Source: Thermoplasmata archaeon
GTDB taxonomy: Archaea > Thermoplasmatota > Thermoplasmata > Thermoplasmatales > ARK-15
Reading direction: 5' to 3'
NCBI GenBank assembly: GCA_049967255.1
Contig: JBMFTB010000001.1
Coordinates: 17,017-81,016, forward strand
DNA: 64,000 nt
The stretch's first letter is position 1. Each line of letters begins with the position of its first letter. Made by a program: the position numbers and the translations under genes. Below the pieces are notes generated by a model. That model did no database searches and was not told the DNA's origin. It saw only the letters and a program-made list of their open reading frames with translations. Below, in pieces: positions 1 through 64,000 of the stretch.

Positions 1-1524
1 TTGTCAGAGGATGTTGGTTACAGTTTTGAACTTTTAATAGATACTATGAAAAATAGGGCAAATGTGTTGAGGGAGGAGCCAATTATTGTTAAAAAGAAAA
101 GTGGAGTGAAAATAGAAATTAGCTTAAAGGGCAAATACACTAAAGGGAGACAGAGCGTTATTGATTATTTACAGAATACAGCAATTGTAAATCCGCATGC
201 TACAATAATCTTCAATGATCCAGATGGTTTAAAAATAAAATACGAACGTGTGTGGGATCAACCAATAGAACCACCTAAGGAAACAAAGCCTCATCCATTA
301 GGTGTTGAAATAGGGGAAATAATGAAAATGGTATCACAGACAAACGCAAAAAAAGTTTCAACATTTTTATGTTCTGAATTCAGCAGGATTAGTACAAATC
401 TTTCCATAGAAATATGCAAAAAAGCCGGAATAGATCCAAACAAAGATCCAAAAAAATTAAGCTTGAAAGAATTTAAGGCTCTTCAGGATTCTTTTAAAAA
501 TGTAAAAATCCTTCCACCTTCGCCTGAGTCTCTGTCTCCAATAGGCGAAACCTTGATTAAAAAAGGGTTGAAAAATGTTTTAGGTGAGTTGAAGCCAAGT
601 TTTTATTCTATTCCAGTCACAAGAAACCCCTCTGTTTATGGTGGTAATCCTTTTGTTGTTGAAGCAGGTCTCGTTTATGGTGGAAATATACCGCAGGACG
701 AACCTGTTAAAATATTAAGGTTTGCAAACAGAGTTCCTCTGCTTTATCAGGCAGGATCTTGTGCATTGACCAAGGCAGTTGAAAACCTGGACTGGAGGAA
801 GTACGGTCTTGAGCAAAGGGGTGGACAGGGTATACCTGTAGGTCCCATGATCATACTCATTCACATTGGCTCAACAAGGGTTCCTTATACATCCGAGGCA
901 AAGGAGGCTATTTCAGAAATACCCGAAATAATTAATGAGCTCGATCTCGCATTAAAGGAATCAGCCAGGCAAATAAGAACATTTTTGATTAAAAAAGAAG
1001 TAAAGAACAAGCTAACGGAAAAGTTTTTTCTTGTCCAAAAAATATTGCCAAGAATTGCTGAAAAGAGTTCCATGATATTGCAAAAGCCTTTGCCGAAGCT
1101 TGAACCTATTATTACAAAAATAATGAATGTTGTATGGGTTGATGAAAAGGTTGAACAGTTTAAGGGATATGCTAGGATAAGGGTCTCAATATCCAATTTT
1201 ACACCTGAAATTAAAAATTTTAATGTATATGGTGATATTTCAGAAGGTAAAATAGATAGGGGATCAATAAAACCCTTTGGAGATTATGATGAAAAGAAAG
1301 ATTACATATTTTGGGAGATCAAAGATTTAAAACCATTAAAGCAGATAGATTTTGAATTTGTTGTTAACGATCTTAAAACTGATTACGGTGAGTCTGTTTA
1401 TTACATAGAAGGTATAGATCCCGTTCATGTTGTAGGGGCTGAACCATTGCCTGGGGACTGGAACATTGAATCGTTAAGATCAATAATAGAGGAAGAGGAG
1501 GAAGAAGAAAATGGAGAAGAGTAG
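1..1524 (+). CDS. top6B: DNA topoisomerase VI subunit B, C-terminal ~507 aa (5' end lies outside the window)
   Basis: ORF is open from the window edge. '[18 protein letters not shown]' H2TH/transducer-type region and acidic tail [11 protein letters not shown]. It overlaps the Spo11-like top6A by 14 nt. Confidence 0.88.
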
Positions 1525-2602
1525 ATACGAATTGGCATTAGAATCATTGAAAGAATTGGTTCAAAGAATTTACTCACAGATGGAATCTGGTGAAATACCA
1601 TCTATGGAATTACCTGCAAGAACTAAGTATAATATCAAGCTTGATCTTAAATCCGGTGTATGGAAATATGGTGATGCTAAAATATTGAGAACGGCAAAAA
1701 AAATTGATGGAGCATATACACTTCTCAGGACCATGTATATGATGGATTTTATAAGAGAAATGGTAGAGGAAAATAAATCTTCAACCCTCAGGGAACTCTA
1801 TTATATTTCTGAAGGTTGGGATCTTGCCAAATTCCATACCCAGGATGAATCTAACAAGCTCGCTGAGGATCTTGAAATAGTTACAAGATTTCTAAGGGAG
1901 GATTTTAAGCTCAGGCCAGAGGAGGATGGAGCAACAGTAATAGGCAATATTACATTTGAAGAAATGAACAGAAGGGGAAAGCCACAAAAAATAAATTGCA
2001 GGGATGATGTTGGTGATGCCGGTTATGCAATACCTTACAATGTTGAAAATGAAAAACTTAAGATTGTTGATTACGATGCGGACTTTGTACTAGCAATTGA
2101 AACAGGAGGTATGTTTGACAGGCTTGTAGAAAATGGATATGATGAAAAAGCAAGATCAATCCTTGTCCATTTGAAAGGTCAACCAGCTAGAAGCACTAGG
2201 AGGCTTTTAAAAAGATTGAATGAGGAACTTAATTTACCTGTTCTAGTTTTCACCGATGGTGATCCGTGGTCATTCAGAATATATGCAAGTGTTGCATACG
2301 GAGCAATAAAAACGGCGCATCTTTCTGAATACCTGGCAACACCAACTGCAGAATTCATAGGTATTACTTCAAGCGATATTGTGAATTATAATCTGCCCAC
2401 GGACAAACTCAATGACAAGGACATTCAGGCTTTAAATGCTGAACTTACAGATCCAAGATTCAACACTCAGTTCTGGAAGAATGAAATAGAGCTTATGCTA
2501 AAGCTTGGTAAAAAGGCAGAACAACAGGCTCTTGCAAAATATGGTCTGAATTATGTAACGGATGTTTATTTACCTGAAAAGGTATCGGAGCTAGGAATAT
2601 GA
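1511..2602 (+). CDS. top6A: DNA topoisomerase VI subunit A (Spo11 homologue)
   Basis: Catalytic-Tyr context '[11 protein letters not shown]'. Toprim motifs 'LAIETGGMF' and '[12 protein letters not shown]'. Overlaps top6B. Confidence 0.92.
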
Positions 2603-4362
2603 AGCCAGGCATGACGAGCCCAGACATATATTCATGGCTTCTTTTAAATGGAAGTTATGTAAAAGGAGCATACGTTAAAAAAGTTAATACAACTGAAAAT
2701 AAAATAATAATCAAGCTTCATAAAAAGGAAGAGGGGAACAGGGATCTTTTTCTAGACCCAGATGGGTGGATTTATTTTGGATCTGCAGAAGGTGAGCTAT
2801 CCCAGATTGCTAAATTTCTAAGAGAAGAGCTTGAAAATTTAAGAATTGAAAATATTGAACAGCTTAATTTCGATAGAATAATAAAGATTGATTTTTCATT
2901 CAAAAAATCTATTGTTCTTGAAATGTTTGGAGGCGGTAATGTTATTCTTACAAAAGATAATGTAATAGATTTTGCATTAAAGTACAGGGAATGGAAATCA
3001 AAAACTTTAGAGGAAAAAGCAAGATCTATTAAAAAAGGTGAACCTTACAAAACACCTTTGCCACCTATAAATCCATTTTCATTATCCCTTGATGACCTAA
3101 AAAATTTGCTTAAAGAGAATGAGCAACTGGTAAAAATTCTTGCCTTAAAACTGAATCTCAGCCATTATGCAGAATATATTTGTTCATTAGCTGGCTTGGA
3201 AAAGAACATTCCTGCAAATAAAATTCAGGAAGAAAAGATTTTAATTATTTACAATAAAATCAAGGATTTTCTTGTTTCTTTAAGTGGTAAGGGGTATGTT
3301 TGCAATGGCTCATTGAGTTGTATAAATTTAGGAAATTGCAAAGAATTTGATAATATTAATGATGCAATTATAGAAATTATAGGAAAAAATAAAAAGGAAA
3401 GTGATGAAGAAAGGATACTAAAAGGACAGATGAAAACACTCGATGAATATAAAAGATTGATGGAAGAGTACAAAAAAATGGGTGATGAAATTATCATGCA
3501 CATTGACAAATACAGTGAAATAATAGAAAAAATAAGAAAAAGGGAAAATGTCCCTGAACTCATTTCTTTAAATGGTACAGAAGCATTAATTAAATTAAAT
3601 GATTTAGAAATTCCTTTTAATATAACAAAAAAAGCATCTGAAATGGCCCAATACTATTATGAAAACTCTAAAAAACTCGCTAAAAAAATTGAAGGTATTC
3701 AAAAGGTAATAGGAAAGAAAAAAAAGATTGAAAAAAGGAAGGAAATCATTCAAAGAAAAAGGTTCTGGTTTGAAAAATACAGGTGGTTTATATCATCGGA
3801 GAATGCCATTGTAATCGCAGGGCGTGATGCAAAAACTAATGAAGAAGTTGTTAAAAAATACTTGGGAGAAAAGGATTTTTATGTCCATGCTGACATACAT
3901 GGAGCACCGAGCGTTGTGGTAAAAAATACAGGTATAACAGAGAAAACTCTGATTGAAGCGGGCATATTCGGATTATCATATTCAAAGGCATGGAATGCTG
4001 GATATTCAGTAGGTGATGCATATTGGGTAACATTTTCACAGGTAAGCAAAATGGCTGAGAGCGGTGAATATGTGCCAAGAGGGGCATGGATAATAAGGGG
4101 GAAGAGAAATTATATGAGGAATCTTCCCCTTAGGATTGCATTGGGCTTCATAAAATATGAGGATACGAATATATTAATGGCCGGTCCTGTTGATGCATTA
4201 TCATCAAAAACAAATGATTATGTTGTAATAATACCCAGCGAATCTTCCAAAACAGATCTTGCAAAAAAATTATCTGAAAGGTTTAAACACCCGATTGATG
4301 AACTTATGAAATTATTGCCTCCAGGACCGGGTGAAATAATGGAGGAAAGGCATAATGGATGA
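2599..4362 (+). CDS. NFACT-family protein (FbpA/Rqc2/RqcH-like ribosome quality-control homologue)
   Basis: 587 aa. Central coiled-coil. NFACT-R/DUF814-type block '[49 protein letters not shown]'. ATGA overlap with the top6A stop. Confidence 0.8.
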
Positions 4363-5137
4363 AATTCCAATAAGCCTAGTTATTACTGTAAAAAACGAGG
4401 AAAAACATATTTCAGAATTGATGGAATCAATTCTTATACAGGAAAGACCATTTGAGGTAATTGTAGTAGATTCTGAAAGTGATGATGGCACAGTTGAAAT
4501 TCTGAAAAATTTTATAGACAAAATAGATTTAAAAATAATAGAAATAAAATGCACAAGAGGGGCTGGTAGAAACATTGGAGTTAAAAATTCAAAATTTGAT
4601 TTTATACTATTTACAGATGGGGATGCTGTTCTTGACAGAAATTGGATCAGTGAAATGAGAAAATCTTTTATCGAGGGCAACGACGTGGTAGCAGGAAAAA
4701 CAATTACAATTGGCAATAAAAAATTCTCAAATTTTGAAAGGGTTGAACTTTATTACAAAAATTTTGACGTTACATTTCCATCATGCAATCTTGGCTATAG
4801 AAAAGAATTTTTTGAAAGTCTTGGTGGTTTTGATGAAAATTTCATAACAGCTGAAGACATTGACTTGAATTTCAGGGCATTGAATAAGGGTGCAAAATTC
4901 CATTATAATGAAAATGCAATCGTTTATAATAGAACGAGGGAAGATGTAATATCTTTTTTCAAGCAGGCCTTTTGGAACGGTTATGGTAGGAAACAACTCA
5001 GCAAGAAGCATGGAAACCTATGGAAAAGGTACTCATTGAAAAACATGTTCTCCAAAAAACAATTGAATTTTTTTGGAATATCAAGACTGGTGTTTGCAAT
5101 ATCGGGATATTTATATGCTAAAATTACATGGCGTTGA
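4355..5137 (+). CDS. family 2 glycosyltransferase
   Basis: 'ISLVITVKNEEKHI..FEVIVVDSESDDGT' and 'FTDGDAV' (GT-A fold, DxD). Confidence 0.8.
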   Translation: MDEIPISLVITVKNEEKHISELMESILIQERPFEVIVVDSESDDGTVEILKNFIDKIDLKIIEIKCTRGAGRNIGVKNSKFDFILFTDGDAVLDRNWISEMRKSFIEGNDVVAGKTITIGNKKFSNFERVELYYKNFDVTFPSCNLGYRKEFFESLGGFDENFITAEDIDLNFRALNKGAKFHYNENAIVYNRTREDVISFFKQAFWNGYGRKQLSKKHGNLWKRYSLKNMFSKKQLNFFGISRLVFAISGYLYAKITWR

Positions 5138-5829
5138 TAATCATGGAAAAACCCCTCATATCGGTTCTGATACCTACGATGAACGAGGAACAGTCAATAG
5201 GCAAGGTAATAGAGAGAATTAAAAAATCTGTCAAATACCCATATGAAATAATTCTCATTGACAATAGCAATGATAGAACACCTGATATTGCCGAATCAAT
5301 GGGTGCGAAAATAATTAGGGAAAGAAGGAAAGGATATGGAAGGGCATACAAAACAGGGTTCAAGAATGTAAATGGTGAAATTGTTGTGACCCTTGATGGT
5401 GATAATACATACCCGCCTGAGGTAATTAATGATTATGTGGATTATCTCCTTAGAGAAAAAATAGATTTTATTTCTTGTGATAGGATTAGCAATTTACCCA
5501 AGGACGCAATGAGTACTGCCCATAAAATTGGGAATTTTGTTCTTAATATTGCATTTCTGGCTCTTTATTTCAAAAAATTGAAGGATTCACAAAGTGGGAT
5601 GTGGATATTCAGATCGAGCATCATTGAAAATCTTGATTTATGCTCAAATGGTATGGCTTTTTCAGAGGAGTTAAAATTAGAGGCATGGTCCAAGTTCAAG
5701 GCTGTTGAACTGCCGATAAAATATGGTTTGAGAGAAGGAGAGAAAAAATTGCAAACATTTAAGGATGGTATAAAAAATCTTTTGTATCTCATCGAGAGAA
5801 GATTTAAAAAATGCCATGGTATCGATTAA
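5128..5829 (+). CDS. family 2 glycosyltransferase, dolichyl-phosphate sugar synthase-like
   Basis: 'ISVLIPTMNEEQSIGKVIERI', 'IILIDNSNDRTPDIA' and 'LDGDNTYP'. Overlaps the preceding GT2 gene. Confidence 0.8.
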   Translation: MALIIMEKPLISVLIPTMNEEQSIGKVIERIKKSVKYPYEIILIDNSNDRTPDIAESMGAKIIRERRKGYGRAYKTGFKNVNGEIVVTLDGDNTYPPEVINDYVDYLLREKIDFISCDRISNLPKDAMSTAHKIGNFVLNIAFLALYFKKLKDSQSGMWIFRSSIIENLDLCSNGMAFSEELKLEAWSKFKAVELPIKYGLREGEKKLQTFKDGIKNLLYLIERRFKKCHGID

Positions 5830-5860
5830 TTTATTTTATCTAATTGCATTTACTTAAAAT

Positions 5861-7333
5861 ATGAGAGCTTTAATATCTGTTTCTGACAGACGAAATATTG
5901 ATTCATTTGCTAGAGAACTTTTGAATTTAAATGTTGAAATATATGCAACATCTGGCACAATGAATTATCTAAAATCTAAAGGAATAGATGTTAGGAGCAT
6001 TGAAGAGCTTACAAATTTTCCAGAAATACTCTCGGGAAGAGTAAAGACCCTCCATCCAAAAATTTTTGGGGGTATTCTTGCAAAAAGAACACAGATTGAT
6101 GAAATTGAAAGATTAAACATTAAGAAAATAGATATTGTGGTTGTTAATTTGTATCCATTTGAAACAACTGAAAAAGTTGAGGATAAGCTTATAGAGAACA
6201 TTGATATAGGCGGTGTATCATTGATAAGGGCTGCGGCAAAGAATTTTGAATCTGTTACCGTTGTTGTTGATCCAGATGATTATGAAAAGGTTTTAAAAAA
6301 TCTAAGGGATAAAAATGAAATACCAGTTGATTTAAGAAGAAAATTAGCAATAAAATCCTTTTATTACACTGCCAGGTATGATTCTATCATTTATAGAACA
6401 TTATGGGAATTATACAATGAATTACCGTATGAAAATTTAATATTCCATGGGAAGGGATTAGAGGAATTGCGCTATGGTGAAAATCCACAGAATATAGCAA
6501 AATTTTATTCAGATTCAAAGACATGGGAATACATACAGGGAAAGGAAATTTCTTTTAACAACATTCTTGATCTTGATTCGGCCTGGAAGGTTGTTTCTGA
6601 ATTTGATAATCCGGCTGTTGCAATAATAAAACATACAAACCCATGCGGTGTTGCTGAGAAAATGGAAATAATAGATGCATATAGAAAAGCACTTGATTCT
6701 GATCCATTGTCATCATACGGTGGCATTGTTGGCTCAAATAGACCTGTGAATCTTGAATTTGCGAAAGAGCTAAAGGGTAATTTTTATGAGGTTTTGGTGG
6801 CACCTGGATATAGCAATGATGCAATAGAATATTTCAAAAGAAACAAAAAGAACATGCGTGTTATAAAAATAATAAAAAATGCTGAAAATTTTGAAATAAG
6901 GAGTGCTGCTGGCGGATTTTTATATCAGAGATTCGGGGATCAAAAAATTAATTTGGAATTTGTGACAAATAGAAAACCAACTGAAATGGAATTAAATGAT
7001 ATGATGTTTGCCTGGAAAGTGGTAAAGCATGTTAAAAGCAATGCAATTGTTCTTGCAAAGGATTCAGCTACGGTAGGTATTGGAGCGGGGCAGATGAGCA
7101 GGGTGGATTCTGTAAAAATAGCAATAATGAAATCTAACGGTAGGTCAAATGGTTCAGTTCTTGCATCTGATGCATTTTTCCCATTTCCTGATGATGTGGA
7201 GGAAGCTGCAAAGGGTGGTATTAAGGCGATCATTCAACCTGGTGGATCAAAACGGGATCAGGATATAATTGAAATAGCAAATAAATTTGGTATTGCAATG
7301 GTTTTCACTGGTGTTAGAGTATTCAAGCATTAG
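5861..7333 (+). CDS. purH: bifunctional AICAR transformylase / IMP cyclohydrolase
   Basis: N-terminal MGS-like domain 'ALISVSDRRNI..YATSGT' and 'VKTLHPKIFGGIL'. C-terminal AICARFT domain, '..AIIQPGGSKRD', ending 'FTGVRVFKH'. Confidence 0.92.
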   Translation: MRALISVSDRRNIDSFARELLNLNVEIYATSGTMNYLKSKGIDVRSIEELTNFPEILSGRVKTLHPKIFGGILAKRTQIDEIERLNIKKIDIVVVNLYPFETTEKVEDKLIENIDIGGVSLIRAAAKNFESVTVVVDPDDYEKVLKNLRDKNEIPVDLRRKLAIKSFYYTARYDSIIYRTLWELYNELPYENLIFHGKGLEELRYGENPQNIAKFYSDSKTWEYIQGKEISFNNILDLDSAWKVVSEFDNPAVAIIKHTNPCGVAEKMEIIDAYRKALDSDPLSSYGGIVGSNRPVNLEFAKELKGNFYEVLVAPGYSNDAIEYFKRNKKNMRVIKIIKNAENFEIRSAAGGFLYQRFGDQKINLEFVTNRKPTEMELNDMMFAWKVVKHVKSNAIVLAKDSATVGIGAGQMSRVDSVKIAIMKSNGRSNGSVLASDAFFPFPDDVEEAAKGGIKAIIQPGGSKRDQDIIEIANKFGIAMVFTGVRVFKH

Positions 7334-7341
7334 GTGATTTT

Positions 7342-7911
7342 ATGGATATTATTGATGAAATGATTGAAACTGGAAGAAAGATTGGAGAATTAGGGCTGAT
7401 TGAATCTTCCCATAGCGGAAACATGAGTGTCAGGAATAATGAAAAATTTTACATAAAAAAGCATGGGAAAATGTTATTTTCATTGAAAAGGGATGATATT
7501 ATTGAACTGGATTTTAAAAATGAGAATAATTATGATATAGCATCGAGTGAAGTTTATGCCCATAAAAACATCTATTTGAATACTGATGCGAATGCAATAC
7601 TGCATGCACATACGACATACGCAATTGTGCTATCTCTGTTTTATGAAAAGATATATCCTGTTGATGCTGAGGGAAGATTCTATTTGGATTATATTCCAGT
7701 TATTATTTCAGATGATCCTGTTGCATCAAAAGACATTGCTGAAAAGCTTGGAAAAACATTATCGAATCATAGGGTAGCAATAGTAAGGGGTCATGGTACT
7801 TTTTCAACAGGAAAGGATCTGGACGAAGCATTGAAATATCTCACCTTAAGCGAAAGTATTGCTCACTTGAAGTATCTTTATGACCTATACCTTAATATTA
7901 ACAAACGTTGA
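7342..7911 (+). CDS. class II aldolase/adducin-family protein
   Basis: 'SHSGNMSVR' and 'ILHAHTTYAIVLS' metal-binding His pair; 189 aa. Confidence 0.7.
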   Translation: MDIIDEMIETGRKIGELGLIESSHSGNMSVRNNEKFYIKKHGKMLFSLKRDDIIELDFKNENNYDIASSEVYAHKNIYLNTDANAILHAHTTYAIVLSLFYEKIYPVDAEGRFYLDYIPVIISDDPVASKDIAEKLGKTLSNHRVAIVRGHGTFSTGKDLDEALKYLTLSESIAHLKYLYDLYLNINKR

Positions 7912-9723
7912 GTTCAAAGCTGTACCTTTAGAATAATTTTCCTGGATTTTGTCAGTAGTAATAAAATTAACATTCCAGCCATAAATGGAAGGCCAAGAAC
8001 CCTTATAAATGAGTAAAATACCTTCAGGAACAGAATAATCTATTTTTACACTTGTTTTAATTGAACCATACTCATTTTCAATTGTTATTTCATCATTTTC
8101 CCTAATTGAAAAATTTTCAGCATCCTTCGGATTCATTCTCACAAATGTATCAAACATATATAGGTTATTATGCTGACTTGATATGCCCTGAATATGTGTT
8201 AAACTGAGCAATTTGAAACCATTTTTATTTTCAGGTTTAAAATTCTTTAGTTCATCAATGAAATTATCCAAGTTTACTTTTATTTTATTTCTTTTTCTTT
8301 CAATTTTTGCAAATCCATTTTTATAAAATTCATCAATATTTACTTTCAAATCTTCTAGGATTCTTGATATTATGCCCATTTCACTTTCAAAGAGATCATT
8401 ATTCTTTAAGCCAAGTTTCTGTGATAATTTTACAAAAAGATCATGGTTTGAAACAGCATCTCCGGGAGGATCAAATATTTTTTGATTCAAATTTAAATAA
8501 TCATGATAGTATGAATCAACAAGATCATTAAATTCAAAAAAAGAAGCTGCAGGTATTACTACATCTGCAAACATTGCTGTATCAGTTAAAAAAAGATCAT
8601 GAACAACAATAAATATATCTTTTTCAACCAAAATTTTTCTAAGTAGATTCTGATTAGGTAATGATACTAGCGGATTTGTATTATAAACGAAAAGCATTTT
8701 TATATCTAATTTTTCCAATTCCCTACCAAGGTTAGCCTGGTTAACAAGAACCCTATTTTCATTTTTATTCCTTAGATAATCAAAATCTATTTCATGTTTA
8801 GCATCATAGATGAAGTTTTCAGGTTTTCTAAGCGCTATAAGCAGGGATTCTATTGCTTTAACAGTCAGGCCTCCATTACTTTTCCTCTGGAAACCGTATC
8901 CAATGTGAATTATTGGAAATTTTGAATTCATCAGGTCTGATGCAAATTCTTTAATTTCATCTATACCTAAACCCGTTAAATTTGATGCTTTTTCAAGTTC
9001 AAAGTTCGCTGTTATCTGGTTTAATTTATTCAATTTATATCCAAAATTTGAAATATAATTTAAAATGCCTAAAACAAGATAAATATCCGAATCAATTTTT
9101 ATTTTCAAATGTTTTCCTGCTCCTCTTGCAGAATCGGTGATCAAAGGATCAACAACGTATATTTTGGCTCCAGATTTCTTTGCCATGGTCCAACCATGAA
9201 TATTTGTCCAGGCAGGATTAATACCCCAGTAAACAATAAGATCCGAAGAAAAAATATTATCTGGATCGATGCCAGTGGAAGTACCAATGATTTCGTTTAA
9301 TGCATGACCTCCAGCCTCATCGCATACGGAGTGGTTAAGTTTTAATGTTCCAAGGGCATTAAAAAATCTTTGCGGAAAATTATAGGAGATTAATCCCCTG
9401 TTACCGGCATATTCTACAGGAAGTATTTTATCTGGCCCATAATTCTTTAAAATAAATTTAATTTTTTCAGCAACCAGATCAAGTGCATCGTTTAAATCTA
9501 CCTCCTTAAATTTGCCCTCTCCTCTATTTCCTATTCTGATCAGTGACTTTTTTAATCTTTTTTCGGACAGGTGTGCTTCAACGAAATGTTTTGATTTCAG
9601 GCAGAGAAATCCTGATGTAATTGGATGTTTTTTATTACCAAATATTTTTATTCCATCTTCAACTTTGGTGATGATGGAACAGGAATCATAGCAATCCTTA
9701 GGGCAGGATGAAAAGTATTCCAT
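7885..9723 (-). CDS. molybdopterin (MopB-family) oxidoreductase, stand-alone catalytic subunit
   Basis: N-terminal 4Fe-4S motif 'CPKDCYDSCSI..C'; MopB core; C-terminal molybdopterin-dinucleotide-binding beta-barrel. The start is moved to the ATG at 9723. The ORF-track start at 9747 is a GTG inside an A/T-rich promoter-like stretch. Confidence 0.8.
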   Translation of the reverse strand: MEYFSSCPKDCYDSCSIITKVEDGIKIFGNKKHPITSGFLCLKSKHFVEAHLSEKRLKKSLIRIGNRGEGKFKEVDLNDALDLVAEKIKFILKNYGPDKILPVEYAGNRGLISYNFPQRFFNALGTLKLNHSVCDEAGGHALNEIIGTSTGIDPDNIFSSDLIVYWGINPAWTNIHGWTMAKKSGAKIYVVDPLITDSARGAGKHLKIKIDSDIYLVLGILNYISNFGYKLNKLNQITANFELEKASNLTGLGIDEIKEFASDLMNSKFPIIHIGYGFQRKSNGGLTVKAIESLLIALRKPENFIYDAKHEIDFDYLRNKNENRVLVNQANLGRELEKLDIKMLFVYNTNPLVSLPNQNLLRKILVEKDIFIVVHDLFLTDTAMFADVVIPAASFFEFNDLVDSYYHDYLNLNQKIFDPPGDAVSNHDLFVKLSQKLGLKNNDLFESEMGIISRILEDLKVNIDEFYKNGFAKIERKRNKIKVNLDNFIDELKNFKPENKNGFKLLSLTHIQGISSQHNNLYMFDTFVRMNPKDAENFSIRENDEITIENEYGSIKTSVKIDYSVPEGILLIYKGSWPSIYGWNVNFITTDKIQENYSKGTALNSTFVNIKV

Positions 9724-9804
9724 TTTAAAATAATAAAATAATAACACCTTTTAACTTTTTCTGTACAAAAAGATTATAATCAAGTTATAATTTTTAAAGT
9801 ACTG

Positions 9805-10152
9805 ATGGAACTAAATAATATTGCTAAAAAATTGAAAAATGCAGAAGGTAATTATTTAATTAAAATTAAAACGAAAAGAGGACCTATAGATATTGAAAAA
9901 ACTGTATCCAAATATTTTAAGGATATTGGATCAATTCACATAATAAATCACTGGTCACCATATTCAACTACAGGCCTTTTAGAAATTAAATTAGAGAAAT
10001 TAAATATATACATCGAATGGCATATTTCTAAAGAAGATCAAATATTATTTTTTAAAAAAATAGCGTATTATGATGTATCTTCTTTTGATGATTACCTATC
10101 ATCCCTTGGTATAGAAAACTATGTGCTCAGATTGATGAGAATGGAATTTTAA
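9805..10152 (+). CDS. hypothetical protein (115 aa)
   Basis: Clean ORF in an otherwise empty gap. No motif recognised. Confidence 0.4.
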   Translation: MELNNIAKKLKNAEGNYLIKIKTKRGPIDIEKTVSKYFKDIGSIHIINHWSPYSTTGLLEIKLEKLNIYIEWHISKEDQILFFKKIAYYDVSSFDDYLSSLGIENYVLRLMRMEF

Positions 10153-10283
10153 TTTCTTTTAAAAATATGTTACATTACTTATTTAAAATTGAAAAACAAT
10201 AAATATCAAGCTCTGGAAATTAATGTACCAAAACATTTATTAGTTTGATTTTCTATGGATAAATGGCATAAGAGGTAGATCTT

Positions 10284-12965
10284 ATGGAAAAAAAGAGTTT
10301 ATATGCCATAGTGGCAGTGATAGTAGTAATAGTGATTATCGTAGCAGCAGCCGCAGTACTCTTGTACAAGCCAACAACCGTTACACCTACACCTACAGCA
10401 CCTACACTTGTATCTGTAACGCCATCAACGCAGTTGACCACTGTTGGTAGCAGTGTTCAGTTTGTTGCATCTGTTACAGGTAATGTGACAACAGTATTAT
10501 GGAACTTTGGTGATGGCACAACCGGGACGGGGTTAATAGTTAATCACACATACACAGAACCAGGAAAGTATTTAGTATTTGCAAATGCAACTGGACCATC
10601 AGGATATTCAAACAATTTGAAGAATCTCTGGTTAATAACAGTTTCACCGCCAACGCTGAGCCCAGCACTAGCAAGTGAAATAGCACAGCCAACGGTAGCA
10701 TTTAATACAACAGCAAATCCAAATGCGCCTATATTTTCCGTTAATACAAGTGCAATATTTGATACATCATACCTGCAGCCACCAACAGCAACGAACTGGA
10801 CGATAGGATATTATGTTATAAACTATGGTGATGGAACGCCTGTAAATATAACACCAACACTTTACAACACTAGCTCCGGATCATATTTGCACGCAATGTT
10901 CAATCATGTGTACACAAAGAGTGGATTTTACCCTGTTAATATAACCATAATAACGTACAATGAATCATCATTTATGAGTGACCTTGTAACGAATAATGTA
11001 ACAGGAATACAGTATTTGCCAACGAGCTATTACAATCAGGTATTGAGCTCACAGCATCATGTAGTATCATCTTTTGTAACTGTATATGTAGCAACATCAA
11101 CCCAGGTAGCTGGTGTATTAAAAGCATCTGGTACAGTGCCTAATCCTGGCGTAATTAATGTCGTTGAAGTTGTTCCATCAGGTCCTTATTCTTTCGATCC
11201 AGCAATCGATTATGAAACAGTAGGAGCGGAAATAATATATAATGTATATGAAACAATGATAGCCTATAATGGATCTAATGCAGGTGAATTTGTTCCAGTT
11301 GTTGCAAAGGAAATTCCATCACTTGCAAATGGTGGAATATCTGCAAATGGTATGAACTATACATTCTATTTAAGGTCTGGACTGAAGTTTGCAAATGGTG
11401 ATCCTGTTACAGCTTGGGATGCATATGTTAGCTATGTAAGAACATTGCTGTTCATGTTGGGTTCACCTGGTACGGCTGGATGGATACTTGCCCAGGATCT
11501 ATTACCATATGGTGGTTATTACTTCAATTCAACAGGTGCACTTGTTGCAACTAATACATATCAGAACATAACAAGGGCTATAACCTTTGATAATGCAACG
11601 AATAGTGTAACATTCCATCTTTTAAAGCCAGATCCTGCATTTCTTGATTATATAGCAGATCCTATGGGTGGCGGCATCATGGACTGGAACTGGCTAGTTC
11701 AGCATGGTGCAGGAATAACATTCACTCCAGCAGGATTCCAGGCATACATGGCACAGGGCAATGAGCAGAATTATAACAATTATATAAGGTACAATGCAAT
11801 GGGTTCTGGCCCATATATGATTCAGTCATATCTATCTGGGCAATCAATTGTGCTAGTACCAAATCCCAATTACACACCAATACCTGGATATCCTGGATAC
11901 AATGCAACACCAACAGAAAAGGTATATATACAGTGGGTAAAGGATCCTGAGACAGCTTTATTAATGATGAAAAGCGGGCAATCAGATATAACGGAAGGAT
12001 TGCCAACAACTGATTATCCGACGGTAGCAGCATTGCAGTCCCAGGGCAAAGTGGATATATATTCATTCCCAACACTGAGCGTTTTCTTCTTCAATTTCAA
12101 CTGGAACATAAATGAATCTATGATGCACAGCGCATATGGATCAAGTTACAGCATACCATATAATTATTTCACAAATCCATATGTAAGGGCGGCATTCGCA
12201 GCATCATTCAATTATACGAACTACATAAACAACCTGGTCGGAAATGCAATATACCATGCTGACTTTGCATTCCACTATGTTGGAATCATACCTAAGGGCA
12301 TGCCAGGTTATGTGAACACAACATGGTTACAGGAGCATGGTGCAACAATTCCAGTTTACAATTTAACACTTGCAAAACAATACATGGAAGAATCAGGAGT
12401 TTATAATGAATCTGTATCATTCCCGATAGTTATATATGCTGGTGATCCTGTTGACTATGCTGCAGCAGGAATGTGGGCGGCAAATCTAAGCTCAATAGAT
12501 CCAAACATTCATGCAGTACCCGTTTATCAGCCATTTATGACATCAATAGGATATATGGTTGCAAATATGGACCCAATGCCAATATACCTGCTTGGATGGG
12601 CACCCGATTATCCATACCCATCAGATTATGTTAATGCTATGTATTTGCAGGGCGGAACGTATGCATCAGCTAACGGCTGGAATTATACAAATCTGATGAA
12701 AGCTGGCTGGACACAGGAAGCAATGGAATGGCAGAACATGACAAACCTGATCCTTAAGGCAGACAGCACCACTAACATGACTCAGTCATTAATGTACTAT
12801 GATGAAGCAGAAGTAATTGCCGTTAATTTGAATCTCTATGTTTACACTGAGCAACAGAATGGCTTCTGGTATTATGCCCCATACATGCACGGTGTGCAAT
12901 ACGAAGAAAATGCAATGATAGGTGGCGGTGGAGACACGCTATACTTCTATCTGACAAAAGGATAA
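10284..12965 (+). CDS. ABC transporter substrate-binding protein, family 5 (peptide/nickel), membrane-anchored, with a PKD-like domain
   Basis: N-terminal TM helix 'YAIVAVIVVIVIIVAAAAVLLY' and Thr/Pro linker 'TTVTPTPTAPT'. PKD-type 'WNFGDGTTGTG..HTYTEPGKY'. SBP_bac_5-type body. More than 20 N-x-S/T sequons. Followed by two permease and two ATPase genes. Confidence 0.85.
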   Translation: MEKKSLYAIVAVIVVIVIIVAAAAVLLYKPTTVTPTPTAPTLVSVTPSTQLTTVGSSVQFVASVTGNVTTVLWNFGDGTTGTGLIVNHTYTEPGKYLVFANATGPSGYSNNLKNLWLITVSPPTLSPALASEIAQPTVAFNTTANPNAPIFSVNTSAIFDTSYLQPPTATNWTIGYYVINYGDGTPVNITPTLYNTSSGSYLHAMFNHVYTKSGFYPVNITIITYNESSFMSDLVTNNVTGIQYLPTSYYNQVLSSQHHVVSSFVTVYVATSTQVAGVLKASGTVPNPGVINVVEVVPSGPYSFDPAIDYETVGAEIIYNVYETMIAYNGSNAGEFVPVVAKEIPSLANGGISANGMNYTFYLRSGLKFANGDPVTAWDAYVSYVRTLLFMLGSPGTAGWILAQDLLPYGGYYFNSTGALVATNTYQNITRAITFDNATNSVTFHLLKPDPAFLDYIADPMGGGIMDWNWLVQHGAGITFTPAGFQAYMAQGNEQNYNNYIRYNAMGSGPYMIQSYLSGQSIVLVPNPNYTPIPGYPGYNATPTEKVYIQWVKDPETALLMMKSGQSDITEGLPTTDYPTVAALQSQGKVDIYSFPTLSVFFFNFNWNINESMMHSAYGSSYSIPYNYFTNPYVRAAFAASFNYTNYINNLVGNAIYHADFAFHYVGIIPKGMPGYVNTTWLQEHGATIPVYNLTLAKQYMEESGVYNESVSFPIVIYAGDPVDYAAAGMWAANLSSIDPNIHAVPVYQPFMTSIGYMVANMDPMPIYLLGWAPDYPYPSDYVNAMYLQGGTYASANGWNYTNLMKAGWTQEAMEWQNMTNLILKADSTTNMTQSLMYYDEAEVIAVNLNLYVYTEQQNGFWYYAPYMHGVQYEENAMIGGGGDTLYFYLTKG

Positions 12966-12979
12966 ATTTTTAAATCCTA

Positions 12980-12994
12980 TTTTTTTATTTTTTT
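12980..12994 (+). terminator. oligo-T tract after the binding-protein gene (possible partial terminator)
   Basis: 'tttttttatttttttt'-type T-run 15 nt after the stop codon, in the 94-nt gap before the permease gene. Confidence 0.3.
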
Positions 12995-13059
12995 CATGCA
13001 GAATTAAAAACTTTTAAATATTATCGGTCATTAATCCAAGAAAGGAGGCTCTGGTTTTA

Positions 13060-14130
13060 ATGAAGCTCTCCACATATATCATAAGAAGGGTACTGGTACT
13101 GATACCTACGCTGATTGGTTTGAGTCTTATAGTATTTCTATTGACAAGGGCAGGTGGAATAAATATGATTATTGCAAGTTATATCAATCCTCACCTGCCA
13201 TATGCTGTACAAAGGGCTATGCTTATTAAAGAATTTCATTTAAATGATCCATTGTGGGTTCAGTACTACTATTATATGGCAGGATTGTTACAGGGAAATT
13301 GGGGTTATACAAGAACTGCAATATACTCTGGGCCGGTAACAACAGCAATATCTATGTTTTTACCAAACACTATACAACTATCAATAATTGCTTTCATAAT
13401 CGCTGTTGTTATTGCAATTCCTGCTGGTCAAGAATCAGCAGTAAGGAAAAACAGCTTTGTTGACCAATTTTCAAGGTTTATAGCGTTTGTTGGAATTTCC
13501 CTTCCAGTTTTCTGGCTTGCCCAGATACTCAGTGAAATATTTGCAACACCCACAATTAGCCCTGCATTGAATATATTACCATTAAGCGGTACGGTTGATG
13601 CAACCCTTATGGCTGGTGTGCCCTGGATAAATTCAATTGGTGTTTCAGATCCTACACACATAATGATGATAGATGCATTATTGCATGGTGATCTTCCAAT
13701 ATTTTTCTCATCAATAAGGCATGTAATTTTGCCGGCTGCAACGCTTGCTTTCACATCCATAGCGGGGATTATGAGGTATATGAGGGCAAGTATGGTAGAA
13801 TCATTGAATCAGGATTATGTTAAAACAGCGCGTTCAAAAGGTTTGCCTGAAAAAGTTGTTATTAAGGTTCACGCAAGGAAAAATGCATTAATACCTGTTG
13901 TAACAATTTTAGGTCTATTATTTGCGGGTCTGTTGGGTGGTGTTGTTGTTATAGAAGATCTTTTTTCATATCCCGGAATGGGTCTTTGGACTGTTGATGC
14001 CATTTTAGGCTATGACTCGGGTGGCATAATGGGTACAACTATTGTGTTTGGATTAATTCTTGTAACAGCGAATTTCATAGTTGACCTGCTCTACGCATGG
14101 ATAGATCCAAGGATAAGGTTGGGTGAATAA
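13060..14130 (+). CDS. peptide ABC transporter permease (DppB/OppB-like)
   Basis: N-terminal 'YIIRRVLVLIPTLIGLSLIVFLL', EAA-type loop 'YVKTARSKGL', multiple TM segments. Confidence 0.9.
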   Translation: MKLSTYIIRRVLVLIPTLIGLSLIVFLLTRAGGINMIIASYINPHLPYAVQRAMLIKEFHLNDPLWVQYYYYMAGLLQGNWGYTRTAIYSGPVTTAISMFLPNTIQLSIIAFIIAVVIAIPAGQESAVRKNSFVDQFSRFIAFVGISLPVFWLAQILSEIFATPTISPALNILPLSGTVDATLMAGVPWINSIGVSDPTHIMMIDALLHGDLPIFFSSIRHVILPAATLAFTSIAGIMRYMRASMVESLNQDYVKTARSKGLPEKVVIKVHARKNALIPVVTILGLLFAGLLGGVVVIEDLFSYPGMGLWTVDAILGYDSGGIMGTTIVFGLILVTANFIVDLLYAWIDPRIRLGE

Positions 14131-14132
14131 TA

Positions 14133-15029
14133 ATGGCAGAACAGAAAAAGAGGAATCCTAGGATAGAGAGTTTCATTTTAACGCTTAAAATATTATTCCA
14201 GAGTCCTGCATCTGTATTTGGTGTTGTTGTTGTACTTTTCTATATTGCTATTGCCCTGATAGATCAATTTGATCCTTCACTGATAGGGTTGACAAATGTA
14301 AATTATTTAACACCTAATTTTACGATTCCTGAACCTTTACCACCCAGCCCTGCACATCCATTCGGCACAGTTTATCCAGGTATAGATATTTACACTGGTA
14401 TATTAAAAGCAATAAGAATAGACATAGGTTTTTCAGTATTTGTAGTTGTTTTGGGATCCGTGTCAGGAGTTCTTATTGGCATTGTATCTGCATACTTTGG
14501 TGGATGGATAGATGAAATTGTTATGCGTATTACGGATATTTTCTTTAGTATTCCATACCTTGTTCTGGCCATAGCCATAGGCTTTTTCATGGGCAGAACA
14601 TTGCTTATTCTTTCAGTTGGGTTGATTATTATTTGGTGGCCAATATATGCAAGGGTTGTAAGAGGACAAGCGCTGTCAATTAAAGAACAAACATATGTTG
14701 AAGCTGCAAGGGCTTCAGGGGTAGGGAATACAAAAATAATGTTCAAACACATATTACCTAATACATTAGCACCAATATTCGTTCAATTTTCATTCGATCT
14801 TGCAACCATTGTGCTTACCTTAGCTACTCTAAATTTCATAGGTTTTGCACCTTCAAATTCATTCCTTCCGGATATGGGTTATTTATCAGCAATAGGTTAT
14901 GAATATGCTGTTGTTGGAGATTGGTGGACAATAGTGTTCCCAGGCTTTGGTCTGTTATTGTTTGCACTTGCCATGAATCTTGTTGGTGATGGATTAAGGG
15001 ATGCTCTCGATCCCAGGTTAAGAAGGTGA
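14133..15029 (+). CDS. peptide ABC transporter permease (DppC/OppC-like)
   Basis: 'YVEAARASGVGNTKIMFKHILPN' EAA loop. Starts 3 nt after the preceding permease gene. Confidence 0.9.
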   Translation: MAEQKKRNPRIESFILTLKILFQSPASVFGVVVVLFYIAIALIDQFDPSLIGLTNVNYLTPNFTIPEPLPPSPAHPFGTVYPGIDIYTGILKAIRIDIGFSVFVVVLGSVSGVLIGIVSAYFGGWIDEIVMRITDIFFSIPYLVLAIAIGFFMGRTLLILSVGLIIIWWPIYARVVRGQALSIKEQTYVEAARASGVGNTKIMFKHILPNTLAPIFVQFSFDLATIVLTLATLNFIGFAPSNSFLPDMGYLSAIGYEYAVVGDWWTIVFPGFGLLLFALAMNLVGDGLRDALDPRLRR

Positions 15030-16417
15030 TTGCATTGGTTGAAAATAATGATGAAAAAAGGGATCCTTTGGTAATCGTAGAGAATTTAAAAACAAATTTT
15101 GTTACGTGGAAAGGTGTGGTAAAGGCGCTGGATGGTGTAAATCTTACAATATACAAAGGTGAAACTTTAGGTCTCGTAGGAGAAACAGGGTGTGGAAAAT
15201 CTGTTACATCCCTTTCAATAATGGGATTACTTTCCCCAACGGAAGGCACGATTGTAGAAGGAAAGATTACATTTGATGGGAATGATCTTACAAAGTTTGT
15301 TGGAAAAGATGTATGGATAAAAGAAAAAGGTAAAAAGGCAAAAATAAAATCTAGAAGAAGGATTTACAAAAAGGCGCAGGAATACTTAAACCAGTTCAGG
15401 GGCAAGTATATGTCAATGATATTTCAGGAACCTATGACAGCCATAAATCCTGTTTTATCCATTCAATATCAACTAACAGAACCATTACTTCATCATCAGA
15501 AGAAAGAATTGGCAACAAGGGTTCTTGCAAGGCAAAAGGTAAAGCAGGAAGATTTTATGGCTATAAAGAATGCCGTAATGTCTGAAAATAAGGAAGTTTT
15601 GAAGAGCTATTATGATAACCCCATTTATTATTCATTAATAATGCAGATGAATTCAATATTTTACAGAAAGGATTTAACATTGCTGCAAAAAAATGAACTC
15701 ATTGATGAGCTTGCAAAAGAAAAGAGACTTTCATCTTTCCGATTAAAATTTTTGGAGGATTATTCGAATGGCAGAAATAAAATAATCTATAGATTGCCTG
15801 GAATAAATGGTTATTTGATGAGGACTATAAATAAGGAGGCTGAAAGAAGGGCAATAGAACTTTTAAGATTGGTAGGGATTTATGATCCAGAAACTATAAT
15901 AAAGGAATATCCCCATGAATTGAGCGGTGGAATGAGGCAAAGGGTGATGATTGCTATGGCTTTGTCTTGCGATCCAAAGTTACTCATTGCTGATGAACCT
16001 ACAACAGCACTTGATGTCACCACCCAGGCGCAAATACTTGATCTGATGAAAGATCTTAAAGAAAGGACATCAGCATCAATTCTTTTCATTACGCATGATC
16101 TTGGTGTAATATCCGATATGGCGGATAGGGTAGCGGTTATGTACGCGGGAAATATAGTTGAAATAGGTAATAAAATGGATATTTTTTATAATCCTAAGCA
16201 TCCCTATACGCAGGGTCTTTTAAGATCTATACCAACTGAAAAGACAATGAAAGAAAAGCTTCATGTTATACCGGGATCTATACCAAACTTAATAAATCCT
16301 CCACCCGGTTGTAGATTCCATCCAAGATGTGAACATGCTATGGAGATTTGCAGCAAGGAAAAACCACCAATGAAAGAGATAGAAAAGGATCATTACGTAG
16401 CATGCTGGTTGTACTGA
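15026..16417 (+). CDS. peptide ABC transporter ATPase (DppD/OppD-like) with a large insertion
   Basis: Walker A 'GETGCGKS', Q-loop 'MIFQEP', signature 'LSGGMRQR', Walker B 'LLIADEPTTALD', C-terminal 'CRFHPRC..HYVACWL'. GTGA overlap with the permease gene. Confidence 0.9.
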   Translation: MIALVENNDEKRDPLVIVENLKTNFVTWKGVVKALDGVNLTIYKGETLGLVGETGCGKSVTSLSIMGLLSPTEGTIVEGKITFDGNDLTKFVGKDVWIKEKGKKAKIKSRRRIYKKAQEYLNQFRGKYMSMIFQEPMTAINPVLSIQYQLTEPLLHHQKKELATRVLARQKVKQEDFMAIKNAVMSENKEVLKSYYDNPIYYSLIMQMNSIFYRKDLTLLQKNELIDELAKEKRLSSFRLKFLEDYSNGRNKIIYRLPGINGYLMRTINKEAERRAIELLRLVGIYDPETIIKEYPHELSGGMRQRVMIAMALSCDPKLLIADEPTTALDVTTQAQILDLMKDLKERTSASILFITHDLGVISDMADRVAVMYAGNIVEIGNKMDIFYNPKHPYTQGLLRSIPTEKTMKEKLHVIPGSIPNLINPPPGCRFHPRCEHAMEICSKEKPPMKEIEKDHYVACWLY

Positions 16418-16427
16418 GGTGTTCAAA

Positions 16428-17717
16428 ATGTCTAATCAACCTTTAATAATTGGAAACGATCTGAAAAAGTTTTTCGATGTAAAAACTGGCCTTACATCAA
16501 GAAGTAAATTGAAGGTAAAGGCAGTAAATGGTGTTGATATTGTAATAAATGATGGAGAGGTAGTAGGATTAGTAGGCGAATCAGGTTGTGGTAAAACAAC
16601 ACTTGGAAGATTAATGATCAGGCTCATTGAACCCTCAGGTGGAACTCTATATTTTAATCCTCCGCCTGAAATTGTGAGCAAAATTCAAAATGGTGAAAAG
16701 CTCAGTGAAAAGGAGATCAGAGAATATTCAATATTCCACATGTCAAAAAGAAAAATGAAACAGATGAGGAAATATATGCAAATAGTCTTCCAGGATCCAT
16801 ATTCTTCGCTTGATCCTAGGTATCTGATAAAGGATATAATTGCAGAACCTTTAAGGTCATTTGGATGGAGCAATAAAAAGGCATATGCTAGGGTTGAGGA
16901 GTTATTAAAAAAGGTAAGCCTTCCGATAGATTTTATGAACAGGTTCCCGCACGAGCTATCAGGCGGTCAAAGGCAGAGGGTTGCCGTTGCAAGGGCTCTT
17001 GCATTGAATCCAAAATTCATTGTTCTTGATGAACCAACATCAGCTCTAGATGTTTCAGTCCAGGCACAGGTTCTTAATATGCTAGATGATCTTAGAAAGG
17101 AGTTTAATCTTACAATGTTATTCATTTCACACCATATACTCGTTGTAAGGCACATAGCGGACAGGATCATGGTAATGTACTTGGGTAAAATAGTAGAAGC
17201 TGCAGAAACAAAGGAAATATTTAGCAATCCTATGCATCCATATACACAGGCACTTCTTTCTGCAGTGCCAGTGCCCGATCCTAAAACAAAAAGGATGAGG
17301 GTTCACCTGGAAGGGGAAGTACCAAGCCCAATAAACCCGCCAAAGGGTTGTTCATTCCATACAAGGTGTAGGTTTGCATTTGAAAAATGTGGATGGACTA
17401 CTGATGAGCTTGTGCAACCATTAAGATTTGTGTTGGACAATAAAAGGAACCCTGAAATTGGAAATGTAGAAATAAATGAAATTGAGATAATAAATGATAC
17501 AGAAATGGTGATGCGATTTACAGGTTCAATAAATAGAGAAATTCTTTATGATATAATAAACAAGGAAAAGGAAAAGACAAGGGCACTGTTTGGCATAAGG
17601 GAACTGGAAGTCAATGGAAACGAAGTAAAAATAAAACTTTTTGAAACTGTAGAACCTAAGCTTGTTGACAGGGGAAACGGTCATCTTGTTTCATGCTTCC
17701 TTTATGATAAAACATGA
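16428..17717 (+). CDS. peptide ABC transporter ATPase (DppF/OppF-like) with a C-terminal insertion
   Basis: Walker A 'GESGCGKT', 'LSGGQRQR', 'FIVLDEPTSALD'. The ATG at 16428 is preferred because 'gaggtg' lies 8 nt upstream; the track start at 16419 is a GTG. Confidence 0.9.
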   Translation: MSNQPLIIGNDLKKFFDVKTGLTSRSKLKVKAVNGVDIVINDGEVVGLVGESGCGKTTLGRLMIRLIEPSGGTLYFNPPPEIVSKIQNGEKLSEKEIREYSIFHMSKRKMKQMRKYMQIVFQDPYSSLDPRYLIKDIIAEPLRSFGWSNKKAYARVEELLKKVSLPIDFMNRFPHELSGGQRQRVAVARALALNPKFIVLDEPTSALDVSVQAQVLNMLDDLRKEFNLTMLFISHHILVVRHIADRIMVMYLGKIVEAAETKEIFSNPMHPYTQALLSAVPVPDPKTKRMRVHLEGEVPSPINPPKGCSFHTRCRFAFEKCGWTTDELVQPLRFVLDNKRNPEIGNVEINEIEIINDTEMVMRFTGSINREILYDIINKEKEKTRALFGIRELEVNGNEVKIKLFETVEPKLVDRGNGHLVSCFLYDKT

Positions 17718-17766
17718 ATATCAAAATTAATATTCAATGAATCCATGCAGGTTCTTGGTGAACTAG

Positions 17767-18972
17767 ATGGATATTAATTCCAAATTTTCAGAAATATCGA
17801 AAGGTCTAAAGGGATCTGCTGTAAGGGAATTATTAAAGTATGCTGAAAAACCTGATGTCATATCTTTTGGTGGTGGAATGCCGAATCCACTTTCATTCCC
17901 TATAAAAGATGTTGAGGATATAGTTCATTACATACTGGAAAATTACGGTGCTAAGGCACTGCAGTACGGTTCAACAGAGGGTGTTGAAGAATTAAGAGAA
18001 CTCATTTCAACGCGCCTAAATTCCAAGTACAGTTTCAATGCAAGAAAAGAAAACATAATAATGCTCAATGGCAGTCAATCTGGCCTATATATGGTATCGA
18101 AGGTATTCCTTAACAGAAAAGATTATGTTATAAGTGAGGCTCCAACGTATGTGGGTGCAATAGCTGCTTTTAACGCACAGGATCCGTCTTGGCTTGCCAT
18201 AGATCTTGAGAACGATGGTATGGATTTGAATATGCTTGAAGAAAAGATCAAATTTGCCCTAAATGAAGGTAAAACACCGAAATTCATTTATGTAATTCCA
18301 ACTTTCCAGAATCCTGCTGGACTAACTTGGTCATTATCTAAAAGAAAAGAGCTTCTTGACATAGCTTCTAAGTATGATCTTATTGTATTTGAGGATGATC
18401 CCTACAGTGAAATCAGGTTTTCAGGTGAGCCTGTTTCTCCAATAAAATCCTTGGACAAAGAAAATAGAGTGATTTATATGGGTACATTTTCAAAGGTTCT
18501 TTCTCCAGGCATAAGACTTGGATACATATTTGCAAATGATGAAATACTGAGAAAAATTTCACTTTTAAAGCAGGGTGTAGATCTTTGTACAAATGTTTTT
18601 TCCCAGTATTTGGCTATGGAATATTTAAAGCGGGGAGTAATAGATCAGCAGGTACCAAAAATAGTTGATCTTTACAGAAAGAAGAGAGATTTGATGCTCG
18701 AATCCCTTGAAAAATATATGCCTGATGGTACAGAATGGACCAAGCCTGAAGGAGGTATGTTTCTTTGGGTGACGCTTGATAAAAGAATAGATACGGAGAC
18801 ATTGCTAAAAAAAGCACTTGAAAAGAAGGTTGCCTATGTCATTGGTTCTGCATTTTATCCCGATGGCCGTGGAAAGAATTCAATGAGACTCAATTTCACA
18901 TACTCTAAAGATGAACACATAATAGAGGGAATAAAACGCCTTGGAACAGTCATAAGAGAGGAAATGTCTTAA
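17767..18972 (+). CDS. class I/II PLP-dependent aminotransferase
   Basis: 'FQNPAG', 'EDDPYSE', PLP-lysine context 'GTFSKVLSPGIRLGY'. Confidence 0.85.
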   Translation: MDINSKFSEISKGLKGSAVRELLKYAEKPDVISFGGGMPNPLSFPIKDVEDIVHYILENYGAKALQYGSTEGVEELRELISTRLNSKYSFNARKENIIMLNGSQSGLYMVSKVFLNRKDYVISEAPTYVGAIAAFNAQDPSWLAIDLENDGMDLNMLEEKIKFALNEGKTPKFIYVIPTFQNPAGLTWSLSKRKELLDIASKYDLIVFEDDPYSEIRFSGEPVSPIKSLDKENRVIYMGTFSKVLSPGIRLGYIFANDEILRKISLLKQGVDLCTNVFSQYLAMEYLKRGVIDQQVPKIVDLYRKKRDLMLESLEKYMPDGTEWTKPEGGMFLWVTLDKRIDTETLLKKALEKKVAYVIGSAFYPDGRGKNSMRLNFTYSKDEHIIEGIKRLGTVIREEMS

Positions 18973-19985
18973 TCCTCAACTATTTTTTCAAGTAATTTTA
19001 TTTCATTTTTAATATCCTCAAGATCAACCATTTCAACCGTAGTATGTGTGTATCTTATGGGAAAACAGATTGCAAGTGACGGAATGCCCAATTCAAATGT
19101 GCCTGCAGCATCTGTGCTGCCACCGGTTGCCAATTCCTGGTAAGGTATATTATTTTCCCTTGCCATTTTTATTATTTTTCTCCTTAAAGATAATGAATTA
19201 GCTCCCCTTGCATCAATGAACCTCAATACAGGACCTTTACCAAGTGATGCAGGGCTAAGTGAATAATCAACTTTTGGTTGATCGGCTGCAGTTACGCTGT
19301 CCACAGCATAAAGTTCATCTATGTTTCTTTCAGATATTGCTTTTGCGCCCCTTAAGCCTGTCTCTTCTTGAATGGTGAAAATAAATGTTACCTTTTTGTT
19401 CAATTTCTTTTTTGAGAGATTTTCAAGCAATAGAAGCAAAATTGCACAACCTGCTCTATCATCAAGACCTCTTGAAACTATGTATCTATCCCTTAATACA
19501 TGAAATTGTTTTTCCCACCTGACAGGGTCGAGAATTGAAATACCCATTGATGCCACATCATCCTTGGATTTTGCACCAACATCAATGTAAAGATCATCGA
19601 TCTGAACAACCCTGTTCATTTCATCTTCTTTTGATATATGTGGGGGCTTTAAACCTATTACACCATTGTAAATTTTTCCATTCTGGGTAATTATTTCCAT
19701 TACCTGACCGTAAAGTATTCTTGTATCAACACCCCCTATCTTTTTAATCTTTAAAAAACCTGAATCATCGATGTAAGAAACTACAGCACCAATTTCATCC
19801 ATATGAGCCATAAAGGCAATATGATCCTTACCTGAACCTATGGTCAAATAAACATTTCCTAATTTGTCGCATATTGGATCACCAAAGTTTTTTAAATAAT
19901 CTAAAATCCTGGATCTTATGTTATCCTCATAACCACTTACCCCAAAAGTAAAAAGCAGGTCCTTTACAACTTCTTTAAATTCCAT
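18969..19985 (-). CDS. M42-family (TET/FrvX-like) aminopeptidase
   Basis: 'AFMAHMDEIG', 'SRGLDDRAG', 'QEETGLRGA'; 338 aa. Confidence 0.85.
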   Translation of the reverse strand: MEFKEVVKDLLFTFGVSGYEDNIRSRILDYLKNFGDPICDKLGNVYLTIGSGKDHIAFMAHMDEIGAVVSYIDDSGFLKIKKIGGVDTRILYGQVMEIITQNGKIYNGVIGLKPPHISKEDEMNRVVQIDDLYIDVGAKSKDDVASMGISILDPVRWEKQFHVLRDRYIVSRGLDDRAGCAILLLLLENLSKKKLNKKVTFIFTIQEETGLRGAKAISERNIDELYAVDSVTAADQPKVDYSLSPASLGKGPVLRFIDARGANSLSLRRKIIKMARENNIPYQELATGGSTDAAGTFELGIPSLAICFPIRYTHTTVEMVDLEDIKNEIKLLEKIVED

Positions 19986-20070
19986 TAAATCACCATAACA
20001 TATATGTTAATTTTGTTTAATAATTTTATCTAGAATTTTGTTTGATTTAATTGGAAATAAACCTTATTAT

Positions 20071-21714
20071 TTAGAACTCAAGCCTATCCTTAAAAATATC
20101 TGAAAATATTCTTTCAATGTTAAGTTCAAAAACAACAACAGGGTTTCCTAGATCAAACCTTTCTATGATTTCAGGGTGCATTTCCCCAAAAAAGCCCACA
20201 TATTGATCGTTGATGATTATACTTGCCTGTCTCCCATTGATAAGGAAAGGTTTTTTATCTTCCTTAATGTTCATTTCTAAACCGAGGCTTTGCAAAAATT
20301 TTCCTACTACACCTTTAATTTCTGTAAAAGATGCATTTGAGCTTATGGATACACCTGCAATATGTATCGTTTCCTTCCCATCAAAAACTTCACCTATTTC
20401 AAAAATTTTCTGTGGCAGATTTCTGTGTTTATTATTTTTTAATGTTTCCATCAGCATGGGTATTAGCCATGTTCTGTAAATGCTCTGGTCCTCTATCACA
20501 GGATTCACAATATTCATGGATTCTTCCTTATCAAGGTTAAAAATAAAAAAGTTCCTTTCTGGGGATGTGAATGTTAAATTAATTGTTTCAATGTATCCAA
20601 GCCCGATCATAATTCTTCTAAGCCTTTCCTTAACCATTTCAACATTTGATTCTATTCCAATCGAAAATTTTTCCGGCAATGATTTTTCAATTTTGTTAAA
20701 CCCGTATGCTTTTGCAACATCCTCAATAATGTCAACAGGATGCATTATATCTATTCTATATGGGGGTATACCAACCTCAATTTTTTTCTTTTTCATTGAA
20801 TATTTATAACCCATTGATTTAAGTGCTTTAAAAATACTCTCTTCATCCATCTTTATGCCCAGCATGTTTTCAATTTCAGTTTTTTCTATTGGTAATTTCT
20901 CATATTTAAGGTCTGGTAGAACCATCATGCCTTCTGGATAATTTATATTAACACTCTCATTTTCCATTGATAATTCATTCAACGCAGTTACAGTAAGGTC
21001 AAGTGTATTTATAACAGTAAAAAGATCTAGCCCTGTGACATCTATAAATATATTCTTTGTTTTTTCCGTCACCTGCGTAAGAGTTCCGTTGATAATTGGT
21101 GGGAATGAAAGAACATTATTTTCTGAATCTGTGATTACAGGATACATTTTAAAATCCTTTAAAAGTTCAGCATATTCAATACCCTTTGGATGATTCTTGA
21201 TTATTTCCATTAAATTCATTTTTTTTTGAAAACCCAGAGGAATGAATGAAATTTCTTCTGGTAAATATGCTGCATACTTGAATGGTGGCTTGACCTTGTC
21301 AAGATCATGAATGCCAATTGCTATTTTTTTCCTATCCCTTCCAACTGTCAAATGCAATTTTTCCTGTAAGTCCATAATATCCCTTATTGTTGTATCATTA
21401 AGATACAGATCCCTTATTATTGCTGCACCTATGAATGGTCTTATACTGCTGACATTTTTATCCACTTTAAGAAAGATATTCGATTTCTTAACCTTATAAT
21501 TCCTTTCTTCTTGAAATTTGTACTGCCTTATTGCCCTTGAAAGGCCAAAGATAGAATAAAGATCCGGCCTGTCAGGATAGAGCTCTAGATCCCAGGATAA
21601 GTCATCTCCCCTTTTTATATCCACTGCCAACGTTTCAAATATTTCTTCAAGATCATTAATTAAAAGACCTGTTAAGTTTTCAAGTCTTTTTTTATCTACT
21701 TTTATAACAACCAT
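20071..21714 (-). CDS. pheT: phenylalanine--tRNA ligase beta subunit, archaeal type
   Basis: 547 aa. B3_4 and B5 domain order. 'ELYPDRPDLYS' and 'IPPYRIDIMHPVDIIEDVA' motifs. Confidence 0.9.
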   Translation of the reverse strand: MVVIKVDKKRLENLTGLLINDLEEIFETLAVDIKRGDDLSWDLELYPDRPDLYSIFGLSRAIRQYKFQEERNYKVKKSNIFLKVDKNVSSIRPFIGAAIIRDLYLNDTTIRDIMDLQEKLHLTVGRDRKKIAIGIHDLDKVKPPFKYAAYLPEEISFIPLGFQKKMNLMEIIKNHPKGIEYAELLKDFKMYPVITDSENNVLSFPPIINGTLTQVTEKTKNIFIDVTGLDLFTVINTLDLTVTALNELSMENESVNINYPEGMMVLPDLKYEKLPIEKTEIENMLGIKMDEESIFKALKSMGYKYSMKKKKIEVGIPPYRIDIMHPVDIIEDVAKAYGFNKIEKSLPEKFSIGIESNVEMVKERLRRIMIGLGYIETINLTFTSPERNFFIFNLDKEESMNIVNPVIEDQSIYRTWLIPMLMETLKNNKHRNLPQKIFEIGEVFDGKETIHIAGVSISSNASFTEIKGVVGKFLQSLGLEMNIKEDKKPFLINGRQASIIINDQYVGFFGEMHPEIIERFDLGNPVVVFELNIERIFSDIFKDRLEF

Positions 21715-21738
21715 ATCACCTTAAATTATGGCCAGAAA

Positions 21739-23622
21739 CTATTTTAAACTTGCCATATTTGAATAAAATGTTTTTATTTCTTCCTCTATGTTTTTGCTCT
21801 TTTCCATTTCAATGTATTCTTTAAATCTAGGCGCTCTTTTATCAAGAATAATTGCCAATCCCCTGTCTGTTGATGATCTTATCATTCTTCCTATTGCCTG
21901 TAGAATTCTCCTGCCTGTTGGACCATGAACAAGGTATTTATAAACCGTGTTTTTATCCATTTCCTGGGAATAATACAATTCCATTAGCTTTTGCTTTGCT
22001 GAAGGCTTTGGATATGGTATACCTGCAATCACGACAAGTTCAATCTGCCCACCAGGAAAATCCATACCCTCACTTATTCTACTACCAAACACAGAAAAAA
22101 ATACACCACCATGTCTTTTAAACATGTGAATATTTTTTATAAAGTCCCTTTGTGACATATTCGGCGTTTCTTTATAAACGTTTCCAAAGAATGCAATGTC
22201 CCTTTCAAGTATTTTATTCATCAGGTTGTAGCTTGGAAAAAGAACGAGCGAATTATGTTTAGTGTTTATTATTTTTTCAATCAATTTTGCCATTTTTTCC
22301 CTTTCCTCATCATTTTTTATATAATCAAATTTTGTTGTAACATTATCAATATAGTATACCTTTAAATTATTCTTTGGAAATGGTGATGGATAAATGATCT
22401 TTTTTGCAATTTTTTTATTAAATATTAATGATTCATACTCATCTAAGGGCCTGAGTGTCCCAGACATATGTATTGACGCATATGAATTCTCTATGATTGA
22501 AGTAACAGGTTTCGGGTCTATGGCAAACATCTCAAGCATTAGCTGTTCCTCCTTTGTTATAATTCTCACAGTATCCCTATCTTCATTTAAAAAGAATTCA
22601 AGTAAAAATTGACCGAGGTTACCAACAAATGATCTAGGTAATTGCCCTTTTGATAACTTTTCTCCCCTTATTTTTTCTCCATAATCTAAAAGAGTATTCA
22701 AGAATAATATGAAATTATCTGTACTTGTACCAAAAGCATCTGATAACATTTGAAGAAGATATTCATTATTTAAAGGTGAATCATCCTTTTCTTTCAGTAA
22801 TTTTTCTGCTAAACCGAATAAAGTTTCCCTGAAAATTTCAATAAATTCAGAATATTTTATACCAAATTTGTTATCATCACCATAATCCATGATTTCCCTG
22901 TCTACCCCAGAGATTGATTTTAATGTCAGATGCATTGTTCTTTGATTCCTTGCAAAATCTGGAAGATTATGTGCTTCATCAATTATAAGAATTGTATTTT
23001 CTATTGAGATGTTTATCCATTCAAAAAGTCTCGATCTAATATTGGGATCAAAGAAATATACGTAAGGCATGATCAAAATATCTGCTTCTGTGGCCGCAAG
23101 TTTCATCGCTTCATAGGCACAAACCTCATCCTCCATTGATCTATCAACAAAATCCTGTGCGGTTAAAATATTTTCTTTTGCATATAAAACAACATCCTTT
23201 CCTTTTTCCAAAAAATTTTTGTAAAATATGCATGATTCAGCATTTCCATTTTCAACATCTTTTTTTCTTTTTCTGCAGCTAATCGCAAGTTCTTCAGGAG
23301 TTGCATCAAATATTTTTTCTTTCAGGAATAGCATACAGTATGAATTCCTGCCTTGGATAGGTACAAGTGTAAAACTGTACTCTTTCTTTAATTTCCTTGC
23401 CTCTTTTATTACCTGTTCCTGCTGTGAATTTGTTCTTGTTAAATAAAATATTTTCAATTTATTTTTTAATGCAAATTCCAATGAAGGAGCTAAAACAGCA
23501 ATTGTTTTACCTATTCCAGTAGGTGCTTCTAAAATCAGGTGCCCCTTTTTGTTCAATGTTTCCTCAACATCATTTACGATTTCCCTTTGAAAAGGTCTGT
23601 ATTCATAAGGAAAATATCTCAT
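21739..23622 (-). CDS. xpd: XPD/Rad3-type (DinG-family) 5'-3' DNA helicase
   Basis: Walker A 'EAPTGIGKT', DEAH box 'IIDEAHNL', four Cys of the FeS domain between motifs Ia and II, C-terminal 'QAIGRMIRS'. Confidence 0.9.
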   Translation of the reverse strand: MRYFPYEYRPFQREIVNDVEETLNKKGHLILEAPTGIGKTIAVLAPSLEFALKNKLKIFYLTRTNSQQEQVIKEARKLKKEYSFTLVPIQGRNSYCMLFLKEKIFDATPEELAISCRKRKKDVENGNAESCIFYKNFLEKGKDVVLYAKENILTAQDFVDRSMEDEVCAYEAMKLAATEADILIMPYVYFFDPNIRSRLFEWINISIENTILIIDEAHNLPDFARNQRTMHLTLKSISGVDREIMDYGDDNKFGIKYSEFIEIFRETLFGLAEKLLKEKDDSPLNNEYLLQMLSDAFGTSTDNFILFLNTLLDYGEKIRGEKLSKGQLPRSFVGNLGQFLLEFFLNEDRDTVRIITKEEQLMLEMFAIDPKPVTSIIENSYASIHMSGTLRPLDEYESLIFNKKIAKKIIYPSPFPKNNLKVYYIDNVTTKFDYIKNDEEREKMAKLIEKIINTKHNSLVLFPSYNLMNKILERDIAFFGNVYKETPNMSQRDFIKNIHMFKRHGGVFFSVFGSRISEGMDFPGGQIELVVIAGIPYPKPSAKQKLMELYYSQEMDKNTVYKYLVHGPTGRRILQAIGRMIRSSTDRGLAIILDKRAPRFKEYIEMEKSKNIEEEIKTFYSNMASLK

Positions 23623-23642
23623 TCTTGATCATCTTATGCCAG

Positions 23643-23728
23643 CGCCGCGGGGGAGATTTGAACTCCCGCTCCCTTTGCAGAGAACCAGCTCTCAAGGCTG
23701 GCGCCGTAGTCCGCTTGGCTACCGCGGC
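23643..23728 (-). tRNA. tRNA-Ser (anticodon UGA), 86 nt, no intron, CCA not encoded
   Basis: Hand-folded. Acceptor stem GCCGCGG/CCGCGGC with discriminator G. Anticodon stem CCAGC/GCTGG with loop CTTGAGA. Long variable arm TCTCT-GCAA-AGGGA. T-arm GGGAG-TTCAAAT-CTCCC. Confidence 0.93.
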
Positions 23729-23752
23729 TCTAAAAAAGAATGGACAATTGCG

Positions 23753-23761
23753 TAATAAATC
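23753..23761 (-). promoter_or_regulatory. TATA-like box for tRNA-Ser
   Basis: The minus strand reads 'gaTTTATTA', ending about 25 nt upstream of tRNA position 1. Confidence 0.4.
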
Positions 23762-23768
23762 TTTTTGT

Positions 23769-24965
23769 TTAAAGGAGGTCCTCAAATTCCTTAACAAGTT
23801 CTGGATACTTTTTCTGTACAGCATCCAGGAGACTTTTTACAGATATTGATGTTAATTCTACAGAGGATATAGCATCCACGAGCTTGTTTAATGTTTCGTC
23901 GGAAAGCATTGAAAGTTTTTCTTTTGCAAACCAATTCCTTAAATTCTTTCTCTCGAACTTTTCCCTTACCTTCTTTTCATAGTGCTCCTTAAGGAATTCC
24001 TTTGATGAATTTCCTGATTTTATTGCTTCATATGCTGCCTCTGCTGCAAGCTTGCCAGAAATACAGGCATTTGCAATACCACCACCTGTAATTGGGTCAA
24101 TCAGTCTTGCAGAATCACCTACCAGCATAACATTATCTGTAACTATCGTTTGAGGCATTTGGCAAGTAGATACCGCCCCTGTAATAAGTTCAATTGTTTT
24201 TCCCTTCTTAAGACCAGGATGTTTTTCAATGAATTCATCAAGATATTTTTTTACTTCACCTGGCCTTTTGAGCTTATTCAATGCAACACCTATGCCTACA
24301 TTCGCTTCATCGCCATTTTTTGGAAATACCCATACATATCCACCAGGTGCACAACTGCCAAGGTAAAAGTCCGTAAAATCCTTATTAATATCAATGCCAA
24401 CCATTCTGTATTCTACACATGAAACAATATCCCTGTCCTTCACCATTGTATTAATCTTTGACCATCTACCTACCTGACTTTCAAACCCATCAGCACCGAT
24501 TATTATTTTAGCCCTTACTTCAACAATTTCACCCATTCTCCTTATTTTGGCTCCTGATACCTTGCCATTTTCTATTATCAAAGAAATAGCAGGGCTTTTC
24601 ACCCAAATCTCTGCCCCTTCTCTTGCAGCTAATGCTGCAAGATATTTGTCAAATTTGTCCCTTTCTATAATATAGCCCACTTCATTACCTGCCCTGGCTG
24701 CTGAAAGTTTTATGAACGTTTTTTCATCCGGCGGATATATCCTGGCACCTTCAACTTCGTTGGATATCCAGTTTGGCTGTGCTTCAATTTCTACTTCAGG
24801 TAACCAGCTTTTTGAAATGCCTTCGCCACACCGAACCGGTGAACCGATATCTGGCCTTTTTTCTATCATTAATACCCTTAAGCCCTTCCTTGAGGCAAAC
24901 CTAGCAGCAGAGCTACCTCCAGGTCCTGCCCCAATAACAAGTACATCATACTCAAATGATTTCAT
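23769..24965 (-). CDS. digeranylgeranylglycerophospholipid (geranylgeranyl) reductase
   Basis: FAD motif 'YDVLVIGAGPGGSSAA'; 'RCGEG'; 'LVGDSARLIDPITGGGI'. The start is set to MKSFEYD (24965). The 22 upstream codons of the track ORF overlap the ferredoxin gene in another frame. Confidence 0.9.
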   Translation of the reverse strand: MKSFEYDVLVIGAGPGGSSAARFASRKGLRVLMIEKRPDIGSPVRCGEGISKSWLPEVEIEAQPNWISNEVEGARIYPPDEKTFIKLSAARAGNEVGYIIERDKFDKYLAALAAREGAEIWVKSPAISLIIENGKVSGAKIRRMGEIVEVRAKIIIGADGFESQVGRWSKINTMVKDRDIVSCVEYRMVGIDINKDFTDFYLGSCAPGGYVWVFPKNGDEANVGIGVALNKLKRPGEVKKYLDEFIEKHPGLKKGKTIELITGAVSTCQMPQTIVTDNVMLVGDSARLIDPITGGGIANACISGKLAAEAAYEAIKSGNSSKEFLKEHYEKKVREKFERKNLRNWFAKEKLSMLSDETLNKLVDAISSVELTSISVKSLLDAVQKKYPELVKEFEDLL

Positions 24966-25138
24966 TTGAACCACTCCGCAGAAATCGCACCCATCGGGCA
25001 TATTCTTATGCAAAAGCCACATTTTGTGCATGCTTTTTCATCAATAATAATCCTTGTTTCATCAAGGTACATGCAATTAACGGGGCAAGAGCCAACGCAG
25101 GCACCACAGTAATTGCATTTGGAAGTATCAACTTCCAT
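24962..25138 (-). CDS. 2x[4Fe-4S] ferredoxin, 58 aa (below the ORF-track cutoff)
   Basis: Hand translation: MEVDTSKCNYCGACVGSCPVNCMYLDETRIIIDEKACTKCGFCIRICPMGAISAEWFK*. Two CxxCxxCxxxCP motifs. The stop overlaps the reductase ATG (ATGA), and the start lies 4 nt after the radical-SAM stop codon. Confidence 0.8.
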   Translation of the reverse strand: MEVDTSKCNYCGACVGSCPVNCMYLDETRIIIDEKACTKCGFCIRICPMGAISAEWFK

Positions 25139-25142
25139 GTAT

Positions 25143-26705
25143 TCACACTCCCTCTGTACCTACAGCATTACCATATCTTTTCCTGTACTCTTCCAAAGTC
25201 ATTGAGAATTTTTTCTCCACCTCTGTTCTATAAACAGGGCCAGAATTGTATGCGCAGAAAGGTATTACCCTTCCATCCGGTGTGGCATAGTGAATTACAC
25301 ATCTCTTAAGTCTTTCAAGATCGTAATTATATTCATCTTGGAAGTGCATTGCCCCAATGAAAAGAGAATCCCAATGAAGCTTTCCAAGGGTATCCTTCGT
25401 TCCTTCTTTGAAAACATCAAGGATTTCTTTGATCTTGAAGTGAGAGGGTGCTTCGTCCTCGTTATAATATTTTTTGAATATCCTATACAGATAGGGTACA
25501 GAAAATACCTTTGACTTCCCATCGAATTTTGCTTCCATAATCTTTGGCCTCAGTTCTTCAACAAGACCATCAACATCTATGAACCTTGTAATAGGTATAA
25601 CCTTGTTTTTATCATAATCCATAAATAAGTATGTTGCCGTACCGCAATGTGGATGGGATGTAAATGCAACATAAGGATGCCTGAACAGCTGGGATGCAAG
25701 TTCTGAAAAAAGAGCAGCAACAGGTATAGGGAAGAAGTCCTTTTTTTCAAAATATGTTGTCTGTTTTAAAAGATCTTTGATCAAATCACCCTGTGTGTAT
25801 CTACCAACAATTAGCTCATCCTGTGGAATCCTGCCCGCGAATGAAACAGGCTGAAAATTTACTGACCTGATAACATCAAGATTTTTAAGACCAAAATCGA
25901 TTATCTGCCCAACTTCGTCATCATTTACTCCTTTTACGATCACTGGAACCAAAACTGTGGCGAGCGGTTTAGGTTTTGTGTGTCTCAGATATTCTATTGC
26001 TTGAAGCTTTTCCTTTAGAAAACCAGGTCTGCCTCTTGTTTTTATATAGGTCATATCCTTGAAACCATCAAATTGAAGATATACTGTGTGAAGACCTGCA
26101 TCAAGCATATTCTGTGCAAAATCTGGCTCGTGTGCAATTCTAACACCATTTGTTGCTACCTGTATCTGTGCAAAACCAAGCTCCTTTGCCTTTTTAATTA
26201 CATCAAGGAATTGTGGATATATTGTTGGTTCACCACCTGCAAACTGTACAGCAGGAGTTGGAACAGGTTTTTCATTTCTCAAAACCTCCATCATATAAAC
26301 AATCTGTTCAAATGATGGCTCATAAACATATCCCGCAGCATTAGCATTTGCAAAGCATATGGGGCACTTAAGATTGCACCTGTTGGTAAGATCAATATTT
26401 GCCAGTGATGTGTGGCTATAATGAAGTGTGCATAAACCGCAATCGTATGGGCAATTTGATCCACTGATCTGGGGATTTTGAACGCCTACGCCGTCAAATG
26501 CAAAATTTTCATAGCGCAAATATGTTTCAACATCTCCAAAATAAATATCTTTGAATTCACCATGCTCGGGACATGTTTTCTTGTACATTACTTTTCCATT
26601 TTCTTCATAAATTGTGGCAGGTATCACTTTCTTGCAAACAGGACAAATTGAAAGCGTCTCCTTCGGTAAGCCTTTTTTTAATTTAGAAGGTTGTATTATA
26701 TACAT
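25143..26705 (-). CDS. radical SAM enzyme, tetraether lipid synthase (Tes / GDGT-MAS)-like
   Basis: N-terminal rubredoxin-like 'CPVCKK..CPEHG', auxiliary 'CPYDCGLC', radical-SAM 'CNLKCPICF', about 200-aa C-terminal domain. Operonic with the ferredoxin and geranylgeranyl reductase. Confidence 0.6.
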   Translation of the reverse strand: MYIIQPSKLKKGLPKETLSICPVCKKVIPATIYEENGKVMYKKTCPEHGEFKDIYFGDVETYLRYENFAFDGVGVQNPQISGSNCPYDCGLCTLHYSHTSLANIDLTNRCNLKCPICFANANAAGYVYEPSFEQIVYMMEVLRNEKPVPTPAVQFAGGEPTIYPQFLDVIKKAKELGFAQIQVATNGVRIAHEPDFAQNMLDAGLHTVYLQFDGFKDMTYIKTRGRPGFLKEKLQAIEYLRHTKPKPLATVLVPVIVKGVNDDEVGQIIDFGLKNLDVIRSVNFQPVSFAGRIPQDELIVGRYTQGDLIKDLLKQTTYFEKKDFFPIPVAALFSELASQLFRHPYVAFTSHPHCGTATYLFMDYDKNKVIPITRFIDVDGLVEELRPKIMEAKFDGKSKVFSVPYLYRIFKKYYNEDEAPSHFKIKEILDVFKEGTKDTLGKLHWDSLFIGAMHFQDEYNYDLERLKRCVIHYATPDGRVIPFCAYNSGPVYRTEVEKKFSMTLEEYRKRYGNAVGTEGV

Positions 26706-26757
26706 GAAATTACACCTTGTTCAATAAATATTAAAAAAATCAATATAATGGTTTTGT

Positions 26758-27387
26758 CTACTTTTTTGCTACAATCCTTGATGAAGGACAATAATTACTA
26801 ACCGGACAAATATCACATCTAGGGCCCTTAGGTCTGCATATGCTTTTTCCAAATTCAACTAGTACAGAATTTATTATTTTCCAGTAACTTCTATCTATTA
26901 TTTTCATCAGTTCCAATTCCGTTTCCTCAGGAGTTTTTGTTTTTACCCATCCTAGCCTGTTTGATATCCTGTGTACATGTGTGTCAACAGCAATGTAATC
27001 CTTGCTATAAGAAACTGAAAGAACTATATTTGCAGTTTTTGTCCCTACACCTGGCAATTTTAAAAGCAGATCCTTTTCCTTTGGGACATTGCCCCCATAA
27101 TCATCTAGAATTATCCTTGCAATTTCCTTGATCCTTTTCGCCTTTTCCCTATAAAATCCAATCGGTTTCAATAAAATTTCAAGATCTTCATTCTTTGCAT
27201 TTGCCAGGTCATTAAGATTAGGGTATTTTTCAAAAAGGCGTTTTGAAACGGTTGCTGTTGTTTCATCCTTTGTCCTCTGTGAAAGAACAGTTGATATTAA
27301 TACTTTCCAAGGCTCATTATATGGAATTTTATGAGGACTTATTTTTTTCATTAATATTTTAATTACAATTTCTATTTTTTCATCCAT
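26758..27387 (-). CDS. nth: endonuclease III (HhH-GPD DNA glycosylase/AP lyase)
   Basis: HhH 'LPGVGTKTANIVL', catalytic 'VDTHVHR', FeS loop 'CRPKGPRCDICPVSNYC'. Confidence 0.9.
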   Translation of the reverse strand: MDEKIEIVIKILMKKISPHKIPYNEPWKVLISTVLSQRTKDETTATVSKRLFEKYPNLNDLANAKNEDLEILLKPIGFYREKAKRIKEIARIILDDYGGNVPKEKDLLLKLPGVGTKTANIVLSVSYSKDYIAVDTHVHRISNRLGWVKTKTPEETELELMKIIDRSYWKIINSVLVEFGKSICRPKGPRCDICPVSNYCPSSRIVAKK

Positions 27388-27393
27388 ACTATT

Positions 27394-29157
27394 TCACCTG
27401 AATGCATATGCAGGGCATGGGCCGATGCATTTTGTACAGTGCATGCATCTTTCTTCATTTATCCAAACCTTACCATTCTCCAAATATAGTGCATCTTTAT
27501 CGCATCTGCCAGTGCATATACCACACCCAACACATTCCTCTGATTCATATATTATCTGTATGCCAATATCAATGAATCTTTTATCTATAATAATTTTATT
27601 ATTAATTTCATAAAAATTTTTAGGTAAAATATTCATCATATTTTTTAATCTTACTAAATCAATAACATTGTTAGCTTTTATTTCAAAACTCTTCCCGTAT
27701 TCGATTTTCTCTATCTCAAGTGAAGTTCTTTTAAATCCATCAAAACCAAATCTACTTTTCAAAAATTCAGGAAGTGAATTCCATCGCCATAAACCGTAGG
27801 ATAACCATTCATCTGGTATATTATTCTTTTTGGCATAACTTTTCAAAAACTCTTCCCATTTTTCATATTCCCTATAATTGTTCTTGACAATGTTTAAATC
27901 ACTTAAGTCTTGTGATGGGCACATAAAACAACCCGTTCTCCAAAGGCCCATATCATACCAAGGATTATATTCAAGGCCATGCTCAAATATATAAATCCAT
28001 ACCATAAGTGAGTTCCAGTTCTGAATGGGACTTATTCCTATCTGATTTGGCACCCATCTATTTTCCCATATCTCACCCTTGCTTGATCTCGTTTTGCTTT
28101 CATATGCCCTCTGACCTATGAGCATATATATTGGACCACTTGAATGTTCTTTTATGTATCTTGTTGTCGGCCCGAGTTTGCAAACTTTGCAACACCATCT
28201 ATAATCTCGACCTGGTGGACCAAAATGATCGAGATTTAAAAAAAATGCGTTACCTGCATCTATTATATCAAGATCAAGCTGGAATTTTTCAGCTGTTTTT
28301 TTAACATATTCTATTGTTTCTTTGAATTCAAGTCCAGTGTTCAAAAATACTGTTTTGAACTTTATTCCAGATCTTATTGCAAGATGCAATGCAACAAGAC
28401 TATCCTTTCCACCACTAAATGAAACAAATGTATTTTTTCCATCCAATTTTTTAATCATTTCAATAGATTTTTCTTCCCTGAATTTCATATAGTTTCTATT
28501 TGCTTCAATTATTTTTTTCATATCCCCTTTTTTATCAGGTATTTTGATATCCTCCATTAGAAACTTTACCTTAACTGCCATACCCCTTTCAATTTTTTCA
28601 TTTTTTGATATTCTTGAAATACCCAGTGCAATGGGTATTTTATTATCATTAACAATAAATGCATCCCTGTCTTTTTTTACATCATCTCCTATTTTTATTA
28701 TGCCAGGTGCCATTAAATTGGTACCCTTTTTTATTGATTCAATTGCAACAGGGTCTGCTTGTATGAAAATATCCTTTAAATGTTCCTTTGCAACAACATA
28801 AAAATGTGGTCTGAGCGCGACCTTTAATTTATTAAAGTCATGCATAACAGTAGCAATAACATAACCGCCAACGATTATTTCTTCGGATCTATCAGGACCA
28901 GGAATTCTGTTCAATACAATTACTTTCTCAGAAAAAACTTCTGAAAAATTTATTTTTAAAATATCTTTGAATGATTCATCAAGTATTTCCATATCCCCCT
29001 TTAATGGAAATTTAAAATCGCCTGGAGGTGTTACATTAACCTTTCTTGATTCCGATCTGCAAATATCACATTTCTTCCCCAATATGGGTACGTTGCAATT
29101 ATCACACCAGTTCAAGTTTACTTTCCCAAGAAATACCACATTAGACACATAAAACAA
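27394..29157 (-). CDS. Zn-ribbon / PUA / PAPS-reductase-like PP-loop ATPase / 2x[4Fe-4S] ferredoxin fusion protein
   Basis: 'WCDNCNVPILGKKCDIC' zinc ribbon. PUA-like region ('GTNLMAPGI'). PP-loop 'SFSGGKDS'. 'RWCCKVCK' and 'GCFMCP' cysteine pairs. C-terminal 'CVGCGICTGRC..CMHCTKCIGPCP'. The start codon is uncertain (TTG at 29157). Confidence 0.7.
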   Translation of the reverse strand: MFYVSNVVFLGKVNLNWCDNCNVPILGKKCDICRSESRKVNVTPPGDFKFPLKGDMEILDESFKDILKINFSEVFSEKVIVLNRIPGPDRSEEIIVGGYVIATVMHDFNKLKVALRPHFYVVAKEHLKDIFIQADPVAIESIKKGTNLMAPGIIKIGDDVKKDRDAFIVNDNKIPIALGISRISKNEKIERGMAVKVKFLMEDIKIPDKKGDMKKIIEANRNYMKFREEKSIEMIKKLDGKNTFVSFSGGKDSLVALHLAIRSGIKFKTVFLNTGLEFKETIEYVKKTAEKFQLDLDIIDAGNAFFLNLDHFGPPGRDYRWCCKVCKLGPTTRYIKEHSSGPIYMLIGQRAYESKTRSSKGEIWENRWVPNQIGISPIQNWNSLMVWIYIFEHGLEYNPWYDMGLWRTGCFMCPSQDLSDLNIVKNNYREYEKWEEFLKSYAKKNNIPDEWLSYGLWRWNSLPEFLKSRFGFDGFKRTSLEIEKIEYGKSFEIKANNVIDLVRLKNMMNILPKNFYEINNKIIIDKRFIDIGIQIIYESEECVGCGICTGRCDKDALYLENGKVWINEERCMHCTKCIGPCPAYAFR

Positions 29158-29183
29158 AAAAAGGAAAAAGGATAAAAATATTT

Positions 29184-30407
29184 TTAGCCAAATAGGGGCA
29201 TCTTTGATTTTTCACTGGGCTTAGGCAGAAGAAATGTAAAGAATCCGATAATTATGATAAACACAGCAAGAACTTCATAAATAATCACAAGACCTGAATA
29301 ACTGTTTAACAGAAATGAACCTACAACCAAAGGCCCAATAACCATTCCACCTGTGTTTGCTATACCCCATACAAGTGAATTGCTCAAAGATGATGTGCTC
29401 TGTACATAGTCTTTTGTAAGCGCCATCAAAATTGGAAATCCTGTGAAATTAAAGAATGCAAATATCATAAGCAATAATAGGCTGATATATCCTCCAGTCA
29501 GAACGTATCCGATCACCGCTAAACCAGATCCTATTGTAGATAAGATCAGCAGGTACCTTCTATCAAATTTGTCTGCTAGTATACCAAATAAAGGTTGTCC
29601 TATAATAGCTATGGTATATATTATCGTCATTGTTGTACCTAAAGATAGGCTCAATCCCATTCCTCTCGTATAAGTTAAGTAGAAAGGTATCCAGCTTACA
29701 ATTCCTTGTGTTGCCAAAGCTCTTGCAAAGGTAAGTATTGAAAGAATAAGTATACCTTTTGTAATTGCATTTTTTATTGATTTGCCCATATTTTCTTTTT
29801 TCTGTTTTATGTCTATTTTCACAATGTTTTTCAATTCAAAATATATCATCAGAGCTACAAGAAATCCAAGTGCTGAAAGAAAACCAAGAGAGGCTGAGTA
29901 GGTGAACAGGACTGCAATTCCAAAGAAAATGGCAGGATAAATTGCCCTTCCAATACTTCCAAGCCCACCATTTATACCGAGTGCTTTTCCTACTTTATTT
30001 CTGGTTACAACATTTTGAAGCACTGCTGCACCAAGAGGATGGTAATAACCTGTACCTACCCCTAGAACAATTGTAGAAAGTACTACAAGAGTTATGAGAA
30101 ATGTCGATGGTGGGATAAGCAATGATACCATAAATATAATTAATCCCAAAGACAACAATGCAATGCCTATGGCAATTCCTTCACCATACCTCTTTGTCTT
30201 GTCCGCCCTGACGCTTATGAATGTTGTAAATACAGCCGATGAACCGTAGTATATTGCGAATAATATGCCAATGATCCAAGGGCTAAATGATTTTTGCACA
30301 GAAAGCAATGTAGTCAGAACGGGAAAAAGAAAGAATACACCATCATTGATGAAATGACCTAAAGATGTGAACAATACCGCTTTATTTTCCAATTTAATTT
30401 CAATCAT
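29184..30407 (-). CDS. MFS transporter
   Basis: 407 aa, about 12 hydrophobic segments, loop 'ADKFDRRYLL' (MFS motif A-like). Confidence 0.8.
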   Translation of the reverse strand: MIEIKLENKAVLFTSLGHFINDGVFFLFPVLTTLLSVQKSFSPWIIGILFAIYYGSSAVFTTFISVRADKTKRYGEGIAIGIALLSLGLIIFMVSLLIPPSTFLITLVVLSTIVLGVGTGYYHPLGAAVLQNVVTRNKVGKALGINGGLGSIGRAIYPAIFFGIAVLFTYSASLGFLSALGFLVALMIYFELKNIVKIDIKQKKENMGKSIKNAITKGILILSILTFARALATQGIVSWIPFYLTYTRGMGLSLSLGTTMTIIYTIAIIGQPLFGILADKFDRRYLLILSTIGSGLAVIGYVLTGGYISLLLLMIFAFFNFTGFPILMALTKDYVQSTSSLSNSLVWGIANTGGMVIGPLVVGSFLLNSYSGLVIIYEVLAVFIIIIGFFTFLLPKPSEKSKMPLFG

Positions 30408-30578
30408 AGATAATCTACATATAGATAAATTATTTATACTTTTCCTTCAAACTAAAAATTTAAATTCTAATTTAAAAATGAAAAAATTTTATACGGAATA
30501 GGTTTTACCTTCAAACAATGGATGAATCATTGTTCTATTTTGGAAAAATTTTCCTGAATATAGGGGTGAATTTTAAGA

Positions 30579-31703
30579 ATGGTATATGAGATTTCAGAAG
30601 AAAATAAATTAATTTTAACACAAATGGAAGAATTTGCAAAAAAGAAAATTGAGCCAATAGCTAAAACTATAGATATTGAGGACCATATACCAAATGAATT
30701 TTATAAAGAAATGCAGGAATACGGGCTTCTCACATTAACAATACCAGAAAGTTATGGTGGTTTGGGTCTTGACATGTTTACTTATTCTAAAATACTTGAA
30801 ATTGTTGGAAGATATTCTGGGGGCCTTGCATTGAGTCTAGAAGCACATAATAGTCTTGGTCTGAACCATGTATATCTTTTTGCATCAGAAGAAATAAAAA
30901 AAATGGTTATAGAATATACAATAAAGCATGCTAGACCTGTTGCATGGGCACTTACAGAACCATCCTCAGGAACTGATGCTAAGAATATGTCAACAACTTA
31001 TAAAAAAGAAGGTAAACACTATATTATTAATGGATCTAAAATATTCATAACACATGGTGCAAGTTCAAAATACATTGTTTTGATGGCAAAAGGTGATCAA
31101 GGCATAAATGCATTTCTTATAGATGGAGATTCTCCAGGTGTTGAAAGGAATAAAATAAAGGATAAGCTGGGTGTAAGGGGAAGTGATACGGCAGAATTGA
31201 TTTTCAATAATTTTTTAGTTCCAGAAGAACGTTTGATAGGGAATCCTGGTGAAGGATTCAAGCAGGCAATGAAAATATTGGAGGGAGGAAGAATTGCAAT
31301 AGCTGGAATAGCGCTTGGTTTGGCTGAGGCATCATTAAATTCAAGCATAGAATATGCCAAGGAAAGAAAAGCCTTTGGAACAACGATTTCACAGTTTGAG
31401 GGCATACAGTTTTATCTTGCGGATATGGCAACAAATATTCAGGCAGCAAGATTACTTATAGAACATGCCGCAGAACTCTACGATAAAGGAATACCCGCTA
31501 GAAAAGAAATTTCAATGGCAAAATATTTTGCAAGCCAGGTAGCTATGGATGCAGCCAGAACAGCAATACAGATTCACGGTGGGTACGGATATTTCAGAGA
31601 TTTTGGCATAGAAAGATATCTAAGGGATTCAAAGTTGATGGAAATAGGGGAAGGGACAAATGAAGTGCAAAAAATGATAATAGCGAAAGAGCTATTAAAA
31701 TAA
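30579..31703 (+). CDS. acyl-CoA dehydrogenase
   Basis: 'ALTEPSSGTDA', 'ITHG', C-terminal 'IGEGTNEVQKMIIAKELLK'. Confidence 0.9.
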   Translation: MVYEISEENKLILTQMEEFAKKKIEPIAKTIDIEDHIPNEFYKEMQEYGLLTLTIPESYGGLGLDMFTYSKILEIVGRYSGGLALSLEAHNSLGLNHVYLFASEEIKKMVIEYTIKHARPVAWALTEPSSGTDAKNMSTTYKKEGKHYIINGSKIFITHGASSKYIVLMAKGDQGINAFLIDGDSPGVERNKIKDKLGVRGSDTAELIFNNFLVPEERLIGNPGEGFKQAMKILEGGRIAIAGIALGLAEASLNSSIEYAKERKAFGTTISQFEGIQFYLADMATNIQAARLLIEHAAELYDKGIPARKEISMAKYFASQVAMDAARTAIQIHGGYGYFRDFGIERYLRDSKLMEIGEGTNEVQKMIIAKELLK

Positions 31704-31719
31704 AATGGAGGTATGAAAA

Positions 31720-33078
31720 ATGGGAAATAGAGTGGCGATGATCGCAGGAGGAATGACGCAGTTTGCAAAATCTAGAAAGGATTCCACGCAGGAAGAACTT
31801 GTCATGGAAGCGGCGAAAATGGCATTGTTTGAAAATGATCTGAAAATAGATCCACTTGATGTAAAGAAAATGATTGATGGTACAATAGTGAGCTATTTTT
31901 CTGATCATTTTGAAAGACAGTTACTTTTCGGTGCAATCATAAGAGACTATATTGGTTTTAATCCCATACAGAGCGCAAGAATAGAAGGTGGTGGTGCTAC
32001 AGGTGGATTGGGCCTTAAAGCAGGGTATGAAATGGTAAAATCAGGCGATGCAAGCCTTGTACTTGTAATGGGTTTTGAAAAAATGTCAGAAGTAAGTACA
32101 AGCAAGGGGAATGAATTTATTGCGTTAGCATCGGATACAGATTTTGATTTTCCCGTAGGTGGCTATTATTCTGCATACTATGCAGCTATGGCAACCAGAT
32201 ACATGTATGAATTTGGTATTACTGAAAAACAGATGGCAAAGGTAGCTGTAAAGAATAGAAACAATGCACAGTACAATTTCTTTGCGCAAACAAATGCAAA
32301 GAATCCATATGCAACAAAAAGTACATCTGGTTTCATAACAATATATGATGTATTGAAGTCGGATATGATTTCAACACCTCTGAAGAGGCTTGATTGTTGC
32401 CTTATGAGCGATGGTGCAGCTGTAGCACTTCTTGCAGATGAATCTATTGCCAGGGAATTGACAGATAAGCCTGTAATAATTGAGGGAGTTGGCAATGGTA
32501 CAGATACAATGAGACCAGCGGATAGACCAACAACTGTTGGAGGTCTTATCAAAGATGATCTTCTCCTTCCGCATGAAAAACCAGAATGGTATGAAGATAT
32601 GGTTTATCCAGGATTGCATTCGTTCAGGGCTGGAAGAAAGGCTGCAAAAATGGCATACAACATGGCTGGCATTACAAATCCCCTTGAACAAATTGATGTT
32701 GTAGAACTACATGATGCCTATACATCTAGTGAACTTCAAACGTATGAAGATCTTGGTTTGGCAAGGTACGGTGAAGGAGGAAAACTTATTGATTCTGCTC
32801 CATTCGATGATGAAAAAGGTGTTTTCAGGGATGTTAATCCGAAGCTTGCAAACAGAATTCATGTAAATCCATCGGGTGGTTTGCTTGGTTGCATGCATGC
32901 AGTTGGTGCTACTGGAATAATGCAAGCTGTTAGTGTTATGTGGCAGATCCAGGGAAAGATAAAGAAATTTTATGGAAGCGATAAGCTTCAAGTTAAAGAT
33001 GCAAGAAGGGGTCTTGCCCATAGCCATGCAGGAACAGGTAGTGATGTTACTGTTTTTGTATTAGGTAGGGGATGGTAA
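31720..33078 (+). CDS. thiolase-like acetyl-CoA/propanoyl-CoA C-acyltransferase (archaeal SCP-x type)
   Basis: 452 aa; 'LDCCLMSDGAAA' active-site Cys region; 'NPSGGLLGCMHAVGATG'. Confidence 0.85.
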   Translation: MGNRVAMIAGGMTQFAKSRKDSTQEELVMEAAKMALFENDLKIDPLDVKKMIDGTIVSYFSDHFERQLLFGAIIRDYIGFNPIQSARIEGGGATGGLGLKAGYEMVKSGDASLVLVMGFEKMSEVSTSKGNEFIALASDTDFDFPVGGYYSAYYAAMATRYMYEFGITEKQMAKVAVKNRNNAQYNFFAQTNAKNPYATKSTSGFITIYDVLKSDMISTPLKRLDCCLMSDGAAVALLADESIARELTDKPVIIEGVGNGTDTMRPADRPTTVGGLIKDDLLLPHEKPEWYEDMVYPGLHSFRAGRKAAKMAYNMAGITNPLEQIDVVELHDAYTSSELQTYEDLGLARYGEGGKLIDSAPFDDEKGVFRDVNPKLANRIHVNPSGGLLGCMHAVGATGIMQAVSVMWQIQGKIKKFYGSDKLQVKDARRGLAHSHAGTGSDVTVFVLGRGW

Positions 33079-33080
33079 AC

Positions 33081-33608
33081 ATGTCTGTTGGAGAAAAATA
33101 TGTTTCAAAAAATAAAAATCCATTAATAGTGGACTTTCCATATTCTATACTGTACAAACATACATTTGGTGAGGTTTCACCATTCTTTATAGGCTTGAAA
33201 AACAAGAAACTTCTCGGAAATGTTTGCAGGAACAAAGAAAAACACAGGAATGGAAAAGATTTACTTTTCCTGCCCCCGAGGGCTGATTGTCCCGAATGTA
33301 TGGCTGAGATTACGGAATGGGTGGATCTTACAGATGCGGATATTAGAATTTATACATTCACAACAGCATACTTTGCAGGTGAAACATTTCTTAGTAGAGT
33401 TCCATTCACACTCATAAACATAGATGTTCAGGGGTATGACAATTCATATTCTAAATTAACAAGCACCCTTGTAATAAATGAACCAGGTGAAATAAACATT
33501 GAACAGAAGGATATAAGAATAGGAATGAAAATAAAGCCGAAGTTCAGGGATGTACCGCTTGAGAAGGTGGATGCCTCAACATTATACTTTGTTCCAGCTG
33601 AAAAATAA
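33081..33608 (+). CDS. DUF35 Zn-ribbon/OB-fold protein (thiolase partner)
   Basis: 'CRNKEKH..CPECMAE' ribbon followed by an OB-like region. Overlaps or abuts the thiolase stop. ATG 33081 is preferred because a GGGG lies about 9 nt upstream. Confidence 0.75.
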   Translation: MSVGEKYVSKNKNPLIVDFPYSILYKHTFGEVSPFFIGLKNKKLLGNVCRNKEKHRNGKDLLFLPPRADCPECMAEITEWVDLTDADIRIYTFTTAYFAGETFLSRVPFTLINIDVQGYDNSYSKLTSTLVINEPGEINIEQKDIRIGMKIKPKFRDVPLEKVDASTLYFVPAEK

Positions 33609-33668
33609 AAAACCTTAAAAAGAGAGAAAGCTTTCAGGTATCTTACAAGCCGGAAGGTGTAATTTAAA

Positions 33669-34196
33669 ATGGTAAGAAAACCGGGTAGAATGTACAGGAA
33701 GATTACGGGTCCAGCATACACAAGAAAGGAATACATATCGGGGATCCCGCAACCGAGGATTCATGAGTTTGAGCATGGTGATTTGAAAAACCAGTTCAGG
33801 TTCGGATATGTTCTAAATTTAATTGCAGAAGAGGATTGCCAGATTAGACATACTGCCCTGGAGGCTGCAAGGGTAGCGGCAAATAAGTATCTAATGACTT
33901 CTCTAGGTGGAACAAACTATTACTTGAAAATAAGGGTTTATCCGCATCATGTGCTCAGGGAACATAAAATGGCAACAGGTGCAGGTGCAGATAGGATATC
34001 TAGTGGTATGAGCCTGGCATTTGGCAAACCTGTGGGCACAGCTGCAAGGGTAAAATCTGGTGAAACAATCCTTTTCGTTAGAGTTGATGAAGAAAATATT
34101 GAAAAGGCAAAGGAAGGTTTAAGAAAAGCAATGATGAAATTACCCACACCTTCCAGAATAGAAATACTTCCTCTCAAGGGACAGGAATCTGGTTAA
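33669..34196 (+). CDS. rpl10e: 50S ribosomal protein L10e (uL16)
   Basis: 'MVRKPGRMYRKITGPAYTRKEYISGIP', 'RVYPHHVLREHKMATGAGADR'. Confidence 0.93.
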   Translation: MVRKPGRMYRKITGPAYTRKEYISGIPQPRIHEFEHGDLKNQFRFGYVLNLIAEEDCQIRHTALEAARVAANKYLMTSLGGTNYYLKIRVYPHHVLREHKMATGAGADRISSGMSLAFGKPVGTAARVKSGETILFVRVDEENIEKAKEGLRKAMMKLPTPSRIEILPLKGQESG

Positions 34197-34824
34197 ACTC
34201 TCTCAGAAGAAAATTTTTTTCATCATCTTTTAATGCTTTTAAATTGGTTGAGATTAAAAGAACACCTTTCCCAGCACTTACGATATCCTTCACTGTTGTC
34301 AATGCTCTTGCAAGGTTTTGGAATCCATTGCTTGCACTTAAAAGTTCTATCCCCTCAAGAAGTATTACACCCTTTGCATTATTTTTTATGAAATCGTTAA
34401 TGCTATTGGCAATAATGGTCAAATCTGTTGGCTGCAGGGATGAAAAATCTTTCCTCGTATCCAACCCCACCTTGGAAAGCCATATGAATTTAACATTTTT
34501 TGCCGTGTCATAGAAGGAAATACTCTCAGGATGAGTTCTTGTTATGCATAGACCATTAGAGCCCCTTGAAACAGCCTGCTTGAAAATATTGTAACTTTCA
34601 ACAGGCTTTTCTTCATCAATCAAATATGATTCTCCAAATTTTAAGGTCAAAGATGGTTTTTGTCTTTGATTTTTATTCATTATTATCTTTAGCTTCTTTT
34701 CATAAGATTTTACAATAGAATCAATATCACTTTTCCCTATGCTTTCCTTGTTTGATATATTCTTTAAATCATCTAAAAGTTTCAGGAAAAGTGAATAAAT
34801 CATATCGTTTTTTTGATTGTCCAT
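34174..34824 (-). CDS. DUF835-like protein
   Basis: 'GLCITRTHPESI..FIWLSK..ILLEGIELL' pattern typical of archaeal DUF835. Assignment is from memory. Confidence 0.5.
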   Translation of the reverse strand: MDNQKNDMIYSLFLKLLDDLKNISNKESIGKSDIDSIVKSYEKKLKIIMNKNQRQKPSLTLKFGESYLIDEEKPVESYNIFKQAVSRGSNGLCITRTHPESISFYDTAKNVKFIWLSKVGLDTRKDFSSLQPTDLTIIANSINDFIKNNAKGVILLEGIELLSASNGFQNLARALTTVKDIVSAGKGVLLISTNLKALKDDEKNFLLREFNQIPVP

Positions 34825-34879
34825 AAAAAATAATCATTAATAAGGTATCTATAAATTTTTCTTTAATTTAAGGTAAGGT

Positions 34880-35412
34880 TAGAGGTTTGGGGGGAAGCTG
34901 TAAATCTCAATTGCTTCAGCAATGAAATACACGTATTTTTCCTTATAAAAATTTTATAAATATTATTTTATATCAATAAATTATGATAGTGGTCACCAGA
35001 GAGAAACATAACCCTTGAAAAACAGAAGATCCTATTGGAAAAACAATTAGGTAGTTGCAGATTCTTATACAATCACTTTCTAGAAGAACGGGACAGATTA
35101 GTATATAATACATAAAGATGCAGAGAAGTCCTCACTGACCTGTCTCTATACACAGAATATGCTCATATAACTAAAGAAGAAATATCCATGACTTTGCGAA
35201 GTCAATTTTCAATTGCTGCAGATGTACTTGCACTTCTTTGAAAATGCATTCAAGAACATAAGGAAAATGAGGTTGATAAAAGTAGGATTTGTGCAGTTCG
35301 AATCTAAGCCTGTGGAGTTCGCCACTTCGGGCTTATATGGAATATATTCATACAGGCAGATGTCGCTTTTTGAAGCAAAAAGCTCCGATGCTTCAGCTGA
35401 GGAGTAGCTCAT
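34880..35412 (+). mobile_element. internally deleted IS200/IS605-type remnant (tnpB pseudogene plus retained right end)
   Basis: TnpB N-terminal signatures in one frame, broken by stops: 'ITLEKQKILLEKQLGSCRFLYNHFLEERDRL..*', then 'KKKYP*LCEVNFQLLQMYLHFFENAFKNIRKMRLIKVGFVQFESKP'. About 30 codons later the frame ends '..EAKSSDASAEE*'. RuvC and Zn-finger regions are absent. The end GGAGTAGCTCAT resembles the intact IS end GGGGTAGTTCAC. Confidence 0.6.
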
Positions 35413-35469
35413 ATCTTTTTTGCAATATTTTAAATATCAGGTTTGAAATTATCATCATGGTGAAGAAGT

Positions 35470-36585
35470 ATGAAATCTCTCCTTAAGGATGTATTATCCA
35501 AATCCTACACGAATGAAAATCTTTATAAAAATCAAGAACCAGTTACTGAAACAGAGGAAGATAAAGAACTTGAAGAAATTTTAAAGGGTCTTAAAACTGT
35601 AATAAGAATAATCGGGTGTGGTGGTGGAGGATCAAACACAATCACTAGAATAATGGAGGAAGGAGTAGTAGGTGCTGAATTAATAGCTGCAAATACAGAT
35701 GCTCAACATCTGCTGATTACAAAGGCACAGAAAAAAATATTACTAGGTAAAAGAACAACAAGGGGTCTTGGTGCGGGTGCAATTCCTCAGATAGGTGAAG
35801 AGGCGGCAAGGGAAGCAGAGGATAAAATTAAGGAAGTGCTTCAGGGCTCAGATATAGTATTCATTACCTGTGGGTTGGGTGGTGGCACAGGCACTGGTTC
35901 TGCACCTTTTGTTGCTAAGGTAGCAAAAGAACTTGGTGCATTGACAATAGCTGTTTGTACCCTTCCATTTGCATCAGAGGGCAGATCAAGGATGGAAAAT
36001 GCAACCTACGGTCTGGATAAGCTCAGGGAAACATCAGATACAGTAATTACAATACCAAATGATAAACTTTTAGAGATTGTTCCGAGAATGCCCCTAAATG
36101 ATGCATTTAAGGTCGCTGATACCGTTTTAATGAGGGCCATTAAGGGGCTTACAGAAATGATCACTAAGCCAGGTCTTGTAAATCTGGATTTCAACGATTT
36201 AAGAACAATTATGAAGGATGGTGGAGTTGCAATGATTGGTGTTGGTGAGAGTGAATCACCTGGAGATGAGCGTGCACAGGAAGCATTAAACGATGCTATA
36301 AACTCTCCACTCCTTGAAGTTGATATATCATCCGCAACAGGCGTTCTTGTTCATGTTATTGGAGGACCTGAAATGACAGTATCCGAAGCCCAAACAATTG
36401 TTGAAGAGGTTCATAAGCGTGTTGGAGATAAGGCAAGGATAATATGGGGTGCTGCTATTGATCCTGATTTTGAAGGGAAGATTAATGTAATGATCGTGGC
36501 CACAGGTGTTAAATCAAAACAGATCATGGGCAAAATCACGGAGCAGGAACTAAGGGAAAGGCATGGAGTAGACGTGATTAAGTGA
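35470..36585 (+). CDS. ftsZ: cell division GTPase FtsZ
   Basis: 'IGCGGGGSN', tubulin signature '[12 protein letters not shown]', 'NDKLL', 'NLDFNDL'. Confidence 0.95.
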
Positions 36586-36613
36586 TTTTTAATAACGGAT
36601 AGGTGATAAATAC

Positions 36614-38065
36614 ATGTATAATGGTCCAATTGAAAAGATAGACAATTTTAGATGGAAAATACCAAAGACGTACAAAAAAGGTATGCGTGTAGATGGTATT
36701 ATATTTGCATCAGAGCATATGATAGAAGAGATTAAAAAGGATAATGCTCCCGAACAGGTGGCAAACGTTGCATTTCTTCCGGGCATTATAAGGGCATCCT
36801 ATGCAATGCCGGATATTCACTGGGGCTATGGATTTCCTATTGGTGGCGTTGCAGCATTTGATTATGATGATGGGATAATCAGCCCTGGGGGCGTAGGATA
36901 TGATATAAACTGTGGTGTAAAGATGTTGAGAACAGATCTAACAATAAAAGATGTTCAGCCAAAAATAAAGGAACTCATTGATGCAATATTCAAGGAAGTT
37001 CCAAGTGGAGTTGGGTCTGAGGGAAAAATAAAACTGAACAGGAACGAATTGAATAATGTCCTTGCAGAAGGTGCAAAATGGGCAGTTTCAAATGGATTTG
37101 GCTGGGAAGAAGATCTTGAAAGAATAGAAGAAAATGGTAGGATATCTAATGCTGATCCTTCAAAGGTATCTGATAAGGCAAAGTCAAGGGGTGCCCCGCA
37201 ACTAGGTTCTTTAGGTGCTGGAAACCATTTCCTTGAAGTTCAGGTTGTGGATAAAATATACATACCTGACATTGCTAAAAAATTCGGCATAACAGAAGAG
37301 GGGCAAGTAACAGTGATGATACATACCGGTTCAAGGGGTCTGGGTCATCAGGTAGCAACGGATTATATAGAGATTATGGAAAGTGCTACAAAAAAATATA
37401 ACATTCAATTACCAGACAAGCAGCTGGCAAGCGCACCTATACATTCCAAGGAGGCACAGGATTACATTTCAGCAATGGCAGCAGCTGCAAATTTCGGATT
37501 TGTAAACAGGCAGATGATCAATCACTGGGCAAGAACTGCTTTTGAAAAGATATTTAATGCATCTGCTGAAGCCCTTGGTATGCACGTGATATATTCACTT
37601 GCACATAACATTGCTAAAATAGAAGAATATGAAATTGATGGTAGAACAAAAAAGGTAATTGTTCACAGGAAGGGTGCTACAAGGGCCTTTCCAGCAGGAC
37701 ATCCTGCTCTTCCGAAAATTTATATGGATATAGGGCAGCCTGTCCTAATACCCGGGGATATGGGAAGGGCATCATATTTACTTGTTGGAACAGATCAGGC
37801 AATGCATGAAACATTTGGCTCTACGTGCCATGGAGCAGGCAGAATATTATCAAGAAATGAAGCACTTAGAAGGTACAGGGGTGAACAGGTAAAAAGGGAT
37901 CTATTGCAGAAAGGCATATATGTAAAATCGGCGAGTTCAGATGTTGCTGCAGAAGAGGCACCAGGTGCGTACAAAAATGTTGATGACGTTGTAGAGGCTG
38001 TACAGGGCGCAAATATTTCAAAAATAGTGGTAAGGATGAGGCCAATAGGGGTAATGAAGGGCTAA
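36614..38065 (+). CDS. rtcB: RNA-splicing ligase RtcB
   Basis: 'PDIHWGYGFPIGG', 'GYDINCGV', 'GAGNHFLE', 'HTGSRGLGHQ', 'STCHGAGR'. Confidence 0.95.
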   Translation: MYNGPIEKIDNFRWKIPKTYKKGMRVDGIIFASEHMIEEIKKDNAPEQVANVAFLPGIIRASYAMPDIHWGYGFPIGGVAAFDYDDGIISPGGVGYDINCGVKMLRTDLTIKDVQPKIKELIDAIFKEVPSGVGSEGKIKLNRNELNNVLAEGAKWAVSNGFGWEEDLERIEENGRISNADPSKVSDKAKSRGAPQLGSLGAGNHFLEVQVVDKIYIPDIAKKFGITEEGQVTVMIHTGSRGLGHQVATDYIEIMESATKKYNIQLPDKQLASAPIHSKEAQDYISAMAAAANFGFVNRQMINHWARTAFEKIFNASAEALGMHVIYSLAHNIAKIEEYEIDGRTKKVIVHRKGATRAFPAGHPALPKIYMDIGQPVLIPGDMGRASYLLVGTDQAMHETFGSTCHGAGRILSRNEALRRYRGEQVKRDLLQKGIYVKSASSDVAAEEAPGAYKNVDDVVEAVQGANISKIVVRMRPIGVMKG

Positions 38066-38751
38066 AAAATGTAAAAAAAGTCGAAGAAATAGGATAAAAT
38101 GAAAGCTATTAACATTGAAAATATGAATGGCGTTTGGTACTTTATCCATTCACCATTTACATATAGATGTGTGAAAATGTAATTTAATTTTTTTTCAGCT
38201 TTATTTTTAATATTTTTAATCAGCACATAAATCATAAAAATTATTGCATTGATTATAGCAGCGTAAAAAATCACTTCCAACGAATAAGGAAAGACAATAG
38301 AAACTATCTCTCTATTAGAGTAAAAATTTGTAAAAAGCTGTGGATAAAGGGGATTTAGGAGTGAAATTGCCATTATTGCCCTTGCATCTGCCTTACCACC
38401 AATTGCGCCAAAATGGTATAAATATTTATAGGCAAGGAGAAGAACACCATCAACGAATAAAAATTTATGTTCATTTGTAAAAAGAAGCAACATAAGAAGT
38501 GTAATGAAAAAAACCAAATCAATATAATTTTCATAATTTTTAATATCAATAAACCATAAAAAGAATATGAGAATCAATACTGTCAAATATAAAAAATCTG
38601 AAGTATATTCTATGATTAAAAATATGGATGCAACAATACCCATCAATAGCCATAAAAAACTTGTAATTTCCCTATCCTTTAAATCCTGATAGGAGCCTAT
38701 CCCAAGGAATACAATCCCTGTTATAAACTTTAGAATATTTATCAAATCCAT
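38062..38751 (-). CDS. A24-family aspartic peptidase-like membrane protein (prepilin/preflagellin peptidase homologue)
   Basis: Polytopic. First Asp motif 'GSYQDLKDREIT'; second 'GAIGGKADARAI' (a GGADAK-like variant). Confidence 0.55.
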   Translation of the reverse strand: MDLINILKFITGIVFLGIGSYQDLKDREITSFLWLLMGIVASIFLIIEYTSDFLYLTVLILIFFLWFIDIKNYENYIDLVFFITLLMLLLFTNEHKFLFVDGVLLLAYKYLYHFGAIGGKADARAIMAISLLNPLYPQLFTNFYSNREIVSIVFPYSLEVIFYAAIINAIIFMIYVLIKNIKNKAEKKLNYIFTHLYVNGEWIKYQTPFIFSMLIAFILSYFFDFFYIF

Positions 38752-38817
38752 TAATTTGACATGAACAATTAATGATTTTAATTTATCATTCTTTAAATGA
38801 GAAAGATTTAAATATTA

Positions 38818-38833
38818 TTACTCATTTGAGTAA
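38818..38833. promoter_or_regulatory. perfect 7-bp inverted repeat TTACTCA-TT-TGAGTAA between the TATA-like box and the start of the cluster
   Basis: Read directly. Lies 15 nt upstream of the ATG at 38848 and just downstream of 'aaagatttaaatatta'. Confidence 0.3.
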
Positions 38834-38847
38834 TAAGGTGATGTAAA

Positions 38848-39129
38848 ATGTTTGGACAAGGTTGGTATGGTGGTAGAGGAAGAGGATGGGGAGCTACACT
38901 TGGATATTGCCCTTGGACGGGCATGCCTAGAGGATGGAGATGGGGGTATGGATATTACCAAGGTACACAGTACAATCCTTACCAGACATACTATAATCCA
39001 GGCCAGTATTATCAGATTACACAGCCATTCAATACCCAAGATGAAAAAACGGCCCTTGAGAATGAATTAAGATACCTCCAAGAAAGAATGGATGAAATAA
39101 GAAAAAGACTGGATGAATTGAAAAAGTAA
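38848..39129 (+). CDS. small Gly/Trp/Tyr/Arg-rich protein with a C-terminal coiled coil (DUF5320-like)
   Basis: 'MFGQGWYGGRGRGWGATLGYCPWTGMPRGWRWGYGYYQG..' followed by 'EKTALENELRYLQERMDEIRKRLDELKK'. SD-like 'aaggtga' lies upstream. Three competing frames overlap this locus, and this one has the coherent architecture. Confidence 0.6.
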   Translation: MFGQGWYGGRGRGWGATLGYCPWTGMPRGWRWGYGYYQGTQYNPYQTYYNPGQYYQITQPFNTQDEKTALENELRYLQERMDEIRKRLDELKK

Positions 39130-39187
39130 ACTATTTTTACCATAAATTTATTTATTTTTTTGTATTGTCCTGATTGGTGATTATTAA

Positions 39188-39619
39188 ATGAGATTATGCA
39201 TAGCCACATCTGGACCAGGTGGCTTAAAAGATTATGTAAGCCCAAATTTTGGAAGATGCCCAACATTTACAATAGTTGATCTTGAAGGGGATATTGTAAA
39301 AAATGTTGAGGTAATTCAGAACCCGGGTGCTTATGCTGGAAGCGGTGCAGGTATTCAGGCAGCACAGGCTGTTGTAAATTCCGGATGCAATGTTTTGATC
39401 GCAGGTGCGATTGGGCCCAATTCATTTCAAGTTTTATCAATGGGTAGAATAGATATGCGTGATTGTCCCTATATGCCCGTCGAAGATGCAATAAAGGCGT
39501 TTTTATCAGGAAAACTTCAACCATCCACAGGAATGGGATACGGCCCTGGTTATGGTAGAGGTGGTAGGGGCATGGGCGGTGGGAGGGGTATGGGAAGGGG
39601 TGGCGGTGGTCCTTGGTGA
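39188..39619 (+). CDS. NifX/NifB-C ('MTH1175 / orange protein'-like) metallocluster-binding domain protein with an RGG-rich tail
   Basis: 'MRLCIATSGPGGLKDYVSPNFGRCPTFTIVDLEG..NPGAYAGSGAGIQAAQAVVNSGCNVLIAGAIGPNSFQVL'. Tail 'GMGYGPGYGRGGRGMGGGRGMGRGGGGPW'. Confidence 0.8.
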   Translation: MRLCIATSGPGGLKDYVSPNFGRCPTFTIVDLEGDIVKNVEVIQNPGAYAGSGAGIQAAQAVVNSGCNVLIAGAIGPNSFQVLSMGRIDMRDCPYMPVEDAIKAFLSGKLQPSTGMGYGPGYGRGGRGMGGGRGMGRGGGGPW

Positions 39620-39628
39620 TGAGTCAGT

Positions 39629-40483
39629 ATGAAGATTGCCATAACGGGTGGAAAAGGTGGAACAGGTAAAAGCACAGTTGCAATAAATTTAGCGACGCTA
39701 TTATCAAAGAAAATTAAGGTTACGCTTGTAGATGCAGATGTTGAATGCCCCAACGATCATATTTTATTATCAATGAATCTAGAAAATGAAGAAAAAAGCT
39801 GGATTTTTAGGCCAAAATTCAATTATTCAAAATGCACAAAATGCACATTGTGCAGGGAAAATTGTTCTGAAAATGCAATAGTAATGTTCAAGGAGGGTTA
39901 CCCTTTTCTTATGCCCACATTGTGTTCAGGATGCAGAACCTGCCAGCTTGTTTGCCCAGCAAATGCCATAGATGATGATAGAAAAATTATTGGTAGCACG
40001 TATATAACAGAAATAAATGAAAATTTAAAACTGGTAACTGGGATGCTTAAGGAAGGGGAAGAGAGATCCTATCCTCTTGTACTATCCACAAGAAAAAGGG
40101 CTGAATCTGTTGATTCTGAACTAAAGATTTTCGATACCTCAGCTGGCACAGGAAATCATGTTGCTGCAGCATTAGAGGATGCAGCATTTGCAATTGTAGT
40201 TACAGAACCAACCCCTCTTGGAATACATGATCTAAAAATGATAATGAATCTGCTTAGGAAACAGGGTATCAGGGGATACGTAATTATTAACAGGTACGAT
40301 CTTATTGATGAAATGCCTGATCTTGAAGACCTTGAAATAATAGGAAAAATTCCGTTAAGTGATGAAATTGTTAAAAGTTATGTGGAGGGAAAACCAGTTG
40401 TAACAATATACCCTGATAGCCATGCATCGAAAGAATTTGAAAGAATATCCAGGAAAGTGGAGGAGTTACTATGGCAGAAATAG
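39629..40483 (+). CDS. MinD/ParA-superfamily P-loop ATPase with an inserted 2x[4Fe-4S] ferredoxin domain
   Basis: Deviant Walker A 'ITGGKGGTGKST'. Insert 'CTKCTLCRENCSENAI..CSGCRTCQLVCPANAI'. Starts 9 nt after the NifX-like gene. Confidence 0.85.
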   Translation: MKIAITGGKGGTGKSTVAINLATLLSKKIKVTLVDADVECPNDHILLSMNLENEEKSWIFRPKFNYSKCTKCTLCRENCSENAIVMFKEGYPFLMPTLCSGCRTCQLVCPANAIDDDRKIIGSTYITEINENLKLVTGMLKEGEERSYPLVLSTRKRAESVDSELKIFDTSAGTGNHVAAALEDAAFAIVVTEPTPLGIHDLKMIMNLLRKQGIRGYVIINRYDLIDEMPDLEDLEIIGKIPLSDEIVKSYVEGKPVVTIYPDSHASKEFERISRKVEELLWQK

Positions 40484-41352
40484 TAATAGCGAGTGGAAAG
40501 GGTGGTGTGGGTAAAAGTACTGTGTCATCATCATTATCAGTGTTATTATCCCATAAAAATTTAGCAATAGTTGATGCTGATGCTGAAGCACCGAACCTAC
40601 ATTTAATATTTAACGTTGAAAATTGGGAAAAAGAAATTGAATACAGGGAAAAGAGCATAGCAGTAATTGATTATTCTGGATGTGTACAGTGCATGCTTTG
40701 TCAGGATGTATGCACATATGAGGCAATAGAAAAGATTGATAATTTTCCAAAAGTAAAGGATTTCATTTGTGAAGGTTGTGGTGCATGTAAAATAATATGT
40801 CCAAAAAATGTAATATCCATAAAGAAAAACAATCTTTCAGGATGGATTAGGATAGGTAAGACAGTTTACGGCCCTTTCGTTAGCTCTGAACTCGATGTTG
40901 GACAGCCAAATTCAGGAAAGCTTGTTACAGAGGAAAAGAATATTGCAAGGGACTGGATAAAAAATGGTATTGTAAAAAATATAATAGTGGATTCTGCTGC
41001 TGGCATCGGCTGTCAGGTAATTGCATCAATGAGCGGTGCCACACATGCGGTTTTAGTAGCTGAACCTACAAAATCAAGTCTTAGCGATATGGAAAGAGCT
41101 TTTTATCTCGCTGAACATTTCAGGATTAAATCATTCATTGTAATTAATAAGTTTGATCTTAACCCGGATTTCAGGGATATTTTTGAATTTGCAAATAAGA
41201 ATGATTTAGAGATAATTGGAAAAATACCATACGATAAGAATGTAGCCAAATCCATGGTTTATAGAAAACCACTTGTAGAATTTAGTCCAGAATCTCCTGC
41301 AGCCAAGGCCATGGTTGAAATTTCTAAAAATGTAGAAAATTTATTGGATTAG
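40471..41352 (+). CDS. MinD/ParA-superfamily P-loop ATPase with an inserted 2x[4Fe-4S] ferredoxin domain (paralogue)
   Basis: 'IASGKGGVGKST'. Insert 'CVQCMLCQDVCTYEAI..CEGCGACKIICPKNVI'. 13-nt overlap with the preceding paralogue. Confidence 0.85.
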   Translation: MAEIVIASGKGGVGKSTVSSSLSVLLSHKNLAIVDADAEAPNLHLIFNVENWEKEIEYREKSIAVIDYSGCVQCMLCQDVCTYEAIEKIDNFPKVKDFICEGCGACKIICPKNVISIKKNNLSGWIRIGKTVYGPFVSSELDVGQPNSGKLVTEEKNIARDWIKNGIVKNIIVDSAAGIGCQVIASMSGATHAVLVAEPTKSSLSDMERAFYLAEHFRIKSFIVINKFDLNPDFRDIFEFANKNDLEIIGKIPYDKNVAKSMVYRKPLVEFSPESPAAKAMVEISKNVENLLD

Positions 41353-42464
41353 TCCAATTTCTTGATCAGGATCATTGCAATTAAAGGTCCTATGGAAAGA
41401 GAAATAAATGCAAATGCTATGTTCCCTGTAAATGTTATTATATAACCAATAACTACTGGTACTATTATTGAACTCGGTTGTGAAATCATATTTGCAAGAC
41501 CCATTGATGTTGCCTCTTTACCCTTTGTAATCTCAGAAATATAAGTATCCAAGGGTGTTCTATAACCGAATGCAATAAACCCCAATATAAATGTAAAAAT
41601 ATAAATTAATGAAAGAGGTAAAAATGGATAAATTACAAGGAGTAAAAAGAAAAGAAAAAGAAAGATTCCAGATATTTCCTTCCTCTTTTTCATTATATCT
41701 GAAATATAACCTGAAATAGGTATAGAAATAACAGCACCTATTGAAAATATTCCTGAAATTATCCCTGCCTGAATAAGATCAAGATTGAAATGCTCATGAA
41801 CTAGTAAAAACAAATAAGAGGAAACACCCCACATGGCCCAGAAACCGAAGAATCTTACAAATGATGCAATCAATGATTTTCTGTTTATTGCTCCTTTCTT
41901 GCTTTTAAATGATACATGCCTTATAAAGAATACAGGGGATGCGATTAAAAAAGTTAAAAATGAACTGTACACATATACCAATTGCCAATCAAATTTTTCT
42001 AAAAATGATGGAACTATAAAATTGGAAAGTAACAGTGCAAGTGGCCCTACTGTATTTAAAAAGCCAATCGATGTACCTCTGAAAGAGTTGTTTCCCTCTG
42101 AAACGAGTTTTATTGCACCTATATAGGTAGGTGCAGATACTATTCCCATCAAAAGCATCAGGATTATTGCTTCTAAAAAATTCGTTGAATATGAAAAAAG
42201 AAGCATTAAAATTCCAAGAAAAATAAGGGAAATTGCAACTATCCTGTATCCAAATTTGTCCACTAGATAGCCAAAAGGTAAATTCGCAAAAGCATAACCT
42301 AAATAAAAAGAAGAAAGTATAATTGAAGAAATAAAATAATTAATGTGAAAATAATTCGTAATGGGAATTATAGTTATACTGTAAATAAGCCTTACAAGTA
42401 TTTCTGGAAATGTAATAAACCATGCTAGTAAAATGATAACATATTTATTTTCAGATATGTTCAC
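41349..42464 (-). CDS. MFS transporter
   Basis: 371 aa, highly hydrophobic, 'GYLVDKFGYR' motif-A-like loop. GTG start. Confidence 0.75.
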   Translation of the reverse strand: MNISENKYVIILLAWFITFPEILVRLIYSITIIPITNYFHINYFISSIILSSFYLGYAFANLPFGYLVDKFGYRIVAISLIFLGILMLLFSYSTNFLEAIILMLLMGIVSAPTYIGAIKLVSEGNNSFRGTSIGFLNTVGPLALLLSNFIVPSFLEKFDWQLVYVYSSFLTFLIASPVFFIRHVSFKSKKGAINRKSLIASFVRFFGFWAMWGVSSYLFLLVHEHFNLDLIQAGIISGIFSIGAVISIPISGYISDIMKKRKEISGIFLFLFFLLLVIYPFLPLSLIYIFTFILGFIAFGYRTPLDTYISEITKGKEATSMGLANMISQPSSIIVPVVIGYIITFTGNIAFAFISLSIGPLIAMILIKKLD

Positions 42465-42540
42465 ATATTTCTATAAACAATATATAATTATAAATCTTTT
42501 TTAAAGAAAAAAATTTAAACGATTATTGTTATCTTGAACT

Positions 42541-43452
42541 ATGACAGAATATAATAATTTAAAAGTCTGGCTTGATGGTAAAATTATTGATTACAAAGAT
42601 GCAAAAGTACCTATTCTCACTCATTCCCTACAGTATGGCTCGGGTATTTTTGAAGGTATTAGGGCATATGACACTGTAAATGGTCCTGCCATTTTCAGGT
42701 TGGATGATCATATTAATAGATTTTTCAGATCTGCAAAAATATATTACATGAATTTAAAATTCGCATCAGAAGAAATTAAAAATGCAATTATTAGTGTTGT
42801 GAAAGCAAACGATCTAAAAAGCTGTTACATAAGACCATTCGCATTTTACAATGATGATAGCATAGGACTTTCACCATTCAATAAAAAAATAAGTGTTTTT
42901 ATTGCGGCTGTACCATTCAAGGAATATTTGACAGAACTAAATGGTGTTAGGTGCAAAATTTCTTCATGGAAAAGAATAAGTTCTAACATTCTTCCAGTAA
43001 AGGCAAAGGCAAGTGGTAATTATTTGAACTCAATAATTGCGCATCTTGAAGCAAGATATTCTGGATACGATGAAGCAATAATGCTTGCAGAAAATGCAAA
43101 TATAGCGGAAGGACCTGGGGAAAATATTTTTATTGTAAAGAACGGAAAGGTAATATCACCAGGTACAAACTCTGATATACTTGAAGGTATAACAAGGGAC
43201 ACGGTATTAAAAATATCTAAAGACCTTGGTTATGAAGTTTTGGAAAGAGATATGCATAAGGAAGAACTTTACATCAGTGATGAGGTATTCTTTTCGGGTA
43301 CTGCTGCTGAAATAACACCCATTGTAGAAATAGATGGAATAAAAATAGGTGATGGAAAACCTGGCAATATAACACTTTCTATAAAAGAAAGATATATGGA
43401 TATTGTTCACGGAAAATTAAAAGCTTATTATAATTGGCTTACATTCATTTGA
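42541..43452 (+). CDS. ilvE: branched-chain amino acid aminotransferase (class IV)
   Basis: 'HSLQYGSGIFEGIRAY', 'KASGNYLNS', 'EGPGENIFIVKNGKVISP', 'ILEGITRD'. Confidence 0.9.
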   Translation: MTEYNNLKVWLDGKIIDYKDAKVPILTHSLQYGSGIFEGIRAYDTVNGPAIFRLDDHINRFFRSAKIYYMNLKFASEEIKNAIISVVKANDLKSCYIRPFAFYNDDSIGLSPFNKKISVFIAAVPFKEYLTELNGVRCKISSWKRISSNILPVKAKASGNYLNSIIAHLEARYSGYDEAIMLAENANIAEGPGENIFIVKNGKVISPGTNSDILEGITRDTVLKISKDLGYEVLERDMHKEELYISDEVFFSGTAAEITPIVEIDGIKIGDGKPGNITLSIKERYMDIVHGKLKAYYNWLTFI

Positions 43453-43457
43453 TACAT

Positions 43458-44000
43458 ATGAAAGGAATCAGGTTCAGTGACGAAGAAGATTTCAATGAAA
43501 AACACGATACAATAAACATCCTTGTCCTGGAGAATTATGAAAAACTTGTGCGTTATTTTATAAATTCTTTTTCTAATATGAATCTTAAAATGCAGGTGAA
43601 AGATAGTGAAATTGTTGGTGAGCCAAGGATATGCAGGATAGCATTCCCAGATGCAATAATATCAATGCATATTAATGTAAATATAAATGCATTGAATTTG
43701 AGAAGAGAAATAATTCTAAAAGTGGCTGTGGAGATTAAGAGTCATATTAAAAGCTTCGGTGAAACACTCAGACAGTTGCAAATCTATAAAGATTGCATAG
43801 GTTCCTCTAACTATCATGAGATAAAGAGAAAGCTTGGAATAGGTTTAGATTATAAATATTCCAAATTTGTTTATTTAGTTACGCCGGATCATAGGTTTGA
43901 TGAGGCATTTAAAGGTCAGGGTTTTGATGTCCTTGATCCCTCTTTTTTTGGTGATGTTTCAATTGACTCAAATGATCAGAAACAAATTGATAATTTTTGA
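43458..44000 (+). CDS. hypothetical protein with a PD-(D/E)xK nuclease-like motif pattern
   Basis: 'FPDAIISM' (PD) followed 26 aa later by 'VAVEIKSHIKSFGETLRQLQIY' (ExK plus a Q-containing helix). Start set to ATG 43458; the track start is a TTG inside ilvE. Confidence 0.4.
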   Translation: MKGIRFSDEEDFNEKHDTINILVLENYEKLVRYFINSFSNMNLKMQVKDSEIVGEPRICRIAFPDAIISMHINVNINALNLRREIILKVAVEIKSHIKSFGETLRQLQIYKDCIGSSNYHEIKRKLGIGLDYKYSKFVYLVTPDHRFDEAFKGQGFDVLDPSFFGDVSIDSNDQKQIDNF

Positions 44001-44073
44001 ATATGAAATTTTATAAATATTAGCTAAAGAAATAGGAAAACATATTTATAAAAGATTAATTACTTGTTAAGCA

Positions 44074-44994
44074 GTGATAGATCAATACGGTAGATCCGTT
44101 AACAGCATTAGAGTATCCATAACAAAAAAATGCAATTTGAATTGTTTTTACTGCCATAGGGAGGGTATTAAAGGTGAAAAGGATCTTATCACTCCTGAAG
44201 AATTTGAAACATTGTTTAAGGTAGCAAGTTCGCTTGGTATTAAAAAAATAAAATTCACTGGGGGAGAACCCTTAGAAAGAAATGACCTTGAAGAAATAAT
44301 AAAAATTTCGAAGAAGTATTTTCAAGATATAAGCATAACAACGAATGGTACATATTTAAAAGAGAGGGTATGGTCTCTTTATGAGGCAGGTCTTAACAGG
44401 ATTAATATAAGCCTTCACACGCTTAATAGAGAGGTTTACAAAAAAATTACAGGTAAGGATATGTTACAAAAGGTATTGGAGGGAATTGATGAGACCTTAA
44501 AGACTCCACTCAACCCTATAAAAATAAACATGGTTCTTATGAAGGGCTTAAACGATAATCATGTTCAGGAAATGATGGAGTTTGTTAGAAATTCAAAAAT
44601 GGTTCTTCAAATAATTGAACTTGAAGTACCTGTGGAAGGACTTAACACGCCCTGGTATGTAAACTACCATATTCCCTTGGACGATGTTGAAAATTATTTG
44701 AGGAGTTTTAACCCTGAAATAAAGAAGAATCCTCTTCATAACAGGGACAAATTTATTATTCAAAATAACGGCTCAAAATATGAAGTTGAGCTTGTAAAGC
44801 CCATGCACAATACTGAATTTTGTAAAAATTGTACAAGAATTAGGTTCACTTATGATGGAAAGTTAAAACCTTGTATATTCAGGAATGATAATCTTGTTAC
44901 AGTTCTTGATGATTTAAAAAATGATAATGAAGATGGACTCAAGAAAAAATTTGAACTGGCTGTAAAACTCAGGGAACCATACTGGAAGGATTAG
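44074..44994 (+). CDS. moaA: GTP 3',8-cyclase (molybdenum cofactor biosynthesis protein A)
   Basis: 'DQYGRSVNSIRVSITKKCNLNCFYCH' radical-SAM motif, 'FTGGEPL', C-terminal 'CKNCTRIRFTYDGKLKPC'. GTG start. Confidence 0.9.
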   Translation: MIDQYGRSVNSIRVSITKKCNLNCFYCHREGIKGEKDLITPEEFETLFKVASSLGIKKIKFTGGEPLERNDLEEIIKISKKYFQDISITTNGTYLKERVWSLYEAGLNRINISLHTLNREVYKKITGKDMLQKVLEGIDETLKTPLNPIKINMVLMKGLNDNHVQEMMEFVRNSKMVLQIIELEVPVEGLNTPWYVNYHIPLDDVENYLRSFNPEIKKNPLHNRDKFIIQNNGSKYEVELVKPMHNTEFCKNCTRIRFTYDGKLKPCIFRNDNLVTVLDDLKNDNEDGLKKKFELAVKLREPYWKD

Positions 44995-44995
44995 G

Positions 44996-45838
44996 ATGCA
45001 ATATCCTGTATTTGACAATCATGTTCATCTGCAGATGAATGGTGAAAATGTTTTTTCTGCTAAAAGGTTTGAAAGGGCGGGTGGCAAAATACTCAATATA
45101 TGCAATATACCTAAGATGCAGGAACCCAAGGATATTAATTATTTCATTGAACAGTATAATTCCATAATAAGAATAGCAGATATGGTTAAAAAGGAAACAA
45201 ACCTTAAGGTTCTTATTTCAATAGGCCCTTATCCTGTCGATTTAATAAAAGCTATGGAACTTTTAGGAAATGAAAATGCAAAATATCTATTTATGAAAGC
45301 AATAGATATTGCAATAAAATATATTGAAGATGGAAAAGCAAATGCAATCGGCGAAATTGGAAGACCACATTTTCCAGTAAGTAAAGAGATATGGAATACT
45401 TCAAATGAAATTATATTATATGCAATGGAAGAGGTAAAGTCTAAAAAAATTCCCCTAATTCTCCATACTGAATCTGCTGATGAAAGTGTTTTTTCAGACC
45501 TTGCAAAACTCGCAGATAGAGCTAATATTGATAAAAATTTTGTCATAAAACATTTCAGTCCACCATTGGTACTTGAAAAAGAAAACCATGGTATTTTTCC
45601 ATCGGTGATATCCAGCAGGGATAATATTAGAATAGCAATAAAAAAAGGTTTTAGATTTTTTATGGAAACTGATTATCTTGATGACCCAGACAAAAAAGGT
45701 GCTGTAATGGATATTACAACTGTACCAAAAAGGTTTAAAATGCTAGAACAGGAAAATAAGGATTTGCTTGAAAAATATTCATTTGAATTGAAAAACAATC
45801 TTTTCAGGATTTATGGGCTTGAATTGAAAGAGTTCTGA
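44996..45838 (+). CDS. TatD-related metal-dependent hydrolase
   Basis: 'FDNHVHL', 'IGEIGRPHF', 'ILHTES'. Confidence 0.65.
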   Translation: MQYPVFDNHVHLQMNGENVFSAKRFERAGGKILNICNIPKMQEPKDINYFIEQYNSIIRIADMVKKETNLKVLISIGPYPVDLIKAMELLGNENAKYLFMKAIDIAIKYIEDGKANAIGEIGRPHFPVSKEIWNTSNEIILYAMEEVKSKKIPLILHTESADESVFSDLAKLADRANIDKNFVIKHFSPPLVLEKENHGIFPSVISSRDNIRIAIKKGFRFFMETDYLDDPDKKGAVMDITTVPKRFKMLEQENKDLLEKYSFELKNNLFRIYGLELKEF

Positions 45839-46544
45839 TTTTAAGTTTTTTAGCGTAATATGCACAGCCAATGGCACCATTTCCCTGAGGCTCGCTAGGG
45901 ACAATAATATTAACACCAAGTTCTTTTTGTATTATTTCCCTTATTGCAACGTTTTTTGCAACTCCACCAGTGAAAATAAGATTTTCAGTCCTAAACCTCA
46001 TTAAAAATGGCTTCAATCGATCAAATACACTATAATTTACACCTGAAATCAACCTTTCCTTGGGGAATCCTTCCATCATTTTTGAAATAAGTTCAGTTTC
46101 TGCAAATACGGTGCAGGTGGAATTCAATTTCACAGGATCTTCATGGTACAGGGATAGATCATCAATAGAAACATCCAGCACCTGTGACATTTTTTCAAGA
46201 AATCTTCCAGTTCCTGCAGCACATTTGTCATTTGTTAGGAAATCCTGTATAATACCATTTTTAACATAAACAATCTTGTAATCCTGGCCACCTATGTCGA
46301 GGAGGGTGAAATCTTTGAATTCTGTTTGGTAAAGGGCCCCAAGCACATGTGCCCTAATTTCTGGAATAACCTTCTGGGATTTTATTGTAAACCTACCATA
46401 ACCTGTAGATACCGCATCAGAAAAATCATTTTTTCTAGGAGAATATATAAATTTAATTGTTGGCAGTATTTCTTTATCTATTATATCATCTTCCATTGAA
46501 ATAATCTTTGTTGTTGTACTGCCAATATCAACTCCTTTAAACAT
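45804..46544 (-). CDS. BadF/BadG/BcrA/BcrD-type ATPase (CoA-enzyme activase family)
   Basis: 'MFKGVDIGSTTTKII', 'LLDIGGQDYKIV', 'NDKCAAGTGRFLE' (cluster-bridging Cys), 'FTGGVAKN'. Confidence 0.75.
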   Translation of the reverse strand: MFKGVDIGSTTTKIISMEDDIIDKEILPTIKFIYSPRKNDFSDAVSTGYGRFTIKSQKVIPEIRAHVLGALYQTEFKDFTLLDIGGQDYKIVYVKNGIIQDFLTNDKCAAGTGRFLEKMSQVLDVSIDDLSLYHEDPVKLNSTCTVFAETELISKMMEGFPKERLISGVNYSVFDRLKPFLMRFRTENLIFTGGVAKNVAIREIIQKELGVNIIVPSEPQGNGAIGCAYYAKKLKIRTLSIQAHKS

Positions 46545-46627
46545 TAAATATGGGATTAATAAACAATAAATAAGTTTTTCTAAACGTTTTAATTAAATTT
46601 TAATGGTATTTTAAAAAAATAAAAAAA

Positions 46628-47557
46628 TTAATGGAGATAGGATTCTGGTACCTGTTTCAGGTTGTTTTTTATTGCTTCAATGCTTTTCATGAACTTTTCT
46701 TTTTGTTCAGGTGTCAAATCGACCTCAATAATTTTTTCAACACCATTTTTGCCCAGTATTACAGGAACTTCAGCAAAATATCCATTCACTCCATATTCTC
46801 CCTGTAAAAGAACGCTTGCTTCAAGGGCTGTCTTTCTGTCCTTTTTGATTGCATCTACCATTACAAGAAGACCACCTGCAGGACCCCAGTTACTGCTAAA
46901 TTTCCTAAGGTTTGTAATGTCGCCACCAGCACTTATTGTATTTTTAACTACAGTGGCATATTGTTCCTCAGTGAGGAATGACTTCAAACTTTTTCCATAT
47001 ACGAATGAGAGTTCTGGGACTGGATACATATTTTCTCCATGCTGACCTAGTACAAGGGGTGTTATGGCTGATGGTGATACACCTATATATCTTGATGCAT
47101 AAAATGCCATTCTTCTTGAATCAAGGACACCACTAAATCCTATGACCCTATTCCTCGGGAATTTAAGCTTGTTATGCAATACAGCTACCATCACATCAAG
47201 AGGATTTGTTGTTATAATAACGATCGCATCTGGTGCATATTTTTTAACATTTTCAGCTGCTGTTGAAACAATATCTGCATTTTTTGTAGCAAGCTCTTCC
47301 CTAGTCATTCCTGGTTTCCTAGGAAGGCCTGCGGTTATTATCACAATGTCACTGCCCTTAATGTCCTCATAATTGTTTGAACCCTTTAAATATACATCCT
47401 TTCCAAGAATTGAGGCTGTGTGGTTTAAATCTAAGGCTTCACCCTGTGGAAGCCCTTCAACAATATCAACAAGAGTGATATTGTTATCCATTTCACCCAT
47501 CATCAAAAAAGCTGCTGTTGTTGCTCCTACTCTTCCGGAACCTATAACAGATATCAT
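46628..47557 (-). CDS. mdh: malate dehydrogenase ([LDH-like] MDH)
   Basis: 'ISVIGSGRVGATTA', substrate-Arg context 'AGLPRKPGMTREEL', 'TNPLDVM', 'LGQHGENM'. Confidence 0.9.
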   Translation of the reverse strand: MISVIGSGRVGATTAAFLMMGEMDNNITLVDIVEGLPQGEALDLNHTASILGKDVYLKGSNNYEDIKGSDIVIITAGLPRKPGMTREELATKNADIVSTAAENVKKYAPDAIVIITTNPLDVMVAVLHNKLKFPRNRVIGFSGVLDSRRMAFYASRYIGVSPSAITPLVLGQHGENMYPVPELSFVYGKSLKSFLTEEQYATVVKNTISAGGDITNLRKFSSNWGPAGGLLVMVDAIKKDRKTALEASVLLQGEYGVNGYFAEVPVILGKNGVEKIIEVDLTPEQKEKFMKSIEAIKNNLKQVPESYLH

Positions 47558-47620
47558 ATTTTAAGTCATGAGAAAAGCGTATTTAATCATTTCGTATTTT
47601 AATAAAAAAAATTTAATAAT

Positions 47621-48436
47621 TTACTTTTTAACTGTATTTATCAATTTTCCAATATTTTCAATTTCCATTTCTATTATATCGCCAGGCTTTAAAAATTTTT
47701 GTTCATTCATACCCATCGCCACACCACTAGGTGTTCCTGTAGATATTACATCCCCTTTTTCAAGGGTAAGTACATTGCTTATAAAGCTAATTAGGAAATC
47801 TATTTTGAAAATCATATAGGATGTGTTCGAATTTTGCCTAATTTCGCCGTTTACCCATGTTTTAAGGTCAAGATTGTTTGGATCAATAATTTCATATTTA
47901 TCAACAATCCATGGGCCTATTGGCGCAAAAGTATCAAATGATTTTCCAACAAACCATTGCTGATCGTACCTGAATTGATGATCTCTTGCGCTTACATCGT
48001 TCATTATGGTATATCCTGCTACATAATCCCATGCATTTTCCATCGATATATGTTTTCCATCTTTTCCAATAATTACTGCAAGCTCAACCTCATAATCAAG
48101 TTGTGTAACAATCTCTGGATAAATAATATCATGGCCATGACCTATTATGGCAGAAGGTGCCTTTGAAAAAAATACTGGCTCTTTTGGAGGTGCATGGCCA
48201 GTTTCTTTCGCATGTTCTGCATAATTCCTTCCAAGACACATCAGTTTTCTTGGATTCACTGGCGGGTCCATCTTATCTGGTAAATTAATGGATCTCTTTT
48301 TATTGTCTTCAAAATAATCTTTAATTTCCTTTACTTTATTTTTGTCCATTAAATAATCTAAGGAAAAATCATCCAGTAAAACCATTGAATTTTCCTCAAC
48401 CGCATAGTACCTGTTTTTGAATTTTGCAATTTTCAT
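47621..48436 (-). CDS. fumarylacetoacetate hydrolase-family protein
   Basis: 'CLGRNYAEHAKE', 'LDYEVELAVIIGK', 'GDVISTGTPSGV'. Confidence 0.85.
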   Translation of the reverse strand: MKIAKFKNRYYAVEENSMVLLDDFSLDYLMDKNKVKEIKDYFEDNKKRSINLPDKMDPPVNPRKLMCLGRNYAEHAKETGHAPPKEPVFFSKAPSAIIGHGHDIIYPEIVTQLDYEVELAVIIGKDGKHISMENAWDYVAGYTIMNDVSARDHQFRYDQQWFVGKSFDTFAPIGPWIVDKYEIIDPNNLDLKTWVNGEIRQNSNTSYMIFKIDFLISFISNVLTLEKGDVISTGTPSGVAMGMNEQKFLKPGDIIEMEIENIGKLINTVKK

Positions 48437-48488
48437 AATTTATGTAAATAGATGATACTATTAAAATTTTTATGGATAACTTATTTAT

Positions 48489-48854
48489 ATGAAAAATAGA
48501 TATCATATTATGCAAAACAGAGAAAAAATGTTAAAGGGTATTATTTCAATATTAATTGTAAAAGAATTGATAGATGGTCCAAAGCATGGTTATGCCATAG
48601 AAAAAAAGATATCTGAAAAAATAGAGGGTAGATTGCCACCCGGGATGATATATGTAATACTTAAATCACTTGAAAAAAAAGGGTGTGTAAGAAAAGAAGA
48701 AAAAGTAGGTGAATATGGAAGAACTATCAAAATTTATTACATAACAGACCATGGAAAGGAGTTCCTATTTAATCATATGAACCAGCTAAGAATAATGAAA
48801 AAATTAATTGATGAAATTTTAAATAAAATTGAAGAAGAAAAGTTTAAATATTAA
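48489..48854 (+). CDS. PadR-family transcriptional regulator
   Basis: 'LIVKELIDGPKHGYAIEKKISE..GMIYVILKSLEKKGCV' winged helix. Confidence 0.8.
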   Translation: MKNRYHIMQNREKMLKGIISILIVKELIDGPKHGYAIEKKISEKIEGRLPPGMIYVILKSLEKKGCVRKEEKVGEYGRTIKIYYITDHGKEFLFNHMNQLRIMKKLIDEILNKIEEEKFKY

Positions 48855-48897
48855 ATGTATATATCACATATAGATAAGTAAATTATAGGTGATAAAA

Positions 48898-49446
48898 ATG
48901 GTAAATCCTAATGAAAAAACATTTTACGGGATGCATCACGGTATGCATCATGGACAGAGAATGAGAGAAAGCGCTTATGATTTAAAGGAAATAATTGATT
49001 TCCTGGAAATAAAGAAAGATTGGGATGTTGTAGATCTAGGTGCAGGTGACGGATATTTTTCTAAAGAATTCATAAGATATGCAAAATCGGTTACTGCAGT
49101 TGACATTGATTCAACATATTTTAATGAAATGAATTCATATGGCATTAAGACAATAAAGGCTGATTTATGCACATTTGCAGAAGGGTCATACGATCTTGTA
49201 TTTATGGCAAATGTTTATCACGGTCTAAGGCGTGAATGCAAGGAAAATATTCTTGAAAACATTAAAAAAATGTCAAAGAAATATTTTGCCATCATGGATT
49301 TTAATGATGTTAGATTATTCGGGCCGCCTATGCGCGTTAAAAAAGAAGAAGTAATCCAAGATCTAGAAAGGTACGGGTTTAAGTTCTACAAGGAGAAAGA
49401 TTTGAAGTATCATTATATCCTAGTATTCGAAAAAATGGGCGAGTGA
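48898..49446 (+). CDS. class I SAM-dependent methyltransferase
   Basis: Motif I 'VVDLGAGDGYF'. N-terminal 'YGMHHGMHHGQ'. ATG 48898 is preferred, with 'aggtga' upstream. Confidence 0.75.
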   Translation: MVNPNEKTFYGMHHGMHHGQRMRESAYDLKEIIDFLEIKKDWDVVDLGAGDGYFSKEFIRYAKSVTAVDIDSTYFNEMNSYGIKTIKADLCTFAEGSYDLVFMANVYHGLRRECKENILENIKKMSKKYFAIMDFNDVRLFGPPMRVKKEEVIQDLERYGFKFYKEKDLKYHYILVFEKMGE

Positions 49447-49449
49447 TAC

Positions 49450-50604
49450 ATGGATGGAAATGTAAAAAAGATAATCAGTGCAAGAGCGCTACTTAGCTAT
49501 AGTTACGGCTTTCTTAATGTTCTTCTCAGCCTTTATCTCAAGTCAATAGGTTTTTCATATATTTCCATAGGAATAATATTAGGTTCAGCAATCATAATAA
49601 ACGCTGTTTTGGCTCTATTACTTTCAATGATTGCCGACCATTATGGAAGAAGAAATATCTTGCTCTTATTGTTCATACTTTTTGGTATATCCTCTTTTCT
49701 TTTCCTGAAAACATATAACATGGCTATCCTTGCATTCCTTTCCGGTTTAGGAGGTTTTACCGGAACAGGTGGTGGCCCAATAGGTTCAGGTGGGCCTTTC
49801 GGCGCTATACAGAGTGCAATGGTAACAGAATATACAAAGAGAGAGAACTTCTCAAAGATCCTTGGTATCGCATCTGCAGTTGGCATGATTGCTAGCGTAA
49901 TCGGGTCTTTTACAATTACTGGTCTTGACATATTAAGAATAAATGTTTACGAATTATTCTATATTGCCGCACTATTTGGATTTATGGGTGCTGGAATAAC
50001 AATTTTCATTAAAGATACCGGACTGAGATCAAAGCACATACTTCCAAGAATCTCCTGGAAGAATATTGTAAAATTGTCTATACCTACAATACCATCTGGT
50101 ATAGGTGCTGGCCTTATTTCTCCAATATTTTCACTCTGGTTCTCAATTCGATTTCACCTTACACCTGGTCAGATAGGTATCGTATTCGGAGTTGCAAACA
50201 TTTTCACTACCTTAATGATGATCATCATACCACATTTGATAAGGAAGGAGGATGAGCTAAAGGTAATAATCTGGTCAAGGATTACAGCTTCAGTTTCATT
50301 GATTCTAATTGCATTAAGCCCAATCATGATCCTTTCAGCTTTTCTTTTTGTTATCAGAAATGGCTTTCAGATGGGTGCTATTCCTGTCAGGCAATCCTTC
50401 TCTATGGGTATTGTTGATGAAACTGAAAGGGCCACATCCTCAGGTGTTACATCATTTACAAGAACAGGATTCTCGGCCATATCACCCCCCATATCTGGAG
50501 GCATATTGGCCTACAGTATAGATCTACCACCCTTGTTAGCGGGATTCATTAATTTATTGGATCCTATTCTATATTATAAATTATTTAAAAAACAGTTCAG
50601 TTAG
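49450..50604 (+). CDS. MFS transporter
   Basis: 384 aa, polytopic, 'ADHYGRRNILL' motif A. Confidence 0.75.
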   Translation: MDGNVKKIISARALLSYSYGFLNVLLSLYLKSIGFSYISIGIILGSAIIINAVLALLLSMIADHYGRRNILLLLFILFGISSFLFLKTYNMAILAFLSGLGGFTGTGGGPIGSGGPFGAIQSAMVTEYTKRENFSKILGIASAVGMIASVIGSFTITGLDILRINVYELFYIAALFGFMGAGITIFIKDTGLRSKHILPRISWKNIVKLSIPTIPSGIGAGLISPIFSLWFSIRFHLTPGQIGIVFGVANIFTTLMMIIIPHLIRKEDELKVIIWSRITASVSLILIALSPIMILSAFLFVIRNGFQMGAIPVRQSFSMGIVDETERATSSGVTSFTRTGFSAISPPISGGILAYSIDLPPLLAGFINLLDPILYYKLFKKQFS

Positions 50605-51275
50605 ATACCGTTGAAAAGCCTTGTTCCGAGAAAATCTGGCAATCCTGATTCTTCAATTTTTTTATAAACATCTTTCACATCATATTCAACACGTTCTATT
50701 CTGATGTTCCAGTTTTCGTCAATCCTTGCAAAAGATGCCCTTGGATCACCATCTCTGGGCTGTCCAACACTTCCTGGATTGATCACTATTTTTTCATCAA
50801 ATCTTTTTATATATGGTATGTGCGTATGCCCCAATATGAGAACATCTACATCCCTTGGTATTATGCTTTCATCAAGATCTTCGTAGTATATGTATTCATC
50901 ATCGTTTTGTGGCGAACCATGATAAACAGCTACCCTTTTTCCAAATATATTGATTCTCATAGAATTTTTCAATGATTTCAGATAATTTATGGATACAGGA
51001 TCTAAATGCTGCATTGTCCATTCAATGGCGAAGGATGCATATTCGTTCATTCCAGAAGTATCACCGTTCAATACTGCCCTGTCATGGTTGCCTAGAATTG
51101 TCTTAATTTTCTTCTCCATAAAAAAATAAATGGTTTCCAAGGGATATGGATTGTAACCAAGAATATCCCCTGCATGTATGATATTTCTTGAAATAAAATG
51201 TTTAAAAACTTCCCTTAGGGCAATGATATTTGCATGGACATCGGATATAACAATTACCTCAAAGCCAGAGTTCAT
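50601..51275 (-). CDS. metallophosphoesterase (YfcE/MJ0936-like)
   Basis: 'VISDVHAN', 'AGDILGY', 'GNHD', 'LGHTH', 'NPGSVGQPR'. Confidence 0.85.
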   Translation of the reverse strand: MNSGFEVIVISDVHANIIALREVFKHFISRNIIHAGDILGYNPYPLETIYFFMEKKIKTILGNHDRAVLNGDTSGMNEYASFAIEWTMQHLDPVSINYLKSLKNSMRINIFGKRVAVYHGSPQNDDEYIYYEDLDESIIPRDVDVLILGHTHIPYIKRFDEKIVINPGSVGQPRDGDPRASFARIDENWNIRIERVEYDVKDVYKKIEESGLPDFLGTRLFNGI

Positions 51276-51702
51276 CGACCTTGCTGTACTTTATTATATC
51301 TTCTTCTGAGAAAAATATAGGTAATTCCCTCTTCAATGATTCATCTGAATCGCTCGCATGAATGAGATTTTTCTCAATGCCTGTAGAAAAATCTCCCCTT
51401 ATGGTTCCAGGTTCTGCTTCAGTACCGTTTGTTTTGCCCATTAACTTTCTTACAACGTTTATGACATCCCTGCCTTCAACAACCATGGCGATGATAGGTC
51501 CTGATGTGATATAATCCACAAGTGATTGGTAAAAAGGCTTACCTTTATGCACTTCATACAATTTTTCCGCTGTATTTTTATCTAGAAAAATCATCTTCAT
51601 TGCAGTGATCTTAAGACCCTTTTCCTCAATCCTTGAAATTATTTTTCCGGCCAGGTTCCTCTGTATGGAATCAGGCTTGAGGATTACCAGTGTTCTGCTC
51701 AC
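51259..51702 (-). CDS. ndk: nucleoside diphosphate kinase
   Basis: 'RTLVILKPD', '[11 protein letters not shown]', 'NLIHASDS' (catalytic His). Confidence 0.95.
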
Positions 51703-51913
51703 CCTGCCTCACCATGTGTAACCTTACCTTCTTTTGTTCAGCATAGGCCTTTGTCCAGGTAATGTTCTTGGGTACTCTACCCAGATTTAGCATGTTTTTC
51801 TGGCATTTACTGCTGCAGAAATAAAGAATAGAACCGTCCCTTTTTACATACATTTTTCCTGTTCCAGGCTCTATCTCTTTTCCACAAAATGAACAAACCC
51901 TTTTTAAAACCAT
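51671..51913 (-). CDS. rpl24e: 50S ribosomal protein L24e
   Basis: '[31 protein letters not shown]' zinc ribbon. Start set to MVLKR, 8 nt after the S28e stop. The 3' end overlaps ndk by 32 nt. Confidence 0.85.
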
Positions 51914-51920
51914 TTTTATA

Positions 51921-52130
51921 TCACCTTGCAACGAGCTTCCTTGCTTCCCTTGCAGTTTCCCTGAGCATTATTATATCACCAATCTGAACCGGACCAACTA
52001 GGTTTCTTGTGATAATTCTTCCCTTGTCATTACCCTCTAGAATCTTTACCTTTACCTGTATAACCTCCCCTGTCATGCCTGTTCTTCCCATTATTTCAAC
52101 GACTTCTGCAGGGGTAGCTTCATCTGGCAT
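51921..52130 (-). CDS. rps28e: 30S ribosomal protein S28e
   Basis: '[54 protein letters not shown]'. Confidence 0.93.
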
Positions 52131-52141
52131 TTGTTTTCACC

Positions 52142-52513
52142 TTATTTATTTAATTTTGCCACTTCTTCAATAATTTTCTTAAAATCCTCTTCACTCTTTC
52201 CAAATTCGAGTATTGCAACGCTCGCAGCTGATTGAATCCCTATCCTTGAACCTAGGTCATTTTTGCTGTTTACAAATGCATATGGAACCTTTTTTTCATC
52301 GCATAACAGAGGAAGATGAGCAACTACCTCCGGGGGTTGAACATCCATTGCAATGACAACAAATTTAGCATCGTTTCTTTCAACTGCCTTCGTTACCTCA
52401 TTCGTACCTTTCCTTATCTTTCCTGATTCCTTGGCCATTTCTACACCTGAAAGAATCTTATCCTGAAGATCCTTAGGTACATCGAATTTTACATATGTTG
52501 CTTTATCTGCCAT
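52142..52513 (-). CDS. rpl7ae: 50S ribosomal protein L7Ae (K-turn binding)
   Basis: '[50 protein letters not shown]'. Confidence 0.95.
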
Positions 52514-52651
52514 ATATATTACACCTCTTTCATATTTTCAATCACAGGTAGAATGAGTGATTACTAGACCTTATTTATATTTTATGGTAAACAAAGATCA
52601 AAATAGAAAAGGTTTTTATTTTATAAAAATATTATTAAATGGGTGAAAAAT

Positions 52652-53662
52652 ATGAAAATATTAAAGGTAAAGGATATTATGTCCAACAACTATATTTGCC
52701 TTGATGAAAACACAATCATCATTGATGCAATAAAAAAAATGATTGAAAAAAATGTTTTTGCTATTGTTGTGACTGAAAAAGATTTGCCTGTAGGCATTGT
52801 AACAGAAAGAGATTTTACAGTAAAAGTGCTTGCAATGCAGATTGATACAAAAAATGAAAAGATCAAAAAGATAATGAGTTCACCTATTACATATATTTCT
52901 CAAGATGAATTAATTGAAAATGCTGCAAAGGTTATGGTGGCTAAGAAAATAAGGAAATTGCCCGTAATAGAAAACAATAAAATCACTGGCATTGTTACAG
53001 AAGATGATATAATAAAAATAGCACCCGAATTAATATCGCTTGCAGGTCAAACTGTAACAGACTGGAAGGGAGAAATTGTCAAATGGCTTACATCAGGATC
53101 TGACCAATCAGAGGATCCAGCAAACCTGGTATGGGATGTTAAGGTGGATCAGAACATAATTGTTGCAGAGCATCCAAAAGTGCCATTTATTTTAAATATT
53201 ATTTTTTCAAACAGGATATTAAAGCTTAATGTACATACAGGTCTTGAAACGGCCCTTCTCGATCCTATCCAAAGGCTAGACATATCCAGGAAATTACTTT
53301 TTCTTAATGATAGAACCAGTTTGGTAAAATTTGTCATAAGAGGTATAGATGAGGAAATTGTTCTCAGCTCTGAACTTGATCTCGCATCAATAAGCAAGGA
53401 GGAATTCAACGATGCATTGACTGGGCTAATCACAGCATTGTATTTGATGGTAAAAGAGTTCAAGCTTGAAGAGGAGTTTAACAAGCAGCTTGCACAAAGG
53501 GTAATTCTTATGGTTCAGGAAAGGATGAAAAAGGGTGCAACAAAGGAGGATCTACTCTCATTCTTGATAAACAAAGTTGGTATGGATCAGGATAGTGCAA
53601 CAAAACTTTTGAATGAAATTATAAAGGGGAGTACATCACAGGACCTTTCAGCATATGCATAA
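52652..53662 (+). CDS. CBS-pair domain protein with an uncharacterised ~200-aa C-terminal domain
   Basis: Two CBS repeats ('VKDIMSNN..VFAIVVTEKD..GIVTERD'; 'IMSSPITYI..RKLPVIENNKITGIVTEDD'). No motif recognised in the rest. Confidence 0.7.
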   Translation: MKILKVKDIMSNNYICLDENTIIIDAIKKMIEKNVFAIVVTEKDLPVGIVTERDFTVKVLAMQIDTKNEKIKKIMSSPITYISQDELIENAAKVMVAKKIRKLPVIENNKITGIVTEDDIIKIAPELISLAGQTVTDWKGEIVKWLTSGSDQSEDPANLVWDVKVDQNIIVAEHPKVPFILNIIFSNRILKLNVHTGLETALLDPIQRLDISRKLLFLNDRTSLVKFVIRGIDEEIVLSSELDLASISKEEFNDALTGLITALYLMVKEFKLEEEFNKQLAQRVILMVQERMKKGATKEDLLSFLINKVGMDQDSATKLLNEIIKGSTSQDLSAYA

Positions 53663-53663
53663 A

Positions 53664-54065
53664 TCATAGCCATCTTCCGTCTTCACCGTAAAATTCCTTT
53701 TTCCAGATTGGTACTTTTTCCTTTATTTTGTCAATTATGAATTTGCAGGCATTAAAAGCATCTTCCCTATGCATTGATGAAACACCAATAAAAACTACAA
53801 TATCCTTAGGATAAAATTCCCCAATCCTGTGATGGACACAAACATCTATGATGTTAAACATTGAAAATGCATCATTAACAACGTTTTTAAGTTCCATTTC
53901 AGCCATTGGCATATAGGCATCATATATGATCTTTGAAACATTTTTTCCATCGTTTAAATTTCTTACAGTACCTATAAATGTAACAATAGCGCCATTTTTT
54001 TCTGAATTGATCAAGGATATCATTTTCTCAATGTTTATTTCTTCAGATGAAATTTTAATGAACAT
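53664..54065 (-). CDS. moaE: molybdopterin synthase catalytic subunit
   Basis: 'GAIVTFIGTVRN', 'HRIGEF', 'VPIWKKE'; 133 aa. Confidence 0.85.
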   Translation of the reverse strand: MFIKISSEEINIEKMISLINSEKNGAIVTFIGTVRNLNDGKNVSKIIYDAYMPMAEMELKNVVNDAFSMFNIIDVCVHHRIGEFYPKDIVVFIGVSSMHREDAFNACKFIIDKIKEKVPIWKKEFYGEDGRWL

Positions 54066-54603
54066 TCATTTCCACCCTCTTCGAATATTTATCAAATTCG
54101 CTGAATATGCATCCACAGTAACCTTGCCTGTATAAGCCATATCTCTTTGCTATTTCATCACCCTTCGGAAACAAATCTCTAAAATCTTTATAATAGAACT
54201 CTATGTCATATTTTTTACCTATAGCATAACCAATTTCTTTAATAATTTCATGTTTTTGATATGGAGAATATAATGTGGATGATGTGAATTTCTCAAAACC
54301 ATTTTCCTTAGCATATCTGGCAGTTCTTTCTAACCTATTAGCATAACAGAACCTGCATCTCAGCACATCTGATTTCCTGTTCAATCTTACAGCATTTTCC
54401 ATCCAATACTGAATGTCATACTCCATATCATAAATTATGTCAAAATTTTTCTCTTTTTTAAGTTTTTCAAGGGTCTCAAGTCTTCTTAAATATTCTCTGT
54501 ATGGCTGTATATTTGGATTATACCAGAATACCTTAAATGGCTCATTGATGTCATCAAGAATTGATGATAAGCATGGAGCACAGCATGCGTGTATCAAAAT
54601 CAT
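54055..54603 (-). CDS. queH: DUF208 / QueH-like (epoxyqueuosine reductase family) protein
   Basis: N-terminal 'LIHACCAPC', 'CRFCY', C-terminal 'YRQGYCGCIFSE'. These are the family's conserved Cys motifs. 11-nt overlap with moaE. Confidence 0.8.
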   Translation of the reverse strand: MILIHACCAPCLSSILDDINEPFKVFWYNPNIQPYREYLRRLETLEKLKKEKNFDIIYDMEYDIQYWMENAVRLNRKSDVLRCRFCYANRLERTARYAKENGFEKFTSSTLYSPYQKHEIIKEIGYAIGKKYDIEFYYKDFRDLFPKGDEIAKRYGLYRQGYCGCIFSEFDKYSKRVEMNVH

Positions 54604-55334
54604 GAAAACTTTGGCTCCCTTTTCTCGAAAAACGCATTTATTGCTTCTTTACCATTCTTCGATGAAACAATTTTGCCGAAAAGTGATCTTTCAAGTACAT
54701 ACGAATTTTCTTTAAGCATTAACTTGTACGCCCTTACCGACTCAGGGTTTTTCTTTGATATGTTTTCAGCAAATTTTATAGCATCTTCTAATGGATTGTC
54801 TGAAATTTGATGGATAAGGCCGTAATTAAGGGCTGTTTCGGCATCTATTATCTGTCCAGTAAGAAGCATATAGGATGCAATGCTTTTTCCTACATAATTA
54901 ATTAATCTTTCTGCCCCACCCCAGCCAGTAACTAAACCAACGTTTACTTCAGTTTGGCCCATTTTTAAATTTTTTGATCCAATTCTAATATCACATGCCA
55001 TAGCAAGTTCCATACCCCCACCGTATGCAGGACCATTCATTGCAGCTATGAAAATCTTGCTTGAATTCTCAATGTAATCCATCAATTCCTGACCCAGTGC
55101 TGAAAATCTAATTCCCTCGTGCTCATCCAATTTTAACATTTGCGATAGATCTCCACCTGCAGAGAAAAATTTGCCACTACCTGTGATTATCACGGATAAT
55201 ATATCCCTTTTCTGTTCAAGGGGCTTTATTGCTGAAAATAGTTCTTCAATAGCCTCCATGTTAAGGGAATTTGCCTTCTCTTCCCTTAAAATACGAATTA
55301 TGGCATAGTTTTCTTTTTCCTCAACTTCAATCAT
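54600..55334 (-). CDS. enoyl-CoA hydratase/isomerase (crotonase) family protein
   Basis: 'FFSAGGDLS', 'AAMNGPAYGGGMELAMACDIRI'. Start set to MIEVEEK. Confidence 0.85.
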   Translation of the reverse strand: MIEVEEKENYAIIRILREEKANSLNMEAIEELFSAIKPLEQKRDILSVIITGSGKFFSAGGDLSQMLKLDEHEGIRFSALGQELMDYIENSSKIFIAAMNGPAYGGGMELAMACDIRIGSKNLKMGQTEVNVGLVTGWGGAERLINYVGKSIASYMLLTGQIIDAETALNYGLIHQISDNPLEDAIKFAENISKKNPESVRAYKLMLKENSYVLERSLFGKIVSSKNGKEAINAFFEKREPKFS

Positions 55335-55499
55335 GTTTTTCAATAACAAATGGATTTTTATAACCTTTTTCATCAATTACTATCAATTTTCTGCCCCATA
55401 GAAATTTAACTAATTCAAAAGGAGAAATGTGATGTTGAGGAATCATCCCATTACAGAAAGGCTATTAATCATTAGATTTTTAAATGCATTTGCCTGGTA

Positions 55500-55867
55500 T
55501 TATGATTCTTCTGGCATAAATGGGCCAATTTCGATCCTCGATCTGAGTATATCCAAGATACAAAAAACAACTGTTATTATTGCCATCATTATTATCAGAT
55601 GCAATGCATTAAAGGGCATCTTTAACACCCAAGAATCAGGAAAAACACCAGCATTGAAATGCATGGGAATAGAATCAGGCAATGATGGGTAAGTTTGTTT
55701 ACAGTATGAAAATTAATACCTAAATCCGCAGCGAGTTTTCTTGCTGATGGAAGTGAAGTGCCTGAGTTAAGTTTGCCGGATGCAATGGCTTCTACAATTT
55801 GATCATATATTTGCATGTATTTTGGCTTTTCGGATTTAAGTTCTATTTTTATTAATATATACATCAT
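55500..55867 (-). pseudogene. GntR/YtrA-like transcriptional regulator, apparently frameshifted
   Basis: The first frame gives 'KYMQIYDQIVEAIASGKLNSGTSLPSARKLAADLGINFHTVNK', a GntR wHTH. The expected continuation '(A)YPSLPDSIPMHFNAGVF..' plus a TM-like tail is in another frame (ORF 55500..55682). Confidence 0.5.
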
Positions 55868-55983
55868 TTCTTTTTCAGTATTATTCCTATAACCGCAATT
55901 ATTATACCTAATACAGCAAGAATTATCCCAAACAGTTCCAAAAGAGTGGCAGAATGATCTTATTTAACTTTTTTGGGGTTAAA

Positions 55984-56009
55984 GGGGCGAAAGTCCCCTT
56001 CCGGGAAGG
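55984..56009 (+). repeat. left-end subterminal palindromes of the IS
   Basis: GGGG-N7-CCCC (55984-55998) overlaps the CCTTCC-G-GGAAGG palindrome (55997-56009). Confidence 0.45.
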
Positions 56010-56068
56010 AGGGATGGATAGCCCCCTTATAGAAAAGTTTTTATAGTTATCAAAAATTAGAGATAACT

Positions 56069-56476
56069 ATGCGGTACAGATTGGACAAAGGATCGCATTC
56101 AGTTTACGCTCTTTATTATCACTATGTCCAAGTTGTGAAGTACCGCAGGAAGGTGTTCGAAAGTGAGAATATAGTAAACTACCTGAAGGAACAAATTCAA
56201 GAGATAAGTAAAACATTCGAGGTTGAGGTCATAGACATGGGAATAGATAAAGATCACTTCCACATGTTATTCAGGGCAAAACCTACATTGAATATACCCA
56301 AATACATAAACGCGGTCAAGACAATCACATCCAGGGAAATACAGAGGAAATTTCCACAGGTCAAGGAAAAACTATGGAAAGGACACTTCTGGTCACCATC
56401 CTACTTCCTAGCAACGAGTGGACAAGTAACATTAGAGGTACTGAAAAAATATGTGGAGAGCCAAGGAAAAGAATAA
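56069..56476 (+). CDS. tnpA: IS200/IS605 Y1 (HUH) transposase TnpA
   Basis: 'HSVYALYYHYVQVVKYRRKVF', HUH motif 'DHFHMLF', catalytic Tyr region 'WSPSYFLATSG'; 135 aa. Confidence 0.92.
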   Translation: MRYRLDKGSHSVYALYYHYVQVVKYRRKVFESENIVNYLKEQIQEISKTFEVEVIDMGIDKDHFHMLFRAKPTLNIPKYINAVKTITSREIQRKFPQVKEKLWKGHFWSPSYFLATSGQVTLEVLKKYVESQGKE

Positions 56477-57689
56477 CAAGATTCAACTCTCATTCAAGTA
56501 CAAGATTTACCCAACGAAAGAAGTAGAAGAGAAGCTACTCAAAGTGATGCAAATTGAGGCTAAAGTGTATAATACTTTGTTAGATGCGGTGAATAATGCA
56601 AGAAAAGAGGGAAGAAAGATAACACCTAAGGACACTCAAAACATATTGAAAGATCTGAACGTGGAGAGAAAAGATCTGGTCTACTCCAAAGCTCTTCAAA
56701 TGGTGAACAATCAACTATGGTATAACATCAACACTCTTCACGAACTGAAGAATAAAGGAAAGAAAGTGGGGAAACTGAGGTACAAGAAGATCATGAAGGT
56801 CATCAACTATAATCAATCTGGTTTCAAAGTGGTTGGGGACAAACTGATCCTCTCAAAGATAGGAGAGATAAGAGTACTCTTCCACAGACCGTTAGAAGGT
56901 GAGATAAAAGGAATAATAATAAATAAGAGTGCGACTGGCTGGTATGCAATATTTCAAGTTGAGGTAGAAAAGGAACCTCTTGAAAGGACTGGGAAAGTAG
57001 TAGGGATTGACTTAGGAGTAGAAAAGCTAGTAACTACTTCTGATGGCATAGTGATAGAGAATCCTAAATTCTTTGATAAGACCGAGAAAAGGATAAAGAT
57101 CTTGCAAAAGTCATCGTCAAGAAAGAAGAAAGGATCTAGAAACTACGAGAAGGTCAGAAAGAAGTTAGCCAAAAAACACGAGTATGAAAAGAACTTGATG
57201 GATGATTATATTCATAAGGTGACTTCATGGCTTGTGGAGCAGTATGATGAGATCTACGTAGAAGATCTTGATGTGAAGAAAATGGTTGAAGATAGTAACA
57301 GTAAAACTTTGAGAAAGCATATCCTTCACTCTAACTTCTCCAAGTTCATGAGCTACCTCTCCTACAAGGCTAGTAGAGCTGGTAGGAGAGTAGTGAAAGT
57401 AGATCCAAGAAATACTTCAAAAACATGTGGTAAGTGTGGTTACGTGAAAAAAGACCTAACTCTATCTGATCGTGTCTTCTCATGTCCCAAGTGCGGTTGG
57501 ACTGTAGACCGTGATTATAATGCATCTCTAAATATTCTTCGTGCGGGGTTGGGACTACCCTTGGAGCCTATGGACAGGAAACCTCTGCAGTATATTCCCT
57601 TTTCCGAGGGAGTGTATAGTAAGTTTCCTGGAAGAAGAAGGAAATATCCATCGCGAGGTGGAGATGCCCCGTCCCTAAGGGCGGGGTAG
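56451..57689 (+). CDS. tnpB: TnpB (IS605 OrfB) RNA-guided endonuclease, catalytic residues intact
   Basis: 'YKIYPTKE' N-terminus. RuvC-I 'VVGIDLGV', RuvC-II 'IYVEDLDV', Zn finger 'CGKCGYV..CPKCGWT', RuvC-III 'VDRDYNASLNI'. Overlaps tnpA by 26 nt. Confidence 0.92.
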   Translation: MWRAKEKNNKIQLSFKYKIYPTKEVEEKLLKVMQIEAKVYNTLLDAVNNARKEGRKITPKDTQNILKDLNVERKDLVYSKALQMVNNQLWYNINTLHELKNKGKKVGKLRYKKIMKVINYNQSGFKVVGDKLILSKIGEIRVLFHRPLEGEIKGIIINKSATGWYAIFQVEVEKEPLERTGKVVGIDLGVEKLVTTSDGIVIENPKFFDKTEKRIKILQKSSSRKKKGSRNYEKVRKKLAKKHEYEKNLMDDYIHKVTSWLVEQYDEIYVEDLDVKKMVEDSNSKTLRKHILHSNFSKFMSYLSYKASRAGRRVVKVDPRNTSKTCGKCGYVKKDLTLSDRVFSCPKCGWTVDRDYNASLNILRAGLGLPLEPMDRKPLQYIPFSEGVYSKFPGRRRKYPSRGGDAPSLRAG

Positions 57690-57695
57690 TTCACG
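57480..57695 (+). ncRNA. putative omega-RNA (reRNA) scaffold region overlapping the tnpB 3' end and IS right end; extent is a guess
   Basis: By analogy with characterised TnpB systems. Only the terminal hairpin (57667-57686) is directly visible. Confidence 0.3.
57667..57686 (+). repeat. right-end subterminal bulged hairpin of the IS
   Basis: CCCCG(T)CCC-TAA-GGGCGGGG, inside the last tnpB codons. Confidence 0.55.
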
Positions 57696-57717
57696 TAAAA
57701 TTGATTATGATAAAAAT

Positions 57718-59418
57718 ATGGATAGGATAAAAATTCTGGACAGCGAAACAATCAATTTGATAGCAGCAGGTGAAGTGATAGAAAGGCCTGCCAGTGTTGT
57801 TAAAGAACTTATGGAAAATTCCATTGATGCTAATTCAACTGAAATAATTGTGAATATAGAATCAGGTGGAAAAAAATTGATTCAGGTATCAGATAATGGT
57901 ATAGGGATGAGCAGGAAAGATGCAATTTTAAGCATAAGCAAGCATGCCACAAGCAAAATATCTGGCAAGGATGATCTTAGGAAAATCATGACACTTGGTT
58001 TTAGGGGTGAGGCTTTGTACAGTATTGCATCTGTTTCTCAATTGGAAATACATACAGGAGAAGGTTTTGATAGCCCATCCACATTGTTAAAGGTAGATTT
58101 TGGTAAAATAATAGACATCCAGGATAGGGATCCAAAAAAAGGCACATCTGTAAAGGTGATCAATCTTTTTGAAAATTTACCTGCAAGAAAAAAGTTCCTG
58201 AAAGGCGATCAGCAGGAGTTTAAATTTATTGAGAATGTATTTATTCCTTATGCTCTTGAAAACGAAAATTTGACTTTAAAACTTTTACACAACAATAAAA
58301 TTATCATGGATCTTCCCGCTGTTGAAACACTTACCCAAAGAATTGCCCAGATTTATTCACCAGATGATGCCTTAAATGTTATCGAAATAAATTATACAAG
58401 CAATAATATAAAACTTAAGGGAATAATTTCAAAGCCGAAAATATCAAGAAAAACAAAGGATCATATGTTCATATTTGTGAATGGTAGATACGTTCAGGCA
58501 AATGAAATTATAGATTCAATTATTGAAGGTTATGGTTCATTACTTTTCCATGACAGATATCCCATTGTTGTCTTGAAAATTGAAATCCCGCCAGAAGAGA
58601 TAGATGTGAACATCCATCCTGCAAAATTAAGAATAAAATTCCTTGATGAATATTCTGTAAAAAAATTTGTAAGGGAAAGTATTTCTAATGCGCTTACTGG
58701 ATTAAATTTGATACCCACGGAAGAACCAAAGGCAAATCCCGTATTGGAGAAAATGCCAGATATGCTTGAACCTTTAAATAAATCAGAATTTTTCCAATTT
58801 ACAGCTCCTGTTGTTCAAAAGAAGATTGAAGAACATATACCTGACATTGGAGGTTTAAGGATAATTGGGCAATTTGCACAGACATATATTTTATGCGAAT
58901 TACCAGATGCACTTTTGCTTATAGACCAGCATGCTGCACATGAAAGGATAAGGACGGAGAAATTCCTTGAAGATATGGAAAAAAAGAATTTCCAGAAATT
59001 AATTTCCCCGATGGTAATAACCCTTTCCCAGCAAGATGCTCAACTTTTAAGAGAAAATATTAACATTTTTGAAGAATTTGGATTTTCAATTGATGTTTAC
59101 CAGAGATCAGTATCAATAAAATCTGTTCCATCAATATTCAGAAATGATGAGATAATGGAGGCGATCATTGAGGGTATTGATCAGATAAGAAGCTCAGGTA
59201 ATGTAAAAATAGAGGGGGAAAAGAAATTTCAGGTAGCTGCCTTGATGGCATGCAAAGGTGCCATAAAGGCAAATGAAAAATTATCTGAAAAAGATATGAA
59301 ATCCCTGATTTTAGATTTAATGAAATGTAAAAATCCATACACCTGCCCCCATGGCAGACCAACAATGATAAAAATGGAAATAAAGGAATTGGAAAAAATG
59401 TTTAAAAGAAGAATTTAG
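57718..59418 (+). CDS. mutL: DNA mismatch repair protein MutL (endonuclease-proficient type)
   Basis: GHKL ATPase 'AAGEVIERPASVVKELMENSIDA', 'DNGIGM', 'LGFRGEAL'. Endonuclease motif 'DQHAAHERIRTE' matches DQHA(X)2E(X)4E. C-terminal 'CPHGRP'. Confidence 0.92.
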   Translation: MDRIKILDSETINLIAAGEVIERPASVVKELMENSIDANSTEIIVNIESGGKKLIQVSDNGIGMSRKDAILSISKHATSKISGKDDLRKIMTLGFRGEALYSIASVSQLEIHTGEGFDSPSTLLKVDFGKIIDIQDRDPKKGTSVKVINLFENLPARKKFLKGDQQEFKFIENVFIPYALENENLTLKLLHNNKIIMDLPAVETLTQRIAQIYSPDDALNVIEINYTSNNIKLKGIISKPKISRKTKDHMFIFVNGRYVQANEIIDSIIEGYGSLLFHDRYPIVVLKIEIPPEEIDVNIHPAKLRIKFLDEYSVKKFVRESISNALTGLNLIPTEEPKANPVLEKMPDMLEPLNKSEFFQFTAPVVQKKIEEHIPDIGGLRIIGQFAQTYILCELPDALLLIDQHAAHERIRTEKFLEDMEKKNFQKLISPMVITLSQQDAQLLRENINIFEEFGFSIDVYQRSVSIKSVPSIFRNDEIMEAIIEGIDQIRSSGNVKIEGEKKFQVAALMACKGAIKANEKLSEKDMKSLILDLMKCKNPYTCPHGRPTMIKMEIKELEKMFKRRI

Positions 59419-60323
59419 CTCATTAATTTGATCATTAATGCTTTCTGAGCATGAAGTCTGTTCTCGGCTTCATCAAAAACGACACTGTTTGGACCATCTA
59501 TTACTTCGGATGTTACCTCTAAACCCCTATGTGCAGGTAAACAGTGCATAAATATGTAATCCTTCTTTGCATTCTTAACAAGATTTGCATTTATCTGATA
59601 ATCTTTGAATGCCTTTTCTTTCTTTTCCTTCTCAGCTTCCTCTCCCATTGATACCCATACGTCAGTGTAAATTACATCAGCATCCTTTGCGGCCTCAATC
59701 GGGTCGTTTGTGACCACAATTTTAGATTTTCCATTTGCAATCTTTCTTGCAAGTGTTACATAATCATCCTTTATTTCATATCCTTTTGGTGATGCAATAT
59801 AAAAGTCTGCGCTAACGATTGCACATCCAAGCATTAATGAATTTGCAACATTATTTCCATCACCAATGAAAGAAACTTTCAAACCTTTTAACTTTCCCTT
59901 CTTTTCAAGGATTGTCATCAAATCTGCAATGATCTGGGCAGGGTGTTCCACATCGTCAAGAGCATTTATTACAGGTACAGTTGCATTCTGCGCCAGGTTT
60001 ATTACCATCTTATGGTCAAAGGCCCTGTAGATTATACCATCAACAAATCTGCTGAGTACTTTTGCTGTATCTTCAATTGTTTCTCCTCTGCCCATCTGTA
60101 GATCTCTTGGACTCATGTAAAGTGCATGACCACCAAGCTGTGTCATGCCAACTTCAAAGCTTGTCCTCGTTCTTGTCGAAGGCTTTTCAAATATCATTGC
60201 AAGACTCTTCCCTTTTAAAGCTTCACTGTATTTTTTTGGATTTTTCTTTATTTCCATGCCTAATTTTATTATTTCCAGAAGATCGTCTTTAACATCCAGT
60301 ATTGAAACAAGATCTCTTTTCAT
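59415..60323 (-). CDS. argF: ornithine carbamoyltransferase (probably catabolic, given the adjacent arcA)
   Basis: 'EKPSTRTRTSFE', 'SMG', 'HCLPAHRGLEV'. Start set to MKRDL. Confidence 0.9.
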   Translation of the reverse strand: MKRDLVSILDVKDDLLEIIKLGMEIKKNPKKYSEALKGKSLAMIFEKPSTRTRTSFEVGMTQLGGHALYMSPRDLQMGRGETIEDTAKVLSRFVDGIIYRAFDHKMVINLAQNATVPVINALDDVEHPAQIIADLMTILEKKGKLKGLKVSFIGDGNNVANSLMLGCAIVSADFYIASPKGYEIKDDYVTLARKIANGKSKIVVTNDPIEAAKDADVIYTDVWVSMGEEAEKEKKEKAFKDYQINANLVKNAKKDYIFMHCLPAHRGLEVTSEVIDGPNSVVFDEAENRLHAQKALMIKLMS

Positions 60324-60365
60324 TATAAACACCTTAGCCCTTGTAATAAATACGATTATTAAAAA

Positions 60366-61622
60366 TTAAGCTCTTTCCAGTGTTGCAGTCATGCAATGTG
60401 CTCCGCCATAGCCACCCGTTAGCTCAATCAAATCTGCATTTATAAAATCTATGCCCTCTTTTTTAACATCCATCCTATTTGGAAAAATATCTGATCCTAA
60501 TTTATTTAATTCGGAAATTACCACTTCTTCTGTCTGAATATTAAATGCTTTTTCTGATAACAATCTTTCAATTACTTTTCTCACGTTCACTGTAATGATT
60601 TTTCTATCGGCCAAAGTAAGGAAGTTTGAAGAATAAGCCAATTGTTCTGGAATAGATAAATCTATAAAATTGAAATCCTTGGATTTCAAATATTCAAAAA
60701 GTGTTGATTCACCAGATTTTTTATAATTTGCTCTGCTCTCCTTTGAATAAATTGTACCCCTTGCAATTTTAGCCAAATATGTTGATGTGATTGCAATTCC
60801 ATTACCCGCAATATTGAAATAAGTATCAAGGTGCATATTCACCATTTTATTTTCCTTTGCAAAGTCATAAACAGGGTTTTCAACAATAAATATCTCATCT
60901 GAATCTATCTTACCTGAAAACATTGCCTGATATGCACCTTCTTCATCAGTTCTTGAGCCTATGCCTATTATTGAAAAATCACCTGCAGGCATAAAATCAC
61001 CCCCTTCAAAATGCCCTTTTTTATCTATTTCAAATGCATCTTTTATTTCAAAAACATTTTCTATTACAAATTTTGTAATATCTATTTCTCTTTTTCTCTG
61101 TTCCATTTTCATATTCCCTATTATGATACCATTATCAGCTACGGCCTGCTGATCACGCATAAAATAAAGATTTGCAAGTGGAAGGTTAGAATACACGGAA
61201 GGGTAATCAAACGTATGATCATTGTTGCTCTTTAGAATAATCGATGGTTCAAGAACCATTAGATCAAAAAGTGTTTTACTATCAAAAAATTCAACATTTT
61301 TCCTAAAATTTTTTTCAGCATCTGATGAATCCTCAATAGTTCCATAAAAATGAACTTTTTTCAACAAATAATCCAGTATCATTTTTCTAAATGTTTCTGA
61401 ATTATCAGACTTGTTAATTATCTCTTTATCTAACCTGTGAACATTAATCCCATTTTCCTTGAGGATTTCCTCAAGCTTCATATGCTCTTCAACTGCTTTA
61501 GGAACATTAAAAACCCTTTCAAAAAGGAAAGGTTTTGGAGCGAGCATGGCATATTCAATTTCAACGGATGGTCTGTGAATCATTATTTCCTTCAATTTCA
61601 ACCATTCAGCCTTTGCTTTCAT
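60366..61622 (-). CDS. arcA: arginine deiminase
   Basis: 418 aa; 'FMRDQQAV', 'HLDTYFN', C-terminal catalytic Cys 'GGYGGAHCMTATLER'. Confidence 0.88.
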   Translation of the reverse strand: MKAKAEWLKLKEIMIHRPSVEIEYAMLAPKPFLFERVFNVPKAVEEHMKLEEILKENGINVHRLDKEIINKSDNSETFRKMILDYLLKKVHFYGTIEDSSDAEKNFRKNVEFFDSKTLFDLMVLEPSIILKSNNDHTFDYPSVYSNLPLANLYFMRDQQAVADNGIIIGNMKMEQRKREIDITKFVIENVFEIKDAFEIDKKGHFEGGDFMPAGDFSIIGIGSRTDEEGAYQAMFSGKIDSDEIFIVENPVYDFAKENKMVNMHLDTYFNIAGNGIAITSTYLAKIARGTIYSKESRANYKKSGESTLFEYLKSKDFNFIDLSIPEQLAYSSNFLTLADRKIITVNVRKVIERLLSEKAFNIQTEEVVISELNKLGSDIFPNRMDVKKEGIDFINADLIELTGGYGGAHCMTATLERA

Positions 61623-61698
61623 GAAGATACACGGAAATGAGAAAATACTTAAAGATTTTTAGGCAAAATTTATTATTTGAAAATTCTTTAATGCACTA

Positions 61699-63045
61699 AT
61701 GATTGTCATAATTGGCCTGGGTACTTCTGGTGTTTATGCAACGAGATGGATAACTACACTTAACAGAGATGAAGAAATTACAATTATTGAAAGACATAGT
61801 TATGAATCTTATTCCCCATGCGGTATTCCACTAATACTTAAAAAGATTGATGATTTTTCAAAATTGAAACATCCTTTTCCAAGAACTAAAAGAATAAATG
61901 TGCTCATTGAGCATGAGGCTATTGGTATCGATGCAGAGAATAAAATTATAAAGGTCCTGGACAAAGAAAATAAAGAAATAAAAGAAATAAAATATGATAA
62001 ATTGTTGTTTGCAGCAGGTGCAGATCCTTTAATTCCAAAAATTAAGAATGCAAATGAATACATGAATAATGGTATTTTTGTTGTTAAAACGCTTGAAGAT
62101 GCAAATTCTATCAAAGTATATTTGCAAGAGAATAATGTTAAGGATGTTTCTGTGATAGGTGCAGGAGCAATTGGTCTTGAAATTGCTCATGCATTGAAAA
62201 CGCTTGGTTTTAATGTTCATGTCTTTGAAATGTTAACACAGCCATTTCCCAATGTGCTTGACCCTGAAGTTGCTGATATTGTAAAACTGGAATTAGAAAA
62301 ACAAGGAATAATATTGCATTTAAGTTCTAGAGTTGATGAGATAATTATAGATAATGGTAAAATAAATGGTGTAAAATCTGGGGATTTGAAATTTGAAAGT
62401 CAGGCCATTATCCTTGCAACAGGTGTTGTTCCAAATACAAAAATTCTTAATGGCATAATAAAGATGGAAAGAAATTTTATTCTGGTAAATGAAAGAATGC
62501 AAACTTCAAATAATAGCATTTATGCTGCTGGCGATTGCGTTTTAATCAATAATTATTTGAATGGATCACTAATGCCAGTACAGCTTGCAACTACTGCTGC
62601 AAAGCAGGGCATAGTTGCTGGTATAAATATGGCAGGTTATGATGCTATTTATAAGGGTGCGCTTGGAGCATTTGTTTCAACCATTGGAAAATTTGAAGTT
62701 GCTGCTGTGGGTATTACAGAAACAAAGGCAAAGGAAAAATTTGAAATAATAACGGCAAGGGCAAAGGCATTGGACAAACCAGAATATGCAGGTGGAGAAG
62801 AAATAACACTAAAAATCATCTGTGAAAAGAACCAAGGAATAATTTTAGGTGCACAGGCAGTGGGTAAAAATGCATCATCCAAAATCAATGTTCTTTCATT
62901 GGCTATAAGGAAAAAAGCAACAGTTTTTGACCTGAGTGCACTCGAAACAGCATATTGTCCTGAAGTATCTGATCTTTATGATGTTATTAATATGGCAGCT
63001 GACCTTGCCCTAAGGAAATTAAACCCTAAATCCTATGTTTTTTGA
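61699..63045 (+). CDS. pyridine nucleotide-disulfide oxidoreductase (NADH oxidase / CoA-disulfide reductase type, single redox Cys)
   Basis: 'IVIIGLGTSGVYA', 'SYSPCGIP' (Cys42-type), second Rossmann motif 'VSVIGAGAIGLE', 'IYAAGDC'. Confidence 0.8.
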   Translation: MIVIIGLGTSGVYATRWITTLNRDEEITIIERHSYESYSPCGIPLILKKIDDFSKLKHPFPRTKRINVLIEHEAIGIDAENKIIKVLDKENKEIKEIKYDKLLFAAGADPLIPKIKNANEYMNNGIFVVKTLEDANSIKVYLQENNVKDVSVIGAGAIGLEIAHALKTLGFNVHVFEMLTQPFPNVLDPEVADIVKLELEKQGIILHLSSRVDEIIIDNGKINGVKSGDLKFESQAIILATGVVPNTKILNGIIKMERNFILVNERMQTSNNSIYAAGDCVLINNYLNGSLMPVQLATTAAKQGIVAGINMAGYDAIYKGALGAFVSTIGKFEVAAVGITETKAKEKFEIITARAKALDKPEYAGGEEITLKIICEKNQGIILGAQAVGKNASSKINVLSLAIRKKATVFDLSALETAYCPEVSDLYDVINMAADLALRKLNPKSYVF

Positions 63046-63956
63046 ATTTCTTTGAGCCTTAACCTAAGCTCGCAGGATTTGCAAATTCTTCCAACAGTTG
63101 GTTCACCACATATTTCACATTTGTTCAATTTAAAATTCTTATAATTTTCTGATATAAGATCCCTTATCTGATCATAAACAGATAGTATTGCATGTCTCGA
63201 CCCGGGGCTTCTATTTTCCCAGTTATCTATTGCTGACCTGAACTGGTTTCTGAGCGCAAGATCTGCATAAGGACAGGTACCATGATAAAATTCTATCCCA
63301 TTCAATATTGCATAAAGCAGAACCTCTTTTTCAGGAATTTTTCTTAATGGTTGAATTCTTGGAATAAGATCCTCTTTGATTATCATATGAGGACCCAATC
63401 TAGCAAGCCTATCAAGGTCACCCCTAACAAAGTTCATAATTATGCTCTGTGCAGTATCATCCAAATTTAGGCCAGTAGCAACATAATCAGCATCGAGTTC
63501 CCTTGCTGCCTTGTTGAGAAGATTTCTCCTGAAAACACCGCAATAAGTGCATGGTATTAATTCGTGATCTATTTTTGCCACTTCATCCATTGTATAATCA
63601 AAATAATCCTTGAACCTAAAAACGCGATGCTCAATTCCTATTTTTTTCAGGTATGGCATCAATATTTCAAGAGCCATATTCCTATATCCTTCAATACCCT
63701 CATCTATTGTTACAGCAATTATTTCAATATCTTTTCTATGTGAAAGAATTTTCTTTAGTAGGTAAGCAGTAGTGGTTGAATCTTTTCCTCCAGAAACACC
63801 AACCACAATCCTATCACCAGCATTTAGATCCACTTGCCTTCTAAGCTCATGTTTTACCCTTGTTTCAAGAAATTCTATGAAATGCTCTTTGCATAGATGT
63901 TCACCATTATATCTGACGAATATTACAGCGTCTCTGTTACACCTTGAACATTTCAT
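63033..63956 (-). CDS. tRNA 2-thiolation PP-loop ATPase (TtuA/Ncs6 family)
   Basis: N-terminal 'CSRCNR..HLCKEHF' Zn finger, PP-loop 'VSGGKDS', 'CTYCGVFRR', C-terminal 'CEICGEPTVGRICKSC'. Confidence 0.8.
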   Translation of the reverse strand: MKCSRCNRDAVIFVRYNGEHLCKEHFIEFLETRVKHELRRQVDLNAGDRIVVGVSGGKDSTTTAYLLKKILSHRKDIEIIAVTIDEGIEGYRNMALEILMPYLKKIGIEHRVFRFKDYFDYTMDEVAKIDHELIPCTYCGVFRRNLLNKAARELDADYVATGLNLDDTAQSIIMNFVRGDLDRLARLGPHMIIKEDLIPRIQPLRKIPEKEVLLYAILNGIEFYHGTCPYADLALRNQFRSAIDNWENRSPGSRHAILSVYDQIRDLISENYKNFKLNKCEICGEPTVGRICKSCELRLRLKEIQKT

Positions 63957-64000
63957 TATTCAATCCCAATAGCAATTTTTATATATGGTTTTTCCCTCAG

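Follow-up and report, generated by a model that had tools for sequence, protein, structure and literature searches.

A four-gene cluster of a Thermoplasmata archaeon as a probable member of the ORP/IssA-type iron-sulfur handling operons

The four co-directional genes described here lie in a 64,000-nucleotide stretch of a Thermoplasmata archaeon genome (the window), and we consider them to be probably (at roughly 55%) an archaeal member of a widespread, anaerobe-associated family of ORP/IssA-type operons for iron-sulfur handling, composed of a 'split IssA' and a heterodimer of Orp3/Orp4-like ATPases. Its most likely function is to store iron-sulfur material and to supply it. An earlier reading made from the sequence alone (the sequence-only reading) had offered both metallocluster trafficking and a redox-gated MinD-like positioning system as possible roles; the evidence assembled below favours the former and does not favour the latter.

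The cluster consists of four plus-strand open reading frames from the ORF list of the window, encoding proteins of 93, 143, 284 and 293 amino acids (Table 1). The gaps of 58 nt and 9 nt and the 13-nt overlap given in the sequence-only reading match the ORF coordinates exactly, and its four genes stand, but the start of the cluster, which had been placed at 38818-41352, moves 30 nt downstream to the real ATG at 38848. Gene 1 is preceded by a candidate archaeal TATA box and a Shine-Dalgarno-like motif, and the gap between genes 1 and 2 holds a TATA-like element, a run of seven T and a second GGTGAT. The elements in this gap could represent a partial terminator for gene 1, with gene 2 having its own promoter and ribosome site, and, given the T7 run, gene 1 may be a transcription unit of its own. 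Separate units would agree with the arrangement in very close relatives (loci L096-98), where four minus-strand genes part the DUF5320 gene from the NifX-like gene. At the other end of the cluster, the overlap of genes 3 and 4 suggests that their translation is coupled.

Table 1. Features of the cluster and of its surroundings, in window coordinates
Feature	Coordinates	Strand	Basis or remark
MopB enzyme	7885-9747		29 kb from cluster
ftsZ	35470-36585		ends 2262 nt upstream
Candidate archaeal TATA box, TTTAAATA	38807..38814	+	read from sequence; ~37 nt upstream of protein 1 ATG
GGTGAT, Shine-Dalgarno-like motif upstream of protein 1 ATG	38837-38842	+	read from sequence
Protein 1, DUF5320, 93 aa	38848..39129	+	PF17253
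TATA-like element ATAAATTT, 5' of seven-T run	39142-39149	+	read from sequence
Seven-T run in the 58-nt gap between genes 1 and 2	39155..39161	+	read from sequence
GGTGAT, 3' of seven-T run	39176-39181	+	read from sequence
Protein 2, NifX/MTH1175/ORP-type, 143 aa	39188..39619	+	PF02579
Protein 3, Fer4-inserted MinD-fold ATPase, 284 aa	39629..40483	+	Pfam CbiA/ParA + Fer4
Protein 4, second Fer4-inserted MinD-fold ATPase paralogue, 293 aa	40471..41352	+	Pfam CbiA/ParA + Fer4
moaA	44074-44994		2.7 kb from cluster
moaE	53664-54065		12 kb from cluster

The supposition that these genes belong together is borne out by their conservation, since all four are kept together, in rearranged or permuted order, in related Thermoplasmata and across phyla. 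We sampled 29 loci with Fer4-inserted ATPases, each from an independently sampled genome and together covering many phyla of bacteria and archaea and very diverse anaerobes. A NifX-like gene lies within 5 kb of the ATPases at 27 of these, and a DUF5320 gene or a NifX-DUF5320 fusion is found at 16, compared with one and none, respectively, at 50 generic MinD/Mrp loci of the same scan. The grouping of these genes is not chance. Seven of the DUF5320 matches at sampled loci were confirmed by Pfam. The DUF5320 gene directly adjoins the NifX-like gene in most of the 16 positive loci, and this pair is adjacent even at loci that have no ATPases. The order DUF5320-NifX-ATPase-ATPase recurs in Methanomethylicota, Clostridia, Synergistaceae, Zixibacteria and others, and at loci L006, L012, L015 and L028 a NifX domain, a Gly/Arg linker and a DUF5320 coiled coil are fused in one protein. 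Of the 29 sampled clusters, 9 also have plain Mrp-like ATPases. In a census that covered 150 ORFs neighbouring 33 loci and ranked the 25 commonest families, iron and Fe-S genes are the recurrent neighbours (Radical_SAM 8, extra Nitro_FeMo-Co 8, NifU_N 6, Zn_ribbon_8 5 and FUR 3). A DNA-binding-type DUF134 protein also recurs nearby, and its copy at the Palaeococcus pacificus locus (L102) begins with an RG-rich stretch.

Protein 2 falls within the NifX/MTH1175 family, where it had been placed from sequence, with a score of 72 bits against the Pfam Nitro_FeMo-Co model (PF02579; cut-off 26.3). Its best solved relative is MTH1175 (E=4e-20), which itself belongs to the IssA clade (PMC5524996), and the next is the orange protein (ORP) of D. 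gigas (2wfb; E=4e-14). Its identity is 51% with a NifX-like protein of Thermococcus paralvinellae that also has a Gly/Arg tail, and 36% with D. gigas ORP. The globular domain takes up approximately residues 1-112; the tail beyond it, GMGYGPGYGRGGRGMGGGRGMGRGGGGPW, is of a cationic Gly/Arg/Met type, about 30 residues long, with a pI of 11.55 and no Cys. To delimit the IssA clade within IPR003731, Vaccaro et al. (2017, Suppl. Fig. 7) asked for fewer than five Cys, a Gly content of 20% or more over the C-terminal 40 residues and a pI of 9 or higher. Protein 2 contains four Cys, Gly accounts for 45% of its 40 C-terminal residues, and its whole-protein pI of 8.78 lies just under the pI threshold. 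The long W/G/R tail with a single Cys that would complete an IssA-like polypeptide is not on protein 2, and the corresponding motif segment sits instead on protein 1.

The assignment of protein 1 as DUF5320-like holds (Pfam PF17253, 42.3 bits against a cut-off of 27), with an alignment over positions 11-99 of the 99 in the model. Protein 1 lacks the MPxGDGTGP motif that is canonical at the N-terminus of DUF5320 and represents a small divergent subfamily, for which a search of 1.84 billion proteins gave 49 representative clusters at E<=1e-3; one protein, P0271, carries both motif types. Residues 1-62 are disordered and rich in Gly, Trp, Tyr and Arg, and they contain an invariant motif, G-A-x-L-G-Y-C-P-W-T-G-x-P-R-G-W-R-W (alignment A3), which includes the sole Cys of the protein. 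In the AlphaFold2 model, residues 1-20 and 32-62 have a pLDDT below 50 and the motif region alone reaches about 51, while residues 63-92 form a single helix of the coiled-coil type (pLDDT about 85). The N-terminus, GRGWGATLGYCPWTGMP, matches the IssA/SipA tail of Palaeococcus pacificus, GRGWGARLGYCPATGMP. Searched as a profile, it scores 23.0 bits against that tail, compared with at most 4.7 bits for the best of 2000 composition-preserving shuffles, the match being one motif of about 20 residues within low-complexity sequence. The comparison uses the C-terminal 52 residues of the gene assigned as SipA, PAP_06520, which was identified by gene counting. The Pfam DUF5320 model gives no match to the same tail, and BLASTP aligns just 10 residues. 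We know of no biochemically characterised member of either the DUF5320 proteins or the archaeal Fer4-inserted ATPases.

Proteins 3 and 4 both have the deviant Walker A motif expected of them (GGKGGTGKST and SGKGGVGKST), and each is interrupted by some 65 residues, eight of them Cys, that form an insert of the 2x[4Fe-4S] ferredoxin type. The insert had been read as a double CxxCxxCxxxCP module; the two Cys motifs are indeed present in each ATPase, but the CP ending occurs in the second only, with CS or CT in the first. A neighbour-joining tree and motif table assign protein 3 to the first and protein 4 to the second of two ancient paralogue groups, which the tree shows to be common to bacteria and archaea. 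The ancient age of both groups agrees with an obligate heterodimer; the cluster holds no third ATPase. In the archaeal subclade to which protein 3 belongs, Asn replaces the switch-II Cys (GTGNHV). Protein 4 keeps this residue as Cys181 (DSAAGIGC), seven residues after the switch-II Asp, and the Cys is present in all sampled members of its group (alignments A1 and A4; tree). The AlphaFold2 model of protein 4 has a mean pLDDT of 93.9, and its best solved folds are those of archaeal MinD (1hyq, 1ion and 1g3q); its 50 best structural matches include no ferredoxin-inserted MinD-type ATPase. MinD is also the best match to the ATPase core by sequence (1hyq, E=1e-17) and by Foldseek (E=2.9e-17). The window ATPases score only 60-66 bits with the MrpORP model (cut-off 450) and 38 bits with that for ApbC (cut-off 348).

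We propose that protein 2 would act as a NifX-like carrier, the globular domain of which binds inorganic Fe-S as clusters or as a thioferrate-like polymer, while its short cationic Gly/Arg tail may help to retain anionic iron sulfide. Protein 1 would provide in trans the module that IssA carries in cis, namely a Gly-rich segment, disordered, cationic and aromatic, that contains one Cys and the GYCP(W/A)TG(M/L)P motif; in this case it is joined to a dimerising coiled coil. With the motif segment supplied by protein 1 and the carrier by protein 2, the pair would behave as a 'split IssA'. Proteins 3 and 4 would form a heterodimeric MinD-fold ATPase, homologous to Orp3/Orp4, with two [4Fe-4S] clusters per subunit and a switch-II Cys contributed by protein 4. 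This dimer is predicted to dock on the NifX-like protein, such that ATP binding and hydrolysis, with electrons delivered via the ferredoxin modules, would either load Fe-S onto the store or release it reductively to apo-proteins. We infer that proteins 1 to 4 share one complex and that iron sulfide is the substrate, and likewise which way the ATPase step runs and that it is a redox step. Counted against the proposal are the separation of DUF5320 from the rest in L096-98 and its absence from L091/92, the possible separate transcription of gene 1, the pI and the short, Cys-free tail of protein 2, the narrow basis of the IssA-tail match, the persistence of thioferrate-like iron in P. furiosus without IssA, and the isolation of D. 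gigas ORP with a Mo-Cu-S rather than an Fe-S cluster. A broader and distinctly more tentative idea, which we regard as possible but doubtful, is that DUF5320 proteins in general are free-standing 'IssA tails', disordered, aromatic and cationic, on a coiled-coil dimer and that they make up, with NifX-like carriers and Orp3/Orp4-type ATPases, one ancient machine across anaerobic bacteria and archaea, in which iron sulfide would be mineralised as a store from which ATP and electrons then extract ready-made Fe-S units. If true, this would amount to a ferritin-like but sulfide-based route feeding Fe-S maturation in parallel to SUF and ISC, and would unify the ORP complex and IssA, which have so far been studied separately.

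We also considered four other explanations. The ATPase pair could be a NifH-like reductase or insertase of a cofactor-biosynthesis module, with the NifX-like protein carrying a complex metallocluster for one client, such as a radical SAM or nitrogenase-like enzyme, rather than serving a general Fe-S store. NifX/NafY proteins carry nitrogenase cofactor precursors, radical SAM genes make up 8 of the 150 census ORFs, which puts them with the commonest neighbours, and adjoin the ATPase pair in Thermococcales, and the conserved Cys of protein 4 is spaced from its switch-II Asp in what we take to be the manner of Cys132 and Asp125 in NifH. However, no single client enzyme recurs in the census, the neighbouring radical SAM genes are only putatively orthologous to one another, and the system is spread over very diverse anaerobes with different metabolisms; moreover, its induction by sulfur and iron alongside IssA points to bulk Fe-S handling. 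We think such a module unlikely. Ranking below it, and quite unlikely in our view, is an orange-protein system in the strict sense, in which protein 2 binds a Mo/W(-Cu) sulfide cluster and serves Mo/W homeostasis or enzyme maturation. D. gigas ORP, the 36% identical relative, is described with a non-covalent S2MoS2CuS2MoS2 cluster in work that is cited in PMC6345978, and the window does contain moaA, moaE and a MopB enzyme, as the sequence-only reading pointed out. These genes nevertheless lie at the distances given in Table 1, interleaved with unrelated genes, and the link is not conserved, with no Mo gene seen near the cluster in the flanks of more distant Thermoplasmata and no Mo-cofactor, molybdate-transport, Mop or division family among the 25 commonest families of the 150-gene census. 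Protein 2 is also nearer to MTH1175 and to the IssA-neighbour type of Thermococcus than to ORP.

It is improbable, to our minds, that gene 1 stands outside the system altogether, with DUF5320 as an independent RGG-type nucleic-acid-binding or condensate protein beside a three-gene ORP core. The T7 run, TATA-like element and separate ribosome site in the gap would fit such independence, as would the four opposite-strand genes that intervene in L096-98 and the lack of a DUF5320 gene in L091/92. Gly/Arg-rich disordered regions often bind RNA, and DUF134, with the RG-rich start of its L102 copy, is a recurrent neighbour. Set against this are the 16 of 29 ATPase loci with DUF5320 (none of 50 controls), mostly next to the NifX-like gene, the NifX-DUF5320 fusions in several phyla and the motif held in common with the IssA tail. 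Least credible, in our view, is that the cluster acts in positioning or division as a redox-gated, MinD-like system. A putative part in cell division has been ascribed to the ORP complex, with MrpORP at a cell pole and a MinD-like C-terminal amphipathic helix reported for Orp3/Orp4 (PMC6345978, PMC4672049), and the best structural matches are to MinD. It is also correct that ftsZ lies 2.3 kb upstream in the window, but this is not a conserved link: only the very close relatives L096-98 keep ftsZ near the cluster, relatives whose ATPases are 70% and 60% identical do not, and the cross-phylum census shows no such link. The two window ATPases reach 97 and 68 bits with the archaeal MinD model (TIGR01969, minD_arch), below its cut-off of 201.75. 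Protein 4 ends at the last helix of the fold and has no extension past the MinD alignment for a C-terminal membrane-targeting helix, and neither MinC, MinE nor another division partner is linked to the cluster among the window ORFs or in the neighbour census.

Returning to the proposed ORP/IssA-type operon, its ATPases resemble several known systems to differing degrees. With Mrp/NBP35/ApbC they share the dimeric SIMIBI-class fold, the deviant Walker A and Fe-S handling, but they lack the defining CXXC and in its place have the ferredoxin insert and one switch-II Cys. NifH with NifX/NafY likewise combines a dimeric Fe-S ATPase with a NifX-fold carrier, which in that case holds nitrogenase cofactor precursors (PMC5524996); the window ATPases resemble NifH only weakly (E about 1e-5 to 1e-3), no nif genes lie near the cluster, and the [4Fe-4S] clusters of the window proteins would sit in the inserted ferredoxin domain, whereas that of NifH bridges the dimer. 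Archaeal and bacterial MinD differ in the features discussed above and in the eight-Cys insert.

The ORP complex of D. vulgaris Hildenborough (Orp3/4/5/8/9) and D. gigas shares with the window a single-domain NifX-like gene beside two paralogous ATPases with two [4Fe-4S] motifs each, and these three components are the core of the known ORP cluster. The match to this complex in the sequence-only reading stands for the core, but not for the small subunit. The closest relatives of D. gigas ORP in Desulfobacterota-like loci lie within NifX-ATPase-ATPase-NifX clusters, and proteins 3 and 4 fall in the same two paralogue groups as the ATPases of L008 and L021, loci with close ORP homologues. The D. 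vulgaris proteins Orp3, Orp4 and Orp8 co-purify and receive Fe-S clusters from MrpORP (PMC6345978), and an archaeal origin of the ORP system has already been proposed (PMC8359166). The window differs in having DUF5320 instead of an Orp5-type Zn-ribbon/[2Fe-2S] protein, in a protein 3-type ATPase without the switch-II Cys that its bacterial counterparts keep, and in the cationic Gly/Arg tail of its NifX-like protein. DUF5320 is not the small subunit of the ORP complex. Orp5 is described as a homologue of a small [2Fe-2S] protein (PMC6345978); by our assignment it is most likely the Zn_ribbon_8 gene type found in L008. None of the four window proteins matches a Zn_ribbon_8/Orp5-type protein, the small one being DUF5320 with its single Cys, and profile scores (NF041136, 26 to 66 bits against a cut-off of 450) indicate that MrpORP, in which an Mrp/NBP35 domain is fused to a NifX-like one, is absent at the window cluster, as is sigma54/OrpR control.

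The closest characterised archaeal relative, which the sequence-only reading does not name, is IssA/SipA of Thermococcales. The statement that no archaeal member has an assigned function is outdated, since P. furiosus IssA is a characterised NifX-like protein that stores thioferrate; it has a cationic W/G/R tail with one Cys, and can reconstitute the [4Fe-4S] cluster of ferredoxin in vitro (PMC5524996). Thioferrate-like iron persists in P. furiosus without IssA, the role of which may be detoxification rather than supply (PMC8219758). Gene counting in the Pa. pacificus locus identifies the ATPase pair as PAP_06425/06430 and the two NifX-like genes as PAP_06515/06520, and these account for four of the five genes that S0 induces most in that organism (PMC6981617). 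IssA has the tail and the NifX domain on one polypeptide, whereas in the window the motif segment belongs to a protein of its own that ends in a coiled coil; the window NifX-like protein has just the short Cys-free tail, and thioferrate binding by proteins 1 and 2 is putative. IssA/SipA (P. furiosus PF2025; Pa. pacificus PAP_06520) and the window system have in common the NifX-like IPR003731 domain, the cationic, aromatic, Gly-rich disordered segment with its single Cys and the motif GRGWGA(R/T)LGYCP(A/W)TG(M/L)P, and the position of the motif-bearing gene, which in both adjoins a (second) NifX-like gene of the protein 2 type.

The four co-directional genes described in the sequence-only reading form a genuine and well-conserved operon, a variant of a type already known from the ORP core and the IssA family. 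Their tight packing, with spacers of 58 nt and 9 nt and an overlap of 13 nt, is borne out by the ORF listing, and their domain assignments hold in Pfam (see table). Of the span originally given to the cluster, 38818-41352, the end stands but the start does not, the ATG lying 30 nt further downstream. Proteins 3 and 4 alike carry a deviant Walker A motif; two CxxCxxCxxxCP motifs had been proposed for each, of which one reads as described and the other as CxxCxxCxxxC(S/T). The nearest solved relatives of protein 2 are MTH1175 (4e-20) and then the D. gigas orange protein (4e-14). Gene 1 may form its own transcription unit. Upstream of it in the window is a minus-strand gene for an apparent membrane protein, and the related loci L096-98 have a gene of the same size, likewise free of Pfam matches, between rtcB and the DUF5320 gene and divergent from the latter.

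Coordinates of the four genes, of other features in the window and of features at related loci
Feature	Locus	Coordinates	Strand	Description
Protein 1 gene	window	38848-39129	+	93 aa; DUF5320 (Pfam 42.3 bits, cut-off 27)
Protein 2 gene	window	39188-39619	+	143 aa; Nitro_FeMo-Co (Pfam 72 bits)
Protein 3 gene	window	39629-40483	+	284 aa; CbiA/ParA and a series of Fer4 models (Pfam)
Protein 4 gene	window	40471-41352	+	293 aa; CbiA/ParA and a series of Fer4 models (Pfam)
Membrane protein gene	window	38062-38751	-	229 aa, hydrophobic; apparently multi-pass, by sequence; no Pfam match
Geranylgeranyl reductase gene	window	23769-25031	-	start overlapped by 58-aa ORF
58-aa ORF	window	24962-25138	-	two [4Fe-4S] motifs; immediately upstream of geranylgeranyl reductase gene
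PUA + PAPS_reduct protein	window	27394-29157	-	587 aa; also two ferredoxin-type Cys motifs
IS200-like Y1 transposase gene	window	56069-56476		Pfam Y1_Tnp, E=1e-40
412-aa ORF	window	56451-57689		overlaps end of Y1 transposase gene
Intervening genes	L096-L098	6373-9305	-	four genes, including ABC-transporter ATPase; split the four-gene block that is contiguous in window
DUF134 gene	L099	7368-7562		sigma70_r4-like HTH
DUF134 gene	L094	7174-7527		sigma70_r4-like HTH
DUF134 gene	L102 (Pa. pacificus)	12868-13215		sigma70_r4-like HTH; opens with RG-rich stretch MPWGMGRGKGRGRRRK
NifX fusion	L012 (Desulfobacteraceae)	1170-2162		NifX, Gly/Arg/Met linker, coiled coil, second NifX domain
NifX fusion	L028	14956-15657		NifX, long GRGMG repeat, coiled coil
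NifX fusion	L017 (Clostridia)	8449-9021		NifX domain, Gly/Arg linker, Zn-ribbon as partner
ATPase fusion	L031 (Victivallaceae)	8745-10613		622 aa; both ATPases, four Cys motifs

Conservation of the grouping was assessed from an alignment (A1) of the two window ATPases and their homologues in archaea and bacteria, followed by a scan of one genome per GTDB species with the profile. The loci listed are an arbitrary sample of 80, comprising 29 with true Fer4-inserted ATPases and about 50 with generic MinD/Mrp proteins; the latter served as a control set which, being taxonomically unlike the test loci, guards against chance and not against lineage effects. When the ORFs of all loci were scored with profiles made for this analysis, a NifX-like gene was found within 5 kb at 27 of the 29 test loci listed versus 1 of 50 control loci, and DUF5320 or a NifX-DUF5320 fusion at 16 of 29 versus none of 50 (seven DUF5320 matches are upheld by Pfam). 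A plain Mrp-like ATPase, scored at the test loci only, lies within 5 kb at 9/29 of those listed. At almost every one of the 29 the ATPases come as a pair, in tandem or fused, and the order DUF5320, NifX-like, ATPase, ATPase is found again in several unrelated phyla. The archaeal loci listed are labelled Nitrososphaerota, Methanomethylicota, Methanothrix, Ca. Methanoxibalbensis and Thermoplasmatota, and the bacterial ones include Desulfobacteraceae, Zixiibacteriota, Dehalococcoidia, Clostridia, Bacteroidales, Spirochaetes, Synergistaceae, Victivallaceae and Coriobacteriia.

Comparison within Thermoplasmata indicates that the four genes are co-conserved yet permutable. At 81% ATPase identity (L096-98), the synteny L10e-DUF835-ftsZ-rtcB-membrane protein-DUF5320 is wholly retained, and four opposite-strand genes part DUF5320 from NifX-ATPase-ATPase. 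At 70% (L099-101) the genes run FeS_assembly_P, NifX, ATPase, ATPase, DUF5320, DUF134, Usp, radical SAM, CGGC, with ftsZ absent from the neighbourhood, and at 60% (L091/92) NifX-ATPase-ATPase alone is left.

Neither of the two contexts first suggested for the cluster, cell division and molybdenum, is upheld. The end of ftsZ does lie 2262 nt upstream, in agreement with the 2.3 kb reported, and moaA, moaE and a MopB enzyme are indeed in the window, at 2.7, 12 and 29 kb. However, since ftsZ is present at 81% identity and gone at 70%, the ftsZ link is a shallow lineage trait, and the molybdenum genes stand among unrelated genes. In a Pfam scan of 150 neighbouring ORFs running in the same direction, taken from 33 loci, the most frequent families were additional Nitro_FeMo-Co (8), Radical_SAM (8), Lactamase_B (7), ARMT1-like, NifU_N and DUF134 (6 each), Zn_ribbon_8 (5), Fer4 (4) and FUR (3), and the 25 commonest include no Mo-cofactor, molybdate or division family. 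This make-up favours iron and Fe-S handling over either alternative. The recurrent DUF134 protein may be a dedicated regulator of the cluster.

The likeness to the Desulfovibrio orange protein complex (ORP) holds for the core but not for the remaining parts. Close homologues of the D. gigas ORP were found within NifX-ATPase-ATPase-NifX-Zn_ribbon_8 clusters, and the D. vulgaris proteins Orp3, Orp4 and Orp8 are purified together and can receive Fe-S clusters from MrpORP (PMC6345978); for the core, then, the homology is well founded. An archaeal origin of the ORP system has been proposed earlier (PMC8359166). MrpORP and OrpR, in contrast, are absent from the window cluster, and the small subunits do not correspond: equation of Orp5 with DUF5320 was rejected, Orp5 being described as a homologue of a small [2Fe-2S] Cys-rich protein and the gene at that position in locus L008 encoding a Zn_ribbon_8 protein.

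A neighbour-joining tree of 65 ATPases resolves two ancient paralogue groups, both common to bacteria and archaea. The protein 4 group always retains a Cys seven residues past the switch-II Asp (DxxxGIGC). In the protein 3 group this Cys is kept in bacteria (PPGTSC) and replaced by Asn or Ala in an archaeal subclade comprising the window, other Thermoplasmata, Thermococcus, Thermoprotei and Methanomethylicota; the pair is thus predicted to form an asymmetric heterodimer. Protein 4 is modelled by AlphaFold2 with high confidence (pLDDT 93.9), and the best solved matches to the model are archaeal MinD proteins. The fold search returned solely MinD, ParA, NifH and Mrp, with no ferredoxin-inserted MinD-type ATPase among the 50 best matches, and leaves the insert unexplained; literature searches on COG1149/COG1433 found no relevant report. 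Elsewhere in the window, the PUA + PAPS_reduct protein owes its match to the ATPase profile to its Fer4 portion. The 58-aa ORF may encode a dedicated ferredoxin of geranylgeranyl reductase, and the Y1 transposase gene and its overlapping ORF may constitute an IS200/IS605-type element.

No functional study of DUF5320 was found in the literature. Window-type members (alignment A3) consist of GRG repeats followed by an invariant GA-LGYCPWTG-P-GWRW block with the sole Cys, a variable stretch rich in Tyr, Pro, Gly and Gln, and a conserved helix of about 30 residues. In the AlphaFold2 prediction for protein 1, residues 1-62 are disordered and residues 63-92 form a single helix. Weak matches to influenza HA2 among solved structures (E about 0.01 or worse) were attributed to the HA2 coiled-coil stem and dismissed as chance. 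An exhaustive profile search yielded 49 representative clusters of the subtype, including P0271, a single protein with both the canonical MPxGDGTGP...GYC motif and that of the window type. Another protein, P0279, is a fusion in which the GLGYCPSTGLPRGWRW motif and coiled coil follow a hydrophobic N-terminal region of transmembrane-like character. In the sampled loci DUF5320 usually directly adjoins the NifX-like gene, and at L006, L012, L015 and L028 NifX-like proteins carry a DUF5320-type coiled coil, joined on through a linker rich in Gly, Arg and Met. The C-terminus of protein 2 is a linker of the same kind (pI 11.55, 55% Gly).

The statement that no archaeal member has an assigned function overlooked IssA (SipA), the Thermococcales thioferrate storage protein, to which work on ORP points (PMC6345978). 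In P. furiosus IssA a NifX-like domain (IPR003731) is followed by a cationic, aromatic tail of 70 residues that is rich in Gly and contains the protein's sole Cys. IssA keeps iron and sulfide in store as thioferrate nanoparticles and is able to rebuild ferredoxin's [4Fe-4S] cluster, and MTH1175 belongs to its clade (PMC5524996). Thioferrate-like iron still forms without IssA, whose role may be detoxification (PMC8219758). In Palaeococcus pacificus (CP006019, 1.16 Mb), the protein 4 orthologue P0110 (50% identical) adjoins its paralogue, and Nitro_FeMo-Co genes of 111 and 202 aa lie exactly 18 called genes downstream of the pair. By this count, with locus tags stepping by five, the genes are assigned to PAP_06425, PAP_06430, PAP_06515 and PAP_06520 (SipA), which rank third, fifth, second and first among sulfur-induced genes in a published transcriptome (PMC6981617). 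Methanococcus voltae has two IssA homologues up-expressed on pyrite, Mvol_0689 and Mvol_0693 (PMC8516115, PMC9431491), four locus tags apart, the spacing expected of a NifX-ATPase-ATPase-x-NifX cluster.

The C-terminus of the 202-aa protein reads ...GRGGRGWGARLGYCPATGMPNRRNWLARFFGWW, and protein 1 starts ...GGRGRGWGATLGYCPWTGMPRGWRW. Against the DUF5320 N-terminus profile the SipA tail scores 23.0 bits, versus 4.7 for the best of 2000 composition-preserving shuffles, the motif match being short and in low-complexity sequence. Seeing this relation required the family-specific profile and shuffle control; the IssA tail escapes the DUF5320 model of Pfam, and BLASTP aligned a 10-residue core alone (E=0.004). 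Protein 2 falls narrowly below the pI criterion for the IssA clade and is 51% identical to a Gly/Arg-tailed NifX-like protein of Thermococcus paralvinellae, judged by inspection to be the PAP_06515 counterpart. Taken together, the tail match and the relationship of protein 2 therefore give the window the Thermococcales two-gene arrangement. As far as our searches show, neither the DUF5320-IssA tail link nor the breadth of the DUF5320-NifX-ATPase module has been described.

In the best-supported model, the NifX-like protein, together with a DUF5320 dimer, would bind inorganic Fe-S; the Orp3/Orp4-like heterodimer would dock on this carrier, as shown for Orp3-Orp4-Orp8, and might couple ATP turnover and electron transfer via four [4Fe-4S] clusters to Fe-S loading or reductive release. 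The way in which strict anaerobes keep iron and sulfide in store and assemble their very large set of Fe-S proteins is poorly understood. The evidence singles out parts that can be tested: the GYCPWTG motif and the coiled coil, the switch-II Cys with its asymmetry, and the ATPase pair, which sulfur induces in a cultivable member of the Thermococcales. Within the module, the window is an ordinary example from an uncultured Thermoplasmata genome, and the value lies in the connection rather than the locus. That connection ties the ORP core, the function of which has been open since 2011, IssA, hitherto studied as a lone protein, and DUF5320 into one conserved module. In contrast to Thermococcales IssA, the tail-bearing partner in the window has a coiled coil where IssA has its NifX domain, an arrangement that would represent a 'split IssA' with the tail module on the separate protein 1.
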